Virus record (IMG/VR): IMGVR_UViG_3300032268_000759
Coordinates: 64,001 to 128,000 of that record
DNA from: an uncultured virus (IMG/VR IMGVR_UViG_3300032268_000759)
Taxonomy: Duplodnaviria; Heunggongvirae; Uroviricota; Caudoviricetes
DNA: 64,000 nt
Strand: one strand, 5' to 3'
How positions within the stretch are numbered: the first letter of the stretch is position 1; every line of letters begins with the position of its first letter. Below are positions 1 through 64,000 of the stretch, piece by piece. The notes under the pieces were generated by a model. That model searched no databases, was not told the origin of the DNA, and saw nothing but the letters and a program-made list of their open reading frames with translations. The position numbers and the translations under genes were made by a program.

Positions 1-1
1 T

Positions 2-55
2 AAAGGTGTTCGGGCATTTAAATTAAAAAGTGGACCATTTAATGCTAATGTATAA
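2..55 (+). CDS. 3' end of an upstream gene (partial, KGVRAFKLKSGPFNANV*)
   Basis: Open frame from the window edge ending in a TAA that overlaps the next ATG (TAATG). Confidence 0.5.
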   Translation, partial: KGVRAFKLKSGPFNANV

Positions 56-1005
56 TGAATTTACAAAAACTAGTTAAAGAAGTATTAGATGAACAAAAAG
101 TAAAACGTGATAGATGTTTACGTATTGCTGACCGTAAGTTTGATAAACCATCAGCTTATAAATCAGGTGCTGTTGTTCGTTGTCGTCAAGGAGATATTTG
201 GAAAGGTATTAAAGAAGATGCTCATACTGTCACTGAAATTTATGATCAAAATATTATTAATCAAATATTTCAATCTAATTCTGAATTAGCAAGTGTAGGC
301 ACACCTCAACAATACTCTCAATATTTAGATACTATATTTCCTAGTAGTAAAGTAAAAGATATTGTTTATCATGGTACTAATGCTAATGATATTGAAGGTG
401 GTAGGTTAAGATTAAGTAAGGAAGGTGTGTATGGAGAAGGAATTTATGTTCAAACAAATAAAGAATTTACAGGAACATTTGGTTCAAATACACTTTCACT
501 TATTATAGATACTAAAAAATCTTTTTCATTCTATGATAATGATGGCAAACCAAATAAACTATGGTTAACAATTCGTGATAAATACGCGAATATTAAAAAG
601 TTTTATTGGGCTGATATTGCCAAAGAAGAATTTAGAGATGAAATTAAAAAGTTAGGTTATGATTCTATTAAGACAGAAGAAGGTGGTGGTAATGCATACT
701 ATATCCTATTCAATCCAGAACAAATATATATATTAGGCTCTAAACAAGATATTGAAGGATTTAAAAAATCCATTAATAGATTAACTGAAGCTGAAAAAGA
801 AACATTACGAGGTTGGTTTAAACGTTCTGGTCCTAAAGGTAAAGAAGGTGGATGGGTAGATTGCAATGCACCTGATGGAAAAGGAGGATATAAAGCATGT
901 GGTAGAAAAAAAGGTGAAAAACGAGCTAAATATCCATCATGTCGTCCAACACCATCAGCATGTAAACAACCAGGCAAAGGTAAAAAGTGGGGGAAAACAA
1001 AATGA
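55..1005 (+). CDS. Modular putative head-internal protein with central ADP-ribosyltransferase-like domain
   Basis: YHGT...GVYGEGIY...GYDSI...ILFNPEQI resembles the H-Y-x ART fold; flanked by small basic Cys-containing modules; boundaries at VLDE, VTE, LTE. Confidence 0.6.
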   Translation: MNLQKLVKEVLDEQKVKRDRCLRIADRKFDKPSAYKSGAVVRCRQGDIWKGIKEDAHTVTEIYDQNIINQIFQSNSELASVGTPQQYSQYLDTIFPSSKVKDIVYHGTNANDIEGGRLRLSKEGVYGEGIYVQTNKEFTGTFGSNTLSLIIDTKKSFSFYDNDGKPNKLWLTIRDKYANIKKFYWADIAKEEFRDEIKKLGYDSIKTEEGGGNAYYILFNPEQIYILGSKQDIEGFKKSINRLTEAEKETLRGWFKRSGPKGKEGGWVDCNAPDGKGGYKACGRKKGEKRAKYPSCRPTPSACKQPGKGKKWGKTK

Positions 1006-1640
1006 TTAAATTAATAGATATATTAAATGAAGTATTATCTGAAAATGATCCTAAAACAGGTACAGGTAAAAAACCTAAAGGATCAGGACGTCGTTTATAT
1101 ACAGATGAAGATCCTAAAGATACTGTATCTATTAAATTTAAAACTAAAGAAGATATAGTTAATACTTTAAATAAGAAATCATTTAAATCTAAACCTCATA
1201 ATCGTCAATCTCAAATTATTAATGTAATTCATCAACGAGTAAGAGCAGCATACAATAAAGCAAAAGAACCTGAAGTAAAATCTAGATTAAAACGTGCTTT
1301 AGATTATATTGAAAAACGTAAAGAAGCTTCTAAAAAGAAAACAGAACGTTTAAATAAATTAAAAGAAACACCAGATCCACAATCTGGCAAAGCAGCACCT
1401 TATGGTTCAGGATATGCTCCTATTAAAGAATTAGTAACAGACACAGAAGTTATTTGTGATAATTGTGGATGGGAATGGGATATAGCAGATGGTGGAGATG
1501 ATTTATATATTTGTCATAAATGTGGTCATGATAATACTCCAAAACAATTAAATGAAAAATGTTGGAAAGGATATACTCAAAAAGGTATGAAAACAATGTT
1601 TGGTAAAAAATATCCAAATTGTGTAAAAAATAAAAAATAA
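1002..1640 (+). CDS. Modular putative head-internal protein (basic module, CxxC..CxxC zinc ribbon, CWKGY..NCV module)
   Basis: Start moved to ATG 1002 (ATGA overlap); MIKLIDILNE leader; modules separated by LSE, LKE, IKE, LNE. Confidence 0.6.
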   Translation: MIKLIDILNEVLSENDPKTGTGKKPKGSGRRLYTDEDPKDTVSIKFKTKEDIVNTLNKKSFKSKPHNRQSQIINVIHQRVRAAYNKAKEPEVKSRLKRALDYIEKRKEASKKKTERLNKLKETPDPQSGKAAPYGSGYAPIKELVTDTEVICDNCGWEWDIADGGDDLYICHKCGHDNTPKQLNEKCWKGYTQKGMKTMFGKKYPNCVKNKK

Positions 1641-1643
1641 CTT

Positions 1644-1961
1644 ATGATAAAACTTATTAACTTATTAACTGAAGCTAAGGAAAGCTTTGAAACATTTGCT
1701 ACAAAACGTTTAGCAGGTGCTGAAAAAATAGCTGACACCACTCAAGAAGCAGGTGGATTATCTTTATTAACTTATAAACACTATAAAGTTAAATTACCAT
1801 ATTATAAAAAAGCAGCAGCTGGTAAATTAGATAAAGATACTGCTAAAAAGGAATTTGAAGAAACTTTAAAAAGTATATCTTTAGGTATGACCCAAACTCA
1901 ATTCCAAATAGAAGTTGGACGTTTAGAAGTATTAGGTGAATTATTAATAGAAAATAAATAA
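1644..1961 (+). CDS. Hypothetical protein with MIKLINLLTE leader
   Basis: Tightly packed ORF; leader nearly identical to that of the previous gene. Confidence 0.7.
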   Translation: MIKLINLLTEAKESFETFATKRLAGAEKIADTTQEAGGLSLLTYKHYKVKLPYYKKAAAGKLDKDTAKKEFEETLKSISLGMTQTQFQIEVGRLEVLGELLIENK

Positions 1962-1962
1962 T

Positions 1963-2586
1963 ATGTTAAATGTTGATATTCCAAGTTTTAAAGCTTTAGT
2001 TCGCAAATCATACTTTACAAAAAATTCAAAAGATACTGAGATTTTTTTAAATGTGTATGTTTTTGGAGCCCAATCTACATCTGGAAAAATATTAACCTTT
2101 CATGTTATGACTGATGATGGAATGGTTCGTAATAGAGTTCCAATATCAGAAATATATACTAAAATTCCAAAAAATGATATTCCATTCCACTTTAAACAAT
2201 TATGGGATTGTTTCTCTGAAAATGTAGCTATTATAGCTTATGATTTTTTAGCATATCATAAAGCACAAATTGTTTTAAAAGATGGAAGTAAAGTTTGGGG
2301 AAATTATATGTTTACTGTAGATTGGTTTAATAATCCACACAGTGATGAACCTTCAGATTATAAATGTGGTCATATATTTAAAGCTAGTGATGGTTATTTA
2401 TTATGTCAACCTAACAATAGAATATTTTGGAAAGATTCAAATTGGGTAACTAAAAAATTACCTGAAGATCTAAAACAATTTAAAGTAGATACTGAATTAC
2501 CATCAGTTGAAAATCAATCTGATAGATGGGTAACTGAGGATAGTGATTCATTTTATTATAATATGATTAATACTGAAAGTAAATGA
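1963..2586 (+). CDS. Hypothetical phage protein
   Basis: 207-aa ORF packed in the operon; no motif recognised. Confidence 0.7.
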   Translation: MLNVDIPSFKALVRKSYFTKNSKDTEIFLNVYVFGAQSTSGKILTFHVMTDDGMVRNRVPISEIYTKIPKNDIPFHFKQLWDCFSENVAIIAYDFLAYHKAQIVLKDGSKVWGNYMFTVDWFNNPHSDEPSDYKCGHIFKASDGYLLCQPNNRIFWKDSNWVTKKLPEDLKQFKVDTELPSVENQSDRWVTEDSDSFYYNMINTESK

Positions 2587-2843
2587 CCCCATACACAGAC
2601 ATAGAAGTAACAGATAAATATATTATTCGTGAATTTAACGAAAATATAGACCCAATAGAATTAATGTGGCATCGCGATGATGAGCATCGTACTGTTGAAA
2701 TATTAGGTGAAACAAATTGGAAACTACAACTTGATAATAAATTACCGACTTCTATAAATGAGCAAATATTTATTGAAAGACACCAATGGCACCGAGTTAT
2801 TAAAGGAACTGGAACATTAAAACTAAAAATACATAAATCATGA
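2583..2843 (+). CDS. Small cupin-like protein
   Basis: WHRD..H and WHRVIKG His motifs, beta-rich, 86 aa. Confidence 0.5.
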   Translation: MTPYTDIEVTDKYIIREFNENIDPIELMWHRDDEHRTVEILGETNWKLQLDNKLPTSINEQIFIERHQWHRVIKGTGTLKLKIHKS

Positions 2844-3235
2844 AACTATCAGATTTAAGAAAATTAATTAAAGAAGAATTAACTAATATAACTGGAATGC
2901 CAGTTGAAGAAGTAGCTCACAAATTAGAAAAAGATGAGTTAGGTAAATTCTATGTGGTAACAAAACCCACAGATATGAAAGATGAGAATATGATTGAAAC
3001 TAATATTCTTGAATTTGCTAAGAAAATTAAATCAGGTGAAATAGATGAAGCTCGAATCATGGGTGTATATGAAAAATCAGGTTCAGCTAAAACTAGAGCT
3101 AAAGAATTAATGAAAGAAATTGAAGATGAATTAAACGAACTTCAATTAACTATGGATGAATATAGAACTAAAAAATCAGAAATAGAAGAGAAAAAAGCAA
3201 AAGCAGCAGAAATTATTAAAAAATATAAAAAATAA
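2840..3235 (+). CDS. Hypothetical protein with MKLSDLRKLIKEEL leader and C-terminal coiled coil
   Basis: ORF with overlapping start and stop codons. Confidence 0.7.
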   Translation: MKLSDLRKLIKEELTNITGMPVEEVAHKLEKDELGKFYVVTKPTDMKDENMIETNILEFAKKIKSGEIDEARIMGVYEKSGSAKTRAKELMKEIEDELNELQLTMDEYRTKKSEIEEKKAKAAEIIKKYKK

Positions 3236-4569
3236 TGAAATTAACTGATATATATAAAGCTATTAAGGAAAAAATGAGTGAAGAAGATATTCTTGCTACA
3301 TTAAAAAAACAATTAGATCCTAAAAGTACAGTTAAAGTAAATAAACCTGTAGTTAAGCCAAATATTATCTATACTGATAAAGCAAATGAAGAAGTAGCTG
3401 AAGCCTATAGACAATACAATGAAGAAGCTGTTGATCTTGATAAGGAAATAATTGACAATACTACTGGAAGACCAATTGTAACATATATCCTTCCAAAAAA
3501 TGGTGATGGTTCATATAATGTTATTTATAATGATGCTACTACAGGTGTGATATATGTAAGTAATGATGCTTGGGATGAAATTAATAATTTAAATCAACCA
3601 AATATGAATGAAGATGAGACAGAAGAATTATCTGAAGCATATGTCCCTGATAATATTAAGAAGTTTGCAAAACAAAAAGGTGCTAGCTCATTAGTAAACA
3701 AAATAGCAGGTTGGGCTGAAAAAGCTGGCAAAGGTATTCGTGGTGGAACAGCAATTGGAAAAAATTATAGTACTCTTATTTTAGATTTATCATATCAAGA
3801 CGGAGCTATTCGTATTAATCTTGATGACTATACAATTGAATTATATGGTGAAGAAGTTAACAGCTTTAATGAATTCAAATCAGTTTTAGCAAAAGAACCA
3901 ATGGATAAAATGGATATGAATGAAGAATTCACACGTATACAAAAATTAGCAGGTGTAATCACAGAAAGTCAATATAAAGAAAAATTAAATGAAATAACTA
4001 TGAAAAAACAAATTTTAAATGAAGAATTCAAACGCATGCAAAAACTAGCAGGCATTATTAATGAAAATCAAATCAATGAAGTTGAAGTAGATAAAGAAAA
4101 ACTAATGCCTATATTTGATGAAGTATTTAATGATAAAATACAAGACTATTCATCACTAGTAGGTACAGATCCTATTTATGATGGTTTAAATAATGTGATC
4201 AAAGATCCAAGTGTTAAACAAGCAATATTTGATTGGGCTTATTTAATAACAACTGAGGATGAAGATGACGAAGAAGAAGTAATAGATATGTTTGGAGGTT
4301 ATGTTAGTGATGGTGTTGATTATAAAATCATGAAAACTTTTACCCCTCAATTAGCTAAAAACTTAATAAAAGCAGGATTTACTTATGATAAAGATGAGGA
4401 TATATGGACTATCCCTCAACCATACTTAGATAAAATAGATAGTTCATTTAACTACTCAGATGGCGCTACATCTTATGGTATTATTTGGGATGTTTGGGGT
4501 GTAGATTATGATACAAGTCCTAGAGAAAATATAGGCTCTTATTTAGAAGACGCTGCCCAAGAATTATAA
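3235..4569 (+). CDS. Acidic modular putative head-internal protein with two RxQKLAG[IV]I motifs
   Basis: 444-aa ORF; motif shared with the C-terminus of the scaffold protein; many (I/L/M)-x-E sites. Confidence 0.65.
   Translation: MKLTDIYKAIKEKMSEEDILATLKKQLDPKSTVKVNKPVVKPNIIYTDKANEEVAEAYRQYNEEAVDLDKEIIDNTTGRPIVTYILPKNGDGSYNVIYNDATTGVIYVSNDAWDEINNLNQPNMNEDETEELSEAYVPDNIKKFAKQKGASSLVNKIAGWAEKAGKGIRGGTAIGKNYSTLILDLSYQDGAIRINLDDYTIELYGEEVNSFNEFKSVLAKEPMDKMDMNEEFTRIQKLAGVITESQYKEKLNEITMKKQILNEEFKRMQKLAGIINENQINEVEVDKEKLMPIFDEVFNDKIQDYSSLVGTDPIYDGLNNVIKDPSVKQAIFDWAYLITTEDEDDEEEVIDMFGGYVSDGVDYKIMKTFTPQLAKNLIKAGFTYDKDEDIWTIPQPYLDKIDSSFNYSDGATSYGIIWDVWGVDYDTSPRENIGSYLEDAAQEL
3919..4065 (+). repeat. 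Two imperfect 48-bp direct repeats encoding NEEFxRxQKLAG[VI]IxE
   Basis: 3919-3966 versus 4018-4065. Confidence 0.85.
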
Positions 4570-4575
4570 TATATA

Positions 4576-4651
4576 GACCGATTCATAGCCGGTCGCTCTA
4601 ACAAGAGATAAAATAATATGGAGCTGTGGCCCACCCTAAAAGGTGGGCCAC
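4576..4651 (+). ncRNA. Candidate structured RNA (multi-hairpin, possible pseudoknot)
   Basis: GACCG/CGGTC stem, CTCT/AGAG stem and a perfect 10-bp GTGGCCCACC/GGTGGGCCAC stem; GC-rich in an AT-rich genome. Confidence 0.5.
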
Positions 4652-4656
4652 CTTAG

Positions 4657-4688
4657 TTTGTACTTTATAGATAAAAATATTATATTAA
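4657..4688 (+). promoter_or_regulatory. Bacteroidota-type promoter
   Basis: TTTG-N20-TATATTAA. Confidence 0.6.
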
Positions 4689-4694
4689 TAGCAT

Positions 4695-6008
4695 ATGAAT
4701 AAGAAAATTGTAATTGTAGGTAGTGGAGTAGCAGGTATTAGTGCTGCATTAAAATTAGTAGATAATAACTACCTAGGAGAGTTAATTACCATTATAGATA
4801 AAGGTAATGATCCTTATGTTCGTAAACCAGAAGAAGTAATGACAGGATTCGCTGGGGCTGGAGGATTCTCAGATGGTAAACTTACTTATCATACTTCAAT
4901 TGGTGGTCAATTAAGTAAATATTGTGGTGAAGAAAAAGCTTATGATTTAATGGATCAATCTATTGAAATGTGGAAACGTTTCCACCCGGATCCATCTAAA
5001 ATAATGTACTCAAATCCACAATCTGAACCGGATTTTATTAAACCTCATTTTGGTCTTCGTTTATTCCCAGTTTACCATATTGGTACAGATTATTTACACG
5101 AAATAGGAAAAACATGGTATCAATATTTAGTTGATAAAGGTGTTAAATTTGAATGGAGAGCAGAAGTTAAAACTATAGATTTTAATAACAATACAATTAA
5201 AATTGTAAATGTAGATCATACTGAATTACAAGCGAGTATATCATATGATAAACTTGTATTCGCAGTAGGTAAATCAGGTATTGACTTTGGTAAAAAATTA
5301 GCTGATGAATATGAACTACCTACAGAAGCTAAATCAGTGCAAATAGGGGTCCGTTTTGAATCACCACAAAAATACTTTCAAAAATTAATTGATATTAGTT
5401 ATGATTTTAAATTATATCAAAAGTTTGATAATGTGTCATTACGTTCATTTTGTACTAATAATAACGCAGCTTATGTAGCGGTAGAAGAAACATATGGTGA
5501 TGTCACATATAATGGTCATGCTAAAAAAGGTGAAGAGTTTAGAAATGATATGACTAACTTTGGTATATTAATGGAAATTAAAGGTATTGAAAATCCATTT
5601 GAATGGTCACGTCATGTAGTAGGACAATTACAAGTTGATGGTAAAGGATTATATTACTCACCAAACAAAACACGTAAACCAGGTATAACATCAGAAGGAA
5701 CAATTGTATCAGCATATCAAATAGATGATTTAGAAGAATTTGATGAAGTATTAGGTGAATACGCAAATTATATTATTAATTTTATTGATAATATGGATGA
5801 AGTATTTGGATTTGGTGATGACTGGGGTATGTATTTACCAGAAGTAAAGTATCTATCACCTGAACCATTAGTAAATTATACTAACTTAGCATTAAATGAA
5901 TTTCCAAATGTATATTTTGTTGGAGATGCATTGAGTGCTCGTGGTATTACTGTTTCAGGAGCGCATGGGATATATGTTGCTGAATATTTATTATCAAATA
6001 ACAACTAA
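4695..6008 (+). CDS. NAD(P)/FAD-dependent oxidoreductase
   Basis: N-terminal Rossmann motif VIVGSGVAG, GAGGFSDGK and C-terminal YFVGD FAD motif. Confidence 0.85.
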   Translation: MNKKIVIVGSGVAGISAALKLVDNNYLGELITIIDKGNDPYVRKPEEVMTGFAGAGGFSDGKLTYHTSIGGQLSKYCGEEKAYDLMDQSIEMWKRFHPDPSKIMYSNPQSEPDFIKPHFGLRLFPVYHIGTDYLHEIGKTWYQYLVDKGVKFEWRAEVKTIDFNNNTIKIVNVDHTELQASISYDKLVFAVGKSGIDFGKKLADEYELPTEAKSVQIGVRFESPQKYFQKLIDISYDFKLYQKFDNVSLRSFCTNNNAAYVAVEETYGDVTYNGHAKKGEEFRNDMTNFGILMEIKGIENPFEWSRHVVGQLQVDGKGLYYSPNKTRKPGITSEGTIVSAYQIDDLEEFDEVLGEYANYIINFIDNMDEVFGFGDDWGMYLPEVKYLSPEPLVNYTNLALNEFPNVYFVGDALSARGITVSGAHGIYVAEYLLSNNN

Positions 6009-6508
6009 TGGCAAAAATAGTATTACTAAGTTGTACTAAATCAAAACTTGACAAACCATCTCCTGCACAGGAGTTATACTCTGCCTCTCCAATGTTTCAA
6101 AAGACATTGGAATATGGTAAAGCTCTTAAGCCTGATAAAATGTACATACTGTCAGCAAAACACCATCTTGTACCTTTACAAAAGGAACTAGCTCCATATG
6201 ATAAAACATTAAAGGAAATGCCTAAAGATGAAAAAGAAAAATGGGGAGAAGAAACAGTAAAACAAATGAAATCAGCAGGTATTAATCTTGAAAAAGATAA
6301 GTTTGTATTTTTAACTGGAGCAGAATATATGAAACCATTTACAGAATATATTCCAGAAGAAAATATTGAAAAACCAATGGAAGGAAAACGTTTTGGTGAA
6401 CGTTTAAGCTGGTTAAATAGTCAAATTAATAAAATAAGTGAAATAATTAATAAAATCAAAAATATAATTTATGAAGAAGTCAAAAAAGCAGCTAGAAGAA
6501 TATATTAA
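6008..6508 (+). CDS. DUF6884-like protein
   Basis: LLSCTKSK...AQELY..S..F...YILSAKHHL...PYDKTL pattern. Confidence 0.6.
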   Translation: MAKIVLLSCTKSKLDKPSPAQELYSASPMFQKTLEYGKALKPDKMYILSAKHHLVPLQKELAPYDKTLKEMPKDEKEKWGEETVKQMKSAGINLEKDKFVFLTGAEYMKPFTEYIPEENIEKPMEGKRFGERLSWLNSQINKISEIINKIKNIIYEEVKKAARRIY

Positions 6509-6713
6509 GCTGTATCTTAATGATGTTGAAGATTATGGTGATGAAGATAAATTTAATATCATCGCTGAACAGACATTATCTCGTTTAAGTAATAACTTAA
6601 TAACAGAGGGTGAGTTTGATATTAATCAAATATTAAACGAAGCAATAAGTAAAGCCCAAACTAAATCAAAAATAGTATTGGAAGATTTTCGTATTTATAT
6701 TGAAAATATTTAA
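6471..6713 (+). CDS. Hypothetical protein
   Basis: 80-aa ORF followed by a hairpin. Confidence 0.6.
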   Translation: MKKSKKQLEEYIKLYLNDVEDYGDEDKFNIIAEQTLSRLSNNLITEGEFDINQILNEAISKAQTKSKIVLEDFRIYIENI

Positions 6714-6719
6714 AACAAG

Positions 6720-6751
6720 TTTGGCTCCTTCGGGAGCCTTACTTATATTTA
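6720..6751 (+). promoter_or_regulatory. Bacteroidota-type promoter with a UUCG hairpin in its spacer
   Basis: TTTG-N20-TATATTTA; GGCTCC-TTCG-GGAGCC at 6723-6738. Confidence 0.65.
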
Positions 6752-6768
6752 TAATATAAATCAAAGTT

Positions 6769-7008
6769 ATGGACAAAACAGAATTTCCACAATCAAAGAA
6801 GTACACAAAGTCTGATGGTACAGTAATGTATCTATGGGACAAAAAGTTACATAACTGGGATGGGCCAGCATTAATACCTGAGGGCGAGAATAAACGTCGT
6901 GAATATTATTTATATGGTATTAAATATGATGAAAAAGAATGGAAGTTTCGTAAAAAACAATTAGTAGGATTGCCATTTTATAAGATGGCTGGAACAAAAA
7001 TGAGATAA
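6769..7008 (+). CDS. Hypothetical protein (LHNWDGPA motif)
   Basis: 79-aa ORF downstream of a promoter. Confidence 0.65.
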   Translation: MDKTEFPQSKKYTKSDGTVMYLWDKKLHNWDGPALIPEGENKRREYYLYGIKYDEKEWKFRKKQLVGLPFYKMAGTKMR

Positions 7009-7011
7009 TAT

Positions 7012-7536
7012 ATGAGAATTGGATTAACAGGAACAATGTCAGTTGGTAAAACAACACTTGTAAACACATTAAAAGAACTTGAGCAATTTAAAGAATATCA
7101 AACAGCAACAGAACGTAGTAAGTATCTAAATGAACTTGGTATACCATTAAATACTGATTCTACATTACCAGGACAATTTGTATTTATAGCTGAACGTGCT
7201 AGTGAATTACTTCAAGAAAATATTATCACTGATAGAACAATATATGATGTATGTGCTTTTACATTCAGTGCTCAATCTATTGAGTGGTCACATAAAGAAG
7301 CATTTGTAAAAGCAGCTATACCATTAGCAGCAATGTATGATATTATATTTTATATTTCACCTGAAGGAGTTGAACTAGAAGATAATGGTGTTAGAACAAC
7401 TGATCCTGATTATCGTATAAAAATTGATATGGTTATTCAAGCAATGTTAAATGAATATCCACCTAATAGATTGGTTAAAATATCAGGTACTACAGAAGAA
7501 CGTATTGAACAAATTAAAGAGGCACTTTCCCATTAA
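7012..7536 (+). CDS. P-loop nucleoside/nucleotide kinase-like ATPase (NadR/AAA_28-like)
   Basis: GTMSVGKTT Walker A; ITDRT..D; DNGVR. Confidence 0.75.
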   Translation: MRIGLTGTMSVGKTTLVNTLKELEQFKEYQTATERSKYLNELGIPLNTDSTLPGQFVFIAERASELLQENIITDRTIYDVCAFTFSAQSIEWSHKEAFVKAAIPLAAMYDIIFYISPEGVELEDNGVRTTDPDYRIKIDMVIQAMLNEYPPNRLVKISGTTEERIEQIKEALSH

Positions 7537-7543
7537 TATTTAT
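7536..7543 (+). promoter_or_regulatory. Putative late promoter motif ATATTTAT (first of at least 16 gene-boundary copies)
   Basis: Also at 10348, 12251, 13767, 18935, 19640, 23469, 27186, 32466, 34607, 35546, 37322, 37908, 38963, 41127 and 51909, each upstream of a start codon. Confidence 0.65.
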
Positions 7544-7558
7544 ATGTAAATAAACAAT

Positions 7559-8221
7559 ATGAGCAAAATAAATATCCGCCAAATCATTCAAGAAGAATTA
7601 AATATAGCATTAGATGAAATGGCTCGTGCTAAAGTAATTTACACACTTAAAGACAAATCATCACTAGAAAAAGTAGTAGATGCTGCTAAAGGTAATACTA
7701 AAATGGCACTACAGTATTTGTTAGATAAAGGTGAAATGGCTATATCTGACTTAGCTAAAGAACTTAAAAAAGATGCAGCTACATTTAACAATCCAGGTTT
7801 TAGAAAATTAATGTCAGATTTATCTGATAAAAATATAGTAAGTATCTCAGCTGGTACTCCAAGTATGTCTACTCCATCAGTTACTCCTGCCCCTAAAATG
7901 GCTAAAGTAAGTACACCAACAGATGGTGAAGAAGATTTTGAAAAAGAAATGCCATCAGATATTGATGTAATGGCTGGTGAAAAAGAATTTGGAGATGCTA
8001 CAGCAGATACATTAGGAGCAGAAGAAAAAGCTAAATTTGAAAAATTAAATACTGCTATTAGAAATAAAGTAGCTAAATTAGAAAAAATGTCTGTTAAAGA
8101 TAGAATTAAATCTCCTGATTTAGCAGTAGTGAAACAAATCATTAATAAACCTGAAGTTAAAAAACTATTTAGATCTAAAGGTATTGATGTAATGGATTTA
8201 GTTAGTAGTGTGATAGGTTAA
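7559..8221 (+). CDS. Hypothetical, putative head-internal protein (IRQIIQEEL leader)
   Basis: 220-aa ORF after a late motif; leader resembles that of 2840. Confidence 0.6.
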   Translation: MSKINIRQIIQEELNIALDEMARAKVIYTLKDKSSLEKVVDAAKGNTKMALQYLLDKGEMAISDLAKELKKDAATFNNPGFRKLMSDLSDKNIVSISAGTPSMSTPSVTPAPKMAKVSTPTDGEEDFEKEMPSDIDVMAGEKEFGDATADTLGAEEKAKFEKLNTAIRNKVAKLEKMSVKDRIKSPDLAVVKQIINKPEVKKLFRSKGIDVMDLVSSVIG

Positions 8222-8223
8222 TC

Positions 8224-8772
8224 ATGAAGATTAAAATTGAATATATTATTATAGTCCTACTTGTAGCAGCTTTGCTGCTACAATGGACTTGTTCTGGTTC
8301 TAAAGTAGAAGGTGTTACCACAACAACAACAGAAATTAAGTGGGACACTATTAAAACTGAAGTACCTAAATATGTTCCTCGGTGGAGTACACGCACTGAA
8401 ATAGATATCGACACCTTCACCACACCAATAGATACTCTCGCTATACTTACAGATTATTACGCTATATATGGTTATTCTGATACTGTAGGTACTGATAGTG
8501 TTCAAATAGTAATACATGATACAGTGTCAACAAATAAAATAGTTTCACGTAGTATAAAATACAATATTATGTATCCTACTATTACTATTACAAAAGAAAC
8601 AGTTATAAACAAACCACAGTTCTTTTATGGCATTGGTTTAGGTACTAAATCAATAGGTCCAGAAGTGTTATATAAATCAAAAAAGAACCATGCATATGGA
8701 TTAGGTATAGGTGTAAACAGTGATTTACAACCTAACTTTTCCTTCAGAATGTATTGGTCAATAGGTAAATGA
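8224..8772 (+). CDS. Membrane-anchored exported protein (possible spanin-like lysis accessory)
   Basis: N-terminal hydrophobic helix, Thr-rich stalk with five D-(S/T)-(I/L/V) motifs, C-terminal amphipathic beta strands. Confidence 0.5.
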   Translation: MKIKIEYIIIVLLVAALLLQWTCSGSKVEGVTTTTTEIKWDTIKTEVPKYVPRWSTRTEIDIDTFTTPIDTLAILTDYYAIYGYSDTVGTDSVQIVIHDTVSTNKIVSRSIKYNIMYPTITITKETVINKPQFFYGIGLGTKSIGPEVLYKSKKNHAYGLGIGVNSDLQPNFSFRMYWSIGK

Positions 8773-10346
8773 GTCAAGATATAAAACAAATCATCAGGCA
8801 AGAATACCTGAATTGTGCCAGTGACCCTGCACATTTCATGCGTAAATATTGTAATATACAGCATCCACAACGTGGTCGTGTTATATTTAATTTATACCCA
8901 TTTCAAGGTAAGGTATTAAATCTATGGAAAGAAAATCCATACTCTATTATCTTAAAATCAAGACAGTTAGGTATTTCTACTTTAGCTGCAGGATATTCTT
9001 TATGGTTAATGTTATTCCATAAAGATAAAAACGTATTATGTTTAGCTACAAAACAAGAAACAGCTAAAAATATGGTTACAAAGGTAAAGTTTATGTATGA
9101 AAACTTACCTTCATGGTTAAAAGTAACAGCTGAAGAAAATAATAAATTAACACTTAGATTAACTAATGGCTCCCAAATTAAAGCAGTATCGGCAGCAGGT
9201 GATGCAGGTCGTTCAGAAGCTGTATCATTACTTATTGTTGATGAGGCAGCATTTATTGATAATATAGGTGAGATTTGGGCTTCTGCTCAACAAACCTTAG
9301 CAACTGGTGGTGGTGCAATAGTATTATCTACTCCATATGGTACAGGTAATTGGTTTCATCAAACTTGGGTTAAAGCTGAATCTAATGAAAATCAATTTCT
9401 TCCTATTAAATTACCATGGTATGTACATCCTGAACGTAATGAAGAATGGAGAAAAATGCAAGATGAGTTATTAGGTGATCCTAGATTAGCAGCGCAAGAA
9501 TGTGATTGTGATTTTAGTACATCTGGTGATGTTGTATTTTATCCTGAGTTTATAGAATTTTATGACCAAACATATATCCAAGAACCACTTGAAAGAAGAG
9601 GAGTAGATAAAAATTTATGGGTATGGGAACCGGCTGATTGGGGTCGTTCATATATGGTTGTAGCTGACGTTGCTAGAGGTGACTCAAAAGATTACTCAGC
9701 ATTCCATGTGATTGATATAGAATCTAATACACAAGTAGCAGAATATAAAGGTCAATTAAGTACAACTGAATTTGGACATTTACTAGTAGGTATAGCTACT
9801 GAATATGCTGAGGCATTATTGGTAGTAGAAAATGCAAACATAGGTTGGTCAACATTACAAACAATATTGGAACGAGGATACAGAAATCTATATTTTTCAT
9901 CTAAAAGTGATAAAGCAGATTCTTCTACGTATTTTGATAAGTATGCAGATAATAGTAATATGACAGCTGGATTTACAAATTCATTAAAAACCAGACCAAT
10001 GGTGATTAATAAATTTAGAGAATATGTAAGTGAAAAAAGTATTATTATTAGATCAAGACGTTTACTTGAAGAAATGAAAGTGTTCATTTGGAAAAATGGT
10101 AGAGCAGAAGCTCAATCAGGCTATAATGATGATTTGGTTATGAGTATGGGTATTGGAATGTATGTTCGTGATACTGCATTAAGATTTAATCAAAATAGTG
10201 TAGATTTAACTAAAGCTGTAATAAATAACTTTACAAAATCAACATTCAACGCTGGGGCATATTCAAGTAATACCTCATATTCTCCAACAGCAGATTGGAA
10301 TATGGATGTGAACGGACAAAAAGAAGACATTAAATGGTTACTATAA
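8769..10346 (+). CDS. terL: Terminase large subunit (T4 gp17-like)
   Basis: LYPFQ, KSRQLGIS Walker A, LLIVDEAA Walker B, STPYG, nuclease DVARG..D and NDDLVM. Confidence 0.95.
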   Translation: MSQDIKQIIRQEYLNCASDPAHFMRKYCNIQHPQRGRVIFNLYPFQGKVLNLWKENPYSIILKSRQLGISTLAAGYSLWLMLFHKDKNVLCLATKQETAKNMVTKVKFMYENLPSWLKVTAEENNKLTLRLTNGSQIKAVSAAGDAGRSEAVSLLIVDEAAFIDNIGEIWASAQQTLATGGGAIVLSTPYGTGNWFHQTWVKAESNENQFLPIKLPWYVHPERNEEWRKMQDELLGDPRLAAQECDCDFSTSGDVVFYPEFIEFYDQTYIQEPLERRGVDKNLWVWEPADWGRSYMVVADVARGDSKDYSAFHVIDIESNTQVAEYKGQLSTTEFGHLLVGIATEYAEALLVVENANIGWSTLQTILERGYRNLYFSSKSDKADSSTYFDKYADNSNMTAGFTNSLKTRPMVINKFREYVSEKSIIIRSRRLLEEMKVFIWKNGRAEAQSGYNDDLVMSMGIGMYVRDTALRFNQNSVDLTKAVINNFTKSTFNAGAYSSNTSYSPTADWNMDVNGQKEDIKWLL

Positions 10347-10359
10347 TATATTTATAAAC

Positions 10360-12240
10360 ATGGCAGATACCAACATATTTAATAGATTAAGACGATTATT
10401 TTCAACAGATGTTATCATTAGAAACACTGGAGGAAACGAATTACGAGTAGTGGATGTGAACGCTATTCAAAAATCAGGTGAAATAGAAACTAACTCATTA
10501 TTAGATAGATTCAATAGGATATATACAACAAGTCCTACCTCACTATATGGTTACCAACAAAACTTTAACTACCAAACACTACGTACTCAGTTATATTCAG
10601 AGTATGATGTTATGGATGGTGATGCTATTATTGCTTCAGCATTAGATATTATAGCAGATGAATCTACACTTAAAAATGAACAAGGTGAAGTACTTCATAT
10701 TAGATCAAGTGATGAAGATGTTCAAAAAATACTATATAATTTATTCTATGATGTATTAAATATAGAATTTAATTTATGGTCATGGATTCGCCAAATGTGT
10801 AAATATGGTGATTTCTTCTTAAAATTAGAAATAGCAGAAAAGTTTGGTGTATATAATGTTATACCATACTCTGCTTATCATATTGAAAGACAAGAACTAT
10901 ATGACCGTGAAAATCCATCATCAGTAAGATTTAGATTTGATCCAGAAGGTTTATCAGCGGGTGATTATGGTTACTATAACATGCCTGGTTCAAACCAAGG
11001 TAATTCTATTTATTTTGATAACTATGAAATAGCACATTTTCGCCTAATATCAGATACCAACTTTTTACCATATGGTAGAAGTTATATTGAGCCAGCTCGT
11101 AAGTTATTTAAACAATATGCATTAATGGAAGACGCGATGTTAATTCATCGTATTGTTCGCGCTCCTGAAAAACGTGTATTTTATATTAATGTAGGTGGAA
11201 TTGCACCAGCAGAAGTTGAAGCGTTCATGCAAAAAACTGTTAATACCATGAAACGTACTCCATATATGGATCCTAAAACTGGTGATTATAACTTAAAATA
11301 TAACATGCAAAACATGTTAGAAGATTTTTATATTCCAGTTCGTGGTAATGATCAAGCAACAAAAATTGATACTACTAAAGGATTAGATTATGATGGTATT
11401 AAAGACGTTGAATATTTACGTGATAAATTATTTGCTGCTTTAAAAGTACCAAAAGCGTTTATGGGTTATGAAAAAGACTTAACTGGTAAAGCAACTTTAG
11501 CAGCAGAGGATATTAGATTTGCTCGTACAATTGAGCGTATTCAACGTATCATATTATCAGAATTATATAAAATAGGATTAGTACATTTATATACTCAAGG
11601 TTATACTGAAGAGTCATTAACTAACTTTGAATTAAACTTAACAACTCCATCAATCATATATGATCAAGAACGTATTGCATTAATGAAAGAAAAAGTTGAA
11701 TTAGCTAATACTATAATGGAAGCACAATTATTACCATCAGATTGGGTTTATGATAATATATTCCACTTTAGTGATGATCAATATTCAGAATATAGAGATT
11801 TAATTCGTGAAGATGCTAAACGTAACTTTAGATTAACACAGATTAAAGAAGAAGGTAATGATCCATTAGAAACAGGTAAATCATATGGTACACCACACGA
11901 TTTAGCTTATTTATATGGTAATACTAAAACTCACGGGACTGTACCTGATGGGTATGATGAAAAAACACCACTAGGTCGTCCTAAAGAAAAAGCAAGTAGT
12001 ATAAACACACAAGACAATCCATTAGGAAGAGATAGATTAGGTGTTAATGATATGAAAGTTGATGACCAACCAACAGCAGGCCGTACAGCATTTAAAGGAG
12101 GATCAGCATTAGCTTTAGAAAATAACAAAACTGAATTTCATAAAAATAAAATTGTGTTAGAAGGTTTAAAAAAGAAATTAGTATTTGAAAATGATAAGGC
12201 AGCAGGTACATATCTAGATGAAAATCTACTTAAAGATTAA
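10360..12240 (+). CDS. Portal protein (T4 gp20-like)
   Basis: LMEDAMLIHRIVRAPEKRVFYINVG, EDFYIP.RG, ALKVPK; follows terminase. Confidence 0.95.
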   Translation: MADTNIFNRLRRLFSTDVIIRNTGGNELRVVDVNAIQKSGEIETNSLLDRFNRIYTTSPTSLYGYQQNFNYQTLRTQLYSEYDVMDGDAIIASALDIIADESTLKNEQGEVLHIRSSDEDVQKILYNLFYDVLNIEFNLWSWIRQMCKYGDFFLKLEIAEKFGVYNVIPYSAYHIERQELYDRENPSSVRFRFDPEGLSAGDYGYYNMPGSNQGNSIYFDNYEIAHFRLISDTNFLPYGRSYIEPARKLFKQYALMEDAMLIHRIVRAPEKRVFYINVGGIAPAEVEAFMQKTVNTMKRTPYMDPKTGDYNLKYNMQNMLEDFYIPVRGNDQATKIDTTKGLDYDGIKDVEYLRDKLFAALKVPKAFMGYEKDLTGKATLAAEDIRFARTIERIQRIILSELYKIGLVHLYTQGYTEESLTNFELNLTTPSIIYDQERIALMKEKVELANTIMEAQLLPSDWVYDNIFHFSDDQYSEYRDLIREDAKRNFRLTQIKEEGNDPLETGKSYGTPHDLAYLYGNTKTHGTVPDGYDEKTPLGRPKEKASSINTQDNPLGRDRLGVNDMKVDDQPTAGRTAFKGGSALALENNKTEFHKNKIVLEGLKKKLVFENDKAAGTYLDENLLKD

Positions 12241-12277
12241 TATTTTTTATATATTTATAACAAAACTTACTTATTAA

Positions 12278-13135
12278 ATGAGTATTATCAAACATAATAA
12301 ATTCAAAAACTCAGGTATATTATTTGAATTGTTAGTTAGACAAATAACTAATGATACATTATCTGGGAAAGAATCTCCGGCTATTGATATTCTTAAAAAT
12401 AGCTTTGTTAAGTCAGAGTTAGGAAAAGAATATAAATTATATGAGACATTATTTAAGCAAACACAAATCAGCGAAACTAAAGCTAATATTATCATTGAAG
12501 AAGTATTAAAAGCATCTAAAAAACTTAATAGATCATCATTAAAAAGAGATAAATATAATCTAATTAATGAGATTAAAAAACATTATGATTTAGAAGAATT
12601 TTTTAAACATAAACTACCTAATTATAAATCTCAAGCTGCTCTATATACATTGATTGAAGTATATAATAATCAAGAAACAGTAAATCCTAATCAAGTTATA
12701 TCTAATAAAATTACATTATTAGAATCATTAACTAAACTCCCAGTTAAAGAAAAAGAGATTAGAGAAGATGTATTAAATGAATTTAAAACTTATGATAAAG
12801 ATTTACGTTTATTAACATACCAGGTATTATTAGAAAAATTTAATAATAAATATGGTTCATTAAATGATAATCAAAAATTAATATTACGTGAATTTATAAA
12901 TGCTGTTGATAATCCATCACGCTTAAAAGATTTCTACAACCAAAAAATAGTTGAAGTTAAAACTCAATTAACTAAGTCAATAGAAAAAATTAATGATAAA
13001 GTAACTCAGATTAAATTAACTGAAGTGTTATCATTAATTAATGAAGTAGATAAAACCTCTAAAGTGTCTAATGATGATGTAATTAATTTATTACAATATT
13101 ATTCATTAGTTGAAGAATTAAAGGCAGTAAAATAA
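12278..13135 (+). CDS. Head-module protein, function unknown
   Basis: 285-aa helical ORF between portal and protease. Confidence 0.7.
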   Translation: MSIIKHNKFKNSGILFELLVRQITNDTLSGKESPAIDILKNSFVKSELGKEYKLYETLFKQTQISETKANIIIEEVLKASKKLNRSSLKRDKYNLINEIKKHYDLEEFFKHKLPNYKSQAALYTLIEVYNNQETVNPNQVISNKITLLESLTKLPVKEKEIREDVLNEFKTYDKDLRLLTYQVLLEKFNNKYGSLNDNQKLILREFINAVDNPSRLKDFYNQKIVEVKTQLTKSIEKINDKVTQIKLTEVLSLINEVDKTSKVSNDDVINLLQYYSLVEELKAVK

Positions 13136-13767
13136 TGGATAGACTAAAAAACGCAGTTAAAAAGGTATTAAAAGAAATGTCTATGACTGGTGGTGGAACA
13201 GCAGGTGCTGCTTTCTCTCCTGGTGTAGGTATGAATTATGCTACTCCTAAAGCATTTAAAAAGAAAAAACTTAAAGAGGTTAGTGGCTATAAAGGAATTG
13301 ATGGCTCATTTGATACAGCTCTTCAATGGATTTGGTTTTTTGGTGGTAAAGAATTACTACAAAATAAATTAGAAATTTATAGTACAAGCCAAAACTACTT
13401 TAGATTTAAAAAAGCTATGGAAAATGGTAAAATTACTATCCAAGACTTAGATAAAGCTACAAAAGGAGAACATGGACAAACCGGTGGTATACCTTTTTCA
13501 CAAACAGCAGTTTGGACACAAGATATAAAACCATACTTAGATAGAGTTAAACAAGATAAAATTAATGATTTAAATATTGATTTAGAAGAAACTAAAACTC
13601 CATACGGTACAGGTAACTTAGGCCCAGGCCCAAAAGCAACAGAACAAGGTGTTAAAGATAATTACTATGTTAAAGCATTTGGTTTTAAACTTGTTGACAG
13701 AAAAAAATTAGCAAAAGCATCTAAAACAATAGATTATAAAGATCTATGGGGTGCTACATATAAATAA
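13135..13767 (+). CDS. Putative head-internal protein carrying a major-capsid N-arm-like peptide
   Basis: TGGGTAGAAFSPGVG versus capsid TGAGTAGAAFTAGVG. Confidence 0.6.
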   Translation: MDRLKNAVKKVLKEMSMTGGGTAGAAFSPGVGMNYATPKAFKKKKLKEVSGYKGIDGSFDTALQWIWFFGGKELLQNKLEIYSTSQNYFRFKKAMENGKITIQDLDKATKGEHGQTGGIPFSQTAVWTQDIKPYLDRVKQDKINDLNIDLEETKTPYGTGNLGPGPKATEQGVKDNYYVKAFGFKLVDRKKLAKASKTIDYKDLWGATYK

Positions 13768-13792
13768 TATTTATTGATATAATATAAAAACA

Positions 13793-15241
13793 ATGACACT
13801 TCAAGAACAATACAATCTAATTAAAGAAGGTAAAGGTGCTAAAGATGTATTTACAAAACATGCTAAAGCTTTATTTCCTCATTTAATTCCAAATCATTTT
13901 GGATTTGATAATACATCTCAAATCTTAACTCAACGTGGAATAATCTCAGAAAATCTTTGGGGTATAGCTACAGGTAATAATCAACAACCAGACTGGTTTA
14001 AAATATTTAATGAAGCTCAAGAAACTAATGTTAAAGCTGATGAAAAGAAACCATCTAAAGAAGTAGATGTATATAAAGATAAGTCATATCATAATCAATA
14101 TGAAGCTGAAACTGGTGATGATGTAATATTTGATCAATATCTAAGAGGTATTCAATTAGAAACAACTAATCCTAAAAATGCAGATAAAACTGTTGATGAA
14201 CTTAAAAAAATGGTATTAAAAAATCTTAAAAAAGATAAATTATACTACACTAAAAATGCTGCCTTTGGAATTGAAGGTATTGGCTACACAGATGAAGCAC
14301 CAGGTTTAGGTAAAACTAAAGAAGTAAAAGGTAAATATGCTTCATCGGGTATGGAACCAGTTAAAATAAAGGAATCATATGATTATGAAACACAAGCTGA
14401 TTTGACAGCAATGGCTAAAGATAGCGATATGTTGAAAGATGATCCTAAAGTAAAAAAAGCTGCGGAATTTATAGGAATGAATGCATCTGATGTTGATATG
14501 ATTGGTATATTAACAAACGCATATGTTAAAAAATATAATATTACTGACTCAGATCTAATATCTCATATAATAGATCAAGCATATAATATTTTTAAATCTA
14601 GATTTTCAAAAACAAATGAAGGTATTGGAATGTTTATGGATCCTATAGGATACGATAAAGGTTCTAAATCTCAAATGGAAAAAGCTCGTGATATATTAAA
14701 AGACGCAGGATTATCTAAGGAAGAAATAGAAACATTTATTAGTAATAATATGTTTAAAAAAGGAAGATTAGATGATTTAGCTCAAGAATTTATCAAAAGT
14801 AATTTAGAAGAATCAGAATTACGTTCAATACTTCGTCAAATTATTAAAGAAGAACTTAACTTAAAAGAAATTGATCAAATTGGTGAAGAAGCTTCAAAAA
14901 TGGCTAAAATTAAAAAAGTTAGTGATGAGATAACTAAACGTAAGAAAAAACTTAAAGCGTTAGAAACCTTAAAAGAACTTGAAGATGACTCAATCAACCC
15001 AGGTAAAATAAAAGAACTATATGGTGACGTTAAGAAACTGGAGAAGATGAAAGAAAAACTTGAGAAAAAAGGTAAGAAAAAAGAAAAAACAGAATTAGTT
15101 GATGAAGTAGTGGTGGTGAGTGATAAAACAACTCCTGAAGAAGTATCTTCAATAGTTAAAACAGGTGATACAACCATGGATGCTATAAAAGCTGCTGTAA
15201 TGCAAGCTAAAAAAACAAAACAACCAGTAACCGTATCATAA
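13793..15241 (+). CDS. Modular putative prohead core/internal protein
   Basis: 482 aa; many (I/L/F)-x-E sites; adjacent to the protease. Confidence 0.6.
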   Translation: MTLQEQYNLIKEGKGAKDVFTKHAKALFPHLIPNHFGFDNTSQILTQRGIISENLWGIATGNNQQPDWFKIFNEAQETNVKADEKKPSKEVDVYKDKSYHNQYEAETGDDVIFDQYLRGIQLETTNPKNADKTVDELKKMVLKNLKKDKLYYTKNAAFGIEGIGYTDEAPGLGKTKEVKGKYASSGMEPVKIKESYDYETQADLTAMAKDSDMLKDDPKVKKAAEFIGMNASDVDMIGILTNAYVKKYNITDSDLISHIIDQAYNIFKSRFSKTNEGIGMFMDPIGYDKGSKSQMEKARDILKDAGLSKEEIETFISNNMFKKGRLDDLAQEFIKSNLEESELRSILRQIIKEELNLKEIDQIGEEASKMAKIKKVSDEITKRKKKLKALETLKELEDDSINPGKIKELYGDVKKLEKMKEKLEKKGKKKEKTELVDEVVVVSDKTTPEEVSSIVKTGDTTMDAIKAAVMQAKKTKQPVTVS

Positions 15242-15242
15242 A

Positions 15243-15857
15243 ATGAAGCAGGTATTAATAGAAACCCAATTATTTCAAATATCTCCTAAACAATTAAGTG
15301 AAGGAGTTAAATCAACATCAGGTAATCCTATTGTTGAAGGAATATTAGCTACAGCTGAAGTAAAAAACGGTAATGGACGCTATTATAAAAGAGAATTATG
15401 GGAACGTGAAATAGACAAATACCTATCTAGTGTTAAAGAAAATAGAGCACTTGGTGAATTAGACCACCCAGAATCATCGATAATCAACCTTAAAAACGTG
15501 TCTCATAATATTAGAGGCTTATGGTGGGATGGTGATAAGGTAATGGGTAAAATCGAAATACTTCCAACTCCTTCAGGTAACATATTAAAAGCATTAATTG
15601 AAAACAACATTACTGTAGGTGTTTCATCACGTGGTATGGGTAGTTTAAAACAATTAGGTGAAACAATGGAAGTACAAGATGACTTTGAATTGTTATGCTG
15701 GGATTTTGTTTCAACTCCATCAAATCCAGGTTCATGGATGAAACCAATTAATGGAATGATGAATGAAGGATTAATATCAACATTAAATCCATATGCTAAA
15801 GTAAATTCTGTTATTACAGAAATATTATGTGCTAATGGATCTTGTCCAATATTTTAA
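15243..15857 (+). CDS. Prohead protease (T4 gp21-like)
   Basis: NGNGRYY, ALGELDHP, GVSSRGMGS, WDFVSTPS. Confidence 0.93.
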   Translation: MKQVLIETQLFQISPKQLSEGVKSTSGNPIVEGILATAEVKNGNGRYYKRELWEREIDKYLSSVKENRALGELDHPESSIINLKNVSHNIRGLWWDGDKVMGKIEILPTPSGNILKALIENNITVGVSSRGMGSLKQLGETMEVQDDFELLCWDFVSTPSNPGSWMKPINGMMNEGLISTLNPYAKVNSVITEILCANGSCPIF

Positions 15858-15883
15858 CCACTCTATCAATAGTATTGTTAGAC

Positions 15884-15918
15884 AGATGCCTCCTCTAAAA
15901 AAGGAGGCATTTCTTTTG
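15884..15918 (+). terminator. Intrinsic terminator
   Basis: ATGCCTCCT/AGGAGGCAT stem followed by TTCTTTTG. Confidence 0.8.
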
Positions 15919-15954
15919 TGTTTTTAAGCTCTTCATATATATGTATATGTGAAT

Positions 15955-16026
15955 ATGCCGTTCCTATTCCACTTATACGGTATCAATTTCAAATATAATC
16001 CCATTGCGCTACAGTAATTAAGCGTA
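15955..16026 (+). promoter_or_regulatory. Two-hairpin 5' leader of the scaffold-capsid operon
   Basis: ATGCCGT/ACGGTAT and TGCGCT/AGCGTA stems downstream of the ATATGTAT variant at 15939. Confidence 0.4.
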
Positions 16027-16054
16027 TTTCCAAAAAACAATTTAGGACAAAATT

Positions 16055-17152
16055 ATGACAAACAGAGATTTGTTAAAAGAGGCTATTGCCGATGCTAAAG
16101 CTATCAAGGATACTGCTATAGCAAACGCTAAATCTGCTTTAGAAGAATCTTTTACACCTCATTTGAAGTCTATGTTAGCTGCTAAAATCAATGAAATGGA
16201 CAACTTCTATGAAGAAGATGATACCATGGAAGAAGTAGAAACAGACTTAAATGAAATGAAAGATGAAGATGAAATGGATGAAGTAAAAAAAGAAACTTAT
16301 TCAGAAGCAACCGAAGAAATGGATGAAGAAATCAATTTAGACGAATTGCTAGCTGAGTTAGAATTAGAAGAAACTGTAACTGAAGCTAAAGAAGAAATGG
16401 AAGCTGAAGAAACAGAAGAAGAAGGTGAAGAAGAAGAAGGTGAAGAAGAAATTGATCTTGAAAACATGTCAGAAGAAGATTTGAAAAACTTTATTGAAAA
16501 CGTAATTGAAGATATGATCACAGATGGCGAAATTGAAGCTGGTGATGGTATGGAAGGCGAAGAAGAAGTTGAAGATGAAACTGAAGAAGAAATCAATATT
16601 GATGAAATCTTAGCTGAACTAAAAAGTGAAAAAGTTGAAGAAGAAATGAGTGCTGTAATGGGTGCTTCTGCAACTGCTGGATTAGCTGAACTAGCTAAAA
16701 TGTTTAAAAAAGGGCTTATTTCTCTTAATGACTTTTTAGAAAAAGTAGCAGCTGCATCAGCTCCAGGCTTTTCTAAAGGTATGAATGAAGAAGAAAAAAT
16801 GAAAGACGAGTTAAAAGAAGCATATGCAGTAGTAAAAACTTTACACTCAGAACTTAATGAAATCAATTTATTAAACGCTAAATTACTTTACACTAATAAG
16901 ATTTTCAAATCGAAAAACTTAACTGAAACTCAGAAAGTAAAAGTATTAACAGCATTTGATAAAGCTACTTCTAAAAAAGAAGCACAATTAGTTTATGAAA
17001 CTTTATTAGGAGGATTAAAATCAGAAACTAAATCTCCAATTAAAGAAAATTTAGGTAGAGCATCTAAATCAGCAGGTGTTTCCGTTAAAAATCCTATTGT
17101 AGAATCAAATGAAATGGTCAATAGATTCCAAAAATTAGCTGGTATTATTTAA
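16055..17152 (+). CDS. Prohead core scaffolding protein (T4 gp22-like role)
   Basis: Very acidic, helical, located between protease and major capsid genes; ends RFQKLAGII. Confidence 0.8.
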   Translation: MTNRDLLKEAIADAKAIKDTAIANAKSALEESFTPHLKSMLAAKINEMDNFYEEDDTMEEVETDLNEMKDEDEMDEVKKETYSEATEEMDEEINLDELLAELELEETVTEAKEEMEAEETEEEGEEEEGEEEIDLENMSEEDLKNFIENVIEDMITDGEIEAGDGMEGEEEVEDETEEEINIDEILAELKSEKVEEEMSAVMGASATAGLAELAKMFKKGLISLNDFLEKVAAASAPGFSKGMNEEEKMKDELKEAYAVVKTLHSELNEINLLNAKLLYTNKIFKSKNLTETQKVKVLTAFDKATSKKEAQLVYETLLGGLKSETKSPIKENLGRASKSAGVSVKNPIVESNEMVNRFQKLAGII

Positions 17153-17179
17153 TAACAAAAACAATTAAGATTAAAAAAA

Positions 17180-18859
17180 ATGAACAACATTCAATCTCTA
17201 TTAGAAGGTGCTAATCCTTGGAAAGCGTTACAAACAGACGCTACCCGATTAGCAAACAAATGGGCTAAAACTGGCCTATTAGAAGGTTTAAAAACCGAAA
17301 CTGACAAAAACAATATGTCAATGATGCTTGAAAATCAAGCAAAACAATTAGTAATGGAATCATCACAAACTGGTGCTGGTACCGCAGGTGCTGCATTTAC
17401 AGCAGGTGTTGGTGAGCAGTGGGCAGGTGTAGCATTACCATTAGTACGTAAGGTATTTGGTCAAATCGCTGCGAAAGAATTCGTTAGTGTTCAACCAATG
17501 AATTTACCTTCAGGTCTAGTGTTCTTCTTAGATTTCCAATATGGAACAACTAAATCTCCATTTAGAGCAGCTGCTGGTGCAGGTTTCTACGGAACTGAAT
17601 CTATGTATGGTAATACCAATCCAGGAGAAACAGCTAATCCTAATGGTGGTTTATATGGTGCTGGTCGTTTCTCGTATTCAATCAACAACACTTCATCATT
17701 CTCATCTGCTACTGTAGCAACAGCTTCATGGTCAGATTTTAACTTTGATTCTAACTACTCAGCTTCAGTAGTTGCGGGTACTGGTACTCCAAACTGGAAA
17801 AAAGTAACTATTACTTTACCATCAAACACAGATTTTAATGGTGTACGTGCATTTACAGTAGTTTCACAATCAGGTTTCCAAGCTGCTGATATTCAAGCTG
17901 CTTACACAACTACAACTGGTACTGTATTCAGTGGTACAACTGGAACTGTTACTTTCTTAGTAACTGGTTCATTAACTGGTCAAGTTGCTACATTAGCAAA
18001 TGTAACTGCTTCATTCCAATTACAACCAACTGATCAATTACGTGGTGATTTTGAAGATGGTAACACTAGCTTAAATGCTACTAACAACCCAATCACAATC
18101 CCTGAAGTAAATGTTAAAATGAAGTCAGAGCCAATTGTTGCTAAGACTCGTAAGTTAAAAGCTGTATGGACTCCTGAGTTTGCACAAGATTTGAACGCTT
18201 ACCATGCATTAGATGCTGAAGCTGAATTAACTTCAATTATGAGTGAGTACATCTCATTAGAGATTGACTTAGAAATCATGGATATGTTGATTGAAAATGC
18301 TTCTGCAGGTACTGAGTACTGGTCAGCAATTAACAACCAACAATTTGATGGTAGTACATTTGTACAACAATCATCTACAACTGGTGGTTTCTACAATACT
18401 CAAGGTGGTTGGTTCCAAACTTTAGGAACTAAATTCCAAAAGTTAAGTAACAAAATCCATCAAAAGACTTTACGCGGTGGCGCTAACTTCTTAGTATGTT
18501 CTCCATCTGTAGCTACAATATTGGAATCAATTCCAGGATTTGCTGCTACTTCAAATGGTGATGCTGCTAAAATGAACTATGCTTTTGGTGTACAGAAAAT
18601 GGGTAGCTTAAACACTCAATACGAAGTTTACAAGAATCCATATATGCTTGAAAGTACCATCTTGATGGGCTTCAAAGGTAAGCAATTCTTGGAAACAGGA
18701 GCGGTATTTGCTCCATACATTCCGTTAATCATGACTCCATTAGTATACGATCCAGATACATTTACTCCACGTAAAGGTCTATTAACTCGTTATGCTAAGA
18801 AAATGGTTCGTCCTGAATTCTACGGTAAAGTATACGTAAGTGGTTTAAGTAGCATCTAA
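17180..18859 (+). CDS. Major capsid protein (T4 gp23-like)
   Basis: VQPMNLPSGLVF, AKTRKLKAVWTPEFAQDLNAYH, YIPL, PRKGLLTRY. Confidence 0.96.
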   Translation: MNNIQSLLEGANPWKALQTDATRLANKWAKTGLLEGLKTETDKNNMSMMLENQAKQLVMESSQTGAGTAGAAFTAGVGEQWAGVALPLVRKVFGQIAAKEFVSVQPMNLPSGLVFFLDFQYGTTKSPFRAAAGAGFYGTESMYGNTNPGETANPNGGLYGAGRFSYSINNTSSFSSATVATASWSDFNFDSNYSASVVAGTGTPNWKKVTITLPSNTDFNGVRAFTVVSQSGFQAADIQAAYTTTTGTVFSGTTGTVTFLVTGSLTGQVATLANVTASFQLQPTDQLRGDFEDGNTSLNATNNPITIPEVNVKMKSEPIVAKTRKLKAVWTPEFAQDLNAYHALDAEAELTSIMSEYISLEIDLEIMDMLIENASAGTEYWSAINNQQFDGSTFVQQSSTTGGFYNTQGGWFQTLGTKFQKLSNKIHQKTLRGGANFLVCSPSVATILESIPGFAATSNGDAAKMNYAFGVQKMGSLNTQYEVYKNPYMLESTILMGFKGKQFLETGAVFAPYIPLIMTPLVYDPDTFTPRKGLLTRYAKKMVRPEFYGKVYVSGLSSI

Positions 18860-18880
18860 TATTAAATTAACCTAATATAG

Positions 18881-18914
18881 GAAGCCGAGCGAAAGCTCGG
18901 CTTTCTTTGTTTTT
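18881..18914 (+). terminator. Intrinsic terminator after major capsid gene
   Basis: AAGCCGAGC-GAAA-GCTCGGCTT followed by a T-tract. Confidence 0.9.
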
Positions 18915-18961
18915 ATTTATTCAATATTTTATTAATATTTATATCAAATAAATTGTTATAT

Positions 18962-19630
18962 ATGAAGGAACCAAATCGTGAAAGAAAAACTGACATTAAA
19001 GCAATCAATGCTGTTCAATTAAATGAAGAGCAAAAGGAAGCTAAACGTTTAATAGTTGAAAATCAAATTGTTATAGTAACAGGTAGAGCAGGTTCAGGTA
19101 AAAGTTTAGTATGTGCTCAAGCTGCTTTAGATTTCTTAAAGAAAAAACAAATTCAATGTATTTACAATACTCGAGCTGCTATTGAAGTAGGTAAAAGTTT
19201 AGGTTTTCTACCTGGAGCATTAAATGAAAAGTTTGATCCATATATGGAAGCCCTAATTGAAAATTTAAATAAATGTTGTAAAGATAAAGCTGAAGTAGAT
19301 AAACTAATTCAGGATGAAAAAATCAAAGCAATGCCTGTTCAGTTTATTCGTGGTAAAACAGTAGATGATATTTTAATTGTTGAAGAAGCACAAAATCTTA
19401 CTAAAGCAGAAATGTTAGCTATATTAACTCGTTTAGGTAAAACTGGTAAAATTGTTATCAATGGTGATAATGAGCAAACAGATATTAAAACACCTACAGG
19501 TGAAGTAAACGGTTTAACTTACGCTATTGAATTATCAAAGAAGGTTGATGAAGTTAAATGGATTAAATTAAAAGAAAATCACCGTTCTGATTTAGTTGGT
19601 AAAATACTTGACTATGAATATGGAAAATAA
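18962..19630 (+). CDS. phoH: PhoH-like ATPase
   Basis: GRAGSGKS, LGFLPG, FIRGKT, EEAQN, LTRLG, GD..QTD, HRS. Confidence 0.92.
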   Translation: MKEPNRERKTDIKAINAVQLNEEQKEAKRLIVENQIVIVTGRAGSGKSLVCAQAALDFLKKKQIQCIYNTRAAIEVGKSLGFLPGALNEKFDPYMEALIENLNKCCKDKAEVDKLIQDEKIKAMPVQFIRGKTVDDILIVEEAQNLTKAEMLAILTRLGKTGKIVINGDNEQTDIKTPTGEVNGLTYAIELSKKVDEVKWIKLKENHRSDLVGKILDYEYGK

Positions 19631-19658
19631 ATTTACTAAATATTTATAATAAAATACA

Positions 19659-20102
19659 ATGGCTGACTTAACAATATATTTGAATGAAAAAATTACTTTA
19701 GATGGTAATGATAGAGGAGTATTAACTACACAAACAATTTCTGGAATTAACAATATTGATAATAGAATATTAAGTATTCCTACAGGTTCATATACTGGAT
19801 TATTTAAATTTGATCCTAGTAATATTGATGCAGGTGTATTTTTAACAAGTAGTTTTAAATACGGAAGAATAACTAATAAATCATCAATACCAGTACAATT
19901 ACTAGTAAACACAATGAGTGGTTCAATTTCATCATCTATCTCATTTATAGTAAATTCAAGTAGTTCATTTTTATTATCAACTACAGCAGTTACTGGTTCA
20001 AATCCAGGAAATGTTTTTGTATTTAATCAATATATAAATTTAATATCAGTTTTACCTTCAAGTTCATCTGCTGTTGTTGAATATTTTATAGCAACTACTT
20101 AA
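19659..20102 (+). CDS. Putative virion structural protein
   Basis: Ser/Thr-rich beta protein after a late motif. Confidence 0.55.
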   Translation: MADLTIYLNEKITLDGNDRGVLTTQTISGINNIDNRILSIPTGSYTGLFKFDPSNIDAGVFLTSSFKYGRITNKSSIPVQLLVNTMSGSISSSISFIVNSSSSFLLSTTAVTGSNPGNVFVFNQYINLISVLPSSSSAVVEYFIATT

Positions 20103-20114
20103 TAATAATAAATT

Positions 20115-21266
20115 ATGGCAAATATCCCTATATGGCCTGGTACATCATCATTTTCTCCTGGAGATACTCCATTTGGATTTTATGACTATGATGTTTCATT
20201 CCAACAAGAAGCAGATAAAGTAGCTAAGTTTTGTGCTCAACGTTTAGGATATCCTATAATGGAAGTTGAGTTACAAGATATACATTTTTATACAGCATTT
20301 GAAGAAGCAATTACTACCTATGGTAATGAATTATACGCTTTTAAAATTAGACAAGACTATTTATCATTTGAAGGAGCATCGTCAGTAATAAATGTAAATA
20401 ATGCTATAGTAACTCCATCATTTGCTGCTATAATTAGATTATCAGAACAATATGGTGAAGAAGCTGGAACAGGAGGTAATATAGATTGGAATGAAGGCTT
20501 AATACCTCTATCAGCTAGTGTTCAAGATTATGATTTAGGAAAATGGGCTATAGAAAATAACATAACTGGAGGTATTGAAATTAAAAGAGTATTTTATGAA
20601 GCAGTTCCTGCAGTTGTAAGATTTTTTGATCCATATGCTGGTACAGGTATGGGTATGCAACAATTATTAGATAACTTTGGATGGGGTAATTACTCACCTG
20701 CTATTAACTTTTTAATGATGCCTATTAATTATGATCTACAAAAACTTCAAGCAATTGAATTTAATGATCAAATTAGAAAATCTCAATTTAGCTTTGAAAT
20801 TATAAATAATAAATTAAAAATATTTCCTATACCAACACATACAGATAAAAATTTAGTATTTCAGTATGTTATTAAAGAAGATAGATTAAATAATGGTATA
20901 GCTCCAAACACAAGTGGAAATCAGATTTCAAATGTTTCTAATGTTCCATTTACTAACCCAGTATATTCAACAATAAATTCAGTTGGTAAACAATGGATAT
21001 ATGAATATGTTTTAGCAATAAGTAAAGAAATGTTAGGATTAATTAGAGGAAAGTATCAAACTGTACCTATTCCTAATTCTGAAGCTACTTTAAATCATGG
21101 TGATTTATTAACGGATGCTAGAACAGAAAAATTAGCATTAATACAGAGATTAAGAGAATATTTTGATGATACTTCAAGAAATAAATTATTAGAAGCAAGA
21201 TCTCAAGAAGCAGATTATAAACAAAAAGAAATGCAACAAGTACCTTTACCAATTTATATATACTAA
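20115..21266 (+). CDS. Neck/head-completion protein (T4 gp13-like)
   Basis: RLGYPIMEVEL, WIYEY.LA..KEMLG..RGKY; position after capsid. Confidence 0.75.
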   Translation: MANIPIWPGTSSFSPGDTPFGFYDYDVSFQQEADKVAKFCAQRLGYPIMEVELQDIHFYTAFEEAITTYGNELYAFKIRQDYLSFEGASSVINVNNAIVTPSFAAIIRLSEQYGEEAGTGGNIDWNEGLIPLSASVQDYDLGKWAIENNITGGIEIKRVFYEAVPAVVRFFDPYAGTGMGMQQLLDNFGWGNYSPAINFLMMPINYDLQKLQAIEFNDQIRKSQFSFEIINNKLKIFPIPTHTDKNLVFQYVIKEDRLNNGIAPNTSGNQISNVSNVPFTNPVYSTINSVGKQWIYEYVLAISKEMLGLIRGKYQTVPIPNSEATLNHGDLLTDARTEKLALIQRLREYFDDTSRNKLLEARSQEADYKQKEMQQVPLPIYIY

Positions 21267-21775
21267 TGGCAATATTTGGTTCATCAAGAGATATGTCTGT
21301 ATTTAGACATATAAATAGAGAGTTGCTAGGAGATATTATCAATCAGCAAGTTTCTTTTTATAAGTATAAATTAGGTGAAACAATAGTTAATTTGTATGGG
21401 GAAGCCTCTGGTGAAAAGTACTATAATGGTCCTACATTATTTAATTGTTTAATAGATCGTCTTGACCAACAATATGTTGATGCTCCTTATGGTGTGGATT
21501 TAAATTGGCAAATACAAGTTGCATTTTTAAAAGATGATTTAGTTGATGCTAATCTAATCCCAGAAGTAGGTGATATAATACTGTATAACGAAAGTTATTA
21601 TGAAATCAACAATATTATCATGAATCAGTTTTTTGTTGGTAAAGATCCAGATTATCCAAATGAAATTAATCCACTAAATCCAGGACTAAGTAATTTTGGT
21701 TATGATGTATCAACAATAGTAAAAGCTCATTTAGTACCAGGTGATAAAGTTGGTATAACTAAAGAAAGAATGTAA
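21266..21775 (+). CDS. Neck/head-closure protein (T4 gp14-like)
   Basis: NLYGEA, PEVGDII...YYEI; synteny. Confidence 0.6.
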   Translation: MAIFGSSRDMSVFRHINRELLGDIINQQVSFYKYKLGETIVNLYGEASGEKYYNGPTLFNCLIDRLDQQYVDAPYGVDLNWQIQVAFLKDDLVDANLIPEVGDIILYNESYYEINNIIMNQFFVGKDPDYPNEINPLNPGLSNFGYDVSTIVKAHLVPGDKVGITKERM

Positions 21776-23085
21776 TGGCAAACGGAAGAAAACCTATACC
21801 TAAATCTCAAAGAAAGATCTCAGAAGATCTTCAAACCCCACTTTCAGAAGGGGGTGCCGGGTTCCAGCCTATAGGAAATCCTAATGATAATAACATATTA
21901 AATAATCCGAATGAACAGGCTACCGGTCTCGAACATAATCGTGCGTTAAAGTACAGTTTCTCAGGTGATACCATCAAACCATTTACTGTAGGTATTGAAG
22001 ATATTGATAATGCTGTGTTTTTCTATTTTCAAAATGTTATTCAACCCTACGTAGTACAAAATAGTCAAAGAATAGAAGTTCCAGTAATATATGGTTCACC
22101 AGAAAGATGGAAATCAGTTCAAAAAGATGGCTATTATAGAGATAAATTAAATAAAGTAATGTTACCTCTTATAATGATTAAGAGAAATGATATTACTAAA
22201 AATAGAAGTATAGGAAATAAATTAGATGCTAACCAACCTAATTTATATGTTAGTTTTAAAAAACAGTATTCATCAAGAAATTTCTATGGTAATTTTGCTG
22301 TATTAAACAATCGTATACCTGAAACTGAATATTATGCTAATGTAGTTCCAGATTATGTTACTGTAACATATGAATGTATGGTAATGACTTACTATATGGA
22401 TCAAATGAATAAAATTGTAGAAGCAATTAATTATGCATCTGATTCATATTGGGGTGATCCAAGCCGTTTTAAATTTAAAGCAGCTATTGATTCAATCAAT
22501 ACTGTAACAGAATTATCAACAGATCAAGATCGTGTTGTTAGAAGTACATTTCAAATAAAATTAAATGGATATATAATACCTGATGTTGTTCAAAAAGATG
22601 CTAGTGCATTAAAAAAATTACCATCTTTATCTAAAGTAACATTCACTATGGAAACAGATTCGTCAGCTGAAACATTTGGTATTTCTACTAAAGTACAACC
22701 AATGAAGAAAATTGCTGCTACATTCTTTGATAATGTAACTGTAGTAAATAATGGTAGTAGTGGAGGTGGAACATCTCAAGAAGTATTAGATTACTTAGCA
22801 TTAAATAATGTTGAAATAGGAAATTCATCAACAATAACAAATAATGGAACTATTTCAACAGTGACTTTCTTAAATTCATCTATAGAAGCATCACCAGGCT
22901 CATTACCATCAACAACATTATCACAGTTTTCATTTTATATAAATGGACAATATGTAGAACATAGTGCTATATCTTCATTTGTAAACTCAGGTAGTAATAC
23001 AATTTTAACATTAAATAATGCTTCTTTAGGATTTGGATTAGATACAACAATGGAAGTAGTAGCTTCAGGTAAATTTAGTAATTAA
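21775..23085 (+). CDS. Tail completion/sheath terminator (T4 gp15-like) with C-terminal extension
   Basis: VPVIYGSPERW, LPLIMIKR, VPDYVTVTYE...QMNKIVEAI; synteny. Confidence 0.65.
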   Translation: MANGRKPIPKSQRKISEDLQTPLSEGGAGFQPIGNPNDNNILNNPNEQATGLEHNRALKYSFSGDTIKPFTVGIEDIDNAVFFYFQNVIQPYVVQNSQRIEVPVIYGSPERWKSVQKDGYYRDKLNKVMLPLIMIKRNDITKNRSIGNKLDANQPNLYVSFKKQYSSRNFYGNFAVLNNRIPETEYYANVVPDYVTVTYECMVMTYYMDQMNKIVEAINYASDSYWGDPSRFKFKAAIDSINTVTELSTDQDRVVRSTFQIKLNGYIIPDVVQKDASALKKLPSLSKVTFTMETDSSAETFGISTKVQPMKKIAATFFDNVTVVNNGSSGGGTSQEVLDYLALNNVEIGNSSTITNNGTISTVTFLNSSIEASPGSLPSTTLSQFSFYINGQYVEHSAISSFVNSGSNTILTLNNASLGFGLDTTMEVVASGKFSN

Positions 23086-23468
23086 TGGCATTAATAAATA
23101 GTAATCAAATATTATACCCATTATCAGGTTCATTTAGTGGTTCATTTAATGGAGATGGTAGTGGCTTAACTAATCTATCAGTTAGTGGTAATAGAATATC
23201 ATCAGGTAGTGTTAGTGCTAGTGTTAGTCCTATTGGTGATTTATTTTTAGTTAAATCAGCTAGTGCTGAATTTTTAAAAGTTACATCTACCACCACTACA
23301 ATTACTAATAATATATTCTTAATTAAGAATAGCGCAAATCAAACTGTATTTACTGTGAGTGAAAGTATAGTATATTTAGCCACACAATCTGCATTTTTAA
23401 CTGGTTCAGCTGTAGTAGGTGGGATATATTTTACTTCATCTTCATTTTATGTAAGTCTAGAAAATTAA
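23085..23468 (+). CDS. Small virion fibre-like protein
   Basis: SGSFSGSFNGDGSGLTNL fibre motif. Confidence 0.55.
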   Translation: MALINSNQILYPLSGSFSGSFNGDGSGLTNLSVSGNRISSGSVSASVSPIGDLFLVKSASAEFLKVTSTTTTITNNIFLIKNSANQTVFTVSESIVYLATQSAFLTGSAVVGGIYFTSSSFYVSLEN

Positions 23469-23499
23469 ATATTTATAATAAACAATAAAATAATATACA

Positions 23500-25542
23500 A
23501 TGGCAGAATGGAAAAAAGTCGTAGTCTCAGGATCTGTAGCAGAGTTACAAAATCATTTTAATGGTGAACCAACAGTAAATCCATGGTCATCAGGACTTGA
23601 TGGTAGTTACTTTAGTACATTTTCACCTACTACATATACTTCAGATGTATTAAGATTTATAGCTGGATTATTAAGTTCATCAGCTCCTGCTCCAACACCT
23701 AATACAAGAACATTCGCTAGTATTAGTGAAACTATTACAAATAGTGGCACTGGAACTGCTCCAGCTGGTTATATACCTCAAAATCATACTGATACTGATG
23801 TAACTTATTTAATTAATCAAGGATTTGCATCAACTGGTAGTCCATTATTTTCTGGAAAAACTATATATAATAATTCAAGTTATAATATTGTTTATAGTAG
23901 TGTTGCTGGTGGATCTACAACAGTATCTTCATCTGCAGATGCTCAATTATTTGGATTAGGAACTTTATCTAGTGTTCCTTTCCGTGTATCTGGAGCCATC
24001 AATTGGTTTTACTCAGATAATAATAGTGAAACATCAACAGCCACATCTCAATCACAAAATTTATTAACATTAGCTGTAACTGGCTCTTCAGGTGGATTAA
24101 CATTAGGTAAAATAAATACAGCTAATCCATTAGTTATACCTCCAGCTTTCCAAGATGGTAAATTTGCTAGTGTATTTAGCTCAGGTTTATTTAATAATGG
24201 AAGATCATTTACTAGTGTAAGTTCATCAGGTTGGTATCATGTATCAGCATCTATTAAAATAAATAGTGGTTCATCAGCTTATACAACAGATAGTACAATT
24301 TCAGAAAGAATATTTTGGGCACCAACAACTACTATTGATAGTAATATAGGTAGTAACTCATTATCATATACAGGTGGTGTAACTGCTTCATTAACAGCAA
24401 CATCTCGCTCATTAAGTGGTGCTCCATATTTACAAACTGCTACTTGGTCTCAAACATCAACAGCAAGTGGATTTTTTGCTCCATTATATGCTTCAAGTAC
24501 AACAATATCTGACCTAAACACAGCTAATTCTTTAGTAACATTAGGTGGTATAACAGCAGCATCAACAAATGGTGGTACAGTACAAACTGCAAATGCAATA
24601 TTTGACTCAACAGGAGTAACAGCTAGAGCAACAACTACTGTACCTTTTATTAATGATATAGTTAAACTAAGTGGTAGTGTATCCTTTGATGCTGGCTCAG
24701 GTGGATCTACAAATATACAACAGGTTAGTTCTTTATCTACATCTACATTTACAGTATTAACAAGAGGTAGAGACAGAAATAGTTCTCAATCTACATTAAA
24801 TACTCAAACATATCTATTCCACTCAGCAAGTACATTCGGACAACCATTACTTTCAGGCTCATTAGGTTATTATGGTAGAGCACAAGCCTATGATGCTGGA
24901 ACATTAACAGGAGGTTCAGAAACATTTGTTGGTGAAAACTTTAGATTAAAAATTAATAATGACTCATTATCAGGTTCATATACATCAGGTACTAAATGGA
25001 CTACAGGTTCATATGATGCCTATAGTTTAGGAGCTTTAGATTTACAGGTTAAACCTGGGTATTTAGCAAGACCAGGTGGTTCATATGGATATTGGTTAGC
25101 TGACCCTGATAGTGGTAAAACATACAAATATTATGCTAGAGCATTTAAACGTGATTTAGGAACAGCAGCTACTTCAATGACTATAAATGTTGGTAAAACA
25201 TTAGTTGCTTGGGATTCAGTTTCATCTGGCACATCAGTAGCTTTAATATTTGCTAGTTCAGGTGTTAATTTATATGCTACTCCTAGAATTTATGATCCTT
25301 CAGCTACTACATCTAACTTAATATCAGCTAGTATCACTAATGATGATTTTAAAAATCCTTTTACAAGAAATACAGCTTTATATGGTAATACAGGTGGTAG
25401 TGTAGCTTCAACAACATATACTGTTCCTTTAAGAGCAGCAGATGGTATGACATTAGATACTACATATAGAGATTTAATAGTATTAGTAAGATATAGTGGA
25501 GACCAAATTCCAGTAACAAGCATATCAGTAACATATTCATAA
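23500..25542 (+). CDS. Ser/Thr/Gly-rich virion structural protein
   Basis: 680 aa; MAEWKKVVVSGS N-terminus shared with 27280. Confidence 0.65.
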   Translation: MAEWKKVVVSGSVAELQNHFNGEPTVNPWSSGLDGSYFSTFSPTTYTSDVLRFIAGLLSSSAPAPTPNTRTFASISETITNSGTGTAPAGYIPQNHTDTDVTYLINQGFASTGSPLFSGKTIYNNSSYNIVYSSVAGGSTTVSSSADAQLFGLGTLSSVPFRVSGAINWFYSDNNSETSTATSQSQNLLTLAVTGSSGGLTLGKINTANPLVIPPAFQDGKFASVFSSGLFNNGRSFTSVSSSGWYHVSASIKINSGSSAYTTDSTISERIFWAPTTTIDSNIGSNSLSYTGGVTASLTATSRSLSGAPYLQTATWSQTSTASGFFAPLYASSTTISDLNTANSLVTLGGITAASTNGGTVQTANAIFDSTGVTARATTTVPFINDIVKLSGSVSFDAGSGGSTNIQQVSSLSTSTFTVLTRGRDRNSSQSTLNTQTYLFHSASTFGQPLLSGSLGYYGRAQAYDAGTLTGGSETFVGENFRLKINNDSLSGSYTSGTKWTTGSYDAYSLGALDLQVKPGYLARPGGSYGYWLADPDSGKTYKYYARAFKRDLGTAATSMTINVGKTLVAWDSVSSGTSVALIFASSGVNLYATPRIYDPSATTSNLISASITNDDFKNPFTRNTALYGNTGGSVASTTYTVPLRAADGMTLDTTYRDLIVLVRYSGDQIPVTSISVTYS

Positions 25543-25556
25543 TATAGTATAACAAC

Positions 25557-26714
25557 ATGGCAATTGATAAAACAATAAAATCTAATAGGTTACTACAGAG
25601 TAGAAGATATACTCAAGCTGCTTTAACAGATGCTCAAGAGGCATTTACCAGTGTATTAGATATAAATTCTAAAGAAATATATGCTCAGGTTAATTTATTG
25701 CCTACTGCTAGTTTACCGTTTTCTGGTTCAAGTCAAAGTGGAAGTATATATGCTACTGGAGGACAAAACTTATTAAAATATTGGTATCAACATACATTAA
25801 CACCTTCAAATGTTGTTAGTGCTTCATTAGTTGATGCTTGGTTTTTTATTGATCCTTCTGGTTCATCTATTACACCTCAAATTATTCAATCAGGCCAACA
25901 AACAAATTTTATATCAAATAAATATGCTGACCCATCATTAACAAATGCTGATGCTCAAGATAATCCTCCAGGTTATAATGTTGTTGTATTGGTTGATAAT
26001 GTTAAACAAAACTCAGCAAATTATCAATTTGATTATAAAGATGGTGTTTTACAATTTAATGCTTCAGCTCCAACCCCATCACAAGTAGTTAAAGTTACTG
26101 CTTATCAATATATTGGCCAAACATTAGATACAGTTTTATCTAATTTTAGTGCTTCTATTGCTAATATTAGTGGGTCAGGTGGTAGTAGTTTAAGTGGCAA
26201 TATGATAGCTACTGGTTCAATAACAGCATCAGTTTCACTTAACTCTCCAATTGCTTTTAATATAACAAGTGCTTCAATATCATTACTAAGTATAAGCACA
26301 GCTAGTATGGTAACAGTTACTGATTTAACTGTTAGTAATAATTTAATAGTAGCAGGTACAGCTTCATTTACAAATGTTGATAACTTAACTGTTAAAGATA
26401 AGTTTATTTTAATAAACAGTGGCTCTTCAGTATTAGCAGATTCAGGTTTAATCACTCAATATAATGCTGCTGGCTCAGGTTCAGCATTTTATTTAGAAGC
26501 AGGAACAGCAGGTGATACAGGAACATATGGTCGTTTTGCTGTAGCATATGATGTTATAGGAACTGCTCAAGCATTAACAGTAGATGAATTTGTAGTAACA
26601 GCTAAAAAAGCATCAGGTGTACCTCCAGCAACTCCAACATGGGGTGGTACTACTAATGGATTTGGTAATATGTATGTCAATAGTGACAATGGTGAAATTT
26701 ACATTTATTCTTAA
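25557..26714 (+). CDS. Virion fibre-like structural protein
   Basis: NLTVKDKFILINSGS fibre motif; composition. Confidence 0.6.
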   Translation: MAIDKTIKSNRLLQSRRYTQAALTDAQEAFTSVLDINSKEIYAQVNLLPTASLPFSGSSQSGSIYATGGQNLLKYWYQHTLTPSNVVSASLVDAWFFIDPSGSSITPQIIQSGQQTNFISNKYADPSLTNADAQDNPPGYNVVVLVDNVKQNSANYQFDYKDGVLQFNASAPTPSQVVKVTAYQYIGQTLDTVLSNFSASIANISGSGGSSLSGNMIATGSITASVSLNSPIAFNITSASISLLSISTASMVTVTDLTVSNNLIVAGTASFTNVDNLTVKDKFILINSGSSVLADSGLITQYNAAGSGSAFYLEAGTAGDTGTYGRFAVAYDVIGTAQALTVDEFVVTAKKASGVPPATPTWGGTTNGFGNMYVNSDNGEIYIYS

Positions 26715-26733
26715 AAAAATATATAATATAGTT

Positions 26734-26949
26734 ATGGCATTTACAGCAAACAATGTACAAACATTAAATAATAGTGTACAAACATCAAACATTGATACAA
26801 CTCCTCTACTTCCAATGCAATTAAATGCGAAGGAATTAGAGGTTTTACTTTCTTTAATAAAAGCTTCAACATTCCTTGGAGAAGACGTAGAAGCTATTTA
26901 TAATATGGTTATTAAATTACAAAACCAATATTTAGAACAAACCAAATAA
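26734..26949 (+). CDS. Small helical protein (possible fibre chaperone)
   Basis: Start moved to ATG 26734; similar to the next ORF (LNxxELxxLxxxL...GxD...L.IKL). Confidence 0.55.
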   Translation: MAFTANNVQTLNNSVQTSNIDTTPLLPMQLNAKELEVLLSLIKASTFLGEDVEAIYNMVIKLQNQYLEQTK

Positions 26950-26956
26950 TTAAGTT

Positions 26957-27178
26957 ATGGACATATTTTCAATAGATTTTAATCTGAATGAATTAAATTT
27001 CATTCGTCAATCCCTTGAGACAGTAACAATCCAAGGTAAAGATGCTAAATTTTTAGCTAGTCTTCAAATAAAACTAGAGCATGAATTATCAGAAATTCAG
27101 CGTTTAAAACAAGAAGAAGAACAGAAAAAAATGTTAGCATTATCTGAAACAATATCAAAGGCTACATCTAAGAAATAA
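26957..27178 (+). CDS. Small helical protein (possible fibre chaperone)
   Basis: 73-aa ORF, paralog-like to 26734. Confidence 0.55.
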   Translation: MDIFSIDFNLNELNFIRQSLETVTIQGKDAKFLASLQIKLEHELSEIQRLKQEEEQKKMLALSETISKATSKK

Positions 27179-27196
27179 TATCTATATATTTATTGT

Positions 27197-27264
27197 AGAC
27201 CATTGGCCCTTATAAGGGAAGTAGGCTCACGCACGGCATAAGTGTATGTATCTAACCATGGTTT
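27197..27264 (+). ncRNA. Candidate structured 5' leader (three-way junction) of fibre gene
   Basis: AGACCA/TGGTTT plus TGG/CCA outer stem, CCCT-TATA-AGGG hairpin, TAGG/TCTA and GCAC/GTGT stems. Confidence 0.5.
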
Positions 27265-27279
27265 AATCATAAAAATAGT

Positions 27280-30174
27280 ATGCCAAATTGGAAAAAAATT
27301 GTCACTAGTGGCTCAGATGCTGCTCTAAACTCATTAAATGTTACTTCAGGTGTAACAGGTTCATTATTTGGAACAGCCTCATTTGCTACAACAGCATCAT
27401 TTGCCTTAAATGTAGGCGCAACTATAAATACAGGTTCATTTGCAACTACTGGCTCAAACATATTTATAGGTAATCAAACAATATCTGGTTCTCTATCACA
27501 GGGATTAAGTACTTTAGCCTCAGGGAGCTTTTCACATGCAGAAGGATTTCTTACTATAGCTTCAGGGAGTTATTCACATGCTGAAGGATCAGGATCAATA
27601 TCATTTGGAATAGGATCACATGCTGAAGGAGAATTTACTATGGCATCTGGAAGCTACTCACATGCTGAAGGATATTATACATCAGCTTCAGAAGCTTACT
27701 CACATGCTGAAGGATATGGATCAATAGCCTTAGGAGTAGCTTCACATGCTGAAGGAATAGGTACTGCAGCATTAGGAAATGTTTCACACACTGAAGGCAA
27801 TGAGACAACAGCTTCTGGAGATTATTCACACACTGAAGGTAGTAATACAACAACATTAGGATATAGTTCACACGCTGAAGGTTATTTTACATTAGCATTA
27901 GGATCATACTCCCATGCTGAAGGTTATAATACAGTAACATCAGGATCAACTTCCCACGCGGAAGGAAATAGTACACAAGCAATAGGAATTGCTTCACATG
28001 CTGAAGGATGGGTGACACAAGCCGTAGGATCAGGATCACATGCTGAAGGATACTTTACATCAGCATCAGGACCTCATTCACATGCTGAAGGATCAGGATC
28101 AATAGCCTCAGGATTAGCTTCACATGCTGAAGGACTTAATACAGTAGCACAAGGTAATTACCAACATGTTCAAGGCCAATATAATATATCATCATCAGTA
28201 CAATCAGCTTTTATTGTAGGTAATGGAACTGATGATAGCAATAGACGTAATCTTATATATGCTGCAGGTACACAAGTTGAAATAACAGGTTCATTAAATG
28301 TAACTCAAGGCATAACAGGTTCACTATTCGGAACAGCATCATTTGCAACAACAGCATCCTTTGCCTTAAATGCCGGTACAACTATAAATACAAGTTCATT
28401 AGCAACTACAGGCTCAAATTCATTTGTAGGTAACCAAACTATAACAGGTTCATTTACTGTCACTACTGGCTCAAATATTGAACTGCAAGTACTAGACACA
28501 GGTGTTAGATTAGGTAATATTTCAACAGATGCTCATACTATAACAGGTAGTTTAGGAGTAAGTGGTAGTTTAAATATTACTGGATCAGATGCAAATACTT
28601 TACAAGTAAGAGGATCAGGCTCAGCTATAGCATCAAGCGCTATCCAGGCTCGAAATGGAGCAGGTACTACTTTGTTTACTGTTAGAAATGATGGTAAAAC
28701 TGTAGTTGGTTCTAATTCAGGATCAACAGCATCAGGTGTATTAACTATATTTCAAGGAGGATCAAGTTTTGGAAATGGTATTAATTTTCAAACTACAGCA
28801 AATGATGCCAATACATTTGGTATAGGAGCATCAAGTACTAGTACTATTCAAATGGGATTTAATGCTGGTTATTGGAATGTTACTGGGAATCGTTTAGGTA
28901 GTTCATTAGTTAGTCTTGACACTAATGGTTATGGTACATTAGGAACAGGACTATATGGTAGTGGTATTGATATACAAGGTACATACACTAACCCAGGAGG
29001 TGCTGGTTTTGGAAATGGTGGAGGACGAGGTGGTAATTCATTTGTTGATAGTGCAATAGTAACTGTAAATGCTTCATCAACTAACACATTAGCACAATAT
29101 GCTACATTATTTGCTAATCGTACTGTAAATATTACTGGTTCACAATTACCAATTTCTAGTATAGTATTAAATAATACCTATAATCAAACACAAGCTGTAT
29201 CATCAGGCAGTATAATTGGTATTAACCATATGCCTGTTTTAACATCAGCCTATAACTATAGAGCATTTGATTTTGGTAATACAACAGTATACACTCCAAA
29301 TGCAGCTGTAACTAATTATGTTTGGAGTACTATATATTCTAATGTGAGTGCTTCTGTAAATAATCAACAGATTACAGGTTTAGATATTGTACTTAGTGGT
29401 TCAAACTCATCATTTACTGGAGTAAGAAGATCAGCTTTAAGATTAGCTACCCAAAATACAAATGACACAGCATTAACTGCTGTAGGTACTGTTATAATCA
29501 CAGGTTCATTAATTGTTACTGGTGGTATAACAGGAAGTTTATCTGGTTCATCTGGGGGAGGAGCAGCGTTCCCATTCACAGGCTCAGCTGGTATATCAGG
29601 AAGCTTAAGTGTAAATGGACCTATATCAGGTTCATATGTTAGACTATCTGGTTCATTTAATACAGCAGCATCTGGCTCAATATTAACAGTAATAGGTTCA
29701 GGCTCAGCACAACCAATATTTACAGTACAGGGATCTCAAGGTGAACTATTCTCAGTAACAGATAGTTTAACAGGATCTTTATTTAGTGTAAATGATATAT
29801 CAGGTTTGCCAATATTAGAAGTATTCTCTGATAATACCATATTAATGGGTGACTATCAGGATCCGATGTTATTAACTACCAAAAAAGTAACACAAACAAA
29901 CTCAGGATCATTTATAATTTACAGTATACCAACAGCATCATATGATGGAGCATTTATAGAATATACAATAAAATCAGGTTCAAATGCAAGAGCAGGAACT
30001 ATAATGAGTACCTGGGCTGGTTCATCAATTGAATTTACAGAGGTAGATACAATGGATATAGGTAATACAGCAGTAGTAGGATTAACAATGATACTATCAG
30101 GATCAAATGCAGTAATGACAGGTTCATCATCAACTGGATCTTGGACAATTAGAACAATAATAAGAGCAGTATAG
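27280..30174 (+). CDS. Fibre/adhesin protein with YadA-head-like SHAEG repeats
   Basis: 15 tandem 14-aa SH[AT]EG repeats, AFIVGNG neck-like motif, many TGS/SGS fibre repeats. Confidence 0.8.
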   Translation: MPNWKKIVTSGSDAALNSLNVTSGVTGSLFGTASFATTASFALNVGATINTGSFATTGSNIFIGNQTISGSLSQGLSTLASGSFSHAEGFLTIASGSYSHAEGSGSISFGIGSHAEGEFTMASGSYSHAEGYYTSASEAYSHAEGYGSIALGVASHAEGIGTAALGNVSHTEGNETTASGDYSHTEGSNTTTLGYSSHAEGYFTLALGSYSHAEGYNTVTSGSTSHAEGNSTQAIGIASHAEGWVTQAVGSGSHAEGYFTSASGPHSHAEGSGSIASGLASHAEGLNTVAQGNYQHVQGQYNISSSVQSAFIVGNGTDDSNRRNLIYAAGTQVEITGSLNVTQGITGSLFGTASFATTASFALNAGTTINTSSLATTGSNSFVGNQTITGSFTVTTGSNIELQVLDTGVRLGNISTDAHTITGSLGVSGSLNITGSDANTLQVRGSGSAIASSAIQARNGAGTTLFTVRNDGKTVVGSNSGSTASGVLTIFQGGSSFGNGINFQTTANDANTFGIGASSTSTIQMGFNAGYWNVTGNRLGSSLVSLDTNGYGTLGTGLYGSGIDIQGTYTNPGGAGFGNGGGRGGNSFVDSAIVTVNASSTNTLAQYATLFANRTVNITGSQLPISSIVLNNTYNQTQAVSSGSIIGINHMPVLTSAYNYRAFDFGNTTVYTPNAAVTNYVWSTIYSNVSASVNNQQITGLDIVLSGSNSSFTGVRRSALRLATQNTNDTALTAVGTVIITGSLIVTGGITGSLSGSSGGGAAFPFTGSAGISGSLSVNGPISGSYVRLSGSFNTAASGSILTVIGSGSAQPIFTVQGSQGELFSVTDSLTGSLFSVNDISGLPILEVFSDNTILMGDYQDPMLLTTKKVTQTNSGSFIIYSIPTASYDGAFIEYTIKSGSNARAGTIMSTWAGSSIEFTEVDTMDIGNTAVVGLTMILSGSNAVMTGSSSTGSWTIRTIIRAV
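27331..28452 (+). repeat. 162-bp imperfect direct repeats flanking the SHAEG block
   Basis: 27331-27492 versus 28291-28452, both encoding SLNVTxGxTGSLFGTASFATTASFALN...GNQTIxGS. Confidence 0.9.
27532..28161 (+). repeat. Coding tandem repeat, 42-bp period, 15 copies
   Basis: TCACATGCTGAAGG-like core every 42 bp from 27532 to 28120. Confidence 0.92.
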
Positions 30175-30176
30175 TT

Positions 30177-30836
30177 ATGGCATTTAATTACTCACCAAAA
30201 ATAGTAACAAATGGATTAGTATTCTATTTAGATGCTGCTAACACTAAAAGTTATGTTAGTGGAAGTACTACTTGGATTAATATCTCACAAATAAATAATA
30301 ATAACGGAACACTAACTAATGGACCTACATTTAACACAGGAAGTGGAGGCAGCATAGTATTTGATGGAGTTGATGACTCAGTTGTAAGTACTAATAACAT
30401 TAATATAACAGGCTCAGCAGCTAGAACTATAAATATTTGGTTTAGAAGTACAGGTACAATATCAACACGTCAGGCATTAGCCTATTTTGGTTCAGAAGCA
30501 GCAAGTGGTAGATCATACATAGAAATAGAATCTAGTCAGTTTAAATTTAATACAGGAGCTGTTGCTCTTGGTGGAGCTGTTGTTGCAAATGTATGGTATA
30601 ATGGAGCTGTTACTTTTGGTGGAAGTATACTAACAGTATATATTAATGGTATACAAGTTAATACATCTACTCCTACTGTAAATACAGGTACTGGTAGTTT
30701 AATTTTAGGTAGATTTGTCACAAATGTATTTCCATTAACAGGAAATATAGCTCAATATTCACTATATGACAGAGCATTATCTGCTCAAGAAATTCTACGA
30801 AATTACGAAGCAACTAAAACAAGATTCGGACTATAA
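30177..30836 (+). CDS. LamG/concanavalin A-like lectin domain protein
   Basis: GLVFYLDAAN...FDGVDD...WYNGAVT...YDRALSAQEI. Confidence 0.85.
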   Translation: MAFNYSPKIVTNGLVFYLDAANTKSYVSGSTTWINISQINNNNGTLTNGPTFNTGSGGSIVFDGVDDSVVSTNNINITGSAARTINIWFRSTGTISTRQALAYFGSEAASGRSYIEIESSQFKFNTGAVALGGAVVANVWYNGAVTFGGSILTVYINGIQVNTSTPTVNTGTGSLILGRFVTNVFPLTGNIAQYSLYDRALSAQEILRNYEATKTRFGL

Positions 30837-30840
30837 AATT

Positions 30841-31500
30841 ATGGCAGGAAATGTAGCACCAAATACAGTAACAGATGGCTTAGTATTCTACTTAGATGCT
30901 GCTAATAATAAATCATACATTAGTGGAAGTAGTACTTGGACTGACATTAGTGAATTTCAAAGAAATGGAACTTTAACCAATGGACCTACCTTCAATACAC
31001 AAAGTGGAGGAAATATTGTGTTTGATGGTGTAGATGATTATGTTACTTTTTCAACAATAACAAATACTGTTTATACTATTGAATTTTGGTATAAGATGTT
31101 TGGTAATGATGGAACTTATGGTTATTTTGCTTCAAGTGGTAATAATGGATTAGCAATAGGAGAAGGTGGAGCTGGCGTTGGATTTGGACAATTTTATTAT
31201 TGGAATGGTACAGCTTCTGTTCTTTTAGCAACAATTCCGTCTACTACAAATTGGAATCATATATGTGCTTTAATTAATACAACCACAAATAATATACAAA
31301 TATTTGGTAACGGAAATCAACTAAGTACTTCAACTCAAACTAGCATGTCAACATCTGTTTCAAATATAGGAAGATTTATTTTTTCAAACTTAAATTTTCT
31401 TAGAGGTAATTTAGCTGTATATAGAATATATAATCGTGTGCTTACAACAACAGAAATAACACAAAACTATAACGCAACAAAAGGAAGATATGGACTATAA
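30841..31500 (+). CDS. LamG/concanavalin A-like lectin domain protein
   Basis: Start moved to ATG 30841; same conserved termini as 30177. Confidence 0.85.
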   Translation: MAGNVAPNTVTDGLVFYLDAANNKSYISGSSTWTDISEFQRNGTLTNGPTFNTQSGGNIVFDGVDDYVTFSTITNTVYTIEFWYKMFGNDGTYGYFASSGNNGLAIGEGGAGVGFGQFYYWNGTASVLLATIPSTTNWNHICALINTTTNNIQIFGNGNQLSTSTQTSMSTSVSNIGRFIFSNLNFLRGNLAVYRIYNRVLTTTEITQNYNATKGRYGL

Positions 31501-31753
31501 TAATAGAAATTTTATGATATTTAGTGTAACAGAGTTACCTAATATCGATTTTACTCAAGTATGCGAAACATCAATCGATACAGTAAGAAAATCAGTTGAT
31601 GGAACAAAAACATTTGTTAAATGGGATGGAGAAATTATTCCATCAAGTGTAGAAAGTCTTACAACAAAAGAAGGATCTTATAACTATGAGGAAATAGTAG
31701 TAATATTAGCTACAGAGGAATGGACTGATCCTAATATATTAGTGGGAATATAG
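31490..31753 (+). CDS. Hypothetical protein within the lectin cluster
   Basis: 87-aa ORF; RKSVDGTKTFVKW. Confidence 0.65.
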   Translation: MDYNNRNFMIFSVTELPNIDFTQVCETSIDTVRKSVDGTKTFVKWDGEIIPSSVESLTTKEGSYNYEEIVVILATEEWTDPNILVGI

Positions 31754-31754
31754 T

Positions 31755-32462
31755 ATGAGTACTGTAGGAAATTGGAGAGGGCCAGATATAGTTAAAGATG
31801 GATTAGTATTCTATTTAGATGCTGGTTCACCAAATTCTTATTTTGATAAGAGTAGTGCTATTATTAATGATATTAGTGGAAATGGAACTAATGGAACTTT
31901 AACTAACGGACCTACATTTAATACTGGAAATGGAGGTAGTATAGTATTTGATGGTACAAATGATACCATAATAATGCCAACAACAGTAGTAAATTCTACA
32001 TTTCCTGGGCTAACAGTAGAATGTTGGGTATATCCAACAAATGCTGGTATTGGAATGATAATGGAAAATGGTACAAGTTATAATACTAACAGTTTTTACA
32101 TAGCTCAAGAAAATACAACTCAATTTTCGTTTGAAATAGCAAGTAGCACAGTAGCATATGACAGCGTACTTAGCAGTATTTCATATTCAATAAATACTTG
32201 GTACCATTTAGTAGGTACATGGACTCCGGGTTCTAATGTTAACATGTACATGAATAGTACATTACGGAATGGTACCCGAATAACCACAGGAGTTCAAACT
32301 GTATTATTAAATGGAAATACTAATTTATATATCGGAATTAGACCACCTTCCTCACTACCTTATAAGGGAAATGTAGGTATAACAAGAATATATAATAAAG
32401 CACTTTCGGCTACCGAAGTACTACAAAACTATAATGCATCAAGAGCAAGATTCGGTCTTTAA
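31755..32462 (+). CDS. LamG/concanavalin A-like lectin domain protein
   Basis: GLVFYLDAG...WYHLVGTW...YNKALSATEV. Confidence 0.85.
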   Translation: MSTVGNWRGPDIVKDGLVFYLDAGSPNSYFDKSSAIINDISGNGTNGTLTNGPTFNTGNGGSIVFDGTNDTIIMPTTVVNSTFPGLTVECWVYPTNAGIGMIMENGTSYNTNSFYIAQENTTQFSFEIASSTVAYDSVLSSISYSINTWYHLVGTWTPGSNVNMYMNSTLRNGTRITTGVQTVLLNGNTNLYIGIRPPSSLPYKGNVGITRIYNKALSATEVLQNYNASRARFGL

Positions 32463-32501
32463 CTAATATTTATAATAAACCTGGATAGTGAAAGGAAAAT
32501 A

Positions 32502-33218
32502 ATGACAAAAATAGGATACATATACAAAATAACCAGTCCTACTGGTAAAATTTATATTGGGCAAACAACTCGTCTTAATGATAGAATTTCTAAATATAGA
32601 ACATGTAGTTATATTGAAGAACAGAGAATACTTTATAATTCTATAAAAAAACATAGTTGGGATAATCATAATTTCGAAATACTAACAGAAGCACCTCAAG
32701 ACACATTATCTGAATTAGAAATCAAATATATTAAAGAATATAACAGTTTTCATTATGAAAATCCTAATGGAATGAACTTGACTCGAGGTGGAGAAGGAAG
32801 TTTAGGCAGAAAAGACACCCCAGAAACTATACAAAAAAGAATTAATAGTATAAAAGGATCTAAACGCACAGAAGAGACTAAAAGATTAATGAGTTCTTTA
32901 AAAAAAGGAAAACCATCTAACAGTAAAGGAGTTCCATGTTCTGAACAAAGAAAACAAAAAATAGGACAAGCAAACAAAGGAAGAATTCGTGATAAATCAA
33001 TTATAGAAAAGACAAACCAAACTAAACTATTGAATCTTGTCAAAAAGCATGAATGTATACTACAAATAGATAAAACAACTAATGAAGTAATAAAAGAGTG
33101 GGTGATGTTACCTAGATTTATAGGCCAATATTTAGGAGTGTGTGATTCCAACATTATTAAATGTTTAAACAACAAAAAACAACATACTGCTGGATGTATA
33201 TGGAGGTATAAAAAATGA
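32502..33218 (+). mobile_element. Free-standing GIY-YIG homing endonuclease with NUMOD3/NUMOD1-like DNA-binding repeats
   Basis: GYIYKITSPTGKIYIGQT, R..Y, E..YI, NLTRGGEG, basic repeats, C-terminal GCIWRY. Confidence 0.88.
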
Positions 33219-34495
33219 ACGAATTCAAAGTAAGAAATGGTCTCATAGTAGACTCAGGAGTATCTGTTATAAGCGGATCTCTAATTGTATTAGGAGGAAT
33301 AACTGGAAGTTTATCTGGTTCAGGTGGTGCAGGTAGCCCAGCATTTCCATTTACAGGCTCAGCAGGTATAACTGGAAGTTTAAATGTAGTTGGTAATACT
33401 ACAATTACAGGCTCAGCTACAAATGCATTTAGTTTAAAAGGATCAGGAGCAACATCAGCTACAAATACTATGCGAGTGGTAAATAGTGCTGGAACTCCTG
33501 TAATGATTATACGTGATGATTTAACAGTAGGAGCCCAAAGTATAGTAATGCCAGGCTCTGTTTTAACACAATATCCTATTGTATCTGCTAGTAATTCAGT
33601 ATTTGCTATGGGAGATACAACCACAGAGGCCTTAGGTTTAAATTCTGTAGCATTAGGTGGAGGAAGTAAAGCTCGAGCTCCATATAGTATAGCTGTAGGT
33701 CTTAATAGTAAAGCATATGGAACTTCTTCAGTTTCAATGGGTAATAATAATGAAGCATCAGCATCATACTCTACAGCATTTGGAGATAGTAACACAGCAA
33801 AAGGTTTATATTCATTTTCAGTAGGTTCAGGCAATAGATCATCTGGATCTTACTCAGTTACTATGGGAGGTGCAAATTTTGCTGATGGAGTACGTAGTGT
33901 AGGTATTGGTGAAAGTAATGTAACACCAGGTTCACGAGCAATGGCTTTTGGATTATCTAATACTGTACTTGGGAGTCAAGATGTTGTTATTGGAGGAAAT
34001 AATTGGTCAAATGGAGGTTTAACAACACTTTTAGGACAAAATCTATCAGGATCAGCATCTGAACAAGTTGTAGTAGGTAGATGGAATAGATCATCAGCTA
34101 CAGCAATATTTGCAATTGGTAATGGTACCAACTCATCAATAAGACGAAGTATTGTTGAAGTTATAGGAAACACATTTAACATAACAGGTTCATTTACTGT
34201 TAGCACAGGCTCAGCTGTTGAATTTCAAGTACTACCTACAGGTACCATATTAGGTAACATTATTACTGATACACATAATGTGACAGGTAGTTTTAGTATA
34301 AGTGGTTCTTTAACAACACAAGCTGCTGTAACAATCAATAATCAAGGTGCGGGAAACCCAGCTAGTGGTACAACTGGTGGTGGTAGTCCTACAAATTATT
34401 ATGGTAATGGTGGAACAAACTATTTATCTGATCCAACTGTATGGTTAAAAATTAATTTAGATGGTACAGATTATTTTTTCCCAGGATACGCATAA
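33215..34495 (+). CDS. Fibre/adhesin protein with YadA-head-like repeats
   Basis: 14-aa S[VI]A[LVM]G-type repeats, FAIGNG motif; linkers shared with 27280. Confidence 0.75.
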   Translation: MNEFKVRNGLIVDSGVSVISGSLIVLGGITGSLSGSGGAGSPAFPFTGSAGITGSLNVVGNTTITGSATNAFSLKGSGATSATNTMRVVNSAGTPVMIIRDDLTVGAQSIVMPGSVLTQYPIVSASNSVFAMGDTTTEALGLNSVALGGGSKARAPYSIAVGLNSKAYGTSSVSMGNNNEASASYSTAFGDSNTAKGLYSFSVGSGNRSSGSYSVTMGGANFADGVRSVGIGESNVTPGSRAMAFGLSNTVLGSQDVVIGGNNWSNGGLTTLLGQNLSGSASEQVVVGRWNRSSATAIFAIGNGTNSSIRRSIVEVIGNTFNITGSFTVSTGSAVEFQVLPTGTILGNIITDTHNVTGSFSISGSLTTQAAVTINNQGAGNPASGTTGGGSPTNYYGNGGTNYLSDPTVWLKINLDGTDYFFPGYA

Positions 34496-34620
34496 TGATT
34501 AAATCAACACCCGAATTAGAAGCAAAAATAAAAGCTAGTAGTATTCCTGTTATAGAAATAACTCTAGAACAGCTACAAACAGCTCAAATAACAAAAGAAA
34601 AACCAAATATTTATACATAA
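34495..34620 (+). CDS. Small hypothetical protein (41 aa, not in ORF track)
   Basis: TAATG overlap; MIKSTPELEAKIKASSIPVIEITLEQLQTAQITKEKPNIYT fills the gap. Confidence 0.5.
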   Translation: MIKSTPELEAKIKASSIPVIEITLEQLQTAQITKEKPNIYT

Positions 34621-34624
34621 AACA

Positions 34625-34942
34625 ATGGCAATACAAGTAACAGGTAGTCTACAAGTAGGTTTAGCATACTACAAAGACCCAATTATTGAATTAATACCTC
34701 ATTTAACATATAGAGGTAGTATAACAATGGATGCGAACATATGTGCTCCATCTATTAATCCTGAAACATCAAGTAGTTATTACACTCAAGCAAGTACTAT
34801 ACCTTACTATCCTCAAACGTCAGAACTACAGTATCCTGTTATACCTGTAGATCCATATAGTGATTTAATTTATGCTTTAGAAATGTATGTTATTGAAGAT
34901 TTACAAGTGAATAACTCAGGATCTATATTTAATATATTTTAA
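34625..34942 (+). CDS. Hypothetical protein (fibre-associated)
   Basis: ORF after a late motif. Confidence 0.6.
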   Translation: MAIQVTGSLQVGLAYYKDPIIELIPHLTYRGSITMDANICAPSINPETSSSYYTQASTIPYYPQTSELQYPVIPVDPYSDLIYALEMYVIEDLQVNNSGSIFNIF

Positions 34943-34978
34943 TTTGGATATTTAAAAAAATAATATTATAATATTAAT

Positions 34979-35239
34979 ATGAAAAAAATACAACCAATAC
35001 AAATATGGGTAAATGGTTCATTACAAACAGCTACAATGCTTAATTTAAGTATTTCATTTGATGATCTTCTTACATCATGTACTTTCTTTTATCAATTAGT
35101 AGAAGAAAATACTAATGTTAGTATAGGATATGGAAATTTAATAATGGAAGGAGAAGATTATTTAAATTGGGATGATTCAAATGATGCAGCTTACACATAT
35201 GCAATGACCAAACTAAATTTAACTCCTGCTGATATTTAA
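34979..35239 (+). CDS. Hypothetical protein (fibre-associated)
   Basis: ORF preceded by TTTG-N20-TATAATAT. Confidence 0.6.
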   Translation: MKKIQPIQIWVNGSLQTATMLNLSISFDDLLTSCTFFYQLVEENTNVSIGYGNLIMEGEDYLNWDDSNDAAYTYAMTKLNLTPADI

Positions 35240-35271
35240 TTTGGAGATTCAAAAAAACAATATTATATTAA
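35240..35271 (+). promoter_or_regulatory. Bacteroidota-type promoter
   Basis: TTTG-N20-TATATTAA. Confidence 0.6.
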
Positions 35272-35275
35272 AGAT

Positions 35276-35527
35276 ATGGAAAAAATACTTTTAACACAAG
35301 AAGAAATTGATTTATTAAAATCAATTCAAGAACAAAATAGTCAATTGATAGCTAATTTTGGTCAATTAGAAATAACTATTCAAAGTTTGGAACTACAAAA
35401 AGAACAGTTAATTGAAACATTATCAGCTCTTAAAACTAAAGAAGCTAGTATAGGTGAAACACTCCAAACTAAATATGGTAATGGCAACATTAATGTTGAA
35501 ACTGGAGAATTTACTAAAGTAAATTAA
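35276..35527 (+). CDS. Small coiled-coil protein (possible chaperone)
   Basis: Heptad pattern ending KYGNGNINVETGEF. Confidence 0.6.
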   Translation: MEKILLTQEEIDLLKSIQEQNSQLIANFGQLEITIQSLELQKEQLIETLSALKTKEASIGETLQTKYGNGNINVETGEFTKVN

Positions 35528-35586
35528 TTTTTGAGAAAAGCTTAGATATTTATTGACAACAATCAATAAAATTAATCTAAGCAAAT

Positions 35587-37293
35587 ATGGCAGAAGTATT
35601 ATTATCGCCTGGTGTTTTACAAAGAGAAAACGATAGTTCTCAGGTAACCCAAGGCCCAGTAACAGTAGGAGCAGCAATTATTGGACCAACAGTAAAAGGA
35701 CCTGTTGAAATTCCAACATATGTTACTTCATACAGTGACTATGTAAATAAATTTGGATCAACATTTGTAAGCGGCGGGAATGTATATTCTTATTTTACAT
35801 CTATAGCTGCTTACAATTATTTCCAAAATGGTGGTGCATCATTATTAGTAGCAAGAGTAGTAAGTGCTTCATCTACTTGGGCATCAGCAACAAGTACAGC
35901 TATTTCAGCAAGTACAAGTGCAACAGCATTTACTTTAGAAACTCTTTCTAAAGGTACAATTATGAACAGTTCAAGTTCAATAGATGCAAGTGGATCTTTA
36001 TTAAGTGGTTCAACTGATAATGTTAGATGGCAAATTGTATCTCCAAATACAAGTTCAGGAACATTTGGTTTATTAGTTAGACAAGGTAATGATAATACAA
36101 ACAATCCAATCATATTGGAAACTTGGACTAACTTATCATTAGATCCTAAAGCTCCTAATTATATATCTAATGTAATTGGTGATTACACATTTAATTACAA
36201 TGCTACAAATAATCAAATTGAATTATCAGGTTCATATCCTAATGCTTCAAGATATCTTAGAGTAAAATCAGTAGCATTAACTACTCCAGATTATTTTGAT
36301 AATACAGGTACTCCAAAATCACAATTTACAGGTTCAATTCCAGTAGCTGCAAGTGGTTCATTTACAGGTGCTACTGATACACAAAAAGGTGGAGCTGCAT
36401 TTTATGATGCAATCACAACTTCAGGTAACACACAAGGTTTAGATGGTGGTAGTTATACAAACATGATCAATCTATTATCTAATCAAGATGATTATAGATT
36501 TAATATTTTATTAACACCAGGTTTATTCAATTCATTACATGCAGATGCTGTATCAAATGTTATTACAAGTACTCAAGGTAGAGGTGATAATATTTTTGTA
36601 TTAGATTTAGTACCTTATGGTTCATCAATTACATCAATTACATCACAAGCTGCTTCACGTAATACTTCATATGCTGCTTCATACTGGCCATGGGGTCAAA
36701 TATTAGATCCAGGTACAGGTAAAAATGTTTGGGTTCCAGCTTCAACTGTAATTGCAGGTGTTTACGCTTACAATGATAGAGTAGCTGAGCCTTGGTTTGC
36801 ACCAGCAGGTATTAATCGTGGTGGATTAGGTAATGTAATTCGTGTAGAACAAAAATTATCTCAAGCTAATCGTGATACATTGTATCAAGCAAAAGTTAAT
36901 CCATTAGCAACATTCCCAGGTACTGGAGTTGTAGTATATGGTAACAAAACATTACAAACTCAAGCATCAGCTTTAGATCGTGTAAATGTTCGTAGATTAT
37001 TAATTTCACTAAAAGGATATATTGGTCAAGTAGCAAACACATTAGTATTTGAACAAAATACAACTGCTACAAGAAATCAGTTCTTAGCTCAAGTAAATCC
37101 ATACTTAGAATCAGTTCAACAAAGACAAGGTTTATTTGCATTTAGAGTAGTGATGGATGATTCAAATAATACTCCTGATGTAATAGATAGAAATCAATTA
37201 GTAGGTGCTATTTATTTACAACCAACTAAAACTGCTGAATACATTTACTTAGACTTTAACATTACTCCAACTGGTGCTACTTTCCCTGGATAA
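35587..37293 (+). CDS. Tail sheath protein
   Basis: SPGV..RE.D, GPTVKGP, PWFAPAGINRG, GNKTL, RVNVRRLL, FEQN, QPTKTAEYI. Confidence 0.95.
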   Translation: MAEVLLSPGVLQRENDSSQVTQGPVTVGAAIIGPTVKGPVEIPTYVTSYSDYVNKFGSTFVSGGNVYSYFTSIAAYNYFQNGGASLLVARVVSASSTWASATSTAISASTSATAFTLETLSKGTIMNSSSSIDASGSLLSGSTDNVRWQIVSPNTSSGTFGLLVRQGNDNTNNPIILETWTNLSLDPKAPNYISNVIGDYTFNYNATNNQIELSGSYPNASRYLRVKSVALTTPDYFDNTGTPKSQFTGSIPVAASGSFTGATDTQKGGAAFYDAITTSGNTQGLDGGSYTNMINLLSNQDDYRFNILLTPGLFNSLHADAVSNVITSTQGRGDNIFVLDLVPYGSSITSITSQAASRNTSYAASYWPWGQILDPGTGKNVWVPASTVIAGVYAYNDRVAEPWFAPAGINRGGLGNVIRVEQKLSQANRDTLYQAKVNPLATFPGTGVVVYGNKTLQTQASALDRVNVRRLLISLKGYIGQVANTLVFEQNTTATRNQFLAQVNPYLESVQQRQGLFAFRVVMDDSNNTPDVIDRNQLVGAIYLQPTKTAEYIYLDFNITPTGATFPG

Positions 37294-37351
37294 GGGAAGT
37301 AGTTACCTTTTAGAACCAATAATATTTATAACAAATAAATAACATAAGAAA

Positions 37352-37840
37352 ATGGCAGTATTAAACGCAAACGAAATATTTTTCACAGCATTTGAACCTA
37401 AACAACAGAATAGGTTTATAATGTATATCGATGGTGTTCCTTCTTACATGGTTAAAGGTGTAGGTGCAGTTACATTAACCCAAGAATCAATTAAATTAAA
37501 CCATATTAACGTTGCAAGATATGTTAAAGGTAAATCAAATTGGGGTCCAATTACATTTACATTATTTGATCCAATCACTCCATCAGGAGCTCAATCAGTA
37601 ATGGAATGGGTACGTTTACATCATGAATCTGTAACTGGTCGTGACGGTTACTCAGATTTTTATAAAAAAGATTTAACATTTAATGTTTTAGGTCCAGTAG
37701 GTGATATTGTAAGTGAGTGGATTATTAAAGGAGCTTTAATCACAGATACAAACTTTGGTGAGTACAGCTGGGATAATGAATCAGCAGCTCAATCAATTAC
37801 AATGACAGTTCAACCTGATTACTGTGTGTTAAACTTCTAA
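37352..37840 (+). CDS. Tail tube protein
   Basis: Follows sheath; NRF, W..ITFTL.D, YKKD..., W.IKGA pattern of gp19-like tubes. Confidence 0.88.
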   Translation: MAVLNANEIFFTAFEPKQQNRFIMYIDGVPSYMVKGVGAVTLTQESIKLNHINVARYVKGKSNWGPITFTLFDPITPSGAQSVMEWVRLHHESVTGRDGYSDFYKKDLTFNVLGPVGDIVSEWIIKGALITDTNFGEYSWDNESAAQSITMTVQPDYCVLNF

Positions 37841-37874
37841 GAAATTACTTTTTCCGAAGTATACGAAGAAAGTT

Positions 37875-37908
37875 AGCTTGGCCTTTGGCCAGGCTTTCTT
37901 TATCTTAA
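37875..37908 (+). terminator. Terminator hairpin overlapping a Bacteroidota-type promoter
   Basis: AGCTTGGCC-TTT-GGCCAGGCT-TTCTTT; CTTG(37877)-N20-TATCTTAA. Confidence 0.7.
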
Positions 37909-37942
37909 TATTTATAATAAACAAAGTTATTAAATAAAATTT

Positions 37943-38680
37943 ATGAGTGAATTTAAATTTCCTACCGAAATGGTAGAGTTACCATCAAAGGGATTACCAT
38001 ACCCAGAATCAAATCCATTATCAGCAGGTAAGTTAGAAATGAAATACATGACTGCTAGAGAAGAGGATATTTTAACTAATCAATCATATATTCAACAAGG
38101 AGTTGTTTTAGATAAACTATTACAATCACTTATTGTAACTAAAATTGATTACAATGATCTATTAGTAGGTGATAAAAATGCAATTTTAATTGCAGCACGT
38201 ATTTTAGGTTATGGAAAAGATTATGCTTTTACTTATAAAGGTGAAGATGTAGTAGCTGATTTATCTACATTAGATAATAAAGTAATTGATGAAACATTAT
38301 TTACTAAAGGTAAAAATGAATTTACATTTAAAGTACCTTCAACAAGTGATATTATTACTTTTAAATTATTAACTCATGGTGATGAATTATCTATGGATCG
38401 TGAATTAGCTGGTCTAAAGAAAATTAACCAATCACCAGAAGTATCAATGCGTTTAAAATATACTATATTATCAATTAATGGTAATAATGATCCTAAAAAT
38501 GTTAGAGAATATGTAGATACTTACTTATTAGCGCGAGACGCTCGAGCATTACGTGAGTATATTAAGACAATACAACCTGACGTTAACTTAACGACTTCCA
38601 TTGAAACATTAAACGGCTTAGTGGAGGAAGTCAATATACCTATTGGTCTTAACTTTTTTTGGCCTGACCTTGGAGTATAG
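37943..38680 (+). CDS. Tail/baseplate-hub assembly chaperone (T4 gp26-like)
   Basis: VELPSKG, MTAREEDIL, L..GD...L..AR, ends NFFWP; located between tube and tape measure genes. Confidence 0.7.
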   Translation: MSEFKFPTEMVELPSKGLPYPESNPLSAGKLEMKYMTAREEDILTNQSYIQQGVVLDKLLQSLIVTKIDYNDLLVGDKNAILIAARILGYGKDYAFTYKGEDVVADLSTLDNKVIDETLFTKGKNEFTFKVPSTSDIITFKLLTHGDELSMDRELAGLKKINQSPEVSMRLKYTILSINGNNDPKNVREYVDTYLLARDARALREYIKTIQPDVNLTTSIETLNGLVEEVNIPIGLNFFWPDLGV

Positions 38681-38954
38681 AGTATTTCTATTTTCTCAAA
38701 TTCATGAAATAATATTTCACGGAGGTGGTGGTTATGATTATAGTACAGTATATAACATGCCTATATGGTTACGTAAATTTACATTTAGTAAATTAAGAGA
38801 CCATTTTGATAAACAAAACCCAGACAATAACACAGATGATATTGTAGCTAAATCAAAAGCTGCAATGAGAATGGGAGCTAATGATGGAGTTGCTCCAAAA
38901 GTTAATGTTCCAACATATGTAACTAAAGCATCAAAGGCGTCACAACAAAAGTGA
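38652..38954 (+). CDS. Probable frameshift extension of the tail chaperone (GT-like)
   Basis: Overlaps the upstream gene in the +1 frame across a T7 run; no convincing start of its own; YNMPIWLRK motif. Confidence 0.6.
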   Translation, partial: TFFGLTLEYRVFLFSQIHEIIFHGGGGYDYSTVYNMPIWLRKFTFSKLRDHFDKQNPDNNTDDIVAKSKAAMRMGANDGVAPKVNVPTYVTKASKASQQK

Positions 38955-38961
38955 TGCCTTT
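38933..38961 (+). terminator. Hairpin/terminator
   Basis: AAAGGCGTCAC/GTGATGCCTTT. Confidence 0.6.
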
Positions 38962-38985
38962 AATATTTATAATAAAATATACTAA

Positions 38986-41127
38986 ATGGCTGATCCAAAT
39001 CAAAATATAAGAGACGGTAAAAAAGATCTTAATGAAATAAGTGCTATTGTTGGTGCATTAGACGATGGATTTCAATCGTTAACTTCCCGATTAACTGATT
39101 TAGCAGAAGGATTATCTAATATAGTTGATGATGCTAGAGCATTCTCCAGAGTACAAAAAGATACAATATCTACATTAAATAAATTAGCTAAAACTAATGA
39201 AAAATTAATTAAAAATCAAATTGATTTAAATAATGGTCAGTTATCATCTAAAAAAATAAATGAACAAATAAATGAAATAACAGCTACAAGAGAAGTTCTT
39301 AATCAAAGATTAAATAATTTATTAGCAAAACAAACTCAGAACTTAGTATTATCTCTAAATGAATTAGATGAAATAAAAACTTTACAAGAAGGTATAGCTG
39401 AAATAACAGGAGAAGTAACAGATAATTATAAGAATCAATTAAATTTTGCTAAAGAAATTGAAAAAAGAGCTGGAGGATTTCAAAAATTAGCAGGAGTAGT
39501 CAAATCAATTCCTGGTCTAAAAGGATTAGCTGGACCATTTCAAGATGCTGCTGATTCAGCTGCTAAAGCAGCCGCCAGTGGAAAAAGTACTTTCCAGATA
39601 TTTAAAGCAGGAGCTGGGGGATTAATGTCATTCCTTAAAGGTCCAATTTGGATAACTGCTTTAGTTACAGCAGCAAAATTCTTTTTAGATGCTATGTTTG
39701 ATGCTGATAAACGTGTCACAGATATAGCTAAGAATTTTTCAATATCTAAAGACAGTGCTAGAGCTCAATATGAGGTTTTAAAATCCTCAAAAACAGTTTT
39801 AACATCAATTTTAGACTCAACTAAAAATATAACTGAAGCTTTTAATGAGTTAGCTTCTTTATCTGATTTTGTATATCAAGCTTCATTTAAACAACTTGAT
39901 ACTCAAATACAATTAACTAAGGAAATAGGTATTCAAGCTGAAGAGGCTATTCAACTTCAACAATTATTTGTCTTAAATAATAATGAATCTGATAAAGGAT
40001 TAGATATAATATATGATCAAATAGCAGCTTTTGCTAATCAGAATAAAATAGTAGCTGATGGTAGAAAAATTATAGCAGATGTAAATAGACTAAGTGGTCT
40101 AATAAAACTTAATTTTAGAGGTAACACAGGTGAAATAGTTAAAACAGTTTTAGAAGCTAAAAAATTAGGTTTAACATTAGATCAAGTAGCCAAAACTCAA
40201 AGTTCATTATTAGATTTTGAATCATCAATCTCAGCCCAAATAGAAGCTGAGTTATTAACTGGAAGACAAATTAATTTAGAAAGAGCTAGATTATTTGCTT
40301 TAAATAATGATATAGCAGGTTTAACTGAAGAAATAGCTAATCAAAATATTACTGCTGCTTCATTTAGTAGAATGAATGCTATACAACAAGAATCTATAGC
40401 TAAAACATTAGGAATGAGTGCTAATGAATTAGGTGATACTTTATATAAGCAAGAATTAATAAACAAAGCTGGAGGTCAGGAATTAAAAAATAAACGTGAA
40501 ACTATTAAATTATTAGAATCACAAGGTAAATTAAGTGAAGCAGCACGTTTACAACAAGAATTAACAGCATTAGAAGGAGGATTATTACGTGGTGAAGCTT
40601 TAGAGGATGCTCAAAAATCATTAGATGCTCAAACTAAATTTGAAGCTTCATTAGAAAGAGCAAAAGAAATATTCTCTGATCTTGTTGATGGTGGAGCAAT
40701 AGATAAACTATCAGACTTTATTATAAAATTTGCTAACGCTTTATCATCAGGACAATCATTAGCTAGTATATTGCTTCGTGGACCAAAAAGTGAAAATAAA
40801 GAAGAGAGACAAAATCGTCAAATGTCATCTTTAGGTGTATCTCAATCTGAGATTAAACAAATACAAAAAGAAGAAGTCATAACAGCGGGTCCTGGTCCTA
40901 AATTTGCAGAGGGAGGAATTGTTAGAAAACCAATTTATAACGCTACTGTAGGTGAAGCTGGTCCTGAGGCTATTATACCACTAGATAAATTTGATGGATT
41001 TATGAAAAGTCAACAAGAAACTAATATGTTATTAAGACAATTAGTAAATAAATCAACAGATATAACACTTAACGGTGAAAGATTAACCAACGGCTTAGCT
41101 AAACAAACATATGCCTTAGGTTCATAA
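38986..41127 (+). CDS. Tape measure protein
   Basis: Long helical Ala/Leu-rich protein after the chaperone; C-terminal FAEGGIV...VGEAGPEAIIPL. Confidence 0.8.
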   Translation: MADPNQNIRDGKKDLNEISAIVGALDDGFQSLTSRLTDLAEGLSNIVDDARAFSRVQKDTISTLNKLAKTNEKLIKNQIDLNNGQLSSKKINEQINEITATREVLNQRLNNLLAKQTQNLVLSLNELDEIKTLQEGIAEITGEVTDNYKNQLNFAKEIEKRAGGFQKLAGVVKSIPGLKGLAGPFQDAADSAAKAAASGKSTFQIFKAGAGGLMSFLKGPIWITALVTAAKFFLDAMFDADKRVTDIAKNFSISKDSARAQYEVLKSSKTVLTSILDSTKNITEAFNELASLSDFVYQASFKQLDTQIQLTKEIGIQAEEAIQLQQLFVLNNNESDKGLDIIYDQIAAFANQNKIVADGRKIIADVNRLSGLIKLNFRGNTGEIVKTVLEAKKLGLTLDQVAKTQSSLLDFESSISAQIEAELLTGRQINLERARLFALNNDIAGLTEEIANQNITAASFSRMNAIQQESIAKTLGMSANELGDTLYKQELINKAGGQELKNKRETIKLLESQGKLSEAARLQQELTALEGGLLRGEALEDAQKSLDAQTKFEASLERAKEIFSDLVDGGAIDKLSDFIIKFANALSSGQSLASILLRGPKSENKEERQNRQMSSLGVSQSEIKQIQKEEVITAGPGPKFAEGGIVRKPIYNATVGEAGPEAIIPLDKFDGFMKSQQETNMLLRQLVNKSTDITLNGERLTNGLAKQTYALGS

Positions 41128-41159
41128 TATTTATAACAAACAAATTAAACAATACAACT

Positions 41160-41468
41160 ATGGGACTTCAAAACAAATTATTAACAGGTGGTTCTAATTT
41201 CACATTATGGGATGGCTCAGATCCTGCTATTAACCCATTAGCAACTAAACAATCACCATTACATGCTAAAAATGACCAGCCTAGTTATTCTTTAAATGGT
41301 AGTAATGCATCAGCTGTTATTACAGCTTATGGTGAATATGTAGATGGTGTACTTAATGCGATTCCTCAACCTTCACAATTAGATTTAAATGGTATAACAC
41401 CATCAAAATACTCAGATAATTTACCTGAAGGTGGAATTAGTGATAGAGCACTTGATATTACAGGGTAA
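41160..41468 (+). CDS. Hypothetical virion protein
   Basis: ORF after a late motif in the tail module. Confidence 0.6.
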   Translation: MGLQNKLLTGGSNFTLWDGSDPAINPLATKQSPLHAKNDQPSYSLNGSNASAVITAYGEYVDGVLNAIPQPSQLDLNGITPSKYSDNLPEGGISDRALDITG

Positions 41469-41481
41469 TCAAATTAACTAA

Positions 41482-43290
41482 ATGGGTTTATTAAATTTAC
41501 AAACAAATCTTAAATCCTTAAAGTACGGCAAAGATAGACCTGGTGGTGGTTCAAGCAACCAACCTTATATTATTACAGATATACCATCAGGAACTTCAAC
41601 TTTATCTAACTACGATAATGATTTCATTTTACGAGGAGGCATTTTAGCCGGTTCTCGTACGGCTCAAGATGTGTCTCGATTAACTCAAATGTTTGTTGAT
41701 ACAAAATCACCTAATGGGTTATTATTCACTATTAAACAAAATGCTTTAACTAGATTAGGAGTTAGGACACAAGCTGGAGGACAAGAAATATATTTACCCA
41801 CTAGTACATTAGCACAAGCTGGTGTAAATGCTTTTGGTTTACATCTTTATAAACAAGGTGTAAATCCATTTCCTGATTTTAGCCTTGGTGGAATAGATAT
41901 AGACCTACCAGGTAATATAAGAACATATTCTCAAGTAGTTAAAAGTAGTCAAGAGGCAAATAATAATAGACTATATAACTTAACTAATACTAAAATATAT
42001 GGTAACATTGTTAATTTATCTGCATTAAATAATAATGTTTCTTTAAATCCTAATTTTTTAATTTCATATGGTGGAGGCCCAGGTTCTGTTTTAGGTATAG
42101 GTCCTACTAATATAAAATTAGCTGATAATACTATAACTAAAGGAAGTGGAGATGAATTTTATAACTATGCTAATAGTACTTTTAGTACATTACCTTATTA
42201 TTTATTAAGTAAAGCTAGTGAAGTAAATGGAATTAAAGGATTAACAGTTCCTTTTTCTCCTAAAATACAAGATTTTAGAAAAATTTTACAAGCAAAAATT
42301 TCTTCTATTATGTCTATATCACCTGAATATACAGGAAGTGCTGTTATAGAACAAAGAGTATTTTTAGGAAATCCAGGTCAAAGAGGAGATATTTCTAGTT
42401 ATGTTACTGGTAAAAAAGATTTTACTGGAAGAGTATTAGGCGCTTTAGATAAGATAACAGCCAAACCTCTTTATAGTTCACGATTGGTAGATCCAAATGA
42501 AACAAATGATTTAGTTAAATTTAGAATTGAAGCAATTGATAATGATGACCCAGGAAAATCTGTATTTATTCACTTTAGAGCATTTCTAAATAACTTTTCA
42601 GATGCATATAATGCTACTTGGAATTCTACTAAGTATGTTGGTAGAGGAGAAGAGTTTTATACTTATGGTGGTTTTAATAGAGGAATTTCTGTAGATTGGA
42701 CTGTAGCAGCCCAATCAAAAGATGAATTAATTCCAATGTATCAAAAACTAAATTACTTAGCATCTAACTTAACACCAGACTATAGTGCAAATGGTTATAT
42801 GAGAGGACCTATGATGAGATTAACTATTGGAGGATATTTATATTCTCAACCTGGTTTTATGACTAGTTTAACTTATACTATAGATGAATCAACTCCATGG
42901 GAAATAGGTATAAATAATACAAATGCTGGAAGTGATAACTCAGTAAAAGAATTATCTCATATTATAAAAGTATCTATGAATTATACACCAATTCATTCAT
43001 TTGTTCCTCGTAAACAAACTAATAAGTATGAAGGTGTTAAAACATTAGTTGGTCCAATAATAGATGGAAAAAAAGCTAATGAAGCATCTAGTATATCAGA
43101 ATTTGGTCCTGAACATTATATAGCATTAAACACAGGTAATCATAATAATTATGATAATGAACCTAATTATACTCCTACAGTAAAACCTGTAGAAGTACAA
43201 CCAATTCCAACTCCAACTCAACCACCACTAAAACAAGATCAAGAAGCTACATTCACTAATAATAACCCTAATAGATTTAAAGGATTCTAA
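41482..43290 (+). CDS. Putative baseplate/tube-initiator protein
   Basis: Position; C-terminal FRAF...W...YVGR.E....Y..F.R...P.MRLTIG pattern. Confidence 0.5.
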   Translation: MGLLNLQTNLKSLKYGKDRPGGGSSNQPYIITDIPSGTSTLSNYDNDFILRGGILAGSRTAQDVSRLTQMFVDTKSPNGLLFTIKQNALTRLGVRTQAGGQEIYLPTSTLAQAGVNAFGLHLYKQGVNPFPDFSLGGIDIDLPGNIRTYSQVVKSSQEANNNRLYNLTNTKIYGNIVNLSALNNNVSLNPNFLISYGGGPGSVLGIGPTNIKLADNTITKGSGDEFYNYANSTFSTLPYYLLSKASEVNGIKGLTVPFSPKIQDFRKILQAKISSIMSISPEYTGSAVIEQRVFLGNPGQRGDISSYVTGKKDFTGRVLGALDKITAKPLYSSRLVDPNETNDLVKFRIEAIDNDDPGKSVFIHFRAFLNNFSDAYNATWNSTKYVGRGEEFYTYGGFNRGISVDWTVAAQSKDELIPMYQKLNYLASNLTPDYSANGYMRGPMMRLTIGGYLYSQPGFMTSLTYTIDESTPWEIGINNTNAGSDNSVKELSHIIKVSMNYTPIHSFVPRKQTNKYEGVKTLVGPIIDGKKANEASSISEFGPEHYIALNTGNHNNYDNEPNYTPTVKPVEVQPIPTPTQPPLKQDQEATFTNNNPNRFKGF

Positions 43291-43292
43291 TA

Positions 43293-43592
43293 ATGAACAG
43301 ATATCAAAATATACCTATTGAAAAAACAAATGGAGGAAAACGAACTTATAAAACAGTTCGTTATCCTGATGTTCCTTTAACTGAAAATGATATATATGTT
43401 TATACTGTACAAGGTGATCGTTATGATATTTTAGCTCAACAATACTACTCAGATAGTTCACTATGGTGGGTAATATCTATTGCTAATGAACAATTAGCCC
43501 AAAACTCATTAATTATACCTGAAGGTATACAAATAAGAATCCCAGCAAATCCTGCTGCAGTGATAAGAACATTTAATAATATAAACTCTTAA
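43293..43592 (+). CDS. LysM-like baseplate wedge protein (gp53/gpX-like)
   Basis: TVQGDRYDILAQQYYSDSSLWWVI..AN...G.QIRIP. Confidence 0.8.
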   Translation: MNRYQNIPIEKTNGGKRTYKTVRYPDVPLTENDIYVYTVQGDRYDILAQQYYSDSSLWWVISIANEQLAQNSLIIPEGIQIRIPANPAAVIRTFNNINS

Positions 43593-43593
43593 T

Positions 43594-46446
43594 ATGAATA
43601 TAATAGGAGAAGGTTTTCATGAAAATATAATAACAGAGATTGATAGGAGACATAGAATCCATGGTTATAGAGCTAATCAAGGTATTAACTTTAATGAGTT
43701 TAGTGGTACTGTACCTAAAGTACTAGATTACTTAAATTCTAGAACAGGTTGGGTGAAAATGATATCATCAGTTGATATCAAAGATATCAATAACATTAAC
43801 TCTCCAGGCATTAAAGATCTAAGATTAGGTGGACCTGAATTAGCTAAAAAATTTATACTATTTAATGGTACAGGTGAATTAGGAAATTATAACTCTAGAG
43901 GAGGAGTAATGAATAAAGATTATGATACTGTTAATAATAAATCTGTTAATAATATATTAGCTCCAGGAAAAGCATATGGTATAGGAGATACAAAGTACTT
44001 TGGTCAATCACCTATGATGGGTATAACCTCAGTAAATGTTAAAACTGAAACTAGAGGTAGTTTAAAAACATCCACAATAGGAATTAAAGCTTGGAATAAG
44101 GTTCAATTTGATATTATTGACAATTTATATTTAAGATTAGGATATAATGTTTTATTAGAATGGGGTTATTCTCATTATTTTAAAGACAACAATTTAACTC
44201 AATTAGAATCTAATGATATTACACTTGAAACAGAATATTTTAGTGGAAAAAATTACTATAATTTATTAAATTTAGTTCAAGAAAAACGAATTAAATCATA
44301 TGGTAATTATGATGCATTATTAGGTAGAGTAGTTAATTTTAACTGGTCATTTAATACTGATGGTAGTTATGATATTGTTGTAATATTAAGAAGTCAAGGA
44401 GATGTTATTGAATCTTTAAAAGCAAATGCATTATTAACTCCTAAACCAACATTTAATGAGTTTTTAGCAAATAATGGTGTGAACCCAAACACCATTATAG
44501 GAAATACACCCACAGATAAAATATTAAACAATAAACCAACTCAAGATATAGAAACCATAGATCAATCTACTGAATTAGGTAAATTATATGTTAAATGTAA
44601 AACAATTTTAGAAGCATCTAATAATCCATCTAAAGCAGGATGTAAAGTTGATGTTTATAATTTAGGTGATAAGGATATAATGCGACAAGAGTTTAAAGAT
44701 CTTGGTAAACCTTTATATTACATTCGTTTAGGTTCATTATTTAAATGGATAGAAGAAGACTTAGTTCCCAAACTAAAATTAGATGTTGACTACTCTCCTA
44801 TTATTAAATTTGATTATAATACAGAAAATAATTTAATATACACACTATCATCAGATTATTCTTGGAGTTCAGACCCAACAACATGTTTAGTTAAAGGTAA
44901 TGTAGTTTTAAATGAAAAATATTACACTATAGCTAATGAAGCAGCTGATTTCAGAAAAGAAATAGCTGGCTCACAAGCTGGTCAAATAATGAATATTTAT
45001 TTAAATTTTGATTCTTTATTAAGTATATTTAATAGTAAAAATAGTGAAGGTAAAGTTACCTTAATTAAATTTTTACAAATGATATGTACTTCTATAAATT
45101 CATCTTTAGGTAATATTAATTCATTAGAACCTGCTGTAGATGAAACTAGTAATAAAATTATTATAATAGATCAAAATACTATTCCAAATAGAGATGGTAT
45201 TATCAAATTAGTATCACCCCAATCTAATACATCATTAGCAACATTTGAATTATTTGGGTATAATTTTAGTAATACAGGCTCAGTAAAAGGTAATTTTGTT
45301 CAAGATTTTTCATTAAAAACTAGTGTTACTCCACAGTTAGCAAGTATGATTACTATTGGAGCTACATCTCAAGGATTTGTTGTAGGAGAAGATGCTACAG
45401 CTTTATCAAGAATAAATAAAGGTTTAGAAGATAGGATTTCACCATATAAAGTAGAAGCAAATTACTCTTTTTTTAATACAACTCAATCATTAGAAACAAC
45501 ATATGCTAGATTTACTTCTCAAGCTAATGAATTAGCTAATTATATATCAATGTCATTTTCAATTGATAACAAAATACCTACTTTATCTAAAGTCTTAATA
45601 GAAGATATTAAAAATACATTACGTAATACTATTGAATTAGGAGAAGCATATTTTTCTATATCTCAATCTATAAGTAATAACATTTACAACTCTTCTAATA
45701 CTAATGGTTTTTTACCATTTAATTTATCTTTAACTATTGATGGATTATCTGGAATAAAAGTATATCAAAAGTTTACAGTAAATAATGATTACTTACCAAC
45801 TAATTATCCACAATCATTAGAATTTATTGTTACATCTATTAATAATACTATTCAAGATAATAAATGGACAACTCAAATTGAATCTTTAGCTTTACCTAAA
45901 GTTACTTCACAGGCTCAATTAAATAGAGGAACATTACCTAAATTAAATATAATTAGCTCTCTACAAACATCAAGTTCTACAGATACTACTAATAATTTAT
46001 TTACTTTAAATACTGATACTTTTAATAGATCTTCTTCAATTCAAGAGACTATAAGCTTTTTTAAAGGTAAAGGTCTTACTGCTCCACAAACAGCTGGAAT
46101 TATTGGTAACTTATTACAAGAATCAGGATTAACTCTTAATAAAAAACAAGATAATGGAGGCCCAGCATATGGTATAGCTCAGTGGGAACCACCAAGAAGA
46201 ACTGAATTAGAAAAAACTCCTGGATATAATTTAGTTTTGATATCTCAATTAGAATTTATTTGGAAAGAATTCAATTCAACAGAAAGAAAAGCTTTAACTA
46301 AATTAAAAGAAACCACTACAGCAGCAGATGCAGCTGATAAATTTGAAAAATACTTTGAACGTAGTGGCAAACCTCAATCTAAAAACAGAATAGGTTATGC
46401 TAATGATATATTAAATAAAATAAACTTAGGCAAATATACTTGGTAA
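43594..46446 (+). CDS. Baseplate hub protein with C-terminal tail lysozyme domain
   Basis: AGIIGNLLQESG, YGIAQW, QLEFIWKE, FEKYFER, RIGYA. Confidence 0.75.
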   Translation: MNIIGEGFHENIITEIDRRHRIHGYRANQGINFNEFSGTVPKVLDYLNSRTGWVKMISSVDIKDINNINSPGIKDLRLGGPELAKKFILFNGTGELGNYNSRGGVMNKDYDTVNNKSVNNILAPGKAYGIGDTKYFGQSPMMGITSVNVKTETRGSLKTSTIGIKAWNKVQFDIIDNLYLRLGYNVLLEWGYSHYFKDNNLTQLESNDITLETEYFSGKNYYNLLNLVQEKRIKSYGNYDALLGRVVNFNWSFNTDGSYDIVVILRSQGDVIESLKANALLTPKPTFNEFLANNGVNPNTIIGNTPTDKILNNKPTQDIETIDQSTELGKLYVKCKTILEASNNPSKAGCKVDVYNLGDKDIMRQEFKDLGKPLYYIRLGSLFKWIEEDLVPKLKLDVDYSPIIKFDYNTENNLIYTLSSDYSWSSDPTTCLVKGNVVLNEKYYTIANEAADFRKEIAGSQAGQIMNIYLNFDSLLSIFNSKNSEGKVTLIKFLQMICTSINSSLGNINSLEPAVDETSNKIIIIDQNTIPNRDGIIKLVSPQSNTSLATFELFGYNFSNTGSVKGNFVQDFSLKTSVTPQLASMITIGATSQGFVVGEDATALSRINKGLEDRISPYKVEANYSFFNTTQSLETTYARFTSQANELANYISMSFSIDNKIPTLSKVLIEDIKNTLRNTIELGEAYFSISQSISNNIYNSSNTNGFLPFNLSLTIDGLSGIKVYQKFTVNNDYLPTNYPQSLEFIVTSINNTIQDNKWTTQIESLALPKVTSQAQLNRGTLPKLNIISSLQTSSSTDTTNNLFTLNTDTFNRSSSIQETISFFKGKGLTAPQTAGIIGNLLQESGLTLNKKQDNGGPAYGIAQWEPPRRTELEKTPGYNLVLISQLEFIWKEFNSTERKALTKLKETTTAADAADKFEKYFERSGKPQSKNRIGYANDILNKINLGKYTW

Positions 46447-46448
46447 AT

Positions 46449-47048
46449 ATGTATTATCCAAAATCTCAAATAGTAACAAATAAATATACTAATGGACAAG
46501 AATTTGTATTAATTAGTAATAATCAAGAATATATTGGTTATTATTGGGAGACATCTGATAGTAAATTTTACACAGGCAAAACTCCTAATGATATTAATGT
46601 TGTTGAACTAAAAAAATTCACCACAACTGATCCATTATTATTATCTAATCAAAATGTTGTTTCTTATAATAATATATTATCTAATGACACATATAATATT
46701 CTTAAACAAGTAGATAACAAAAAAGTATTACTCACACCAATCTACTATCAATCACAACCCACCCAACAAGACTATCAAATAGGTGAATTTAGGAGATATT
46801 TTGTCAAAAAAATAAATGAAATACTTTATATTGAAGTTAGTAAAGATACATTTGAAAATATAATAAATAGAAACCCACAATGGTTATATCAATATTACAC
46901 AGCATTTAATATACCTTGGACAATCTCAGGAGATGAATCTACTATTGCTCAAACAAATAAACGTATTGTTGGTATAACTATGCAACGTCTTGATTTACCT
47001 AAATTTAATTTATATTTACGAGATGATTATACAAAATTTTATAAGTAG
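46449..47048 (+). CDS. Hypothetical protein (baseplate region)
   Basis: Start moved to ATG 46449. Confidence 0.65.
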   Translation: MYYPKSQIVTNKYTNGQEFVLISNNQEYIGYYWETSDSKFYTGKTPNDINVVELKKFTTTDPLLLSNQNVVSYNNILSNDTYNILKQVDNKKVLLTPIYYQSQPTQQDYQIGEFRRYFVKKINEILYIEVSKDTFENIINRNPQWLYQYYTAFNIPWTISGDESTIAQTNKRIVGITMQRLDLPKFNLYLRDDYTKFYK

Positions 47049-47058
47049 ATTTCTTTAA

Positions 47059-47090
47059 CTTGGTTTTACATCTTACTATTGTTATTTTTA
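47059..47090 (+). promoter_or_regulatory. Bacteroidota-type promoter of the replication module
   Basis: CTTG-N20-TATTTTTA. Confidence 0.6.
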
Positions 47091-47114
47091 TAGCATAATA
47101 AAGGTTATAAGAAA

Positions 47115-48377
47115 ATGTTTTGGCTAATAGAAAATAATACACAACTTAAAGAGTTTTACAATAAAGGATACAAAGAAGTATTTATTGAACCAATTCAACT
47201 TCATGATTATATTCATCCTAAATTAACTGATATATCACTATTATATATTAGACCAACAAAAGGAAGAAAAGGATTCATTATAAGTATTAATCATAGTGAA
47301 GCAACATCTGTTAAGAAATCAACAGTATACAATATGTTAAAAACATTTGATACAGTATACATTCGCAATCAAAAAACATGTTTATACCACTTTCAATTAA
47401 CTAATCTTGTTGATATTTCATTTAATACACCATTATTACCTGAAGTAACAACATCAGCCCATACATTTTTATATACAAATAACTCTAATAAGTTAGATAT
47501 AAATAAAATTATACCAATAGTTAAACATTATGAAAAATATGAAAGCATTTATAAACAAGTTAAAGATTACTGTGAAGAGAAAAATAAGTTCTATAGCAAA
47601 ATATCTAAAGTATTTTACCTCCTTGAAAACTCAGGAATTAATATTAATGAGCAAGTTTTTAACAAATACTTTGATCTTAACCATCCAGAATACAATATTT
47701 ATAATTCCCGAATATATACCAATTATAATCTCCATACTACAACGGGACGCCCCTCTAACACTTTTAACACTATTAATTTTGCTGCCTTAGTCAAAGATAA
47801 TGGGTGCCGCAAGACATTTATACCAAAAAATCATACATTAATAGAAATTGATATTAGTGCTTACCATCCTACATTAGCAGCACAGTTAATTAATCACCAA
47901 TCAGATGACATATATTCTGAATTTGCTGAAGTAGCACAAGTAGAGTTAGCTCAAGCAAAAGAATTAATGTTCCGACAATTATATGGAGGAATAATGGATG
48001 AGTACAAAGAATGGGTGTATTTTAAAAAGATACAATCATATATAGATAAGTTGTGGAATCAGTGGAAAACCAATGGTTATATTGAATGTCCCATATCAAA
48101 CCACATGTTCCATAAAGACCGATTAGATAACATTAACCCAAATAAATTATTCAATTATGTGCTCCAAAATATGGAAACATCTAATAATGTTAACATATTG
48201 CGAGATATATTAAAAATATTACGAGATAAAAATACAAAATTGATATTATATACTTATGACGCGTTTTTATTTGATGTAGATAATAATGAAATAGGTGTGA
48301 TAGATGAAATAAAAACAATATTTACCAAATATAAATTAAAAACTAAAAATAAAACCGGAATAAGTTATGACTTTTAA
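47115..48377 (+). CDS. Compact, divergent family-A DNA polymerase
   Basis: TTTGRPS, motif A EIDISAYHP, motif B K...F...YG, NY..Q, motif C YTYDAFLFD. Confidence 0.75.
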   Translation: MFWLIENNTQLKEFYNKGYKEVFIEPIQLHDYIHPKLTDISLLYIRPTKGRKGFIISINHSEATSVKKSTVYNMLKTFDTVYIRNQKTCLYHFQLTNLVDISFNTPLLPEVTTSAHTFLYTNNSNKLDINKIIPIVKHYEKYESIYKQVKDYCEEKNKFYSKISKVFYLLENSGININEQVFNKYFDLNHPEYNIYNSRIYTNYNLHTTTGRPSNTFNTINFAALVKDNGCRKTFIPKNHTLIEIDISAYHPTLAAQLINHQSDDIYSEFAEVAQVELAQAKELMFRQLYGGIMDEYKEWVYFKKIQSYIDKLWNQWKTNGYIECPISNHMFHKDRLDNINPNKLFNYVLQNMETSNNVNILRDILKILRDKNTKLILYTYDAFLFDVDNNEIGVIDEIKTIFTKYKLKTKNKTGISYDF

Positions 48378-48819
48378 TGATACTTTTAATACGTATATGA
48401 TGGACTATGATACAAGTCCTTTTGATGGTATGCTAAACAATAAGTTATTTTGCACATTTACTCAACTAGAAAATCTAGACAGTTTGATAGACAATCTAAA
48501 TAATACATATTCAATTATGTATAATAAGATATTTGTCTTATATGTTAAGAATAATGATGAGTATGTTTGTACATATAATGTAGACCAAGGAAATGTAAAT
48601 GCCATCCCAGATAATACTATATTAGTCCATCGCAAAAAAGAATTTAATGTTTTATACACTATTAACTCATTAAATGAATTAATAAAATCACTTAATGGAG
48701 GAGTAGTTGATCCAGACTATCGCATTAACTGGCAACATTATCAAAATACAATATTACTAACTCAACAAGGAGAACTAAAGCAACTAAAAACAAAAATCCA
48801 CAAAATAGTAAATCTATAG
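48367..48819 (+). CDS. Hypothetical protein
   Basis: NKLFCTF, VHRKK...LYTINSLN; start uncertain. Confidence 0.65.
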   Translation: MTFNDTFNTYMMDYDTSPFDGMLNNKLFCTFTQLENLDSLIDNLNNTYSIMYNKIFVLYVKNNDEYVCTYNVDQGNVNAIPDNTILVHRKKEFNVLYTINSLNELIKSLNGGVVDPDYRINWQHYQNTILLTQQGELKQLKTKIHKIVNL

Positions 48820-48851
48820 TTTGGCATTTGCGCCCTCTTTATATAAATTTA
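48820..48851 (+). promoter_or_regulatory. Bacteroidota-type promoter
   Basis: TTTG-N20-TAAATTTA. Confidence 0.6.
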
Positions 48852-48892
48852 TAAAGACATAAACTAATTAATTATAAAACTAAGTTAAATAT

Positions 48893-49732
48893 ATGGATAT
48901 AAATGCAATCAAAGCCCGTCTAGGTGCTTTACAACAATCAGGTAACTCTGGTAAAAGAGAAAAGATAGACTACACTAAAGTCTACTGGAAACCAAAACAA
49001 GAAGGTAAGTATCAAATTAGATTTGTTCCTTCTAAACTCGATCCTCGCAACCCATTTAGAGAGATCTTTGTACATTATGGTTTTTCAAAATTCCCCATCT
49101 TCTCATTAACTAATTGGGGTGAAAAAGATCCAATCGTTGAATTTGCAAAACAACTTCGTAAAACTGATGACAAAGAAAATTGGTCATTAGCTAAAAAACT
49201 TGATCCGAAATTGAGAGTTTACGCTCCAGTTATTGTTCGTGGTGAAGAAGACAAAGGAGTTCGTTTATGGGAGTTTGGCAAGGAAATCTATTTACAATTA
49301 TTAGGTATTGCTGAAGATGAAGATTATGGTGATTACACAGACATTAATGATGGTCGTGATTTCACTGTAGAAGCAGTTATGGGAGACATTGGTGGTCGTA
49401 GAGGTTTAAAATCATCAATTCGTGTTAAACCAAAAACTACACCATTAAGTACTAATAAAGCTGAAATTGAACGTTTATTAAGCGAACAACCAGATGTATT
49501 AGAAATCCAACGTAAAATGGAATTTGAAGCTATGAAAGAAGTATTACAAAACTGGTTAACACCTCCAACAGAGGAAGAATCACCAGAAGTAATCACAGCT
49601 GAAGATGAAGATGACTCAGACATGCCTTGGGAAAAGGAAGAAAAACCAAAAACACACACAACTAAGCCAATAACTAAACCTGCAAGTAAAGCAGATGCGT
49701 TTGATGCTGTGTTTAATGATGATGAGGAATAA
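48893..49732 (+). CDS. Single-stranded DNA-binding protein (T4 gp32-like)
   Basis: YWKP...IRFVP, WEFGKEIY, D...GRDF, acidic C-terminal tail. Confidence 0.8.
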   Translation: MDINAIKARLGALQQSGNSGKREKIDYTKVYWKPKQEGKYQIRFVPSKLDPRNPFREIFVHYGFSKFPIFSLTNWGEKDPIVEFAKQLRKTDDKENWSLAKKLDPKLRVYAPVIVRGEEDKGVRLWEFGKEIYLQLLGIAEDEDYGDYTDINDGRDFTVEAVMGDIGGRRGLKSSIRVKPKTTPLSTNKAEIERLLSEQPDVLEIQRKMEFEAMKEVLQNWLTPPTEEESPEVITAEDEDDSDMPWEKEEKPKTHTTKPITKPASKADAFDAVFNDDEE

Positions 49733-49738
49733 TATCTT

Positions 49739-50821
49739 ATGGCCAAGAAAAAAACATCGTTAACAGAAGCTGTTTCTGGTGAACTTAAAGCTAATTTCAA
49801 TTTAGATAAGTTTAAAGAGAAGAAGTTGTTAAACAACACTGTAAAGTTTAAAGAACAAAGATGGATTCCATTTTCAGAAGCATTACAGGATTCAGTCTCT
49901 ATCCAAGGCGCTCCTATGGGCCATATCACCTTATTAAGAGGTCATAGTAATACCGGTAAAACAACAGCTATGTTAGAATTAGCTATTAGCGCTCAGAAAA
50001 TGGGCATTTTACCGGTATTTATTATTACCGAAATGAAATGGTCATGGGAACATGCTAAACAAATGGGATTTGTACTTGAAGATGTAGTAGATGAATCAAC
50101 AGGTGAAGTTGTCAATCATAAAGGATTTTTCTTATATGCTGATAGATCACAGTTAGGCACTATTGAAGATGTAGCAGGTTTTATAGCTGATTTATTAGAT
50201 GAACAACGTAAAGGTAATTTACCATATGATTTATGTTTCTTCTGGGATTCAATCGGTTCTATACCTTGTAAAATGAGTGTTGAAGCAAATAAAAATAATC
50301 CAATGTGGAATGCAGGTGCAATGTCACAACAGTTTGGTAATTTTATTAATCAACGTTTTCCATTATCAAGAAAAGAAAATTCACCATATACTAATTCAAT
50401 GGTAGCGATTAATAAAATCTGGGTAGCACCAGCTGAAAATGTTATGAGCCAACCTAAGATGAAGATGAAAAATGGTGAAACTATGTTCTTAGATGCTTCA
50501 ATTGTAATAACATTTGGTAATATCACTAATAGTGGTACAAGTAAAATGAAAGCCCAAAAAGATGGTAAAGAAGTAGAATTTGCAGTTAGAACAAAAGTAG
50601 CAGTTGATAAAAATCATGTTACTGGTTTACAAACAAAGAGTGTAGTAATAGCTACAATTCATGGTTTTATTCAAGAAGAGGATATTAACAACTATAAAAA
50701 ACATCATTCACATGAGTGGATTGGTATTTTAGGTGCTGGAGCAAGTGAAGCGAATTTAGTTGAAGATACGTCAGAATGGAATGAAAGTAAAGATCACCCA
50801 ATTTTAATAGAAGAAGAATAA
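49739..50821 (+). CDS. RecA/UvsX-like recombinase
   Basis: G.ITLLRGHSNTGKTT, FFWDSIGS, VAIN, KNH. Confidence 0.8.
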   Translation: MAKKKTSLTEAVSGELKANFNLDKFKEKKLLNNTVKFKEQRWIPFSEALQDSVSIQGAPMGHITLLRGHSNTGKTTAMLELAISAQKMGILPVFIITEMKWSWEHAKQMGFVLEDVVDESTGEVVNHKGFFLYADRSQLGTIEDVAGFIADLLDEQRKGNLPYDLCFFWDSIGSIPCKMSVEANKNNPMWNAGAMSQQFGNFINQRFPLSRKENSPYTNSMVAINKIWVAPAENVMSQPKMKMKNGETMFLDASIVITFGNITNSGTSKMKAQKDGKEVEFAVRTKVAVDKNHVTGLQTKSVVIATIHGFIQEEDINNYKKHHSHEWIGILGAGASEANLVEDTSEWNESKDHPILIEEE

Positions 50822-50826
50822 AAGTT

Positions 50827-51885
50827 ATGAATAGAGATTTATTAAAGATCCTAGATGGTATATCTAAGGATGATGACACCCGCGTCCCAGAAAAAGTAGA
50901 TCCTATTTTAAAAAAATATGATAGAATATTAATTATAGATGGTTTAAATCTATTTTTAAGAAACTTTGCAGTAATGAATGTTGTTAATGAACAAGGAGTT
51001 CATATCGGAGGCTTGGGAGGAACTCTTAGATCACTAGGATATTTAATAAATACTATTAAACCAACATCAGCCTATATCGTCTTTGACGGTATGGGCTCTT
51101 CTACTAACCGTAAAAATCTTTTACCTGAATATAAATCAAATCGCAATACAGGTAAAATTATGAATTGGGAAGCATTTGATGATATTGATGATGAGGATGA
51201 TGCTAAAGTAAATCAAATTAGCCGCTTAATCCACTATCTAAAATGTTTACCTGTCAAAACCATATCTATGGACAAAGTTGAAGCAGATGATATTATAGCG
51301 CATTTAAGTGATCAGTTATCAACTAAGCAAAATTCAAAAGTATATATTGTTTCATCAGATAAAGATTTCTTACAAAAAGTAAATCATAATATAACTGTAT
51401 TTAGACCAATAGAGAAAGAGTTTTTAACACCAGAGAAGGTTAAGGCTAAATTTGAAATCCCACCTGAGAATTTTATATTATATAAGACACTATTAGGAGA
51501 TAGTTCAGATAAGATACCTGGTATTAAGGGATTAGGCCCAGGTAAGTTATTTAAATTATTTCCTGAATTAAAAACACGAATATTAACATTAGATGATATA
51601 TTTGATATTTGTGAAGAAAAGCATAAAGAACATATTATATATTCAAGAATATTATTTGAAACAGAATCTGTTCTAACAAACTATAAATTGATGGACTTAT
51701 CTAAACCTATGATTGATGATAAAGAAAAACAATTAATAGAAGATTTAATTACTGCATCAACTTCAAAACTACAAGTAGACGCATTCATGAGATTATACAA
51801 TGAAGATGGTTTAAAACATTTAATTAAAGACACATTGTTTTGGTTAAGAGACACATTCAAAGTATTAAATAGTTTTAATAAATAA
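50827..51885 (+). CDS. 5'-3' exonuclease (PolI N-terminal/T4 RNase H family)
   Basis: IIDG.N, VFDG, YKSNR, EADD, SSDKDFLQ, GDSSDKIPGIKGLG. Confidence 0.92.
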   Translation: MNRDLLKILDGISKDDDTRVPEKVDPILKKYDRILIIDGLNLFLRNFAVMNVVNEQGVHIGGLGGTLRSLGYLINTIKPTSAYIVFDGMGSSTNRKNLLPEYKSNRNTGKIMNWEAFDDIDDEDDAKVNQISRLIHYLKCLPVKTISMDKVEADDIIAHLSDQLSTKQNSKVYIVSSDKDFLQKVNHNITVFRPIEKEFLTPEKVKAKFEIPPENFILYKTLLGDSSDKIPGIKGLGPGKLFKLFPELKTRILTLDDIFDICEEKHKEHIIYSRILFETESVLTNYKLMDLSKPMIDDKEKQLIEDLITASTSKLQVDAFMRLYNEDGLKHLIKDTLFWLRDTFKVLNSFNK

Positions 51886-51886
51886 T

Positions 51887-51934
51887 ATGACCCTTAATAC
51901 CTTGACTAATATTTATATTAAAAAGACATGGTAG
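51887..51934 (+). pseudogene. Remnant of the helicase 5' end (MTLNTL...)
   Basis: ATG right after the exonuclease stop encodes MTLN, the same as the helicase start at 52613. Confidence 0.5.
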
Positions 51935-52584
51935 TTTATATAACAACAAACTTAATTAATAATAAAAAATATATAGGTAAAGACATTAATAATAATCCTA
52001 ATTATCTAGGTAGTGGAGCCTATATAAAAAAAGCTATTAAAAAATATGGTAAAGAAAATTTTAAAAAAGAAATTCTAGAATATTGCTCTTCAAAAGATGA
52101 GTTATGGCAAAAAGAAGAGTGGTGGTTAAATTTCTATGATGTAGAGAGTAATTCTTTATTTTATAATAAAACAAATAAAGCTTTTGGAAACTCAGGTCAA
52201 ACTATAGAAGGTAAAGAAAAAATAAGTAAAGCTAGAAAAGGATGGAAACCAACTGATGAAATGAAGAAAAAAATGTCAGAAGGAAAAAAAGGACATAAAA
52301 TGTACACTGATGAGTGGAGAACTAAAATAAGTAATTCACTTAAAGGAAAACATAAATCTGAAGAATTTAAAAAACATCAAAGTGAAATTACAAAAGGTAA
52401 TACAAATAGAAGAAAAATGGTTTTACAATATGATAAACAAGGTGATTTTATTAAAGAGTGGGAAAGTGCATTTAAAGCAGCGTTATCCTTAAATAAAAAA
52501 ACAGGAGCAGCTATTACAGAAGTATGTAATGGTAAAGGTAAAAGAAAAAGTATTTATGGATATATCTGGAAATACAAGAATTAA
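51928..52584 (+). mobile_element. Free-standing GIY-YIG (Seg-like) homing endonuclease
   Basis: VVYITTNLINNKKYIGK, YLGSG, KYGKENFKKEILE, FYN, NUMOD3-like repeats, YGYIWKY. Confidence 0.88.
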
Positions 52585-52612
52585 TTATTAACAATTTAAA
52601 TAAATAAAAGTT

Positions 52613-53953
52613 TTGACATTAAATAACATTTCCCAATATGGTATTGGATTCCAGATAAAAGTATTATCTGCTTTATTAACAGATAAAAAGTTTCTATTAG
52701 ATATCAATGATGTTTTAAGTGATGATTATTTTGATAACTCAGCACATAAATGGATTGTAAATGAAACTTTAAAATATTTTACAAAATATCATACAACACC
52801 TACATTAGAAGTATTAAAAACAGAATTAAAGAAAATAGATAATGAGGTATTACAAGTATCTGTTAAAGAACAATTACGTGAAGCATACCAATCAGCAGAT
52901 GATGATTTAGAATATATTGAAACTGAATTTAGTAGTTTTTGTAAAAATCAACAGTTAAAAAAAGCATTATTAAGTAGTGTTGATTTATTAAAAGCAGGAG
53001 ATTATGATTCAATCAGAGGAATGATTGATAACGCATTAAAAGCAGGTCAAGATAAAGCTTTAGGTCATGAATATAATAAGGATGTTGAGTCTAGATATAG
53101 AGAAAATCACCGTTTAGTTGTACCCACACCATGGCCTATTTTAAATGAATCATTACAAGGTGGATTAGGTGGAGGTGATTTTGGATTAATATTTGGTAAC
53201 CCAGGAGGAGGTAAATCATGGGCATTAGTAGCATTAGGTGGTACAGCTGTTAAATTAGGATATAATGTAGTTCATTACACTTTAGAGTTAGGAGAAGATT
53301 ATGTGGGTAGAAGATATGATGCGTTCTTTACCAATATATCAGTTAGTGATATAGGTAATCATAAAACACAGATTGAACAAATGACATCTGAATTACCAGG
53401 TAATTTAATCATAAGAGAATATTCACCAGGTCAAGCCACAATATCTACTATAGAATCACATATCCAAAAATGTGTTAGCTCAGGATTTAAACCAGATTTA
53501 ATTATTATTGATTATGTTGACTTACTTTCATCAAAAAGAAGGACTATAGATAAAAAACAAGAAATAGATGATATTTATATTAGCACCAAGGGACTTGCTA
53601 AACAACTTAATTTACCAGTATGGTCAGTTTCACAAGTAAATCGTTCTGGTGCAAAGGATAATGTTATTGAAGGTGATAAAGCGGCCGGAAGCTATGATAA
53701 AATGATGGTGACCGATTTCGCTTTATCTTTATCTAGAAAAAAAGAAGATAAAGTAAATAACACAGGAAGATTCCATGTTATGAAAAATAGATATGGAGCA
53801 GATGGTATGACATATTTGGCCTCAGTAGATACATCTACAGGTCATATAGAAATCCAATCAGAATATGATGATGATGCTCCAACAAATAAAATAAGTGATG
53901 AAGAATTGGATAAAAAAGCATTAGCTAAAAAGTTTTATGAATTTAATTTATAA
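52613..53953 (+). CDS. DnaB/gp41-like replicative helicase
   Basis: TTG start; GNPGGGKS, YTLEL, IIIDYVDL, SQVNR, KNRYG. Confidence 0.92.
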   Translation: MTLNNISQYGIGFQIKVLSALLTDKKFLLDINDVLSDDYFDNSAHKWIVNETLKYFTKYHTTPTLEVLKTELKKIDNEVLQVSVKEQLREAYQSADDDLEYIETEFSSFCKNQQLKKALLSSVDLLKAGDYDSIRGMIDNALKAGQDKALGHEYNKDVESRYRENHRLVVPTPWPILNESLQGGLGGGDFGLIFGNPGGGKSWALVALGGTAVKLGYNVVHYTLELGEDYVGRRYDAFFTNISVSDIGNHKTQIEQMTSELPGNLIIREYSPGQATISTIESHIQKCVSSGFKPDLIIIDYVDLLSSKRRTIDKKQEIDDIYISTKGLAKQLNLPVWSVSQVNRSGAKDNVIEGDKAAGSYDKMMVTDFALSLSRKKEDKVNNTGRFHVMKNRYGADGMTYLASVDTSTGHIEIQSEYDDDAPTNKISDEELDKKALAKKFYEFNL

Positions 53954-53958
53954 TAAAC

Positions 53959-54912
53959 ATGAACATAACAGAACCAAGACTTTGGTACAAACCATTTGAG
54001 TATCAACAAGCATTTGATTTCTATAAAGATCAACATCGCGTACATTGGTTAGCAGATGAAGTTCCATTAGCATCAGATTTAAATGACTGGAAATTAAAAT
54101 TAACTGAACCAGAGAAAAATTTGATTGGTAATATTTTAAAATCATTCGCACAAACAGAAGTACATGTTAATGATTATTGGTCAACAAAAGTATCAATGTG
54201 GTTCCCAAAACCAGAAGTACAGGCGATGGCTCGTGTGTTTGCTGATTTTGAAAGTATACATGCTGAGGCTTATGCTCGACTAAATGAAGAACTTGGATTA
54301 GATGATTTTAAAGCATTTTTAGAAGATGAAGCATCAAAAGCAAAAATAGATCGTTTAGTAGAAACACCAGGTGAATCATTAGAAGAAAGAGCATTATCAT
54401 TAGCTATATTTTCAGCATTTACTGAAGGAGTTAATTTATTTAGTTCATTTGCTATATTGATGAGTTTCCAATTAAGAAACTTAATGAAAGGAACAGGACA
54501 GATTGTAGAATGGAGTGTTAGAGATGAATCATTGCATTCAAAAGCTGGATGTTGGTTATATAAAACATTACTGTCAGAAAATCCTACACTAGATACTCCT
54601 GAATTAAGAAATAAAATTATTGAAGCATGTGAGTTATCAGTACAATTAGAATCTGATTTTATTGATAAAGCATTTGAAATGGGAAATGTTGAAGGTTTAA
54701 CTAAAGACCAGTTAAAAAACTTTATTAAAGCAAGAGCAAACGAAAAAATAATTGAGTTAGGATATAATGCAATATATAATGATATTGATCCTAACTTATT
54801 AAAACAAATAGAATGGTTTGGACATTTAACAAGTGGTAAGACACATCAAGACTTCTTTGCAGGTCGTGTTACTAACTATTCTAAGTCAAATGGTGATTGG
54901 AGTGATTTATAG
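53959..54912 (+). CDS. nrdB: Ribonucleotide reductase class Ia beta subunit
   Basis: W..DEV....D, ESIH..AY, EGV.LFSSF, RDESLH, DFF. Confidence 0.93.
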   Translation: MNITEPRLWYKPFEYQQAFDFYKDQHRVHWLADEVPLASDLNDWKLKLTEPEKNLIGNILKSFAQTEVHVNDYWSTKVSMWFPKPEVQAMARVFADFESIHAEAYARLNEELGLDDFKAFLEDEASKAKIDRLVETPGESLEERALSLAIFSAFTEGVNLFSSFAILMSFQLRNLMKGTGQIVEWSVRDESLHSKAGCWLYKTLLSENPTLDTPELRNKIIEACELSVQLESDFIDKAFEMGNVEGLTKDQLKNFIKARANEKIIELGYNAIYNDIDPNLLKQIEWFGHLTSGKTHQDFFAGRVTNYSKSNGDWSDL

Positions 54913-54920
54913 AAAAAAAT

Positions 54921-56645
54921 ATGAGCATACAAGTAGATACAAGTAAATGGATTAAGGGTAAAGATTACCCAGAGTGGATGGATGATATAGCTATCAGCAT
55001 GATTTCAAAAGGTTATTTATTACCTGATGAAAATGTTTTTGACGCTTATAAAAGAGTAAGTAAAGCTGCTTCACGTAGATTAAAACGTAAAGATTTACAA
55101 CCATTCTTTATGGAAGCAATAGTTAAAAATTGGTTATGCTTAGCATCACCTGTATTGTCAAATATGGGTACTGAACGTGGAATGCCTATTTCATGTTTTG
55201 GTATTGATGTTGGTGATTCAATTGAAGGAATTGCTGAAGCAAACGCAGAATTAATGCGTTTATCATCACAAGGTGGAGGTGTTGGTATTGGGTTATCTCG
55301 TATAAGAGGACGTGGTAAAAACATTAAAGACAACGGTATAAGTGAAGGTGTAGTGCCATGGGCTAAAATATATGATTCAACAATATTAGCTACAAACCAA
55401 GGTAGTGTTCGTAGAGGAGCAGCTTCAGTTAATTTAAATATTAACCATCCAGATATTGAAGAATTTTTAATGATTCGTAGACCAAAAGGTGATGTTAATC
55501 GTCAATGTCTAAACTTACATCAGTGTGTAGTTGTAGATGATGTGTTTATGGATAAACTTGAAAATAAAGATCCTAAATCATTAAAAATATGGGGTGAGAT
55601 TTTAAAAACACGTCTTGAAACAGGTGAACCTTATATTATGTTTGGAGATAATATTAATAAGGCAAATCCTCAAGCGTATAAAAATAACAATCTTCAAGTA
55701 TCAATGACAAACATTTGTACTGAGATTGCTTTATACACAGATGAGTTACATTCATTTATATGCTGTTTATCTTCATTAAATTTATCTCGTTGGGATGAAT
55801 GGAAAGATTATAAGTTTGAAAATGGAATGACATTACCTGAGTTATCAACTTGGTTTTTAGAAGGAGCATTACAAGAGTTTATTGATAGAGCAAAAAATAT
55901 TAAGTTTTTTGAAAATACAGTTCGCTCAGCAACAAAAGGAAGAGCAATTGGATTAGGTATTTTGGGTTGGCATACATTCTTACAATCAAAAGGATTACCA
56001 TTTGTAGGTATTCAAGCGAACGCTTATACAAGAATGATATTTGACTTTATTGAAAAAGAAGCACTAAAAGCATCTCGTGACCAGGCAATTGAATATGGTG
56101 AACCAGAATGGTGTAAAGGAACAGGTTTAAGACATACTCATCATTTAGCACCTGCACCAACAGTATCAAATGCTCATATATCAGGTGGAGTTTCACCTTC
56201 AATTGAACCAATACCTGCTAATGTTTATAATTTAAAAACAGCAAAAGGAGTATTTATTAAACGTAATAAAATACTTGAAGCATTACTTGAACAAAAAGGA
56301 TATAATATTGATAGTGTTTGGGATCAAATTTTAAGAGACCAAGGTTCAGTAGTGGGTTTACCAGATTATATTTTAACTGATGAAGAAAAAGAAATATTCT
56401 TAACATTTAAAGAAATTAATCAATTAGAAATTGTTAAACAAAATGGTATTAGGCAACAATATGTTGATCAAGCAATATCTTTAAATTTAACATTTGATCC
56501 AAATGATTCTCCAAAATGGATTAGTCAAGTACATAAAGAAGCTTGGAAACAAGGAATTAAAACACTTTATTATCTAAGAACAGAATCAGTATTAAGAGGA
56601 GATAATTTACAAAGATTATCAGATTGTGTTAGTTGTGAAGGTTAA
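54921..56645 (+). CDS. nrdA: Ribonucleotide reductase class Ia alpha subunit (no ATP cone)
   Basis: ISCF, GGGVG, TNICTEI, CCLSS, APTVS, KTLYY, C-terminal CVSC. Confidence 0.93.
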   Translation: MSIQVDTSKWIKGKDYPEWMDDIAISMISKGYLLPDENVFDAYKRVSKAASRRLKRKDLQPFFMEAIVKNWLCLASPVLSNMGTERGMPISCFGIDVGDSIEGIAEANAELMRLSSQGGGVGIGLSRIRGRGKNIKDNGISEGVVPWAKIYDSTILATNQGSVRRGAASVNLNINHPDIEEFLMIRRPKGDVNRQCLNLHQCVVVDDVFMDKLENKDPKSLKIWGEILKTRLETGEPYIMFGDNINKANPQAYKNNNLQVSMTNICTEIALYTDELHSFICCLSSLNLSRWDEWKDYKFENGMTLPELSTWFLEGALQEFIDRAKNIKFFENTVRSATKGRAIGLGILGWHTFLQSKGLPFVGIQANAYTRMIFDFIEKEALKASRDQAIEYGEPEWCKGTGLRHTHHLAPAPTVSNAHISGGVSPSIEPIPANVYNLKTAKGVFIKRNKILEALLEQKGYNIDSVWDQILRDQGSVVGLPDYILTDEEKEIFLTFKEINQLEIVKQNGIRQQYVDQAISLNLTFDPNDSPKWISQVHKEAWKQGIKTLYYLRTESVLRGDNLQRLSDCVSCEG

Positions 56646-56657
56646 ACAATAAAAGTT

Positions 56658-57710
56658 ATGAATAACAAATATTTACCATATCTAATATTATTTTGTGCGC
56701 TGGGACTTGGAGTCTCAGCCGCATATTACAGCATTGTAGGTTTATCAATGTTGTTTGCAGGTGTTGCTTTACCTGTAACAATAATGGCCTCATTTTTAGA
56801 AATATCTAAACTTTCAATAGCAACTTTATTACATAGATCTTGGAAAACATTAAATGGATTACTTAAAACATACCTTACAATAGCTGTAGTAGTATTATCT
56901 TTAATAACATCTGCTGGTATTTATGGACTATTAAGTTCAGGTTATCAAACAACAGCAAATAAATCTGGTATTATTGATCAAAAAATAAGTTCACTAGAAA
57001 GTAAAAAACAATCTTATGAACTTATAAAAACAGGTTATTTAACAGATAAAGAGTCATTAACAAAATCAACATCAGAGTTAAGAACAGCCTTATCTAAAAA
57101 TACAGTTTTGCAGTCTGTAGATAAAAAAGGAAATCTTATTACTCGAGAAAGTAAAGGTAATAGAAAAGTATTTGAAAATCAACTTACATCTTCTATTAAA
57201 GCAGAAGAAGTATTATCAGCTAAACTTGATGTTATTAATGACAGTATATTTAGTTTAGAGACCCAAATATTAAATATAAAAGCAAAAAATGATCTAGCTA
57301 ATGAGTTAGGTCCATTAAAATACTTATCTGGTCTAACAGGACAACCAATGGATAAAGTAATAAACTGGTTCATGATTATCATTATTTTAGTATTTGATCC
57401 ATTAGCAATAGCATTAGTTATAGCAGCAAATGCTTCATTTGAAAAGAATAGAATACCAAAAGAATATCCAATATCTGAATCTGAACCTGATATAGAACCT
57501 AAACCCATATTAATACCTCAAACACAAGAGGAAATAATGGAGAAATATGATACAAATAAAGATGGAGTATTAAGTGAAGAAGAAATAAGTAAAATACCTC
57601 CTGAATTACAACAAATGAAAGAATTACTTAGCCGCCCAGATATATCAGGATGGAGAAAAAATCGTATTAGAGAACAACTCCCTCCAGATGATAATGTAAA
57701 AGAATATTAA
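56658..57710 (+). CDS. Multi-pass membrane protein with coiled coil and EF-hand-like loop
   Basis: Three N-terminal hydrophobic helices, coiled coil, VFDPLAI helix, DTNKDGVLSEEE. Confidence 0.7.
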   Translation: MNNKYLPYLILFCALGLGVSAAYYSIVGLSMLFAGVALPVTIMASFLEISKLSIATLLHRSWKTLNGLLKTYLTIAVVVLSLITSAGIYGLLSSGYQTTANKSGIIDQKISSLESKKQSYELIKTGYLTDKESLTKSTSELRTALSKNTVLQSVDKKGNLITRESKGNRKVFENQLTSSIKAEEVLSAKLDVINDSIFSLETQILNIKAKNDLANELGPLKYLSGLTGQPMDKVINWFMIIIILVFDPLAIALVIAANASFEKNRIPKEYPISESEPDIEPKPILIPQTQEEIMEKYDTNKDGVLSEEEISKIPPELQQMKELLSRPDISGWRKNRIREQLPPDDNVKEY

Positions 57711-57713
57711 AGG

Positions 57714-57745
57714 TTTGGCCTCCCAATAAATCTTCATTATATTTA
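57714..57745 (+). promoter_or_regulatory. Bacteroidota-type promoter
   Basis: TTTG-N20-TATATTTA. Confidence 0.65.
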
Positions 57746-57749
57746 CATT

Positions 57750-58238
57750 ATGAATAAAGATATAAAAGAAGTACTTGATTATCTAGGTTATAAAATAAAT
57801 GTGGATGTTCCGGCTAAACCACCACATAGAGGTAATAATAAGTTTTATTGGTGGAGAAGATATCCAATTCATAAAGAATTACATAAATACCAACCAATTG
57901 AAGACAAATTAGCTAATGGTGATTTTAGTTATTCACCTTATTGGACTCAAGTTCAATATGAACAATATTGGTTAGCAGAAGCCATATCTAAATCAAAATT
58001 AGAAAAGGAATGGTGTGTTGAAAAAGAAAGAGAAGTCAGAACTATATACGCCAAACGTATAAATAAACTATCTGAAGATGCTATGAAAGATGAGTTTGAA
58101 CGTTTACAATCATTTAAACTTGACTTAAAACGTCAATATGGAGGTAAACAAGATGATGTTAGTGAGTTTGTAGATAAGTTTGAAGGCAGTTTGGAAGAAT
58201 GCGTTTTATTTTATAAATTATCAAAAAAGTTACAATAA
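57750..58238 (+). CDS. Hypothetical protein
   Basis: 162-aa ORF coupled to the next gene. Confidence 0.65.
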   Translation: MNKDIKEVLDYLGYKINVDVPAKPPHRGNNKFYWWRRYPIHKELHKYQPIEDKLANGDFSYSPYWTQVQYEQYWLAEAISKSKLEKEWCVEKEREVRTIYAKRINKLSEDAMKDEFERLQSFKLDLKRQYGGKQDDVSEFVDKFEGSLEECVLFYKLSKKLQ

Positions 58239-59026
58239 TGAAAATATCACATGAAGTACCACTCTCATTACTTGAGAAAAGTTTAATGTTTAATGATTAT
58301 CAGTACGTATTACCTCATTTAATAGACAAATATAATGAGTATAAACTATTTATGTTGAGGTATAGAGCTCAAGAAAACTCATTTATAATAATGGATAATG
58401 GTCTTTTTGAGGGAGTAACTCATACAGCTGAGGATTTAGTTGAGAAAATGCATTTAGTTAAACCTGATATTTTTATAACACCTGATGATTGGAATAATTC
58501 TCATGCTACATATAAAAATGCAAAATACTGGATAAATACTCTAAAGTCACAACTACCATCAACTACAAAATTAATGGTTGTATTACAAGGTAAAACAATA
58601 GAAGAGATAACTAATTTATATAATAAATGTATTGATTTAGGTTTTAAACACTTTGCATTTAATCATTCTTCAGAAGCATACCAACGAATATTTAATCATC
58701 CTAATAAGTTAGTTAACCAAATGATGGGTAGAATTGAGGTAATAAATTCATTAAGAAGACAAGGTCATATTTTAGATAATCATTATATTCATTTACTTGG
58801 AGCATCACTACCTCAAGAGTTTATTTATTACAAAGGTATGGAATGGATTAATTCAGTTGATACTTCATCTCCAATTATAAATGGTGCTTTAAATATACCT
58901 TATGAAGAGTATGGTTTGTTAACTAAGCCAACAAATAAAATTGAAGAGTTCTTTGAAGATAGTTTAGAAGAACAAATAGGAAATATTACATTTAATATAA
59001 ATAAGTTTAAAGAATATACTTCATAG
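58238..59026 (+). CDS. TGT-fold DpdA-like 7-deazaguanine DNA transglycosylase
   Basis: IMDNG, PDD, VLQG, IHLLG, SVDTSS motifs in TGT order; adjacent to the que genes. Confidence 0.65.
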   Translation: MKISHEVPLSLLEKSLMFNDYQYVLPHLIDKYNEYKLFMLRYRAQENSFIIMDNGLFEGVTHTAEDLVEKMHLVKPDIFITPDDWNNSHATYKNAKYWINTLKSQLPSTTKLMVVLQGKTIEEITNLYNKCIDLGFKHFAFNHSSEAYQRIFNHPNKLVNQMMGRIEVINSLRRQGHILDNHYIHLLGASLPQEFIYYKGMEWINSVDTSSPIINGALNIPYEEYGLLTKPTNKIEEFFEDSLEEQIGNITFNINKFKEYTS

Positions 59027-59042
59027 ATATATTAAAATATAT

Positions 59043-59115
59043 GCTCCGTTAGTGAAGCGGTCTAACACGCTACCCTTTCACGGTAGAGGCACGGGTTCGA
59101 TTCCCGTACGGAGTA
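59043..59115 (+). tRNA. tRNA-Glu (TTC)
   Basis: Acceptor GCTCCGT/ACGGAGT, anticodon arm CTACC-CTTTCAC-GGTAG, T arm ACGGG-TTCGATT-CCCGT; CCA not encoded. Confidence 0.93.
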
Positions 59116-59133
59116 CAAATATTTTTAAAAATT

Positions 59134-59169
59134 AAAGCTTGGCCAACCAGGCTTTTTTTGTTATATTAA
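59134..59169 (+). terminator. Terminator after tRNA overlapping a Bacteroidota-type promoter
   Basis: AAAGCTTGG-CCAA-CCAGGCTTT plus T-tract; CTTG(59138)-N20-TATATTAA. Confidence 0.75.
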
Positions 59170-59188
59170 TATTATAATAAAATAAGTT

Positions 59189-59407
59189 ATGACACAAACA
59201 CAATACATTTCACTTTACGATTATTTAGGTAAAGCAGCTGGACCTGAATTAGGTAAACAAGTAGCAGATTATGCTAAATTAAAAAAATTTCCTGTTCAAT
59301 TAAGGGAGGTTAATACAAAAACTTATAAAGGTAAAGTAATGCTTTATACTAAAGAGTTTTTAACAGAGTTTTTTCATGCTAAAAATATTTTTACATATGC
59401 AAAATAA
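59189..59407 (+). CDS. Hypothetical protein
   Basis: 72-aa ORF; SLYDYLGKAAG...Y.GKVMLY. Confidence 0.65.
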   Translation: MTQTQYISLYDYLGKAAGPELGKQVADYAKLKKFPVQLREVNTKTYKGKVMLYTKEFLTEFFHAKNIFTYAK

Positions 59408-60233
59408 AAAACATGCGGTTATAAGTTTAAGTGGAGGTATGGATTCCTCTACTTTATTATTACATTTATTAAATGAAGGTTATGATTGTACTTGTTTAAG
59501 TTTTGATTATGGTCAAAAACATAAAGTTGAATTAGAAAGAGCAGTTGAATTAGTGAAGTACATTAATGAATATTTTGTTGTAGATGAAGAAAGTAAAACA
59601 TTTGATTATCCATTTAACATTACTCATCAAATCATCAAATTAGATGGTTTAAGTCAATTACTAAACTCATCATTAGTTGAAGGTGGACATGAAGTGCCTG
59701 AAGGTCATTATGAAAATGAAAACATGAAGGCAACTGTGGTACCTAATAGGAATATGATATTTAGTTCAATAGTACAATCAGTAGCACTATCAATAGCTAC
59801 TAAACATAATACTGAATGTGTTATTGCTTTAGGTTTACATAGTGGTGACCATGCTGTTTATCCTGATACAACTGAACAATTTAGACAATCATGTTTAGAA
59901 ACATTCAAAATAGGAAATTGGGAATCACATTTAGTAGATTATTATGCTCCATATATGGAGACAAATAAATTTGGTATATTAGAAGATGGAGCCAAATGTT
60001 GTGAGTTCTTATGTTTAGATTTTGATGAAGTATATAAACGTACTAATACATCTTACAAACCATTTCCAAGTGGAAACAGTGATTACAAATCAGCATCATC
60101 AGTAGAACGTATTGAAGCATTTATTAAATTAGGCCGCCCAGATTCAGTTCAATATGAAGACGAATCAGGTCCTGTAAGTTGGGAAGTAGCTAAAGCACAC
60201 GTAGAAACAGTTTTAAACAATCATAATAAATAA
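59397..60233 (+). CDS. queC: 7-cyano-7-deazaguanine synthase
   Basis: SLSGGMDSS, FDYGQKH..E, VVPNRNMIF, YPD; start moved to ATG 59397. Confidence 0.92.
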   Translation: MQNKKHAVISLSGGMDSSTLLLHLLNEGYDCTCLSFDYGQKHKVELERAVELVKYINEYFVVDEESKTFDYPFNITHQIIKLDGLSQLLNSSLVEGGHEVPEGHYENENMKATVVPNRNMIFSSIVQSVALSIATKHNTECVIALGLHSGDHAVYPDTTEQFRQSCLETFKIGNWESHLVDYYAPYMETNKFGILEDGAKCCEFLCLDFDEVYKRTNTSYKPFPSGNSDYKSASSVERIEAFIKLGRPDSVQYEDESGPVSWEVAKAHVETVLNNHNK

Positions 60234-60234
60234 T

Positions 60235-60438
60235 ATGAAAAATCAATTAGAATTAACAAGAAGTTTTGGAGGAATAATATCAAATGATATTAAGAATTTC
60301 CAAAGTAAAGAACATATGCGTTCAGAACAAAAACATCTTAGAGCATACAAACAAGGTGTAAAATGGTTTACTAATGGAACCAAAGATGAAAAAACAAATG
60401 AAACTGTATATTTTAAAGTAGAGGAGAAGTGGAATTAA
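60235..60438 (+). CDS. Hypothetical protein
   Basis: 67-aa packed ORF. Confidence 0.6.
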   Translation: MKNQLELTRSFGGIISNDIKNFQSKEHMRSEQKHLRAYKQGVKWFTNGTKDEKTNETVYFKVEEKWN

Positions 60439-60439
60439 T

Positions 60440-60688
60440 ATGAAAACATTATTTTATTTTAGTGCACCATGGTGTGTACCATGCCAATCATTAGGTCCTA
60501 TTATGGATCAAGTAGCATTACGAGGTATTCCTGTAGAAAAAGTTAACATAGATTATGAAACAGATAGAACAGTAGCAGCAAATGTCACAAGTGTACCTAC
60601 AGTAGTATTAGCTCAAAATGGAGTTGAAATTAAACGATTTACAGGTGCTAAATCATTACAACAAGTATTAGACTTTTACAATAATTAA
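60440..60688 (+). CDS. Thioredoxin
   Basis: FSAPWCVPC, SVPT, RFTG. Confidence 0.9.
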   Translation: MKTLFYFSAPWCVPCQSLGPIMDQVALRGIPVEKVNIDYETDRTVAANVTSVPTVVLAQNGVEIKRFTGAKSLQQVLDFYNN

Positions 60689-60689
60689 T

Positions 60690-61151
60690 ATGAGTAAATT
60701 TCAATCAACAAAAGTATTTGATGGATACAGTTGTGTATTCCGTCAATGGAAAGCAGAAGGTACTCATTGTAGATTTCTACATGGTTATGGAGTATCATTT
60801 AGAGTATGGTTTGAAGGTGAATTAGATGAACGTAATTGGGTATGGGATTTTGGAGGCATGAAGCGTGCTAAAGGTACTATTGATGATATGAATCCTAAGC
60901 AGTGGATGGACTATATGTTTGACCATACTGTTATTATAGCAGATGATGATCCTTGTATTGGACTATTTAAGAAAATGCATGTTGAAGATCTTATACAGTT
61001 AAGAATAATACCAGCAGTAGGAGCAGAACAATTTGCAAAATATATCTATGAAAAATTAAATGTATTTGTTCAAGAAGAAACAGATGGTAGAGTTAAAGTA
61101 GCAAGAGTAGAATTTATGGAACATAGTAAAAATACAGCTATATATGAGTAA
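60690..61151 (+). CDS. queD: 6-carboxy-5,6,7,8-tetrahydropterin synthase
   Basis: HCRFLHGY, VWDFG, FDH, AE, V.F.E....A. Confidence 0.85.
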   Translation: MSKFQSTKVFDGYSCVFRQWKAEGTHCRFLHGYGVSFRVWFEGELDERNWVWDFGGMKRAKGTIDDMNPKQWMDYMFDHTVIIADDDPCIGLFKKMHVEDLIQLRIIPAVGAEQFAKYIYEKLNVFVQEETDGRVKVARVEFMEHSKNTAIYE

Positions 61152-61962
61152 AATAAGCACAGACAAGTTACTAATTAGTAGTGACTTTTATTCAGTTCAA
61201 GGAGAAGGAATTTCATCTGGTGTACCTTCATACTTCGTTCGTTTAGGTGTTTGTAATCTAACTTGTGGTATGAGTAGAAAATTCACTAACAACTTAGCTA
61301 AAGAACAAACATTACAAGATGGTGAAATATTTAAAGGTGATTTAGAATTAGAAGGTAAAGCAACTTGGACTTGTGACTCAACATCTCAATGGTTATGGAG
61401 AGGTGAAGATAAAGATTTTCAATATCTAATTGATCAATGGAAAGAACAAGGTATCTATGAAGATATTTTAGATGGTACTATCCATATTATTTGGACTGGT
61501 GGGGAGCCTACAATTAAACAACATCAAGAAGCTATTGCTAATTTTCATGAGTATTGGGGTGGATTTAACTCTTATGATGAAATAGAAACTAATGGGACAA
61601 TAGTAATTGATAGACCATTATTTAGATTACTTGATCAAATTAACTGTTCACCTAAATTATCTAACTCAGGTTTAGACGCTAAACAACGTATTAACCCAGA
61701 TGCTATCAAACGTATAATGGAACATAAGAATTATACATTTAAGTTTGTTATATCAAATGAAGATGATGTTAGTGAAGTATTCCGTGACTTTGTAATACCA
61801 TTTAATATACCACTTAAAAATGTAGTTTGTATGCCTGGTTTAGATAGTCAAACTAATTTTCATGAGCGCACTCAGTTTGTATTAGAGATGGCTAAGAAAT
61901 ATAAATTTAGAGGCTTAACAAGATTACATATCTCAGCTTGGGATAAAACATTAAACGTATAA
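61144..61962 (+). CDS. queE: 7-carboxy-7-deazaguanine synthase (radical SAM)
   Basis: FYSVQGEG, FVRL..CNL.C, TGGEP, EIETNGT, SPK, KFV, RLH. Confidence 0.9.
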   Translation: MSKISTDKLLISSDFYSVQGEGISSGVPSYFVRLGVCNLTCGMSRKFTNNLAKEQTLQDGEIFKGDLELEGKATWTCDSTSQWLWRGEDKDFQYLIDQWKEQGIYEDILDGTIHIIWTGGEPTIKQHQEAIANFHEYWGGFNSYDEIETNGTIVIDRPLFRLLDQINCSPKLSNSGLDAKQRINPDAIKRIMEHKNYTFKFVISNEDDVSEVFRDFVIPFNIPLKNVVCMPGLDSQTNFHERTQFVLEMAKKYKFRGLTRLHISAWDKTLNV

Positions 61963-61965
61963 ATT

Positions 61966-62214
61966 ATGAAAACTCGTATCCATGTCAACCAACATCACAT
62001 AAGATCTAATAAAACTAAAGGTACTAATCTTCCTGTTATAACAGTTAAACAAGGTAAGAAAAATACCTATTGTAATGAGGTTGAAATATTAGGTCCAAGT
62101 AAGATAATTTATGGTGGAAATGGATGTGATGCAAAACCTCTATTAGGATGTGGAGCAAGAGTAGTAATAGAAACAGAAGCAGAAGTAATAATAAAACCTA
62201 TCAATATTTATTAA
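61966..62214 (+). CDS. Hypothetical phage protein
   Basis: IHVNQH.I...PL..CGARV.IET. Confidence 0.65.
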   Translation: MKTRIHVNQHHIRSNKTKGTNLPVITVKQGKKNTYCNEVEILGPSKIIYGGNGCDAKPLLGCGARVVIETEAEVIIKPINIY

Positions 62215-62215
62215 C

Positions 62216-62464
62216 ATGAAACATATATTATATTTTTACAAAAATGGTTGTGGACCATGTGATGAGATAAAATCAGTTATAGATAAATTATCTGAAACTA
62301 ATAAAATAGATCGTATTAATATTAATGAGAGAGATACATTAGCTGATAAACTAAATATAATGTATACTCCAACTTTAGCAATTATTGATTCTGAAGCTAA
62401 AAGTATGGTTAAATATGAAGGTTCTAAAAAAATAAAACAGGTTATAAATGAAAATCTTATATAA
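62216..62464 (+). CDS. Thioredoxin-like protein
   Basis: CGPC and TPT motifs. Confidence 0.8.
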   Translation: MKHILYFYKNGCGPCDEIKSVIDKLSETNKIDRININERDTLADKLNIMYTPTLAIIDSEAKSMVKYEGSKKIKQVINENLI

Positions 62465-62972
62465 TAAAGAACAAATACAAACAGCTGTAAATAAAATAGC
62501 TTTAGAAATCCATAAAAGGCATTATAACGATCCAAACCCACCAGTAATGATCTGTGTGTTAAATGGAGCATTTATGTTTTTTACAGACTTAGTTAAAGCA
62601 ATAAATATTGATTGTGAAATTGATTTTATGAGAGCTAAATCATATGATGATCAACTTCAAACTGAAGTAGTTATAACTAAAGACATTGAAACTGATATAA
62701 CAGGCAGACATGTTTATCTAATAGATGATATTTTAGATTCAGGTAATACTTTAAGACATATTATAAAACATTATACTACAAATCCAAGAATATCTCCTGC
62801 TTCAATCACTCCAGTAGTGTTATTTAAAAAATGGTCAAGTGAACTTGATAATTGTTTATATGGCATAGAATTAATTAATGAATCCTGGTTATGTGGTTAT
62901 GGATTAGATGGACCTAATGGTTTAATGAGAAATAGAGATCTTATATTTGGCTTTGAGCCAGAAATTGATTAA
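62448..62972 (+). CDS. hpt: Hypoxanthine/guanine phosphoribosyltransferase-like
   Basis: CVLNGAFMFFTDL, KSY, LIDDILDSGNT PRPP loop, GYGLD. Confidence 0.88.
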   Translation: MKILYNKEQIQTAVNKIALEIHKRHYNDPNPPVMICVLNGAFMFFTDLVKAINIDCEIDFMRAKSYDDQLQTEVVITKDIETDITGRHVYLIDDILDSGNTLRHIIKHYTTNPRISPASITPVVLFKKWSSELDNCLYGIELINESWLCGYGLDGPNGLMRNRDLIFGFEPEID

Positions 62973-62977
62973 ATTAA
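62946..62977 (+). promoter_or_regulatory. Bacteroidota-type promoter upstream of folE
   Basis: TTTG-N20-TAAATTAA. Confidence 0.5.
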
Positions 62978-62999
62978 TATTATAAATAAAGTTATAAAA

Positions 63000-63635
63000 A
63001 TGAAGTTATTACCAAAATCAAATGGAAACGTTCCTCGTACGGAAGAAGAAATCGAGAATATGATTAAAGAAGCTACTGTACATTATGGTAAGTTCTTAGA
63101 AGCAGTAGGTTTTGATTATAAAGCAGATCCTCAAACTATAGATACACCTAAACGTGTTTCAAAAGCATGGTTAAAAGATTTGATTATAGGATCAGTATCA
63201 AATGAACCAAATATTACTACATTTCCTAATGAAGAAAACTATGATGGCTTAGTGGTACAAGGTGGAATACCAGTTACATCAATGTGTGCTCATCATAATT
63301 TAGCATTTACAGGTTACGCTACAGTAGCATATCTACCTGGTGAACAAGTAGTTGGTTTAAGTAAGTTAAATCGTATTGTAGAATGGTTTTCTCGTAGACC
63401 GCAAATGCAAGAGTCATTAACACAACAAATCCATAACTATATAGCTGAGAAAATGGATTGTAGTTCAGTAGCAGTAAGTATAGCTTGTAAACATACATGT
63501 TGTTCACATAGAGGTATTAAACATAATTCAGTAATGACTACTAATAAGTTTTCAGGTGCATTTATGGAAAAAGATAATTTAATCCGTGAGGAATTTTTAC
63601 ACGCTATTGAAAAAAATGGTACTAATCTTAAATAA
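63000..63635 (+). CDS. folE: GTP cyclohydrolase I
   Basis: TPKRV, SMCAHH, GLSKLNR, RPQMQE.LT.QI, H.C...RG. Confidence 0.95.
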   Translation: MKLLPKSNGNVPRTEEEIENMIKEATVHYGKFLEAVGFDYKADPQTIDTPKRVSKAWLKDLIIGSVSNEPNITTFPNEENYDGLVVQGGIPVTSMCAHHNLAFTGYATVAYLPGEQVVGLSKLNRIVEWFSRRPQMQESLTQQIHNYIAEKMDCSSVAVSIACKHTCCSHRGIKHNSVMTTNKFSGAFMEKDNLIREEFLHAIEKNGTNLK

Positions 63636-63638
63636 GAT

Positions 63639-64000
63639 ATGACAGATAAATATATACCGTACATCTCAGAAGTAGAAACATTTAATGCTACTATGGGTAA
63701 ACCAAATACTTATACACCTAACATCCCAGATGAAAAAGAATGGATGTTTGTATATAACTTTATTTTAGAAGAACTTGAAGAATATAAACATGCTTGTGAA
63801 ACTGGTAATATTGTTGAAGTATTAGATGCTTTATGTGATATTACTTATGTAGCGACAGGTAATGGTGTTATGCTGCATGGTTTAAAAGATCAGTTCCAAT
63901 CTGCATATGCTGAGGTACAAGCCTCAAATATGTCTAAAGCTTGTAAGACTGAAGAAGAAGCAATTGAAACTGTAAAAATAAGAAGTATAGAACAAGATAC
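63639..64000 (+). CDS. MazG-like/PRA-PH nucleotide pyrophosphohydrolase (partial, runs off window)
   Basis: Translation contains ILEELEEY...EVLDALCDITYV...EVQASNMSK. Confidence 0.8.
   Translation, partial: MTDKYIPYISEVETFNATMGKPNTYTPNIPDEKEWMFVYNFILEELEEYKHACETGNIVEVLDALCDITYVATGNGVMLHGLKDQFQSAYAEVQASNMSKACKTEEEAIETVKIRSIEQD

Follow-up and report, generated by a model that had tools for sequence, protein, structure and literature searches.

Why do several proteins encoded at one end of this phage sequence begin with a short peptide of one general kind, and why does the end of that peptide, a hydrophobic residue two positions before a glutamate (hydrophobic-x-E), recur inside them? The window analysed, 64,000 nucleotides long, is part of a 154.8-kb T4-superfamily phage genome whose closest cultured relative is Flavobacterium phage immuto and whose group has hosts in the phylum Bacteroidota; in the literature, we found no paper giving a virion proteome, biochemistry or a structure for this group. 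The original prediction read the proteins as polyproteins packaged in the head, cut by a gp21-like protease into independent effectors and injected with the DNA. The observation itself was confirmed as a whole: the leaders and the internal sites are real. The interpretation fared unevenly, in that portable tags, a leader spacing like that in the capsid targeting sequence (CTS) of T4, and sites at junctions held up, but "independent effectors" did not for the small modules, and two of the ORFs are leaderless. The features discussed are collected in Table 1.

Table 1. Genes, leaders and modules of the window, with positions counted from its first nucleotide.
Feature	Coordinates	Strand	Size and character	Details
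ORF1	55-1005	+	316 aa	leader, residues 1-13 (55-93)
ORF1, DUF5872 N-half	94-216	+		residues 14-54
ORF1, insert	238-789	+	predicted H-Y-E ADP-ribosyltransferase	residues ~62-245
ORF1, DUF5872 C-half	790-1002	+		residues 246-316
ORF2	1002-1640	+	212 aa, pI 9.5	10-aa T4-CTS-like leader and four modules: residues 15-122; 123-143; Zn ribbon, 144-185; 186-212
ORF3	1644-1961	+	105 aa	10-aa leader (1644-1673)
ORF4	1963-2586	+	207 aa	leaderless; best conserved gene of the cluster
ORF5	2583-2843	+	86 aa	without a leader of the described classes
ORF6	2840-3235	+	131 aa	12-aa class-A leader (2840-2875); helical Glu/Lys-rich body
ORF7	3235-4569	+	444 aa, acidic	class-A-like leader (3235-3270), N-module, two scaffold-tail tag copies, C-module
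ORF7, internal tag	3925-3966	+	scaffold-tail copy	residues 231-244
ORF7, internal tag	4024-4065	+	scaffold-tail copy	residues 264-277
7559 protein	7559-8221	+	220 aa	class-A leader; directly upstream of terminase
13135 protein	13135-13767	+	small head protein	leader, residues 1-14 (13135-13176)
13793 protein	13793-15241	+	482 aa, head module	12-aa leader; conserved internal class-A motif near residues 347-360
Prohead protease	15243-15857	+	gp21-type	phrog_207 at 2e-56
Scaffold protein	16055-17152	+	365 aa	last 14 residues (17108-17149) are the tail
Major capsid protein	17180-18859	+	gp23 homologue	predicted propeptide, residues 1-60 (17180-17359)

All the leaders that had been quoted were found, at the ORF starts 55, 1002, 1644, 2840, 3235, 7559, 13135 and 13793. 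They are short and helical, and their last residues are hydrophobic-x-Glu. The bare tripeptide barely exceeds chance and is therefore weak evidence alone, since [LIV]-x-E ends at residues 8-14 in 37 of the 214 ORFs of the genome, with about 25 expected. A strict pattern, defined as hydrophobic-x-x-hydrophobic-hydrophobic-x-E inside the first 16 residues, was observed 14 times in the genome against 4.6 expected (p 2.6e-4). ORFs with this pattern cluster beside the head genes, making up 12 of 40 between 52 and 83 kb of the genome versus 2 of 174 elsewhere (Fisher 3e-8), and across 80 related loci, with one representative taken per protein family, the count was 58 of 723 versus 20 expected (p 1e-12). 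The density of class-A leaders at N-termini is about 29 times that in protein interiors. Leaders are borne by five of the seven ORFs of the cluster (55-4569) and by about ten other ORFs nearby in the genome. ORF4 and ORF5 are leaderless in all relatives; for ORF4, the pattern occurred in 0 of 46 orthologue N-termini, the sole family match was phrog_3704, and a protein atlas search returned nothing.

Leaders behave like portable, interchangeable tags. At least four interchangeable classes were recognised, and 69 protein families include a tagged member, so the tag is portable between unrelated cargo. Orthologous cargo carries exchanged leader classes, and leaderless families remain without a leader. 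The site is present on 18 of 19 distinct orthologue N-termini of ORF3, where three different leader classes precede the same cargo, and homologues of the 7559 protein carry a class-A leader on 6 of 6 distinct N-termini. Tags are kept and swapped over hundreds of metagenomic relatives; what is conserved is the protein sequence, not the DNA, the leaders being encoded by different synonymous codons and preceded by unrelated DNA. The leaders of ORF2 and ORF3 have Leu4, Ile/Leu7, Leu8 and Glu10, where T4 IPII and IPIII have Tyr4, Phe7, Ile8 and Glu10, and the remaining leaders follow the same pattern shifted by two residues. Positions 4 and 7 of the T4 IPIII sequence act in targeting, and positions 8 and 10 in processing (PMC9026906).

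Judged by sequence, the protease, the capsid protein and the scaffold, which are the canonical substrates of the protease in this phage group, carry the same type of site. The gene at 15243, proposed earlier as gp21-like, indeed encodes a T4 gp21 homologue (family S77), which matches the gp21 structure (PDB 5jbl) at 2.7e-15 and has the catalytic His and Ser. Its N-terminal L-I-E|T site, as in T4 gp21, is invariant in about 60 relatives, and its C-terminal hydrophobic-x-E sites are conserved. The scaffold has 27 hydrophobic-x-E sites, or 7.4 per 100 aa versus a genome mean of 1.8 (4-fold enriched), and T4 gp22 is likewise enriched. In the capsid protein, four sites are invariant among about 40 relatives, including the one where T4 gp23 is cut, and alignment with T4 gp23* places the predicted maturation site near Glu60. 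Beyond its leader, the 13135 protein repeats the N-terminus predicted for the mature capsid protein. In 9 relatives, this copy varies together with the capsid protein of the same phage, and the leader site is aligned with the predicted capsid maturation site.

Protease-type sites also coincide with module junctions. Hydrophobic-x-E sites (Glu10, 14, 122, 143 and 185) divide the modules of ORF2, and the internal sites named earlier, Glu122, Glu143 and Glu185, do lie at homology breakpoints (119, 142 and 184); in relatives, these modules stand alone or within proteins of 547-985 aa. In ORF1, Glu54 and Glu245 fall at breakpoints 54 and 244. The proposed comparison of related phages bears the idea out, with (L/I)-x-E being the place of module gain, loss, fusion and fission more frequently than expected from composition: the motif lies at most 2 residues from 128 of 644 breakpoints in 80 related loci versus 59 expected (z 9.6; 2.2-fold), and control motifs with Asp, Lys, Gln or Asn showed no enrichment at breakpoints (0.7-1.1-fold). 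These statistics derive from a single large network of proteins that share modules; the group bootstrap interval of the enrichment is 1.3-3.1, and of the linked groups with a nonzero difference only 11 of 36 are individually above expectation.

One tag, class B, copies the C-terminal tail of the scaffold. The tag is identical to that tail, two copies lie inside ORF7, and protease-type sites flank it. A profile made from scaffold tails alone matches ORF7 at E 7.7e-8 and class-B tags in cargo at E 1e-7 to 1e-6. The tail is kept in 61 relatives with a hydrophobic-x-E site just before it, and among 120 IMG/VR loci, 100 have the tag-coding pattern at the C-terminus of a scaffold-like protein, 19 at a protein N-terminus and 1 at an internal position. 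Residues 256-362 of ORF7 are paralogous to a standalone ORF at 53119 of the genome, starting from the Met1 of the latter, which indicates a fusion at a leader.

What do the tagged proteins carry? The insert of ORF1 is predicted to be an intact-looking H-Y-E ADP-ribosyltransferase. It matches Pfam ART-PolyVal (PF18760) at 1.2e-8 (36.3 bits versus a cut-off of 31.2), its core is modelled with AF2 pLDDT >90, and Foldseek matches the ADP-ribosyltransferase anti-CRISPR 6kyf, PARPs and diphtheria toxin. The triad is conserved in the aligned sequences (H106 in 44 of 45, Y131 in 37, E222 in 38). Hydrophobic-x-E sites flank the enzyme on either side and are depleted in its core (44 versus 92 expected, a count that includes sequences of shared descent). 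Relatives of ORF1 lack the insert or have other inserts in its place. The two basic Cys-rich modules of ORF1 jointly form DUF5872, which scores 19 bits, under the cut-off of 27.5, because the insert splits the domain; an uninterrupted relative reaches 28.9 bits over both halves. Several of the "unrelated small modules" of the original prediction are pieces of one Pfam domain, and "independent effectors" over-reads them: with the two ORF1 modules together making up DUF5872, it is unproven for them. Across cargo we found ART-PolyVal, zeta-toxin-like kinase and NUDIX domains, which by family are of the conflict-effector type, and a 738-aa relative joins DUF5872 parts, NUDIX and a Zn ribbon in one polypeptide. 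Pfam and PHROG scans of the seven cluster ORFs revealed no T4 IPI-III or Alt family.

By analogy with T4, the leader-bearing proteins of the cluster, with about ten more in the genome, are probably head cargo, counterparts of the T4 internal proteins and Alt; the tags most likely direct their loading into the capsid, and trimming by the head protease would follow there. We infer docking, cleavage, retention and injection, an apparent extension of a mechanism known from phage T4. A short N-terminal helix would dock the protein into the core of the assembling prohead, at least four helix classes being interchangeable for this and one of them copying the C-terminal tail of the scaffold. Cutting after hydrophobic-x-Glu, the gp21-type protease would remove the tag, and it would probably also sever proteins of several modules at the junctions between these. 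What is released, including the H-Y-E ADP-ribosyltransferase and small basic Cys-rich modules, would remain with the DNA and may enter the host alongside it. A broader generalisation, tentative and in our judgement somewhat doubtful, is that the T4-type heads of this very abundant aquatic group are general protein-delivery containers that use interchangeable clip-off peptides as a small address code, one peptide mimicking the scaffold's capsid-docking tail, with cargo genes fusing and splitting at the peptides and the head protease cutting polyproteins into separate injected products.

Tagged proteins might instead enter the prohead for assembly only, as accessory core or scaffold-like or charge-neutralising components like T4 gp67, gp68 and the internal peptides, to be degraded or retained, with no injected effectors among them. 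Many modules are small, basic and Cys-rich without an enzymatic family (ORF1 and ORF2 both have a pI of about 9.5), the tagged 13135 and 13793 proteins lie inside the head-gene block, and the class-B tag is a copy of a scaffold part. We nevertheless consider this unlikely, given the intact-looking ADP-ribosyltransferase of ORF1, the NUDIX and zeta-toxin-like kinase domains of relatives, which have no evident assembly role and match the domains of predicted injected proteins (PMC5512222), and the fast turnover of cargo between relatives, unlike that of core assembly parts.

Alternatively, leaders and junction motifs could be nothing but the helical N-caps and linkers usual in modular cytoplasmic proteins, or could address another partner, the proteins being neither packaged nor cut by the head protease. 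A class-A-like N-terminus is also seen on the large terminase, in T4 no core protein, with the site kept in only 4 of 16 relatives and absent in the window; some tagged proteins of relatives are nucleotide-metabolism enzymes with no obvious reason for packaging; and the T4 motif is short and hydrophobic-x-E common in an AT-rich genome, the tripeptide alone being near chance. All this counts against packaging and cleavage in the head, as does the predicted position of the ORF1 junction sites, in long helices rather than loops. Such an account fails, however, to explain the Glu-specific junction preference with a hydrophobic residue two positions earlier, the 13135 leader site that aligns and co-varies with the capsid maturation site, the site-flanked tag identical to the scaffold tail, and the exchange of leader classes on the same cargo; we think it improbable. 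Finally, composition, or a DNA element repeated where genes begin, could be suspected of producing the pattern as a by-product, given a genome of 30% G+C whose proteins are rich in Lys, Ile, Leu and Glu and the tripeptide count of 37 versus 25. This idea deserves next to no credence, being contradicted by the enrichment and clustering of the strict pattern, by the synonymous codons and unrelated upstream DNA, and by the conservation and swapping of tags over hundreds of relatives.

Packaging in the head followed by trimming, the reading we prefer, can be set beside several known systems. T4 Alt is a head-packaged ADP-ribosyltransferase of the R-S-E clade that gp21 trims, with cuts at both ends. 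ORF1 would likewise be an ADP-ribosyltransferase of a T4-type phage with a short, N-terminal, propeptide-like leader and sites on both sides of the enzyme; unlike Alt, it is of the H-Y-E type of polyvalent proteins (PF18760; PMC5512222), and the enzyme sits inserted within a DUF5872 domain. The CTS of T4 IPI-III is removed by gp21 (Mullaney & Black 1996, reviewed in PMC9026906 and PMC3012670). Both systems have homologous proteases and an N-terminal tag of ~10 residues, hydrophobic at 4, 7 and 8 with Glu at 10, on otherwise unrelated, fast-evolving proteins whose genes turn over between relatives. The swappable payload foreseen for this locus agrees with its swapped leader classes and its gained and lost modules, but the idea was already established for T-even internal proteins (PMC3012670, PMC9026906). 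Unlike T4, the present group has cargo without sequence homology to that of T4, about 15 genes per genome bearing leaders of at least four classes, internal tag-like junctions in proteins of several modules, hosts in Bacteroidota, and a tag class that copies the scaffold C-terminus, for which gp22 of T4 offers no parallel.

A zincin-like peptidase is common, though not universal, in the polyvalent proteins of phages and conjugative elements. Processing of these proteins by such a domain of their own has been predicted (Iyer et al. 2017, PMC5512222). The joining of disparate effector-type domains in a single chain (in ORF1, ADP-ribosyltransferase and DUF5872), a late or packaging gene context and mosaic shuffling recur here, and the ADP-ribosyltransferase family of ORF1 carries their name; in contrast, no peptidase family, zincin-like included, was found in any scanned protein, and the junctions bear the head protease motif instead. 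Inner-body and ejection proteins of phiKZ, 201phi2-1 and SPN3US are cut several times by a gp21-related protease (PMC9026906, PMC5694885). The likeness lies in many head-internal proteins processed after Glu and in redundant propeptide sites, whereas their motif is S/A-x-E, their propeptides are long, and a short portable leader or scaffold-tail copy is not described there. P22 and other scaffolds have C-terminal coat-binding helices, and encapsulins use cargo-loading peptides. A short terminal peptide docking inside an HK97-fold shell could similarly explain the class-B tag, which differs in being N-terminal or internal on cargo and flanked by protease sites.

To our knowledge, protein selection by T4-type heads is known solely from one 10-residue T4 tag. 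In this phage group, dozens of cargo families bear interchangeable tags of several kinds, a scaffold-tail-identical tag points to a concrete candidate docking site, and natural polyproteins have the protease motif at their junctions. If our reading is right, one could tell from sequence what payload an abundant group of freshwater and marine phages of Bacteroidota carries, which would yield candidate early-acting counter-defence enzymes, including an ADP-ribosyltransferase with a predicted fold like that of a known anti-CRISPR, and new portable packaging tags for phage engineering.

Two further observations, both in favour of head cargo, concern gene layout. In some relatives, tagged genes are located between the protease and scaffold genes. 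A TATTTATA motif lies upstream of several tagged genes, and the portal and tail genes have the same motif.

The window covers bases 64001-128000 of one 154,840-bp contig, which has about 30% G+C, bears almost every gene on one strand and encodes a T4-type head module (see table). Among cultured phages, only the Flavobacterium immuto phages are close relatives (56% capsid identity), with T4, cyanophages and others next at about 31%, and IMG/VR holds hundreds of related contigs. The original prediction held that five of the seven ORFs at window 55-4569 (ORF1 to ORF7), along with further genes at 7559, 13135 and 13793, start with a short leader ending in hydrophobic-x-Glu, the motif of T4 gp21-type prohead proteases. 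Indeed, all five leaders and the three further ones were found at these ORF starts, and two of the seven ORFs have no such tag. The tripeptide alone is unimpressive, since [LIV]-x-E ends at residues 8-14 in 37 of 214 ORFs with about 25 expected. A fuller pattern near the N-terminus, hydrophobic-x-x-hydrophobic-hydrophobic-x-Glu, is significantly enriched (14 observed versus 4.6 expected) and clusters beside the head genes, being present in 12 of 40 ORFs at 52-83 kb of the genome (the whole contig) versus 2 of 174 elsewhere; seven further tagged genes lie directly upstream of the window. Among 723 proteins from 80 related loci, counted as one representative per family, 58 carry the fuller pattern versus 20 expected. 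Over 500,000 residues, the motif of class A (leaders of about 12 residues) has 61 distinct N-terminal and 31 distinct internal contexts, a density about 29-fold higher at N-termini.

Leader and cargo are separable, as different leader classes occur on orthologues of one cargo: three classes among ORF3 orthologues, four among those of ORF1 (including a class B that resembles the scaffold tail), and either class A or a 10-residue class on orthologues of the gene at genome 63705. Every homologue of the 7559 protein has a leader of class A, and the ORF4 family is always leaderless (0 of 46). An origin of the leaders as a DNA-level repeat or recombination cassette is ruled out, because leaders of the same class differ in synonymous codons and are preceded by unrelated DNA; thus, selection acts on the peptide.

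The leaders share their terminal motif with the canonical substrates of the head protease. When aligned to the structure of T4 gp21, the protease has the catalytic His and Ser in place. It bears at its N-terminus an L-I-E|T site that is invariant in about 60 relatives and is the same as T4 gp21's own site, and has conserved sites past the catalytic domain as well. In the alignment of the capsid protein with mature T4 gp23, residue 70 of the former corresponds to residue 15 of the latter, which places maturation at the invariant site ending in Glu60, and the predicted propeptide contains three more invariant sites. The scaffold has 7.4 sites per 100 residues versus a genome mean of 1.8, a density similar to that of T4 gp22. 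A 285-residue protein whose gene (window 12278-13135) separates the portal gene from that of the small head protein comes close to the scaffold, with 6.7 hydrophobic-x-E sites per 100 residues, and probably represents another degradable protein of the core. In the small head protein itself (13135-13767), the sequence after the leader site copies the N-terminus predicted for the mature capsid protein, and the two co-vary in nine relatives, tying a leader site to a maturation site. In T4, IPII and IPIII begin with a 10-residue tag (T4 record) in which residues 4 and 7 serve targeting and residues 8 and 10 processing, the gp21 motif being L/I-x-E (PMC9026906). The leaders of ORF2 and ORF3 match this layout, being hydrophobic at positions 4, 7 and 8 with Glu at position 10, and the 12-residue class shows the same pattern displaced by two residues.

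A second tag copies the tail of the scaffold. The last 14 residues of the scaffold are kept in 61 relatives, with a site directly before them, and a profile built from scaffold tails only matches the N-termini of genome ORFs 53119 and 59007 and of immuto gene 188, as well as two internal places in ORF7 (E-values from 1e-7 to marginal for the weaker copies, in 420,000 residues of target sequence). At least 120 loci in IMG/VR contain the exact coding pattern of this class-B motif: 100 scaffold-like proteins have it at the C-terminus, 19 proteins at the N-terminus and 1 internally. T4-type capsid or protease marks are present at 97 of the 120. Class-B copies in cargo are always directly followed by a further site; in scaffold copies, this position is the protein end. 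The standalone 53119 protein, starting at its first Met, is a paralogue of ORF7 residues 256-362, so that this internal junction of ORF7 is a former leader. The C-terminus of T4 gp22 has no resemblance to the class-B tag, and tail mimicry is therefore not a T4 feature.

The claim that small modules are separated by such sites was borne out: the sites inside ORF1 and ORF2 fall on homology breakpoints, and in 207 non-redundant proteins [LI]-x-E lies at most 2 residues from 128 of 644 breakpoints versus 59 expected (z 9.6). With Asp, Lys, Gln or Asn replacing Glu, the ratio was 0.7-1.1-fold. One network of module-sharing proteins dominates this sample, and the ratio was 1.3-3.1 on resampling linked protein groups and 2.3 without the largest group. 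In ORF1, the leader is followed by a basic Cys-rich module, then by an insert and then by another basic module. In relatives, the two modules adjoin, are separated by other inserts of 150-450 residues, lie inside a 738-residue protein with NUDIX and zinc ribbon domains, or form two separate ORFs, the second with its own leader. Both modules jointly match Pfam DUF5872, so the ORF1 insert lies within one domain family; in the literature searched, DUF5872 appears only in the gene table of an algal virus. As a caveat, the ORF1 junction sites are predicted to lie in helices. A test for site avoidance across all tagged proteins gave no depletion (47 versus 39); depletion was confined to the ADP-ribosyltransferase (ART) core of ORF1, in a figure that ignores relatedness.

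The ORF1 insert matches ART-PolyVal above the Pfam cut-off, and its structure model, confident in the core, resembles an ADP-ribosylating anti-CRISPR, PARP catalytic domains and diphtheria toxin, with His106, Tyr131 and Glu222 conserved; standalone homologues of this ART also begin with leaders. A Foldseek match to the cyanophage A4 pre-ejectosome was dismissed as noise (rmsd 18.9 over helices). Another tagged gene, at genome 55476-56300, encodes a zeta-toxin-like P-loop kinase (Pfam 1.8e-8) with the 10-residue leader and adjoins a primase and a PD-(D/E)XK nuclease, both leaderless, so tagged and untagged genes are interleaved. ORF2 and the modules flanking the ORF1 insert are strongly basic. 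No recognisable family was found for ORF3, ORF4, ORF5, ORF6 or the ORF7 modules; for ORF4, Pfam and the protein atlas gave no match and PHROG only a dubious "ferredoxin" label. For the immuto orthologues of ORF3 and ORF4 (MW353175 genes 189 and 190, at 9763-10721 of the compared locus), the annotated names, tRNA(Ile2) agmatinyltransferase for the first and phosphoribosylaminoimidazole synthetase or ferredoxin for the second, found no support in this analysis.

Head-module genes and copies of the upstream motif
Feature	Window position	Remark
Large terminase	8769-10346	T4-type head module
Portal	10360-12240	T4-type head module
gp21-type protease	15243-15857	T4-type head module
Major capsid protein	17180-18859	T4-type head module
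TATTTATA copies	7537-7544, 10349-10356, 12252-12259, 18936-18943 and others	coding strand

The T4 late promoter TATAAATA is not enriched on the coding strand (35 versus 25 expected). Its complement reading, TATTTATA, is a motif preceding genes: 27 of 50 genome occurrences lie at most 40 nt upstream of a start codon, in a genome of which about 5% is non-coding. The majority fall in the structural-gene region, and the motif, likely a promoter element, is common to several tagged genes, the portal and tail genes and the head core gene at 12278. Some relatives have tagged genes between those for the protease and the scaffold.

Based on this sharing of TATTTATA and on gene position in relatives, the tagged proteins would be made together with the structural proteins. 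The tag would then dock each protein into the prohead core, class B at the scaffold-tail site, and the protease would take off the tags and probably cut the junctions, leaving the products in the head. That they are injected and act as effectors, as originally predicted, is inferred in addition, from the precedent of T4 and from the types of domain. In T-even phages it is established that diverse internal proteins carry portable targeting tags (PMC3012670; PMC9026906), in phiKZ-like phages head-internal proteins are known to be processed at several sites (PMC9026906; PMC5694885), and polyvalent proteins are predicted mosaic multi-domain injected proteins (PMC5512222). The literature searched contained no case of a Bacteroidota phage group in which about 15 genes per genome bear tags of several interchangeable classes, of tag-like junctions inside polyproteins or of a tag copying the scaffold tail, nor the class-B motif string, and no virion proteome was found in the immuto phage papers. 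Caveats to reading the tagged proteins as head cargo are that the motif is short and that nucleotide-metabolism enzymes are among the tagged proteins of relatives. The large terminase also has a class-A-like N-terminal helix, which ends in hydrophobic-x-E in several relatives but not in the window. Its site is poorly conserved, and this may be a different use of a similar helix, such as small terminase binding.

In one related contig (locus L052, 5850-8680), at least seven small paralogous genes (96-129 aa) follow one another in tandem, all beginning with an identical leader of 7 residues that terminates in I-T-E and equals the T4 Alt propeptide in length.

Follow-up and report, generated by a model that had tools for sequence, protein, structure and literature searches.

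The C-terminal tail of a gp22-like scaffolding protein recurs as a leader on many small proteins of T4-like phages and is a putative capsid-targeting propeptide

We report that the peptide with which the gp22-like scaffolding protein of a T4-like phage ends is found again, mostly as an N-terminal leader, on a large number of otherwise unrelated small proteins encoded by its relatives. The peptide is conserved and portable, it is under selection at the protein level, it adjoins a protease-type site, it was found in viruses only and it occurs in the head module. We consider it probable that this peptide, hereafter the tag, arose from the scaffold tail and serves as a capsid-targeting propeptide, which the prohead protease would cut off.

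Genome Context and Head Module

The window, i.e., the whole stretch of 64,000 nucleotides that was analysed, comprises bases 64001-128000 of the 154,840-bp phage genome IMGVR_UViG_3300032268_000759 (G+C 29.6%). Pfam searches identified an S77 prohead protease and a Gp23 capsid protein in the window, as in T4-like phages (Table 1). The scaffold gene between them is syntenic with the scaffold genes of Flavobacterium phage immuto, Microcystis phage Mel-JY01, LR756508 and many IMG/VR loci; by capsid identity, immuto (56%) and Mel-JY01 (~50%) are the closest cultured relatives. In alignments the capsid protein has a strongly conserved N-terminal propeptide of ~60 amino acids, ending in L-V-M-E. The acidic low-complexity region of the immuto scaffold (L002:2092-3333; NC_055915 gp067) has probably led to its erroneous annotation as 'DNA polymerase phi-like protein'; its position and homology identify it as a gp22-like scaffold. 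The annotation of Mel-JY01 places a gene for ribosomal protein S21 (RpsU; L005:615-842) between those for the prohead protease and the scaffold.

Table 1. Features of the head module, of ORF 3235 and of the tag copies (positions are those of the window unless marked as genome positions).
Feature	Position	Strand	Remarks
N-terminal tag MKKQILNEEFRRMKKIAGLITE	genome 53119		183-aa ORF; tag is a KKIAG variant
N-terminal tag MNNQFKRMQKLAGLITE	genome 59007		270-aa ORF
ORF 3235, 444 aa, two cargo modules joined via two tag copies	3235-4569	+	
Class-1 type N-terminal leader MKLTDIYKAIKEKMSEE	3235-3285	+	read directly
Module A folded core, aa ~135-220	3637-3894	+	pLDDT 64-80
Tag copy 1 NEEFTRIQKLAGVITE, aa 229-244	3919-3966	+	internal/C-terminal class
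Spacer SQYKEKLNEIT	3967-3999	+	contains a further L-N-E site
Tag copy 2 MKKQILNEEFKRMQKLAGIINE, aa 256-277	4000-4065	+	complete N-terminal-class leader including Met
Module B, aa 278-444	4066-4566	+	cargo body of second gene; pLDDT 70-92
Prohead protease, Peptidase_S77, T4 gp21 family	15243-15857	+	Pfam PF03420, E = 1e-30
gp22-like scaffolding (prohead core) protein, acidic, 365 aa	16055-17152	+	between protease and capsid genes
I-V-E protease-type site, 15 residues before scaffold C-terminus	17096-17104	+	
Scaffold tail SNEMVNRFQKLAGII	17105-17149	+	31 aligned tails
Major capsid protein, Gp23 family	17180-18859	+	Pfam PF07068, E = 3e-77

Conservation of the Scaffold Tail

The scaffold ORF ends in IVESNEMVNRFQKLAGII, followed by the stop codon. 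An initial annotation of this DNA had quoted this end together with two peptides of ORF 3235, and a direct check of the sequence found all three quotations correct. An alignment of 31 scaffold tails shows no variation at R, L, A, and G and at least 90% conservation of Q, K, and I; a Glu approximately 15 residues before the C-terminus, which forms part of an I/V-x-E site, is kept in at least 90% of the tails. A cut at the I-V-E site of the scaffold would free the tail peptide. The initial annotation had named conservation at the scaffold end as a test of its interpretation, and the motif was indeed present there in all relatives examined, e.g., SRWQKLAGIIK in immuto, ERMKKLAGIVK in Mel-JY01, and SRMQKLADIS in LR756508. 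The same pattern was seen in eleven IMG/VR loci holding protease and/or capsid genes. When IMG/VR was scanned for RMQKLAGII with no further constraint (i.e., the Glu was not required), this string formed, among the matches listed, the last residues of ORFs of 300-500 amino acids in 98 of 102 new loci; where the locus includes the capsid gene, these ORFs sit just upstream of it. A weakened tail can be followed down to ~36% capsid identity (ERIKRLAGL in RM378, TLKTLAGRKAK in LR756511).

The gp22 of T4 itself (L229) has the C-terminus SVYAKVASRF, at best a faint echo of the motif, which can be aligned with x-F-Q-K-L-A-G-I-I as [FY]-x-K-[LV]-A-[GS]; the resemblance is weak. In one locus (L124:8126-10262) the protease and the scaffold are each spread over two ORFs and the tail of the scaffold is degenerate (FARMRALAFYNSKH); frameshift errors in the assembly are the probable cause. 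In another (L081:3167-3721) an ORF of 184 amino acids in the head module, directly upstream of the scaffold, has a scaffold-like C-terminal end, ANRFKKLAGINKK, and is possibly a second core protein. The helical amphipathicity of the tag peptide is moderate (hydrophobic moment, muH, ~0.5) and not significant, since 9-18% of shuffles equal or exceed it.

Copies of the Tail Peptide on Other Proteins

The motif [RK]-x-Q-K-L-A-G-[ILV] occurs at the scaffold end (17123-17149) and at two sites within ORF 3235. A regex search of the whole genome for the loose motif gave five copies, whereas 200 residue shuffles contained 0.015 on average and reversed sequences contained none; the two further copies are both N-terminal and both lie upstream of the window (Table 1). 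A weaker sixth copy, GGFQKLAGVV (39478-39504), lies within ORF 38986-41127, which encodes a coiled-coil, tape-measure-like protein of 713 amino acids. It has no flanking I-x-E site and its segment has no homologue in four related genomes; this copy was excluded from the tag system.

In IMG/VR, a degenerate DNA pattern encoding F-x-R-x-QKLAG[IV]I-x-E was found at more than 118 loci, where an estimate from base composition predicts well below one, and in 596 Gb of bacterial and archaeal genomes it had no match. A tblastn search of the tag against 50,697 phage records returned immuto only. Among the matches listed, approximately 100 of 127 instances lie 8-9 residues past the start Met of small ORFs, the leader consensus of which is MKKQILSEEFRRMQKLAGIITE; at least ~100 small ORFs in IMG/VR open with M-K-K-Q-I-L-S-E-E-F-R-R-M-Q-K-L-A-G-I-I-x-E. 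The 101 unique bodies behind this leader, again among the matches listed, fall into 67 unrelated BLAST clusters. A comparison of 68 tagged proteins with Pfam and PHROGs gave only isolated matches to DUF or unnamed families, and when the canonical immuto copy served as query of a word search, 5.8 billion proteins yielded 78 further clusters, all unannotated. The word-based homologue search with the ORF at genome position 53119 gave only 4 matches because its tag is the KKIAG variant.

The invariant R, L, A, and G of the tag are each encoded by four to five synonymous codons, and positions that the search pattern left free are conserved too (e.g., Met in 105 of 106). Since synonymous sites vary while the residues stay fixed, selection acts at the protein level. 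The number of cargo copies in complete relatives ranges from one to four; immuto, the only cultured carrier, has two, gp083 and an ORF near 25.06 kb, whereas in Mel-JY01 and LR756508 the scaffold tail is present and cargo copies are absent. This indicates that the tail is the older element and that the cargo leader derives from it. A tandem cargo array was observed at L123:4618-7223, where five consecutive small genes each begin with a tag (MKKQILSEEF[IT]RMQKLAGI...); the five proteins have no detectable mutual similarity and each is a singleton BLAST cluster.

The initial annotation had proposed that the scaffold peptide is reused in unrelated proteins, and this is borne out both by the five copies in the genome and by the unrelated bodies at the IMG/VR loci. 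It had also asked whether matches would be restricted to scaffolds and virion-internal proteins: those listed comprise scaffold ends and small virus-only ORFs, and none is cellular. Its view of the tag as a second route, separate from the N-terminal leaders, did not stand, since outside scaffolds the tag is nearly always itself an N-terminal leader and is rarely found at the C-terminus or in a linker between modules. Its interpretation as a whole is thus partly supported.

A second and more abundant family of N-terminal leaders, class-1 (MKLSDLRKLIKEE, MIKLIDILNEV, MKKSELKEYIKE and similar), occurs on many unrelated ORFs, i.e., at positions 1002, 1644, 2840, and 3235 of the window, at positions 55476, 59121, 60046, and 63705 of the genome (L227), and in loci of relatives (L007, L037, L052). 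Some proteins with a class-1 leader also bear the QKLAG tag, and in L134, L174, L066, L052, and L037 a class-1 leader at the N-terminus is combined with a tag at the C-terminus. In the protein at genome position 59007 the tag is followed by a linker of 20 residues and then by MKKSELKKQIKE.

Protease-Type Sites and Gene Context

Directly after the motif, [ILVM]-x-E is found in 104 of 112 unique non-terminal tags, and an L-[SN]-E site usually stands before the Phe of the tag. Also in the scan that left the Glu unconstrained, x-E comes next in every non-terminal RMQKLAGII match among those listed. Proteases of the T4 gp21 family cleave after [LI]-x-E, and the sequence of T4 gp23 contains an L-T-E consistent with this rule. 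Given the flanking [ILV]-x-E and L-[SN]-E sites, the peptide would leave both cargo and scaffold as a 14-15-mer. The S77 prohead protease encoded in the window is the presumed enzyme taking off the tag.

In L068, L115, L063, L121 (two genes), L124, and L081 the genes for the prohead protease and the scaffold have a tagged ORF between them. In other places tagged genes are grouped at a variable locus next to a homologue of ORF 4695, as they are in the window. ORF 4695 (4695-6008; 437 amino acids) is FAD/NAD-binding-like and has homologues in ~50 loci, with 54-78% identity in most relatives; in many of these it forms one edge of the hypervariable cargo locus.

ORF 3235, a Fusion of Two Cargo Genes

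Judged from its sequence, ORF 3235, which has no Pfam or PHROG family, is an in-frame fusion of two cargo genes, and it is because of this fusion that its tags are internal. Module A is homologous to parts of multi-module ORFs (L052, 60% identity; L037, 44%; G002, 63%), within which its residues ~105-238 recur. Residues 256-444, i.e., tag copy 2 with module B, have 60-66% identity to free-standing, tag-led ORFs of 188-200 amino acids (L075, L093, L029, L045). The initial annotation had likened MKKQIL at position 4000 to the N-terminus of a fused gene, and the free-standing genes of the relatives do start in this way; the Met at 4000 is an ancestral gene start. Tag copy 2 is near-identical to the N-termini of ~100 IMG/VR ORFs, among the matches listed, and of immuto gp083, the N-terminus of which (MKKQILSEQFRRMQKLAGIITE) nearly equals the window sequence from 4000 onward.

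The initial annotation had further described both copies as bracketed by x-x-E sites, which proved accurate: copy 1 has M-N-E before and I-T-E after it, copy 2 has LNE and INE. The class of copy 1 (the L/M-N-E-E-F form, internal or C-terminal) is also found in L033, L042, L077, and L108, and extensions of the type E-[SE]-[EQ]-Y-K, resembling the spacer of ORF 3235, follow the tags in relatives. The two copies are identical at 38 of 48 nucleotides, and 4 of the 12 codons for identical residues differ synonymously; a recent tandem duplication at the DNA level was rejected on account of these synonymous differences.

An AlphaFold2 model of ORF 3235 has folded modules at residues ~135-220 and ~285-444 and places both tags in a helical linker, at low confidence (pLDDT below 60). 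A Foldseek search of the model against the PDB gave no match at E <= 0.001. The head protease could separate the two modules.

Discussion

In the mechanism that we propose, the peptide core F-x-R-M-Q-K-L-A-G-I-I would serve as a portable prohead-targeting propeptide, the presumed original of which is the scaffold tail. At the extreme C-terminus of the scaffold in a large T4-like clade, this tail would grip the growing shell, by analogy with other scaffolds. In an immuto-like subclade the peptide would have been copied onto many unrelated small proteins, mostly at their N-termini, and these proteins would co-assemble into the prohead core in the manner of the scaffold. Once the shell is complete, cleavage by the S77 prohead protease at the flanking [ILV]-x-E sites would free the cargo inside the head and break down the scaffold. 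Within ORF 3235, module A would carry a trailing tag and module B would retain its own full leader, including the Met at 4000. Binding, packaging, cleavage and the identity of the receptor are inferred. It may be that the tail dates far back among T4-like phages and that T4 shares it.

Because the cargo leader copies the conserved tail of the scaffold, one receptor should serve both. The C-terminus of the scaffold binds the coat in P22, phi29, and HSV-1. By this analogy, together with that of 80alpha and CpmB (see below), and because variation in the cargo tags does not follow that in the scaffold tail of the same genome, we favor the coat, with the major capsid protein as candidate receptor, at a probability that comes close to even without reaching it; a receptor in the scaffold or core is unlikely, and others make up the remainder. 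Co-folding of the capsid protein with the 50-residue scaffold tail, using alignments, gave a score of 0.00 in a run without controls, which we take neither as support for binding nor as evidence against it. Tentatively, we propose that gp23-type capsids are loaded by way of the peptide as a general and transplantable signal, which would bind a single defined site on the coat or its propeptide, that of the scaffold tail.

The same targeting could also work through association of scaffold with scaffold in the core, the cargo co-polymerizing with gp22-like molecules or binding the portal, a reading to which we assign a minor share of the probability. It would agree with the acidic and helical character that many tagged proteins have in common with the scaffold, and with the description of the T4 internal proteins as encapsidated into the scaffolding core (PMC3012670; PMC9958956). 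However, in L121 the scaffold ends in RMRELAGLKK while the cargo carries RMQKLAGIITE and RMQLLAGLITE, and such an absence of co-variation with the genome's own tail is more easily reconciled with a conserved third-party receptor than with homotypic pairing; moreover, the 80alpha scaffold binds the coat protein (PMC5644958), and its C-terminus is the coat-binding part, as in P22, phi29, and HSV-1. Some observations count against our preferred reading, i.e., targeting by a tag that stems from the scaffold tail. Where a genome carries cargo tags, these are often closer to the canonical motif than its scaffold tail is (tails RFQKLAGII, RFKKLAGL, RMRELAGLKK, RWQLLAGI), although a primary ligand would be expected to be the more canonical of the two; the high copy number of the scaffold and avidity could be a reason for this. 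The differing sequences of the T4 gp22 end and CTS and the only moderate amphipathicity of the peptide also count against it. In the literature searched, no virion proteomics of immuto or Mel-JY01 was found.

Three further readings are each much less likely than targeting. The peptide might be a recognition or recruitment element (an exosite or degron) for the S77 protease and not an address for head entry, as the adjoining [ILV]-x-E sites and the occurrence on the scaffold, the chief substrate of the protease in T4 (PMC9958956), might suggest. This seems quite improbable, given that the capsid protein is a predicted substrate, with L-V-M-E in its propeptide, and lacks the motif, that most class-1 leaders end in similar sites without the motif, and that a substrate meets the protease only inside the prohead, so that targeting would still be needed. 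The hypervariable cargo genes, often clustered beside the ORF 4695 homologue, resemble shuffling cassettes, and the peptide might accordingly have nothing to do with heads and be a helix for interaction with host or phage factors, or a cassette boundary for recombination or expression. Such a role is very improbable: synonymous sites are unconserved, so that DNA or RNA is not the object of selection, the same peptide is the scaffold end in at least about 100 genomes, and several tagged genes lie inside the protease-scaffold-capsid module. Least likely of all, to the point of being negligible, is a resemblance by chance or low complexity in an AT-rich genome; a G+C content of 30% and a proteome rich in K, I, L, N, and E might foster it, but the shuffle test, the IMG/VR count and the null result in cellular genomes refute it.

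If the tag is indeed such a general loading signal for gp23-type capsids, a large uncultured T4-like clade packages and injects a hidden, hypervariable arsenal of more than 60 protein families, which are probably early-acting anti-defence or takeover factors, and this cargo would be recognizable from a leader of 20 residues alone. The tag would also be a means, from sequence only, to list candidate packaged, and probably injected, proteins of uncultured phages; as nearly all tagged proteins are ORFans, they form a pool in which to search for anti-defence functions. ORF 3235 could be explained as a polyprotein-like fusion that the head protease resolves. For capsid engineering the tag would offer a natural loading signal with a built-in protease release site, and its homology to the scaffold tail would point to the core-assembly receptor in T4-like heads.

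Comparison with Known Systems

Systems of this kind are already known, both in the CTS of T4 and in the mimicry of scaffold tails. The T4 CTS has the sequence MKTYQEFIAE. The tag has no resemblance to it and the T4 head-module proteins lack the motif; since both the gp22 end and the CTS differ in sequence, nothing carries over directly from the T4 model. In T4 an N-terminal CTS of approximately 10 amino acids targets proteins to the gp22 core by a mechanism that is unknown (PMC9958956), among them the internal proteins IPII and IPIII (Mullaney and Black, 1996, as cited in PMC9958956), and the placement of proteins in the T4-type scaffolding core is said to "remain mysterious" (PMC9958956). Both cases concern a short N-terminal peptide common to otherwise unrelated, hypervariable proteins, in a phage with a gp21-type protease, a gp22-type scaffold, and a gp23-type capsid, and in both the leader ends in an [IL]-x-E site; that of T4 is removed after assembly, and the same is predicted here. 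The tag differs in its length (~22 versus ~10 amino acids), in its occurrence also at C-termini and between modules, and in its homology to the phage's own scaffold tail, a link that has not been reported for T4. In phage P1 the N-terminal 30 residues of DarB suffice to direct a protein into a myophage head, but the Dar N-termini share no consensus and there is no separate scaffold (PMC9024508). Here, in contrast, a strict consensus is common to scaffold and cargo.

With the coat-binding tails of the P22, phi29, 80alpha, and HSV-1 scaffolds, the tail described here has in common its extreme C-terminal position and its conservation among relatives. In 80alpha and CpmB the contact with the coat is made by C-terminal helices. 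Dearborn et al. (2017; PMC5644958) describe the 80alpha scaffold and SaPI1 CpmB as competing for one site on the coat protein. CpmB, however, is the rival scaffold of a satellite and alters capsid size, whereas the mimics proposed here are the phage's own cargo, of dozens of families, usually with an N-terminal tag and with flanking protease sites. The herpesvirus protease UL26 and the scaffold UL26.5 share a C-terminal capsid-binding tail; UL26 enters the procapsid via the scaffold's tail, which the maturation protease then cuts off. That shared tail results from nested in-frame genes; in the phages described here, independent genes have received copies of the peptide. In encapsulins short conserved terminal peptides direct diverse cargo into an HK97-fold shell. 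This is an analogy only, since encapsulins are cellular compartments without scaffold, protease, or DNA and their motif is unrelated.

The motif string was not found in the literature searched. What appears to be new is the visible homology between cargo leader and scaffold tail, its strict conservation, and the fact that, in a large clade of mostly uncultured phages, dozens of protein families bear the leader.

Follow-up and report, generated by a model that had tools for sequence, protein, structure and literature searches.

A copy of the capsid protein's own docking segment in a small head gene of T4-like phages suggests an undescribed head peptide

It is still poorly understood how the minor proteins of large phage heads reach their places, and a review of T4 called the localisation mechanisms of its core proteins 'mysterious' (PMC9958956). 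The locus analysed here raises this question in a form that can be read in the DNA: why does a small gene lying among the head genes of an uncultured T4-like phage repeat, directly after a glutamate, the residues that follow the predicted maturation glutamate of the major capsid protein (MCP)? The window, that is, the whole stretch of 64,000 nucleotides that was analysed, corresponds to bases 64001-128000 of a virus record that is complete at 154,840 bp and has direct terminal repeats. Pfam and PHROG scans revealed a T4-type head module at 10-19 kb of the window (Table 1), and no match was obtained in these scans for the small ORF, whose start overlaps the stop of the upstream ORF, or for its two neighbours of unknown family. 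The complete 154.8-kb genome carries a single Gp23-family gene and therefore no gp24-type vertex paralogue; its pentons are presumably made of MCP or of some unrecognised protein. Among cultured phages, the Flavobacterium 'immuto' myophages come closest, with an MCP identity of 56%.

Table 1. Features of the head module, in window coordinates
Feature	Position	Strand	Basis or remark
Portal	10360-12240		Portal_T4, E = 7e-67
ORF without family match	12278-13135		285 aa, directly 3' of the portal gene
Small modular head protein	13135..13767	+	210 aa; between portal and prohead protease genes
Leader, aa 1-14, MDRLKNAVKKVLKE	13135..13176	+	Ends in predicted protease site L12-K13-E14
Copy of the predicted MCP mature N-terminus, aa 15-34	13177..13236	+	Core = 13177-13230
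YATPKAF and basic tail KKKKLKE, aa 35-48	13237..13278	+	Second predicted site L46-K47-E48
Middle cassette, aa 49-152	13279..13590	+	Flanked by L46-K47-E48 and L150-E151-E152
C-terminal core module, aa 153-210	13591..13764	+	GPGPKA..NYYVKAFGFK.V..KK..K..IDYKDLW
ORF without family match	13793-15241		
Prohead protease, T4 gp21-like	15243..15857	+	Peptidase_S77 PF03420 E = 1e-30; PHROG 207 E = 2e-56
Acidic scaffold-like ORF	16055-17152		
Major capsid protein (MCP), Gp23 family	17180..18859	+	PF07068 E = 3e-77; aligned to T4 gp23* chains
MCP aa 51-83, segment homologous to the small protein	17330..17428	+	hhalign boundaries

The ORF directly 3' of the portal gene is kept at the same position in Flavobacterium phage immuto (gp197) and in Microcystis phage Mel-JY01, and looks like a conserved head-module gene. 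The scaffold-like proteins (16055-17152 in the window, L095:6725-7966 and L096:6869-7969) share a conserved terminal peptide, their tails reading ..RFQKLAGII in the window, ..RWQKLAGIIK in immuto and ..RMKKLAGIVK in Mel-JY01, and the remainder of these proteins is acidic and variable. Mel-JY01 (L096, PP395634) carries at 5182-5409 a gene for ribosomal protein S21 within the head module, between protease and scaffold, and its head genes cluster with the Flavobacterium-phage-like clade (MCP identity 49.5%).

The similarity that raises the question lies in codons 15-32 of the small ORF (13177-13230), which encode MSMTGGGTAGAAFSPGVG, and in codons 61-78 of the MCP gene (17360-17413), which encode SSQTGAGTAGAAFTAGVG. 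Both segments begin directly after the Glu of an [LV]-x-E context, and in the same register after this Glu 13 of the 18 residues are identical, with 12 of 15 in the core; the coordinates and sequences given by the sequence-only reading, which had first drawn attention to this match, proved exact. Ungapped BLASTP detected a similarity of 18/33 that includes the pre-Glu helix, and its composition-adjusted score was low (E = 15) because the match is rich in Gly and Ala. Shuffling was more discriminating: the best 18-mer reached a BLOSUM score of 65 against 28.8 ± 3.8 in 1000 shuffles (maximum 52), and when the 18-mer itself was shuffled 100,000 times, never more than 11 identities were obtained. 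The motif occurs at two places only, both in the six-frame translation of the window and in the whole genome, and a HMMER search over the complete 154.8-kb genome returned the MCP as the sole second match to the small protein (E = 1.3e-5). The comparison by hhalign of a minimal small-protein profile with a profile of the MCP N-terminus gave a probability of 95% (E = 3.5e-8) over exactly 33 columns, corresponding to MCP aa 51-83 and beginning 9 residues before the Glu. A partial duplication of the MCP gene was considered by seeking homology beyond the motif, and was rejected, the hhalign homology ending at YAT/WAG. Among the 13 identical residues, 7 have identical codons, against 7.2 expected from codon usage, so that the earlier remark on differing synonymous positions holds.

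In the MCP, residues 51-83 comprise the end of the propeptide helix, the predicted cleavage site V58-M59-E60 and the counterpart of the T4 N-fist (aa 61-80, SSQTGAGTAGAAFTAGVGEQ), up to W81-A82-G83. The HMMER alignment places MCP residue 70 opposite residue 15 of mature T4 gp23*, and the copied post-Glu part would therefore correspond to T4 residues 66-91. This alignment, together with the ENQAKQLVxE context, which was invariant in 26 relatives, supports the proposed correspondence between Glu60 and T4 Glu65, with a margin of a few residues. In T4, the N-fist (gp23* residues 66-91) is a docking element of the mature lattice (PMC7136217, PMC9958956), a discrete stretch of 25 residues that contacts four subunits of two capsomers (PMC9958956, PMC9546572, PMC7136217). 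Before expansion, the N-terminal region of gp23* is internal and disordered and has been proposed to contact the scaffolding core, and the head-length mutation A66D falls on the first mature residue of gp23* (PMC9546572). The N-fist is externalised on expansion, remains disordered until docked, helps to form the Soc binding site, and stays disordered or unpaired in the five portal-facing subunits (PMC9546572, PMC9958956, PMC7136217). In at least 75 relatives of the phage studied here, the corresponding MCP segment is hypervariable and 17-25 aa long, and lies between invariant ENQAKQLVxE and W[AS]G[VI]ALP blocks. In the segment at 17360-17419 of the window and in the MCPs of L001-L092, the ten preceding residues and the following WAGVALPLVRKVF block are nearly invariant.

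Relatives were gathered in two ways: ten loci were baited with the small protein, and the best 80 of at least 596 confirmed IMG/VR stretches were baited with the MCP. Similarity in relatives, which the sequence-only reading had made decisive for itself, is present. About 32 of the 75 loci with enough upstream DNA carry their own version of the copy, in an ORF located 3.3-5.2 kb upstream of the MCP gene. The copy always starts immediately behind [LIVM]-x-E, and a conserved Y-A-T-P-x-A-F block and a basic stretch come after it. For example, the MCP segment QSSTQTGGDAFAGGVGAQ of L072 is paired with QSSTATGGDAFAGGEGAQ in its small protein; in L081 the pair is ASATNQGGGTFTAGQGEQ and SATNQGGASFTPGQG, with TNQGG in both, and in L075 it is TSTTGGGAGAGNFSPGTGAQ in the MCP and STTGGGAGAASFSSGTGAQ in the small protein. 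The remaining loci have either a short form (E|MSTSGGAGA-YLTPYAF) with little mimicry or no detectable module; about half of the relatives have only the short form, as do the immuto and Mel-JY01 isolates, and some 20 loci count as having none under a detection that is imperfect and includes some failures (e.g. L007, L065). The long form was found on several deep branches of the MCP tree, and at least 4 changes between forms are forced by well-supported branches. The copy is thus widespread among the T4-like phages of this large clade, to which Flavobacterium phages are the nearest relatives in culture.

The two peptides were found to co-vary across related phages, which was the test that the sequence-only reading had proposed. 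The local alignment of an MCP segment with the small protein of its own genome scored 42.1 on average, against 32.2 with those of other genomes (46 unique pairs), and 0 of 20,000 permutations reached the observed value; own pairs beat cross pairs with z of 7-9 overall. When only the long-form class was considered (23 loci, unique motifs), the scores were 55.8 and 41.1 (z = 7.1), and the difference survived double-centring. Motif lengths were equal in 19 of 28 cases, including pairs of 17/17, 18/18 and 21/21 residues. Moreover, a partial Mantel test of MCP-motif against small-motif distance, with MCP-body distance controlled, gave r = 0.28 (P = 0.0002). Since the loci are related, the permutation P-values overstate independence, and the data amount to roughly 8-10 independent lineage-specific matches. 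In nearest-neighbour comparisons, diverged pairs favoured their own partner by +24 to +60 and close relatives tied; a sign test over sister pairs was not significant (6 vs 3, P = 0.25) because close relatives have the same motifs, and the signed-rank test gave P = 0.04.

The source of the match was addressed at the level of codons. Among 386 aligned identical residues in the relatives, 197 have the same codon in both genes, against 212 expected from MCP codon usage, and no lineage stands out. Recent gene conversion was therefore ruled out by the lack of any excess of codon identity. Within clades, more synonymous codon differences than amino-acid changes were counted, at 50:36 and 132:92 in the small-protein copy and at 76:8 and 121:75 in the MCP segment, so that purifying selection acts on both. 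The match is kept at the protein level by selection and not by recent DNA exchange, as the sequence-only reading had supposed from the differing codons of a single genome. The small-protein copy is most likely a selected, functional mimic of the neo-N-terminus of the MCP.

The remainder of the small protein is modular. Its leader is a predicted helix (residues 2-15, AF2), which the profile comparison places opposite MCP aa 51-60, and Glu14 was invariant in 30 of 30 aligned proteins. The N-fist copy is predicted to be disordered in isolation (AF2, low confidence). The Y-x-T-x-x-A-F anchor behind it is conserved in long and short forms alike (52 loci), and in several relatives (L015; P0022, P0030, P0033) the protein stops right after the YATPKAF/basic block. 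In the C-terminal core module, G172, K185, V187 and K202 are invariant and Y178, K180, G183 and L204 nearly so, and this module is kept in Flavobacterium phage immuto gp198 and in minimal forms of about 70 aa, which consist of leader, Gly-rich segment, YxTxxAF, basic linker, NYYYKLG[FWY]K.V and KDLW. Two tandem NYYYKLGYK-type units behind one GPGPKA block were seen after the N-fist copy in L017:3729-4136 and L018:3597-4004, which points to a duplication inside the core module. The three canonical L-x-E sites, at E14, E48 and E152, coincide with module boundaries, and relatives were found on at least 10 viral contigs, with 126 library matches that hit three modules independently; the module also occurs internally or C-terminally in other proteins. 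The AF2 model as a whole (helical leader, disordered aa 16-57, helical cassette) is of low confidence throughout, with a pLDDT of 50.7.

The middle cassette was matched independently by library proteins and is predicted to be helical, with moderate to low confidence (AF2). Most relatives, among them L008 and L013, lack it, and in L004, L005 and L007 it stands in a different setting; it looks like an optional, excisable insertion. The suggestion that the copy serves to anchor this middle module inside the shell is accordingly unlikely, the cassette being bounded by L-x-E sites, absent from most relatives and placed elsewhere in other contexts. A weak match of the cassette to L-lactate dehydrogenase with a GEHG motif (4m1q 151-230, E = 0.0056) may be due to chance; besides it, a search of PDB sequences returned only a low-complexity match to ATP synthase subunit c. 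In the ESM Atlas, only viral clusters below a reliable score were obtained, and a tblastn search of cultured phage genomes with the small protein found nothing at E = 1e-3. The short-form orthologues of immuto and Mel-JY01 were located by synteny only, and the small protein is annotated as hypothetical in the nearest isolates.

Taken together with its position, this architecture indicates that the product of ORF 13135-13767 is probably a modular head protein processed by the prohead protease. The expectation that cleavage would expose the same N-terminal arm in both proteins is a reasonable one, given the conserved L/V-x-E in both copies and the S77 prohead protease gene nearby. The gp21-like protease would cut after Glu14 and, in the phage of the window, also after Glu48; the two cuts would release a free basic peptide of 34 aa (aa 15-48) whose N-terminus is the same as that of the mature MCP, and in most relatives the product would be a basic core protein of about 55 aa.

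Two sequences that are forced to stay alike most simply have a shared partner, which could be the MCP lattice, the protease or the scaffolding core. The lattice itself, with the peptide docking at the N-fist site, is the likeliest of these partners, at a little under an even chance. Occupation of N-arm or N-fist sites, as the sequence-only reading had suggested, would be compatible with the unpaired state of the N-fist at the portal vertex of T4 (PMC7136217, PMC9958956). According to this proposal, the N-fist-like peptide would bind the N-fist receptor surface on the MCP lattice; docking would give it a fixed address in the shell, with the basic tail turned toward the DNA or the inner surface, and it would either fill N-fist sites that have no cis partner or sit there transiently before expansion. 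The lattice is favoured over the other two partners on the divergence of the motif. In an exploratory comparison of 23 related loci, MCP-motif divergence correlated with that of the MCP body and the middle region (rho 0.35-0.40) and of the small motif (0.40); over the same 23 related loci, equally exploratory, rho was 0.13 for the protease (partial 0.05) and 0.05 for the scaffold. The protease and scaffold genes sit between the two motif genes, yet the divergence of the motif is tracked by neither.

Several observations weigh against docking on the lattice. The docked N-fist of T4 is external, whereas a substrate of the protease starts inside the prohead, so that the peptide must share the N-fist's route out or use a pre-expansion site. 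About half of the relatives have only the short form, so that the protein can fulfil its core function without the full copy. Finally, a capsid built of MCP only offers few obviously vacant N-fist sites.

The protease could be the shared partner if the gp21-like enzyme used the 33-residue segment as an extended substrate or as a context for docking, either because the small protein has to be cut with the efficiency and timing of the MCP or because it competes as a pseudo-substrate and so sets the pace of MCP maturation. Such a role would account for the homology on both sides of the scissile bond, from 9 residues before the Glu, for the invariance of Glu14 and Glu60, and for the x-S-x-T/S-G that both proteins have after the Glu, in short-form phages too; regulation by head proteins also has a precedent in the T4 minor head protein inh, annotated as a protease inhibitor. 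However, L/I-x-E suffices for the T4 protease (PMC9026906), the other predicted sites of the small protein (LKE|VSG, LEE|TKT) lack the motif, and sequence-specific matching to about P20' is unexpected for a protease site. The motif is moreover hypervariable and lineage-matched and does not follow the divergence of the protease, and we consider this role unlikely.

The scaffolding core is a comparably doubtful partner. The copy would here serve to build the small protein into the prohead at MCP-type sites before cleavage and expansion, and the protein would be a determinant of shape or size analogous to T4 gp67/gp68. This agrees with the internal position and proposed core contact of the gp23* N-terminus before expansion and with A66D at the first mature residue (PMC9546572), as well as with the location of the gene between portal and protease, where T4 has the core genes 67 and 68. 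Against it, the copy ends before the N-arm helix, which is the target of the scaffold C-termini in 80alpha (PMC5644958); the near-zero correlation of motif with scaffold divergence, the lack of homology to gp67/gp68 and the lack of an N-fist copy in the T4 core proteins point the same way.

That the segments have no specific function, being relics of a partial duplication or ectopic conversion of Gly/Ala/Ser/Thr-rich linkers kept by composition, is very improbable. In its favour, both are of low complexity with a composition-adjusted BLASTP E of 15, an old conversion would be invisible at synonymous sites in lineages as diverged as these, and short-form phages manage without the copy. Against it, order-specific identity is far above that of same-composition shuffles, distinctive states such as GGDAFAGG stand in both copies, no lineage shows an excess of codon identity, the small-protein copy has more synonymous than non-synonymous changes, the long form persists on several deep branches, and the partial Mantel test gives P = 0.0002.

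Docking of the peptide on the MCP lattice therefore stays the reading to be developed, and one version of it goes further. The protease-released peptide might act as a trans-acting N-fist that enters receptor sites lacking a cis N-fist, where it would staple the lattice or tether the shell to the DNA; candidate sites would be, for example, the five hexamers round the portal, or MCP pentons in this genome without gp24. This version is speculative and, for the present, improbable; if true, it would mean that a hypervariable capsid segment co-evolves with a capsid-stabilising element of a new class. In any case, the locus offers a natural, sequence-defined case in which a docking element of the MCP was copied to a second protein, predicted to be processed by the protease, and kept matched across a large environmental clade. 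It gives a handle on the partners of the N-fist before and after expansion, on the cause of the hypervariability of the segment, and on whether lattices use copies of their own arms supplied in trans at symmetry-breaking sites. The copied segment could also be used as a naturally occurring tag by which peptides are directed to T4-type capsids.

No head protein with a co-varying copy of the MCP neo-N-terminus turned up in the literature searches, and the known systems each resemble the locus in part. The T4 gp23* N-fist is alike in its position between the maturation Glu, which it follows directly, and the conserved N-arm and VQPM block, in its length (25-26 residues in T4, 17-25 here) and in being disordered until docked (PMC9546572), as the copy is predicted to be here. 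It differs in showing no sequence similarity and in being present in T4 in cis on gp23 only, whereas here a second gene carries a copy; T4 gp67, gp68, gp22 and gp24 were compared with the N-fist and none contained a copy above shuffles, so that the arrangement is not a general T4 feature.

The core proteins of T4 and those carrying a capsid-targeting (CTS) leader, such as the packaged internal proteins IPI-III and Alt, provide a second parallel. They have a short N-terminal leader that ends in L/I-x-E and is removed by gp21, and gp67 and gp68 are cut into pieces (PMC9026906, PMC9958956). Similarly, the small protein is encoded beside head genes and has a leader ending in L-x-E, and in the T4 gene order 20-67-68-21-22-23 its ORF takes the position of the gp67/gp68 class, between portal and protease. 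None of the T4 proteins tested carries a segment derived from the MCP, however, and hhalign of the small-protein profile against T4 gp67 and gp68 gave probabilities below 0.1%. T4 gp24, too, is a relative of the MCP that forms part of the head, and the same protease cuts it near its N-terminus, as is predicted here, but it is a full HK97-fold paralogue of gp23, whereas the homology described here is limited to 33 residues, and the Pfam scan detected no Gp23 domain (PF07068) in the small ORF.

Mimicry of an assembly interface has been described for SaPI1, whose CpmB protein copies the C-terminal helix-and-hook of the phage 80alpha scaffolding protein and competes with it for one site on the capsid protein (PMC5644958). 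In both cases a second, small protein repeats a short peptide that a major head-assembly protein has at an assembly interface, the small protein described here being homologous to such a segment of the MCP (hhalign 95%). This would imply that original and copy bind the same site, to which the lineage-specific co-variation lends indirect support. In CpmB the peptide comes from the scaffold, is C-terminal, is encoded by a parasitic element and redirects capsid size; in the phage of the window it comes from the MCP of the same phage, stands behind a predicted protease site, and co-varies with a hypervariable original.

Follow-up and report, generated by a model that had tools for sequence, protein, structure and literature searches.

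A compact divPolA1-type family-A DNA polymerase with a rebuilt nucleotide pocket and a linked 150-aa protein in an uncultured caudovirus that also encodes a family-B polymerase

What does a tailed phage do with a family-A DNA polymerase of only 420 aa whose catalytic motifs depart from those of Pol I? The question is raised by a gene in a window of 64,000 nt, comprising positions 64,001 to 128,000 of IMG/VR record IMGVR_UViG_3300032268_000759, an uncultured virus of the class Caudoviricetes. T4-like phages normally use a family-B polymerase (PolB) with a clamp. An earlier note on this DNA had observed that no PolB lies inside the window, which is true of the window, and had proposed for the family-A protein either a distinct clade, possibly with altered sugar or base selectivity, or an accessory enzyme. 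We combined profile searches, structure prediction and gene context analysis of the protein and its relatives to evaluate these readings. The gene is present exactly where it had been reported, as follows.

47115..48377, + strand: divPolA1-type compact family-A DNA polymerase, 420 aa, ATG start (ORF list, AlphaFold2 [AF2], Foldseek, VIA-align and profile)

Fold of the polymerase and its published clade

Taken singly, the 420-aa protein gives no Pfam match beyond sub-threshold similarity to Imm30 and Terpene_synth, and scans against PHROG and NCBIfam likewise return no match. Since these three libraries are blank on the single protein, the family-A assignment needed deeper tools. PF00476 has no match anywhere in the whole genome but is matched by 10 of 41 relatives (best E = 5e-7); a 41-sequence profile found nothing significant in PDB (E = 0.23), and a family profile of 137 sequences matched Klenow at E = 5.9e-10. 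Structure prediction, which the earlier note had recommended, gave a confident AF2 model (pLDDT 93.5; pTM 0.89) with a Klenow-like fold. The top Foldseek match of this model is the Klenow/Pol I structure 8oo6_A (E = 2.7e-18; TMq 0.77), and that of VIA-align is the Bst Pol I large fragment 4dqi_A (Z = 26.0; rmsd 3.8 Å; 389 residues aligned), with model residues 1-420 placed against chain residues 300-874. The predicted fold is thus shared with Klenow, Bst LF and KlenTaq from the exonuclease-like lobe to the C terminus. By this modeled fold, the profile match and the catalytic Asp pair, the product is a family-A DNA polymerase.

The clade itself is not new, having been published in 2024 as divPolA1 (Yutin et al. 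2024, Virol J 21:200, PMC11348598), a name that occurs in the literature only in that paper and its preprint. That paper lists 14 genomes with divPolA1 and describes its thumb as truncated and its 3'-5' exonuclease lobe as dead, with replacement of all three catalytic Asp residues; the replication genes around it are conserved, and a regular polymerase of family A, B or C is encoded in the same genome. From this conservation its authors gather that divPolA1 may itself be central to replication, and they describe the role of the regular polymerases as "less obvious" (PMC11348598). The family recovered here comprises 3,889 proteins and is present on at least 585 IMG/VR viral contigs, and this large size is new relative to the 14 published genomes.

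The type example of divPolA1 is gp001 from the Flavobacterium phage vB_FspM_immuto, which is annotated "DNA polymerase family A". It is of the same size class as the window protein (441 versus 420 aa) and homologous to it over the full length (37% identity, 98% coverage and E = 7e-77 in tblastn; 8e-82 in the reciprocal search). The window protein also shares with the published divPolA1 proteins the truncated thumb and probably the noncanonical exonuclease lobe. The proposal of a distinct family-A clade with altered motifs is therefore supported, both by 137 representatives and by the homologs of two distant phages described below.

Exonuclease-like lobe, thumb and nucleotide pocket

In the window protein a vestigial exonuclease-like N-lobe (approximately residues 1-130) is combined with a palm, shortened fingers and a cut-back thumb. 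Measured against the Pol I large fragment, it falls short by about 180 residues, with the thumb tip deleted, the fingers reduced and four pocket positions changed. The absence of clear exonuclease motifs, remarked upon in the earlier note, is borne out by the first strand of the N-lobe, from which the DxE signature is missing (position 23 is F, Y or I and position 25 is variable in 137 representatives). As hhalign of the N-lobe against the Klenow exonuclease region aligned the IERNGVKID block alone, the exonuclease motifs cannot be mapped by sequence. Judging by its residues, divPolA1 is probably devoid of 3'-5' proofreading, as are Bst LF and KlenTaq, which are not known to proofread actively. 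In the thumb, about 89 Klenow residues (chain residues 234-322) are represented by 4 profile positions, positions 199 to 204 of the 137-sequence profile bridging Klenow chain residues 233 to 323, and the hhalign alignment makes the thumb-ending helix two residues shorter than that of Escherichia coli Pol I. The segment of the fingers from K758 to Q849 spans 91 residues in Pol I and 69 in the window protein.

We established equivalences to Pol I from two independent alignments, namely, an hhalign alignment to E. coli Pol I (E = 3.3e-4; probability 38%; 204 columns) and the 137-sequence HMM alignment, and counted residue conservation over 137 divergent divPolA1 representatives at ≤50% identity. 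The elements of the active site are located as follows.

47724..47819, + strand: pre-motif-A block, residues 204-235 (YNLHTTTGRPSNTFNTINFAALVKDNGCRKTF), equivalent to Pol I T664-R690, with R212 = R668 (hhalign)
47835..47888, + strand: motif A, residues 241-258, with the catalytic D246 (= D705) and with H251 in place of the steric-gate E710
47934..47993, + strand: motif B (O-helix), residues 274-293, with K282 = K758, F286 = F762, Y290 = Y766 and L278 at R754
48234..48284, + strand: motif C, residues 374-390, with Y381-D382-A383 for H881-D882-E883 and D387 = E887

Much of the bacterial Pol I active site is retained, including the catalytic Asp pair, the O-helix Lys/Phe/Tyr and the equivalents of R668, N845 and Q849. 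D246, K282, D382 and R212 are each invariant (137/137), and P213 and N221 of the pre-motif-A block are nearly so (136/137 each), as are Y290 (132/137), F286 (125/137) and, in motif C, Y381 and D387 (134/137 each). The equivalents of the minor-groove readers are kept, R212 for R668 and Q351 (136/137) for Q849. The catalytic residues of divPolA1 are under strong purifying selection across the 137 representatives.

Against this conserved background, the positions singled out in the earlier note prove to have been read correctly. Motif A (EIDISAYHP in the window protein) has His at the steric gate, and at position 251 the 137 representatives have His in 133 cases, Gln in 3, Phe in 1 and never Glu. 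Motif B lacks the Arg four residues before the Lys: position 278, Leu here and Tyr in immuto, is most often Tyr (81 of 137), followed by Ile (18), Arg (13) and Leu (6). Motif C reads YDA for HDE, and position 383 is Ser in 96 representatives, Ala in 39 and Gly in 2 and is never acidic. The position in the H734 region also differs between the two phages, being Tyr here and His in immuto. The two alignments agree on D246=D705, H251=E710, K282=K758, F286=F762, Y290=Y766, L278 at R754 and the motif C triplet, the noncanonical residues stay in the aligned positions rather than giving way to canonical ones, and they are kept in the 137 representatives and in the homologs of two distant phages; the altered motifs are therefore not an alignment artifact. 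The pocket is rebuilt at four positions around the incoming nucleotide, with His for E710, Tyr for H881, Ala or Ser for E883 and, for R754, Leu here and Tyr in the majority of members; as read from these sequences, this is a signature of the family that is newly recognized here. The main text of PMC11348598 has no mention of the steric gate, histidine, motif C, processivity or deazaguanine.

The replication module, the 150-aa protein and the co-encoded polymerase

The gene neighborhood of the polymerase was evaluated over 80 IMG/VR loci, with denominators that differ by gene, and comprises the following genes.

46440..47048, + strand: orf202, conserved, directly upstream (upstream in 60/65 loci)
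48367..48819, + strand: orf150, 150 aa, candidate second subunit (ORF list; 11-nt overlap between its start and the polymerase stop)
48893..49732, + strand: gp32-like single-strand DNA-binding protein (SSB) (PF08804, 4.7e-12; phrog_1192, 1.7e-14; syntenic in 58/58 loci)
49739..50821, + strand: UvsX/RecA-like recombinase (phrog_97, 2.7e-19; PF00154, 9.2e-6, below the Pfam cutoff; syntenic in 54/54)
50827..51885, + strand: stand-alone 5'-3' exonuclease/flap endonuclease (FEN) (PF02739, 1.8e-32; PF01367, 5.3e-8; phrog_107, 2.6e-37; syntenic in 47/48)
52613..53953, + strand: DnaB-like replicative helicase (phrog_19, 6.9e-77; syntenic in 39/39 loci)

The downstream order (small ORF, SSB, RecA, 5'-3' exonuclease, DnaB and ribonucleotide reductase [RNR]) is the same as that in immuto. 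As the earlier note had stated, the 5'-3' exonuclease has a gene of its own, and divPolA1 differs from Pol I both in this and in being paired with a 150-aa protein. The product of orf202 has no Pfam, PHROG or NCBIfam match, and because its gene overlaps the end of a 950-aa tail-lysozyme gene, it may belong to the structural operon instead of the polymerase module.

The linkage of orf150 to the polymerase is strict. A homolog lies directly downstream of divPolA1 in 69 of 71 loci; reciprocally, divPolA1 lies upstream of orf150 in 64/64 loci and in 11/11 partial loci, and in 68 of 72 pairs the start of orf150 overlaps the polymerase stop or is ≤30 nt from it. The small protein is also the better conserved of the two (57-74% identity versus 39-55% for the polymerase), and the pair recurs in two distant phages, Mel-JY01 and LR756508 (a cyanophage and a 484-kb phage). 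This linkage is new here; the main text of PMC11348598, the only description of the family, does not mention the pairing. The AF2 model of orf150 (pLDDT 82.7) has a beta-alpha-beta-beta topology, a predicted ferredoxin-like alpha/beta fold, and no closer relationship emerged: the best Foldseek match in PDB has E = 0.2, the best VIA-wide matches (Z = 6.9) are generic ferredoxin-like domains covering residues 22-88 only, its profile found nothing in PDB below E = 1.9, BFVD holds only its own uncharacterized ortholog, and it matches no Pfam, PHROG or NCBIfam family. An ESM Atlas lead to the SUKH/SMI1-KNR4 family (score 0.92) was taken as chance, as the 151 shared features fall below the 170 typical of true members. 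Six longer proteins contain orf150 in fused form, all of them singletons, against at least 7,985 separate forms; they include P0392 (the C-terminal half of the polymerase and orf150 in one frame), P0394 (orf150 joined to SSB) and the chimera P0391, and they are too few to build on and may reflect errors of frame or assembly. Prediction of a complex between the polymerase and orf150 scored 0.00 in both runs, with the controls not folded, and this counts neither for nor against binding.

A search of the rest of the genome for another polymerase, suggested in the earlier note, recovered an intact 876-aa PolB at genome positions 130,901-133,528, approximately 2.9 kb past the end of the window and approximately 19 kb downstream of divPolA1 (PF00136, 8.5e-29; phrog_262, 7e-141; ExoI, ExoII and motifs A, B and C intact). 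The same genome encodes both clamp-loader subunits, a Toprim primase (phrog_47, 6.3e-39) and a ligase. The implied premise of a phage without PolB and a clamp system is thus not supported, as PolB and both clamp-loader subunits lie just outside the window. We then checked six whole or nearly whole genomes for a second polymerase, namely, the present one, two further genomes (G001 and G002), immuto, Mel-JY01 and LR756508. A regular DNA polymerase is co-encoded in all six, and divPolA1 is the sole polymerase in none, which supports the accessory-enzyme reading of the earlier note. The regular enzyme is PolB in G001, G002 and Mel-JY01, a 778-aa PolA in immuto, and PolB plus PolIII-alpha in LR756508. 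PolB in the present genome is followed by Cpn10 (3.3e-24) and Cpn60 (1.5e-73), i.e., GroES/GroEL, and the regular polymerase of immuto likewise sits beside GroES/GroEL, away from the divPolA1 module. The slot before the chaperonin genes is thus held by PolA in immuto and by PolB, accompanied by a clamp loader, here, which indicates that the regular polymerase has been swapped while divPolA1 and its module stayed fixed.

Proposed role of the polymerase and alternative explanations

On balance, and with moderate confidence, we favor an accessory role in which divPolA1 works with orf150 in short-patch, non-proofread synthesis, the bulk of synthesis being left to the interchangeable regular polymerase. 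Its sequence and predicted structure suggest that divPolA1, by keeping the two-metal core (D246 and D382), would act as a compact template-directed DNA polymerase within the module of SSB, UvsX-like recombinase, flap endonuclease and DnaB. There it may extend primers or recombination intermediates and, together with the separate 5'-3' exonuclease, fill Okazaki gaps, a Pol I-like job split between two proteins. The co-inherited and probably translationally coupled orf150 would make this a two-protein unit, in which the small protein may replace the thumb tip or bind DNA. We infer the specific role (gap filling, or primer or D-loop extension) from the gene neighborhood. Loss of the E883 and R754 equivalents could mean low or altered activity. 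T4-type replisomes mature Okazaki fragments without a second polymerase, which speaks against a need for one.

Several other explanations were weighed against this accessory role. The invariance of the helicase/SSB/recombinase/FEN module around divPolA1, the strong conservation of the pair throughout the family, and the exchange of the regular polymerase among families A, B and C amid chaperonin and nucleotide-modification genes could be read to mean that divPolA1 and orf150 form the main replicase, with orf150 as a processivity or clamping subunit and the regular polymerase confined to secondary or repair functions. The analogy here is with the T7 gene 5 DNA polymerase, a family-A enzyme that derives its processivity from a small separate protein, thioredoxin, bound at the thumb. 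The likeness is one of concept only, as T7 gp5 proofreads actively, its thumb is complete and carries an insertion, its partner is a host protein, and hhalign to it gave no significant alignment (probability 0.1%). Such a replicase would moreover lack a proofreading domain for genomes of 155-484 kb, is never the only polymerase in the six genomes, and would stand beside a PolB whose exonuclease and polymerase motifs are intact and which has a two-subunit clamp loader of its own, as is characteristic of processive replicases; we consider this reading quite unlikely. We assign a similarly low probability to the view that the pair is a two-component primase-polymerase and begins DNA chains de novo for the helicase next to it, after the model of CCPol-MP of staphylococcal SCC elements, an experimentally shown primase in which an N-terminally truncated family-A polymerase is encoded just ahead of its small ssDNA-binding partner and together with a helicase (Bebel et al. 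2020, PMC7581432; PMC10061031). The architectures are indeed similar: the N-terminal accessory region is reduced, a small protein is coupled to the polymerase, and the module includes a helicase. Initiation could be served by the rebuilt pocket for sugar and triphosphate, and the shortened thumb-ending helix of divPolA1 recalls the shortening that has been linked to room for the initiating triphosphate (Rice 2023, PMC10061031). However, divPolA1 keeps a whole, though vestigial, exonuclease-like lobe, orf150 is predicted to be ferredoxin-like (matches with Z ≤ 6.9) and not the OB fold of MP-type partners, the genome already has its Toprim primase, and CCPol was not brought up by Foldseek, VIA-align or the 137-sequence profile. 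Further, as CCPol retains the E710 and F762 equivalents (PMC7581432), the change to His251 is not a CCPol trait.

The replacement of the steric-gate Glu in every member also invites the view that the rebuilt pocket alters substrate choice, either toward 7-deazaguanine nucleotides or templates or toward relaxed or altered sugar selectivity (rNTPs or 2'/3'-modified nucleotides). Consistent with the former, the window encodes a DpdA3-type transglycosylase, FolE, QueD, QueE, QueC, a phosphoribosyltransferase and MazG, QueC is present in 9 of 12 long divPolA1 contigs, and in immuto all G is reported to be replaced by fdPreQ1, with DpdA3 activity not reconstituted (PMC10516641). The co-occurrence with QueC is, however, confined to one closely related clade and hence not independent, and each system occurs without the other: 14 Campylobacter phage records of the CP220 group, whose phages are described as fully modified (PMC10516641), have DpdA3 but no divPolA1 match, whereas in Mel-JY01 and LR756508 divPolA1 is present, with its His/Tyr/Ala motifs unchanged, and neither QueC nor DpdA turned up in a search that recovered both from immuto as the positive control. 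This double dissociation disfavors the altered selectivity for deaza-dGTP raised in the earlier note and has led us to largely reject a deazaguanine-specific polymerase. As for the sugar, the greater bulk of His relative to Glu and the retention of F286 (= F762) would suggest that the 2'-OH is still excluded. Altered substrate choice as a whole is quite unlikely. Least probable is a catalytically dead divPolA1 whose part in the replisome would be that of a structural or DNA-binding scaffold. The equivalents of E883 and R754 are missing, and these residues are important in Pol I, as is known from Klenow mutagenesis. Nevertheless, single-subunit RNA polymerases, which belong to the same superfamily, are likewise not known to have a Glu after the motif C Asp, and the invariance of both metal-binding Asp residues, the O-helix Lys and R668, with Tyr766, Phe762 and Gln849 nearly so, is the pattern expected of an active site under selection.

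A bolder proposal, which we regard as possible though rather doubtful, is that divPolA1 and orf150 form an obligate heterodimer, a hitherto unrecognized two-subunit family-A enzyme whose rebuilt pocket endows it with an activity absent from ordinary Pol I-type enzymes. Candidate activities would be de novo initiation of DNA chains or that of a dedicated initiator polymerase handing over to any replicase that the phage happens to encode. If true, de novo initiation would represent a third, independent origin of a PolA-based primase, and an activity of this kind would account for the constancy of the pair beside a main polymerase that swaps among families A, B and C.

The divPolA1 proteins are among the smallest natural family-A polymerases, and metagenomes hold thousands of them. 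With three textbook hallmark residues changed and the family yet strongly selected, they constitute a natural experiment on the steric-gate Glu, the O-helix Arg and the motif C Glu and might furnish a compact polymerase of unusual substrate tolerance. That orf150 is so strictly linked to them points to a two-subunit enzyme, and the occurrence of this fixed pair beside a swappable main polymerase bears on the division of labor in phage replisomes.

Fold and active site of divPolA1

The ORF encoding divPolA1, a compact polymerase named after the family described by Yutin et al. (2024; PMC11348598), was found exactly as in the earlier note, with an ATG start, followed by a candidate second subunit:

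47115..48377 (+), divPolA1, 420 aa
48367..48819, orf150, 150 aa, overlapping the divPolA1 stop

Pfam, PHROGs, and NCBIfam scans returned nothing usable for the protein, and PF00476 had zero matches in the whole 154,840-bp genome. As direct family scans were blind to divPolA1, the family-A call required deeper tools. An alignment-based AlphaFold2 model (pLDDT 93.5; pTM 0.89) recovered family-A polymerases as all of its top Foldseek matches, namely, Klenow/Pol I (8oo6_A; E 2.7e-18; TMq 0.77), followed by apicoplast apPOL, Pol theta, and M. smegmatis Pol1. VIA-align placed model residues 1-420 on chain 300-874 of the Bst Pol I large fragment, a span that begins with the exonuclease-like lobe and reaches the C terminus (Z 26.0; rmsd 3.8 A; 389 residues aligned). 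PF00476 was weakly matched by 10 of 41 close relatives (best, 5e-7), and a profile of 137 representatives matched Klenow at E 5.9e-10, while the shallower 41-sequence profile gave a nonsignificant E of 0.23. Structure prediction, fold matches, and the deeper profile thus bear out the family-A assignment of the earlier note.

Residues were mapped with an hhalign alignment of columns 200-412 to residues 649-906 of E. coli Pol I (E 3.3e-4; probability, 38%), and the HMM alignment of the 137-sequence profile concurs on the equivalences.

Residue equivalences, divPolA1 and E. coli Pol I
R212, R668
R232, R690
D246, D705
H251, E710
L278, position of R754
K282, K758
F286, F762
Y290, Y766
N347, N845
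Q351, Q849
Y381-D382-A383, H881-D882-E883

Since both alignments agree, the three motif statements made from the sequence are correct: His replaces the steric-gate Glu of motif A (H251), motif B lacks the Arg four residues before the Lys (L278 and K282), and motif C reads YDA for HDE. The possibility that a better alignment would restore canonical residues was examined, and the altered motifs remain in both. R754 and E883 have roles in Klenow. In Pol I, E710 and F762 are described as acting against ribonucleotides (PMC7581432).

Conservation was assessed in 137 rows, namely, the window protein plus 136 representatives of 50%-identity clusters, out of 150 listed; fragments or partial matches account for the 14 left out (P0132, P0143, P0152, P0153, P0174, P0185, P0196, P0197, P0218, P0221, P0234, P0242, P0256, and P0259). 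D246, D382, K282, R212, and E354 are each present in 137/137, Q351 in 136, Y290 in 132, and F286 in 125. His occupies position 251 in 133 rows, with Gln in 3, Phe in 1, and Glu in none; at position 383, 96 rows have Ser, 39 have Ala, and 2 have Gly, an acidic residue never being found; Tyr stands at position 381 in 134; and position 278 is most often Tyr (81), with Ile (18), Arg (13), and Leu (6) also seen. The canonical Glu/Arg/Glu combination occurs in 0 rows of this alignment, and the most frequent state at 251/278/383 is His/Tyr/Ser. The motif changes are therefore shared family-wide and are not idiosyncratic to the window protein.

The small size reflects a reduced thumb tip, with 4 profile positions between the IExNGI and TGRPS blocks versus ~89 residues in Klenow (chain 234-322; Pol I ~558-646); the K758-to-Q849 span is 69 residues versus 91 in Pol I. 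The N-terminal lobe comprises ~130 residues (window 47115-47504), and the 137-row alignment contains no conserved DxE in it. H34 (95%), H60 (98%), K87 (92%), D100 (87%), and N130 (94%) are conserved, and position 62 is acidic (E/D) in 137/137. That these are kept though the DEDD signature appears to be lost suggests that the vestigial exonuclease-like lobe is under selection for something; it could possibly be a docking surface for orf150.

The divPolA1 family and its linked 150-aa ORF

A tblastn search of 50,697 phage records matched 6, of which 4 belong to three Flavobacterium "immuto" phages, at 37% identity and with the annotation DNA polymerase family A, and the other 2 to a 484-kb uncultured phage (LR756508) and Microcystis phage Mel-JY01. 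The divPolA1 group was named from 14 phages of 155-190 kb, all reported to co-encode a regular family A, B, or C polymerase; the same paper describes divPolA1 as having kept its palm residues, with its thumb truncated and its exonuclease lobe inactivated, with replication genes conserved downstream of it, and with GroEL/ES next to the regular polymerase (PMC11348598). This genome displays the published features, and its exonuclease lobe appears to be inactivated as well. Its gene order is divPolA1, small ORF, gp32-like SSB (a protein that binds single-stranded DNA), UvsX/RecA, 5'-3' exonuclease, DnaB, and RNR, so that the 5'-3' exonuclease is indeed a separate gene, downstream in the replication module. 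The polymerase clade proposed in the earlier note is distinct but had already been described as divPolA1 (PMC11348598). In the literature, the name is confined to this paper and the corresponding preprint. The main text of the paper lacks the terms "steric," "histidine," "motif C," "processivity," and "deazaguanine."

Beyond the published description, we observed the abundance of the family and its strict linkage to orf150. Of 5,937 candidates, 3,889 proteins reach E <= 1e-3 and make up the family, with 1,041 clusters at 50% identity; lengths are 419-441 aa in all 120 among the matches listed, and IMG/VR holds at least 585 tblastn-confirmed stretches. Among the best 80 IMG/VR divPolA1 loci, 71 had >=600 nt downstream, and an orf150 homolog lies directly downstream in 69 of these (exceptions, L052 and L085); its start overlaps or lies <=30 nt from the polymerase stop in 68/72 extracted pairs. 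Reciprocally, divPolA1 lies upstream of orf150 in 64/64 loci with >=1,400 nt upstream and in 11/11 with 300-1,399 nt. Conservation is higher for orf150, whose homologs share 57-74% identity versus 39-55% for the polymerase. In Mel-JY01, orf150 is directly downstream of divPolA1 (profile E 7e-34), in the 484-kb phage it is ~1.5 kb downstream (1e-48), and His, Tyr, and Ala are again the motif states in both polymerases. At least 7,985 orf150 homologs were recovered, none of them named. The orf150 model (pLDDT 82.7) has an alpha/beta domain after disordered residues 1-23, and fold and family searches gave nothing beyond generic ferredoxin-like matches (Z <= 6.9).

The remaining module is equally conserved in the best 80 loci (SSB, 58/58; RecA, 54/54; flap endonuclease, 47/48; DnaB, 39/39). 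GIY-YIG/SegE-like homing endonuclease genes occur at window 51928-52584 and 32502-33218 and at L004:14307-14765. The copy separating the flap endonuclease gene from DnaB is absent at that site in nearly all related loci, which suggests that it inserted there recently as a mobile element.

The regular polymerase and possible roles of divPolA1

A search of the remaining genome, as proposed in the earlier note, recovered a family-B polymerase:

genome 130,901-133,528, PolB, 876 aa, ~2.9 kb past the window end, with ExoI, ExoII, and motifs A, B, and C
genome 130,901-138,800 (L006:3901-11431), the regular replicase block outside the window, in which PolB is followed by a 244-aa ORF, GroES, GroEL, and the large and small clamp-loader subunits

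The earlier statement that the window has no PolB thus stands, but an intact-motif enzyme with a clamp loader lies just beyond it. The 244-aa ORF is without matches and is a sliding-clamp candidate from position alone; an 891-aa ORF directly upstream of PolB (L006:1206-3878) had no match in any library. A Toprim primase and an ATP-dependent ligase are encoded elsewhere in the genome. In immuto, a 778-aa PolA fills the slot before GroES/EL that PolB occupies here. A regular polymerase is present in 6/6 whole or nearly whole divPolA1 genomes tested: PolB in this genome, two relatives (G001 and G002), and Mel-JY01; PolA in immuto; and PolB plus PolIII-alpha in the 484-kb phage. The PolB match is split or stop-containing in several relatives (G001 [L010], two frames of 596 and 301 aa; G005 [contig behind L025], one TGA; G003 [contig behind L018], two TAA; LR756508, three pieces), which may reflect intron, intein, or homing-endonuclease insertion.

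As divPolA1 probably lacks proofreading and is without the thumb tip, while both exonuclease motifs are present in PolB, which also has a clamp loader, we favor an accessory role for divPolA1, inferred from context; the earlier suggestion of an accessory enzyme is upheld at that level by the co-encoded regular polymerases. The describers of the family leaned the opposite way (PMC11348598). Bulk synthesis would fall to the swappable regular polymerase, and divPolA1 might act like Pol I with its functions divided among genes, as a polymerase with a separate flap endonuclease, or might extend primers and recombination intermediates. A primase-polymerase is a less likely reading, suggested by the precedent of CCPol-MP, a truncated family-A polymerase reported to become a DNA primase once its small partner is bound and whose gene adjoins a helicase gene (PMC7581432 and PMC10061031). 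However, the orf150 model is not OB-like, the steric-gate Glu is reportedly kept in CCPol, and this genome already encodes its Toprim primase.

The 7-deazaguanine cluster and other genes

A DNA modification cluster extends from window 58238-64000 on to genome ~128,110:

58238-59026, DpdA3-type transglycosylase
59376-60233, QueC
60690-61151, QueD
61144-61962, QueE
62448-62972, phosphoribosyltransferase (PF00156; 1.4e-19), between QueE and FolE
63000-63635, FolE
63639 onward, MazG-like pyrophosphohydrolase

The transglycosylase shares 35% identity with immuto DpdA and 34% with the proteins of the Campylobacter CP220 group, which assigns it to the DpdA3 type. Immuto DNA is reported to have every G replaced by fdPreQ1, and DpdA3 reconstitution to have failed (PMC10516641). 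As the genome has no QueF or DpdN formyltransferase homolog, the base would be expected to stay at the preQ0, ADG, or CDG level and not to become fdPreQ1. Immuto carries a phosphoribosyltransferase at the equivalent place (gp211); such an enzyme would convert free base to nucleotide, an activity that a purely postreplicative base exchange would not lead one to expect.

QueC is found in 9/12 long divPolA1 contigs, the 3 misses being 28-31% complete fragments. Nevertheless, each system occurs without the other: 14 Campylobacter phage records have DpdA3 with divPolA1 absent, and neither QueC nor DpdA was found in Mel-JY01 or the 484-kb phage, both carriers of divPolA1 and orf150, with immuto as the positive control. 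This dissociation in both directions makes a polymerase made for deazaguanine unlikely and disfavors the base selectivity for deaza-dGTP raised in the earlier note.

Elsewhere, a phage protein with a type IX secretion C-terminal sorting domain (L002:17038-17730; genome 17,038-17,730; PF18962, 7.4e-14) hints at a Bacteroidota host, in keeping with the nearest cultured relative, which infects Flavobacterium. The ORF at window 55-1005 has a "polyvalent protein"-type ADP-ribosyltransferase domain (PF18760; 1.2e-8). Three adjacent paralogous ORFs at 30177-32462 (219, 244, and 235 aa), all matching PHROGs 24074 and 8510 (virion structural protein), are probably a small tandem family of fiber or receptor-binding modules. 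A second RecA/KaiC/DnaB-like P-loop ATPase (293 aa; L003:4797-5675; genome ~23,800-24,675) is distant from the replication module.

Two points about divPolA1 are worth an experiment, namely, the remodeled pocket as a family signature and the candidate obligate 150-aa partner.
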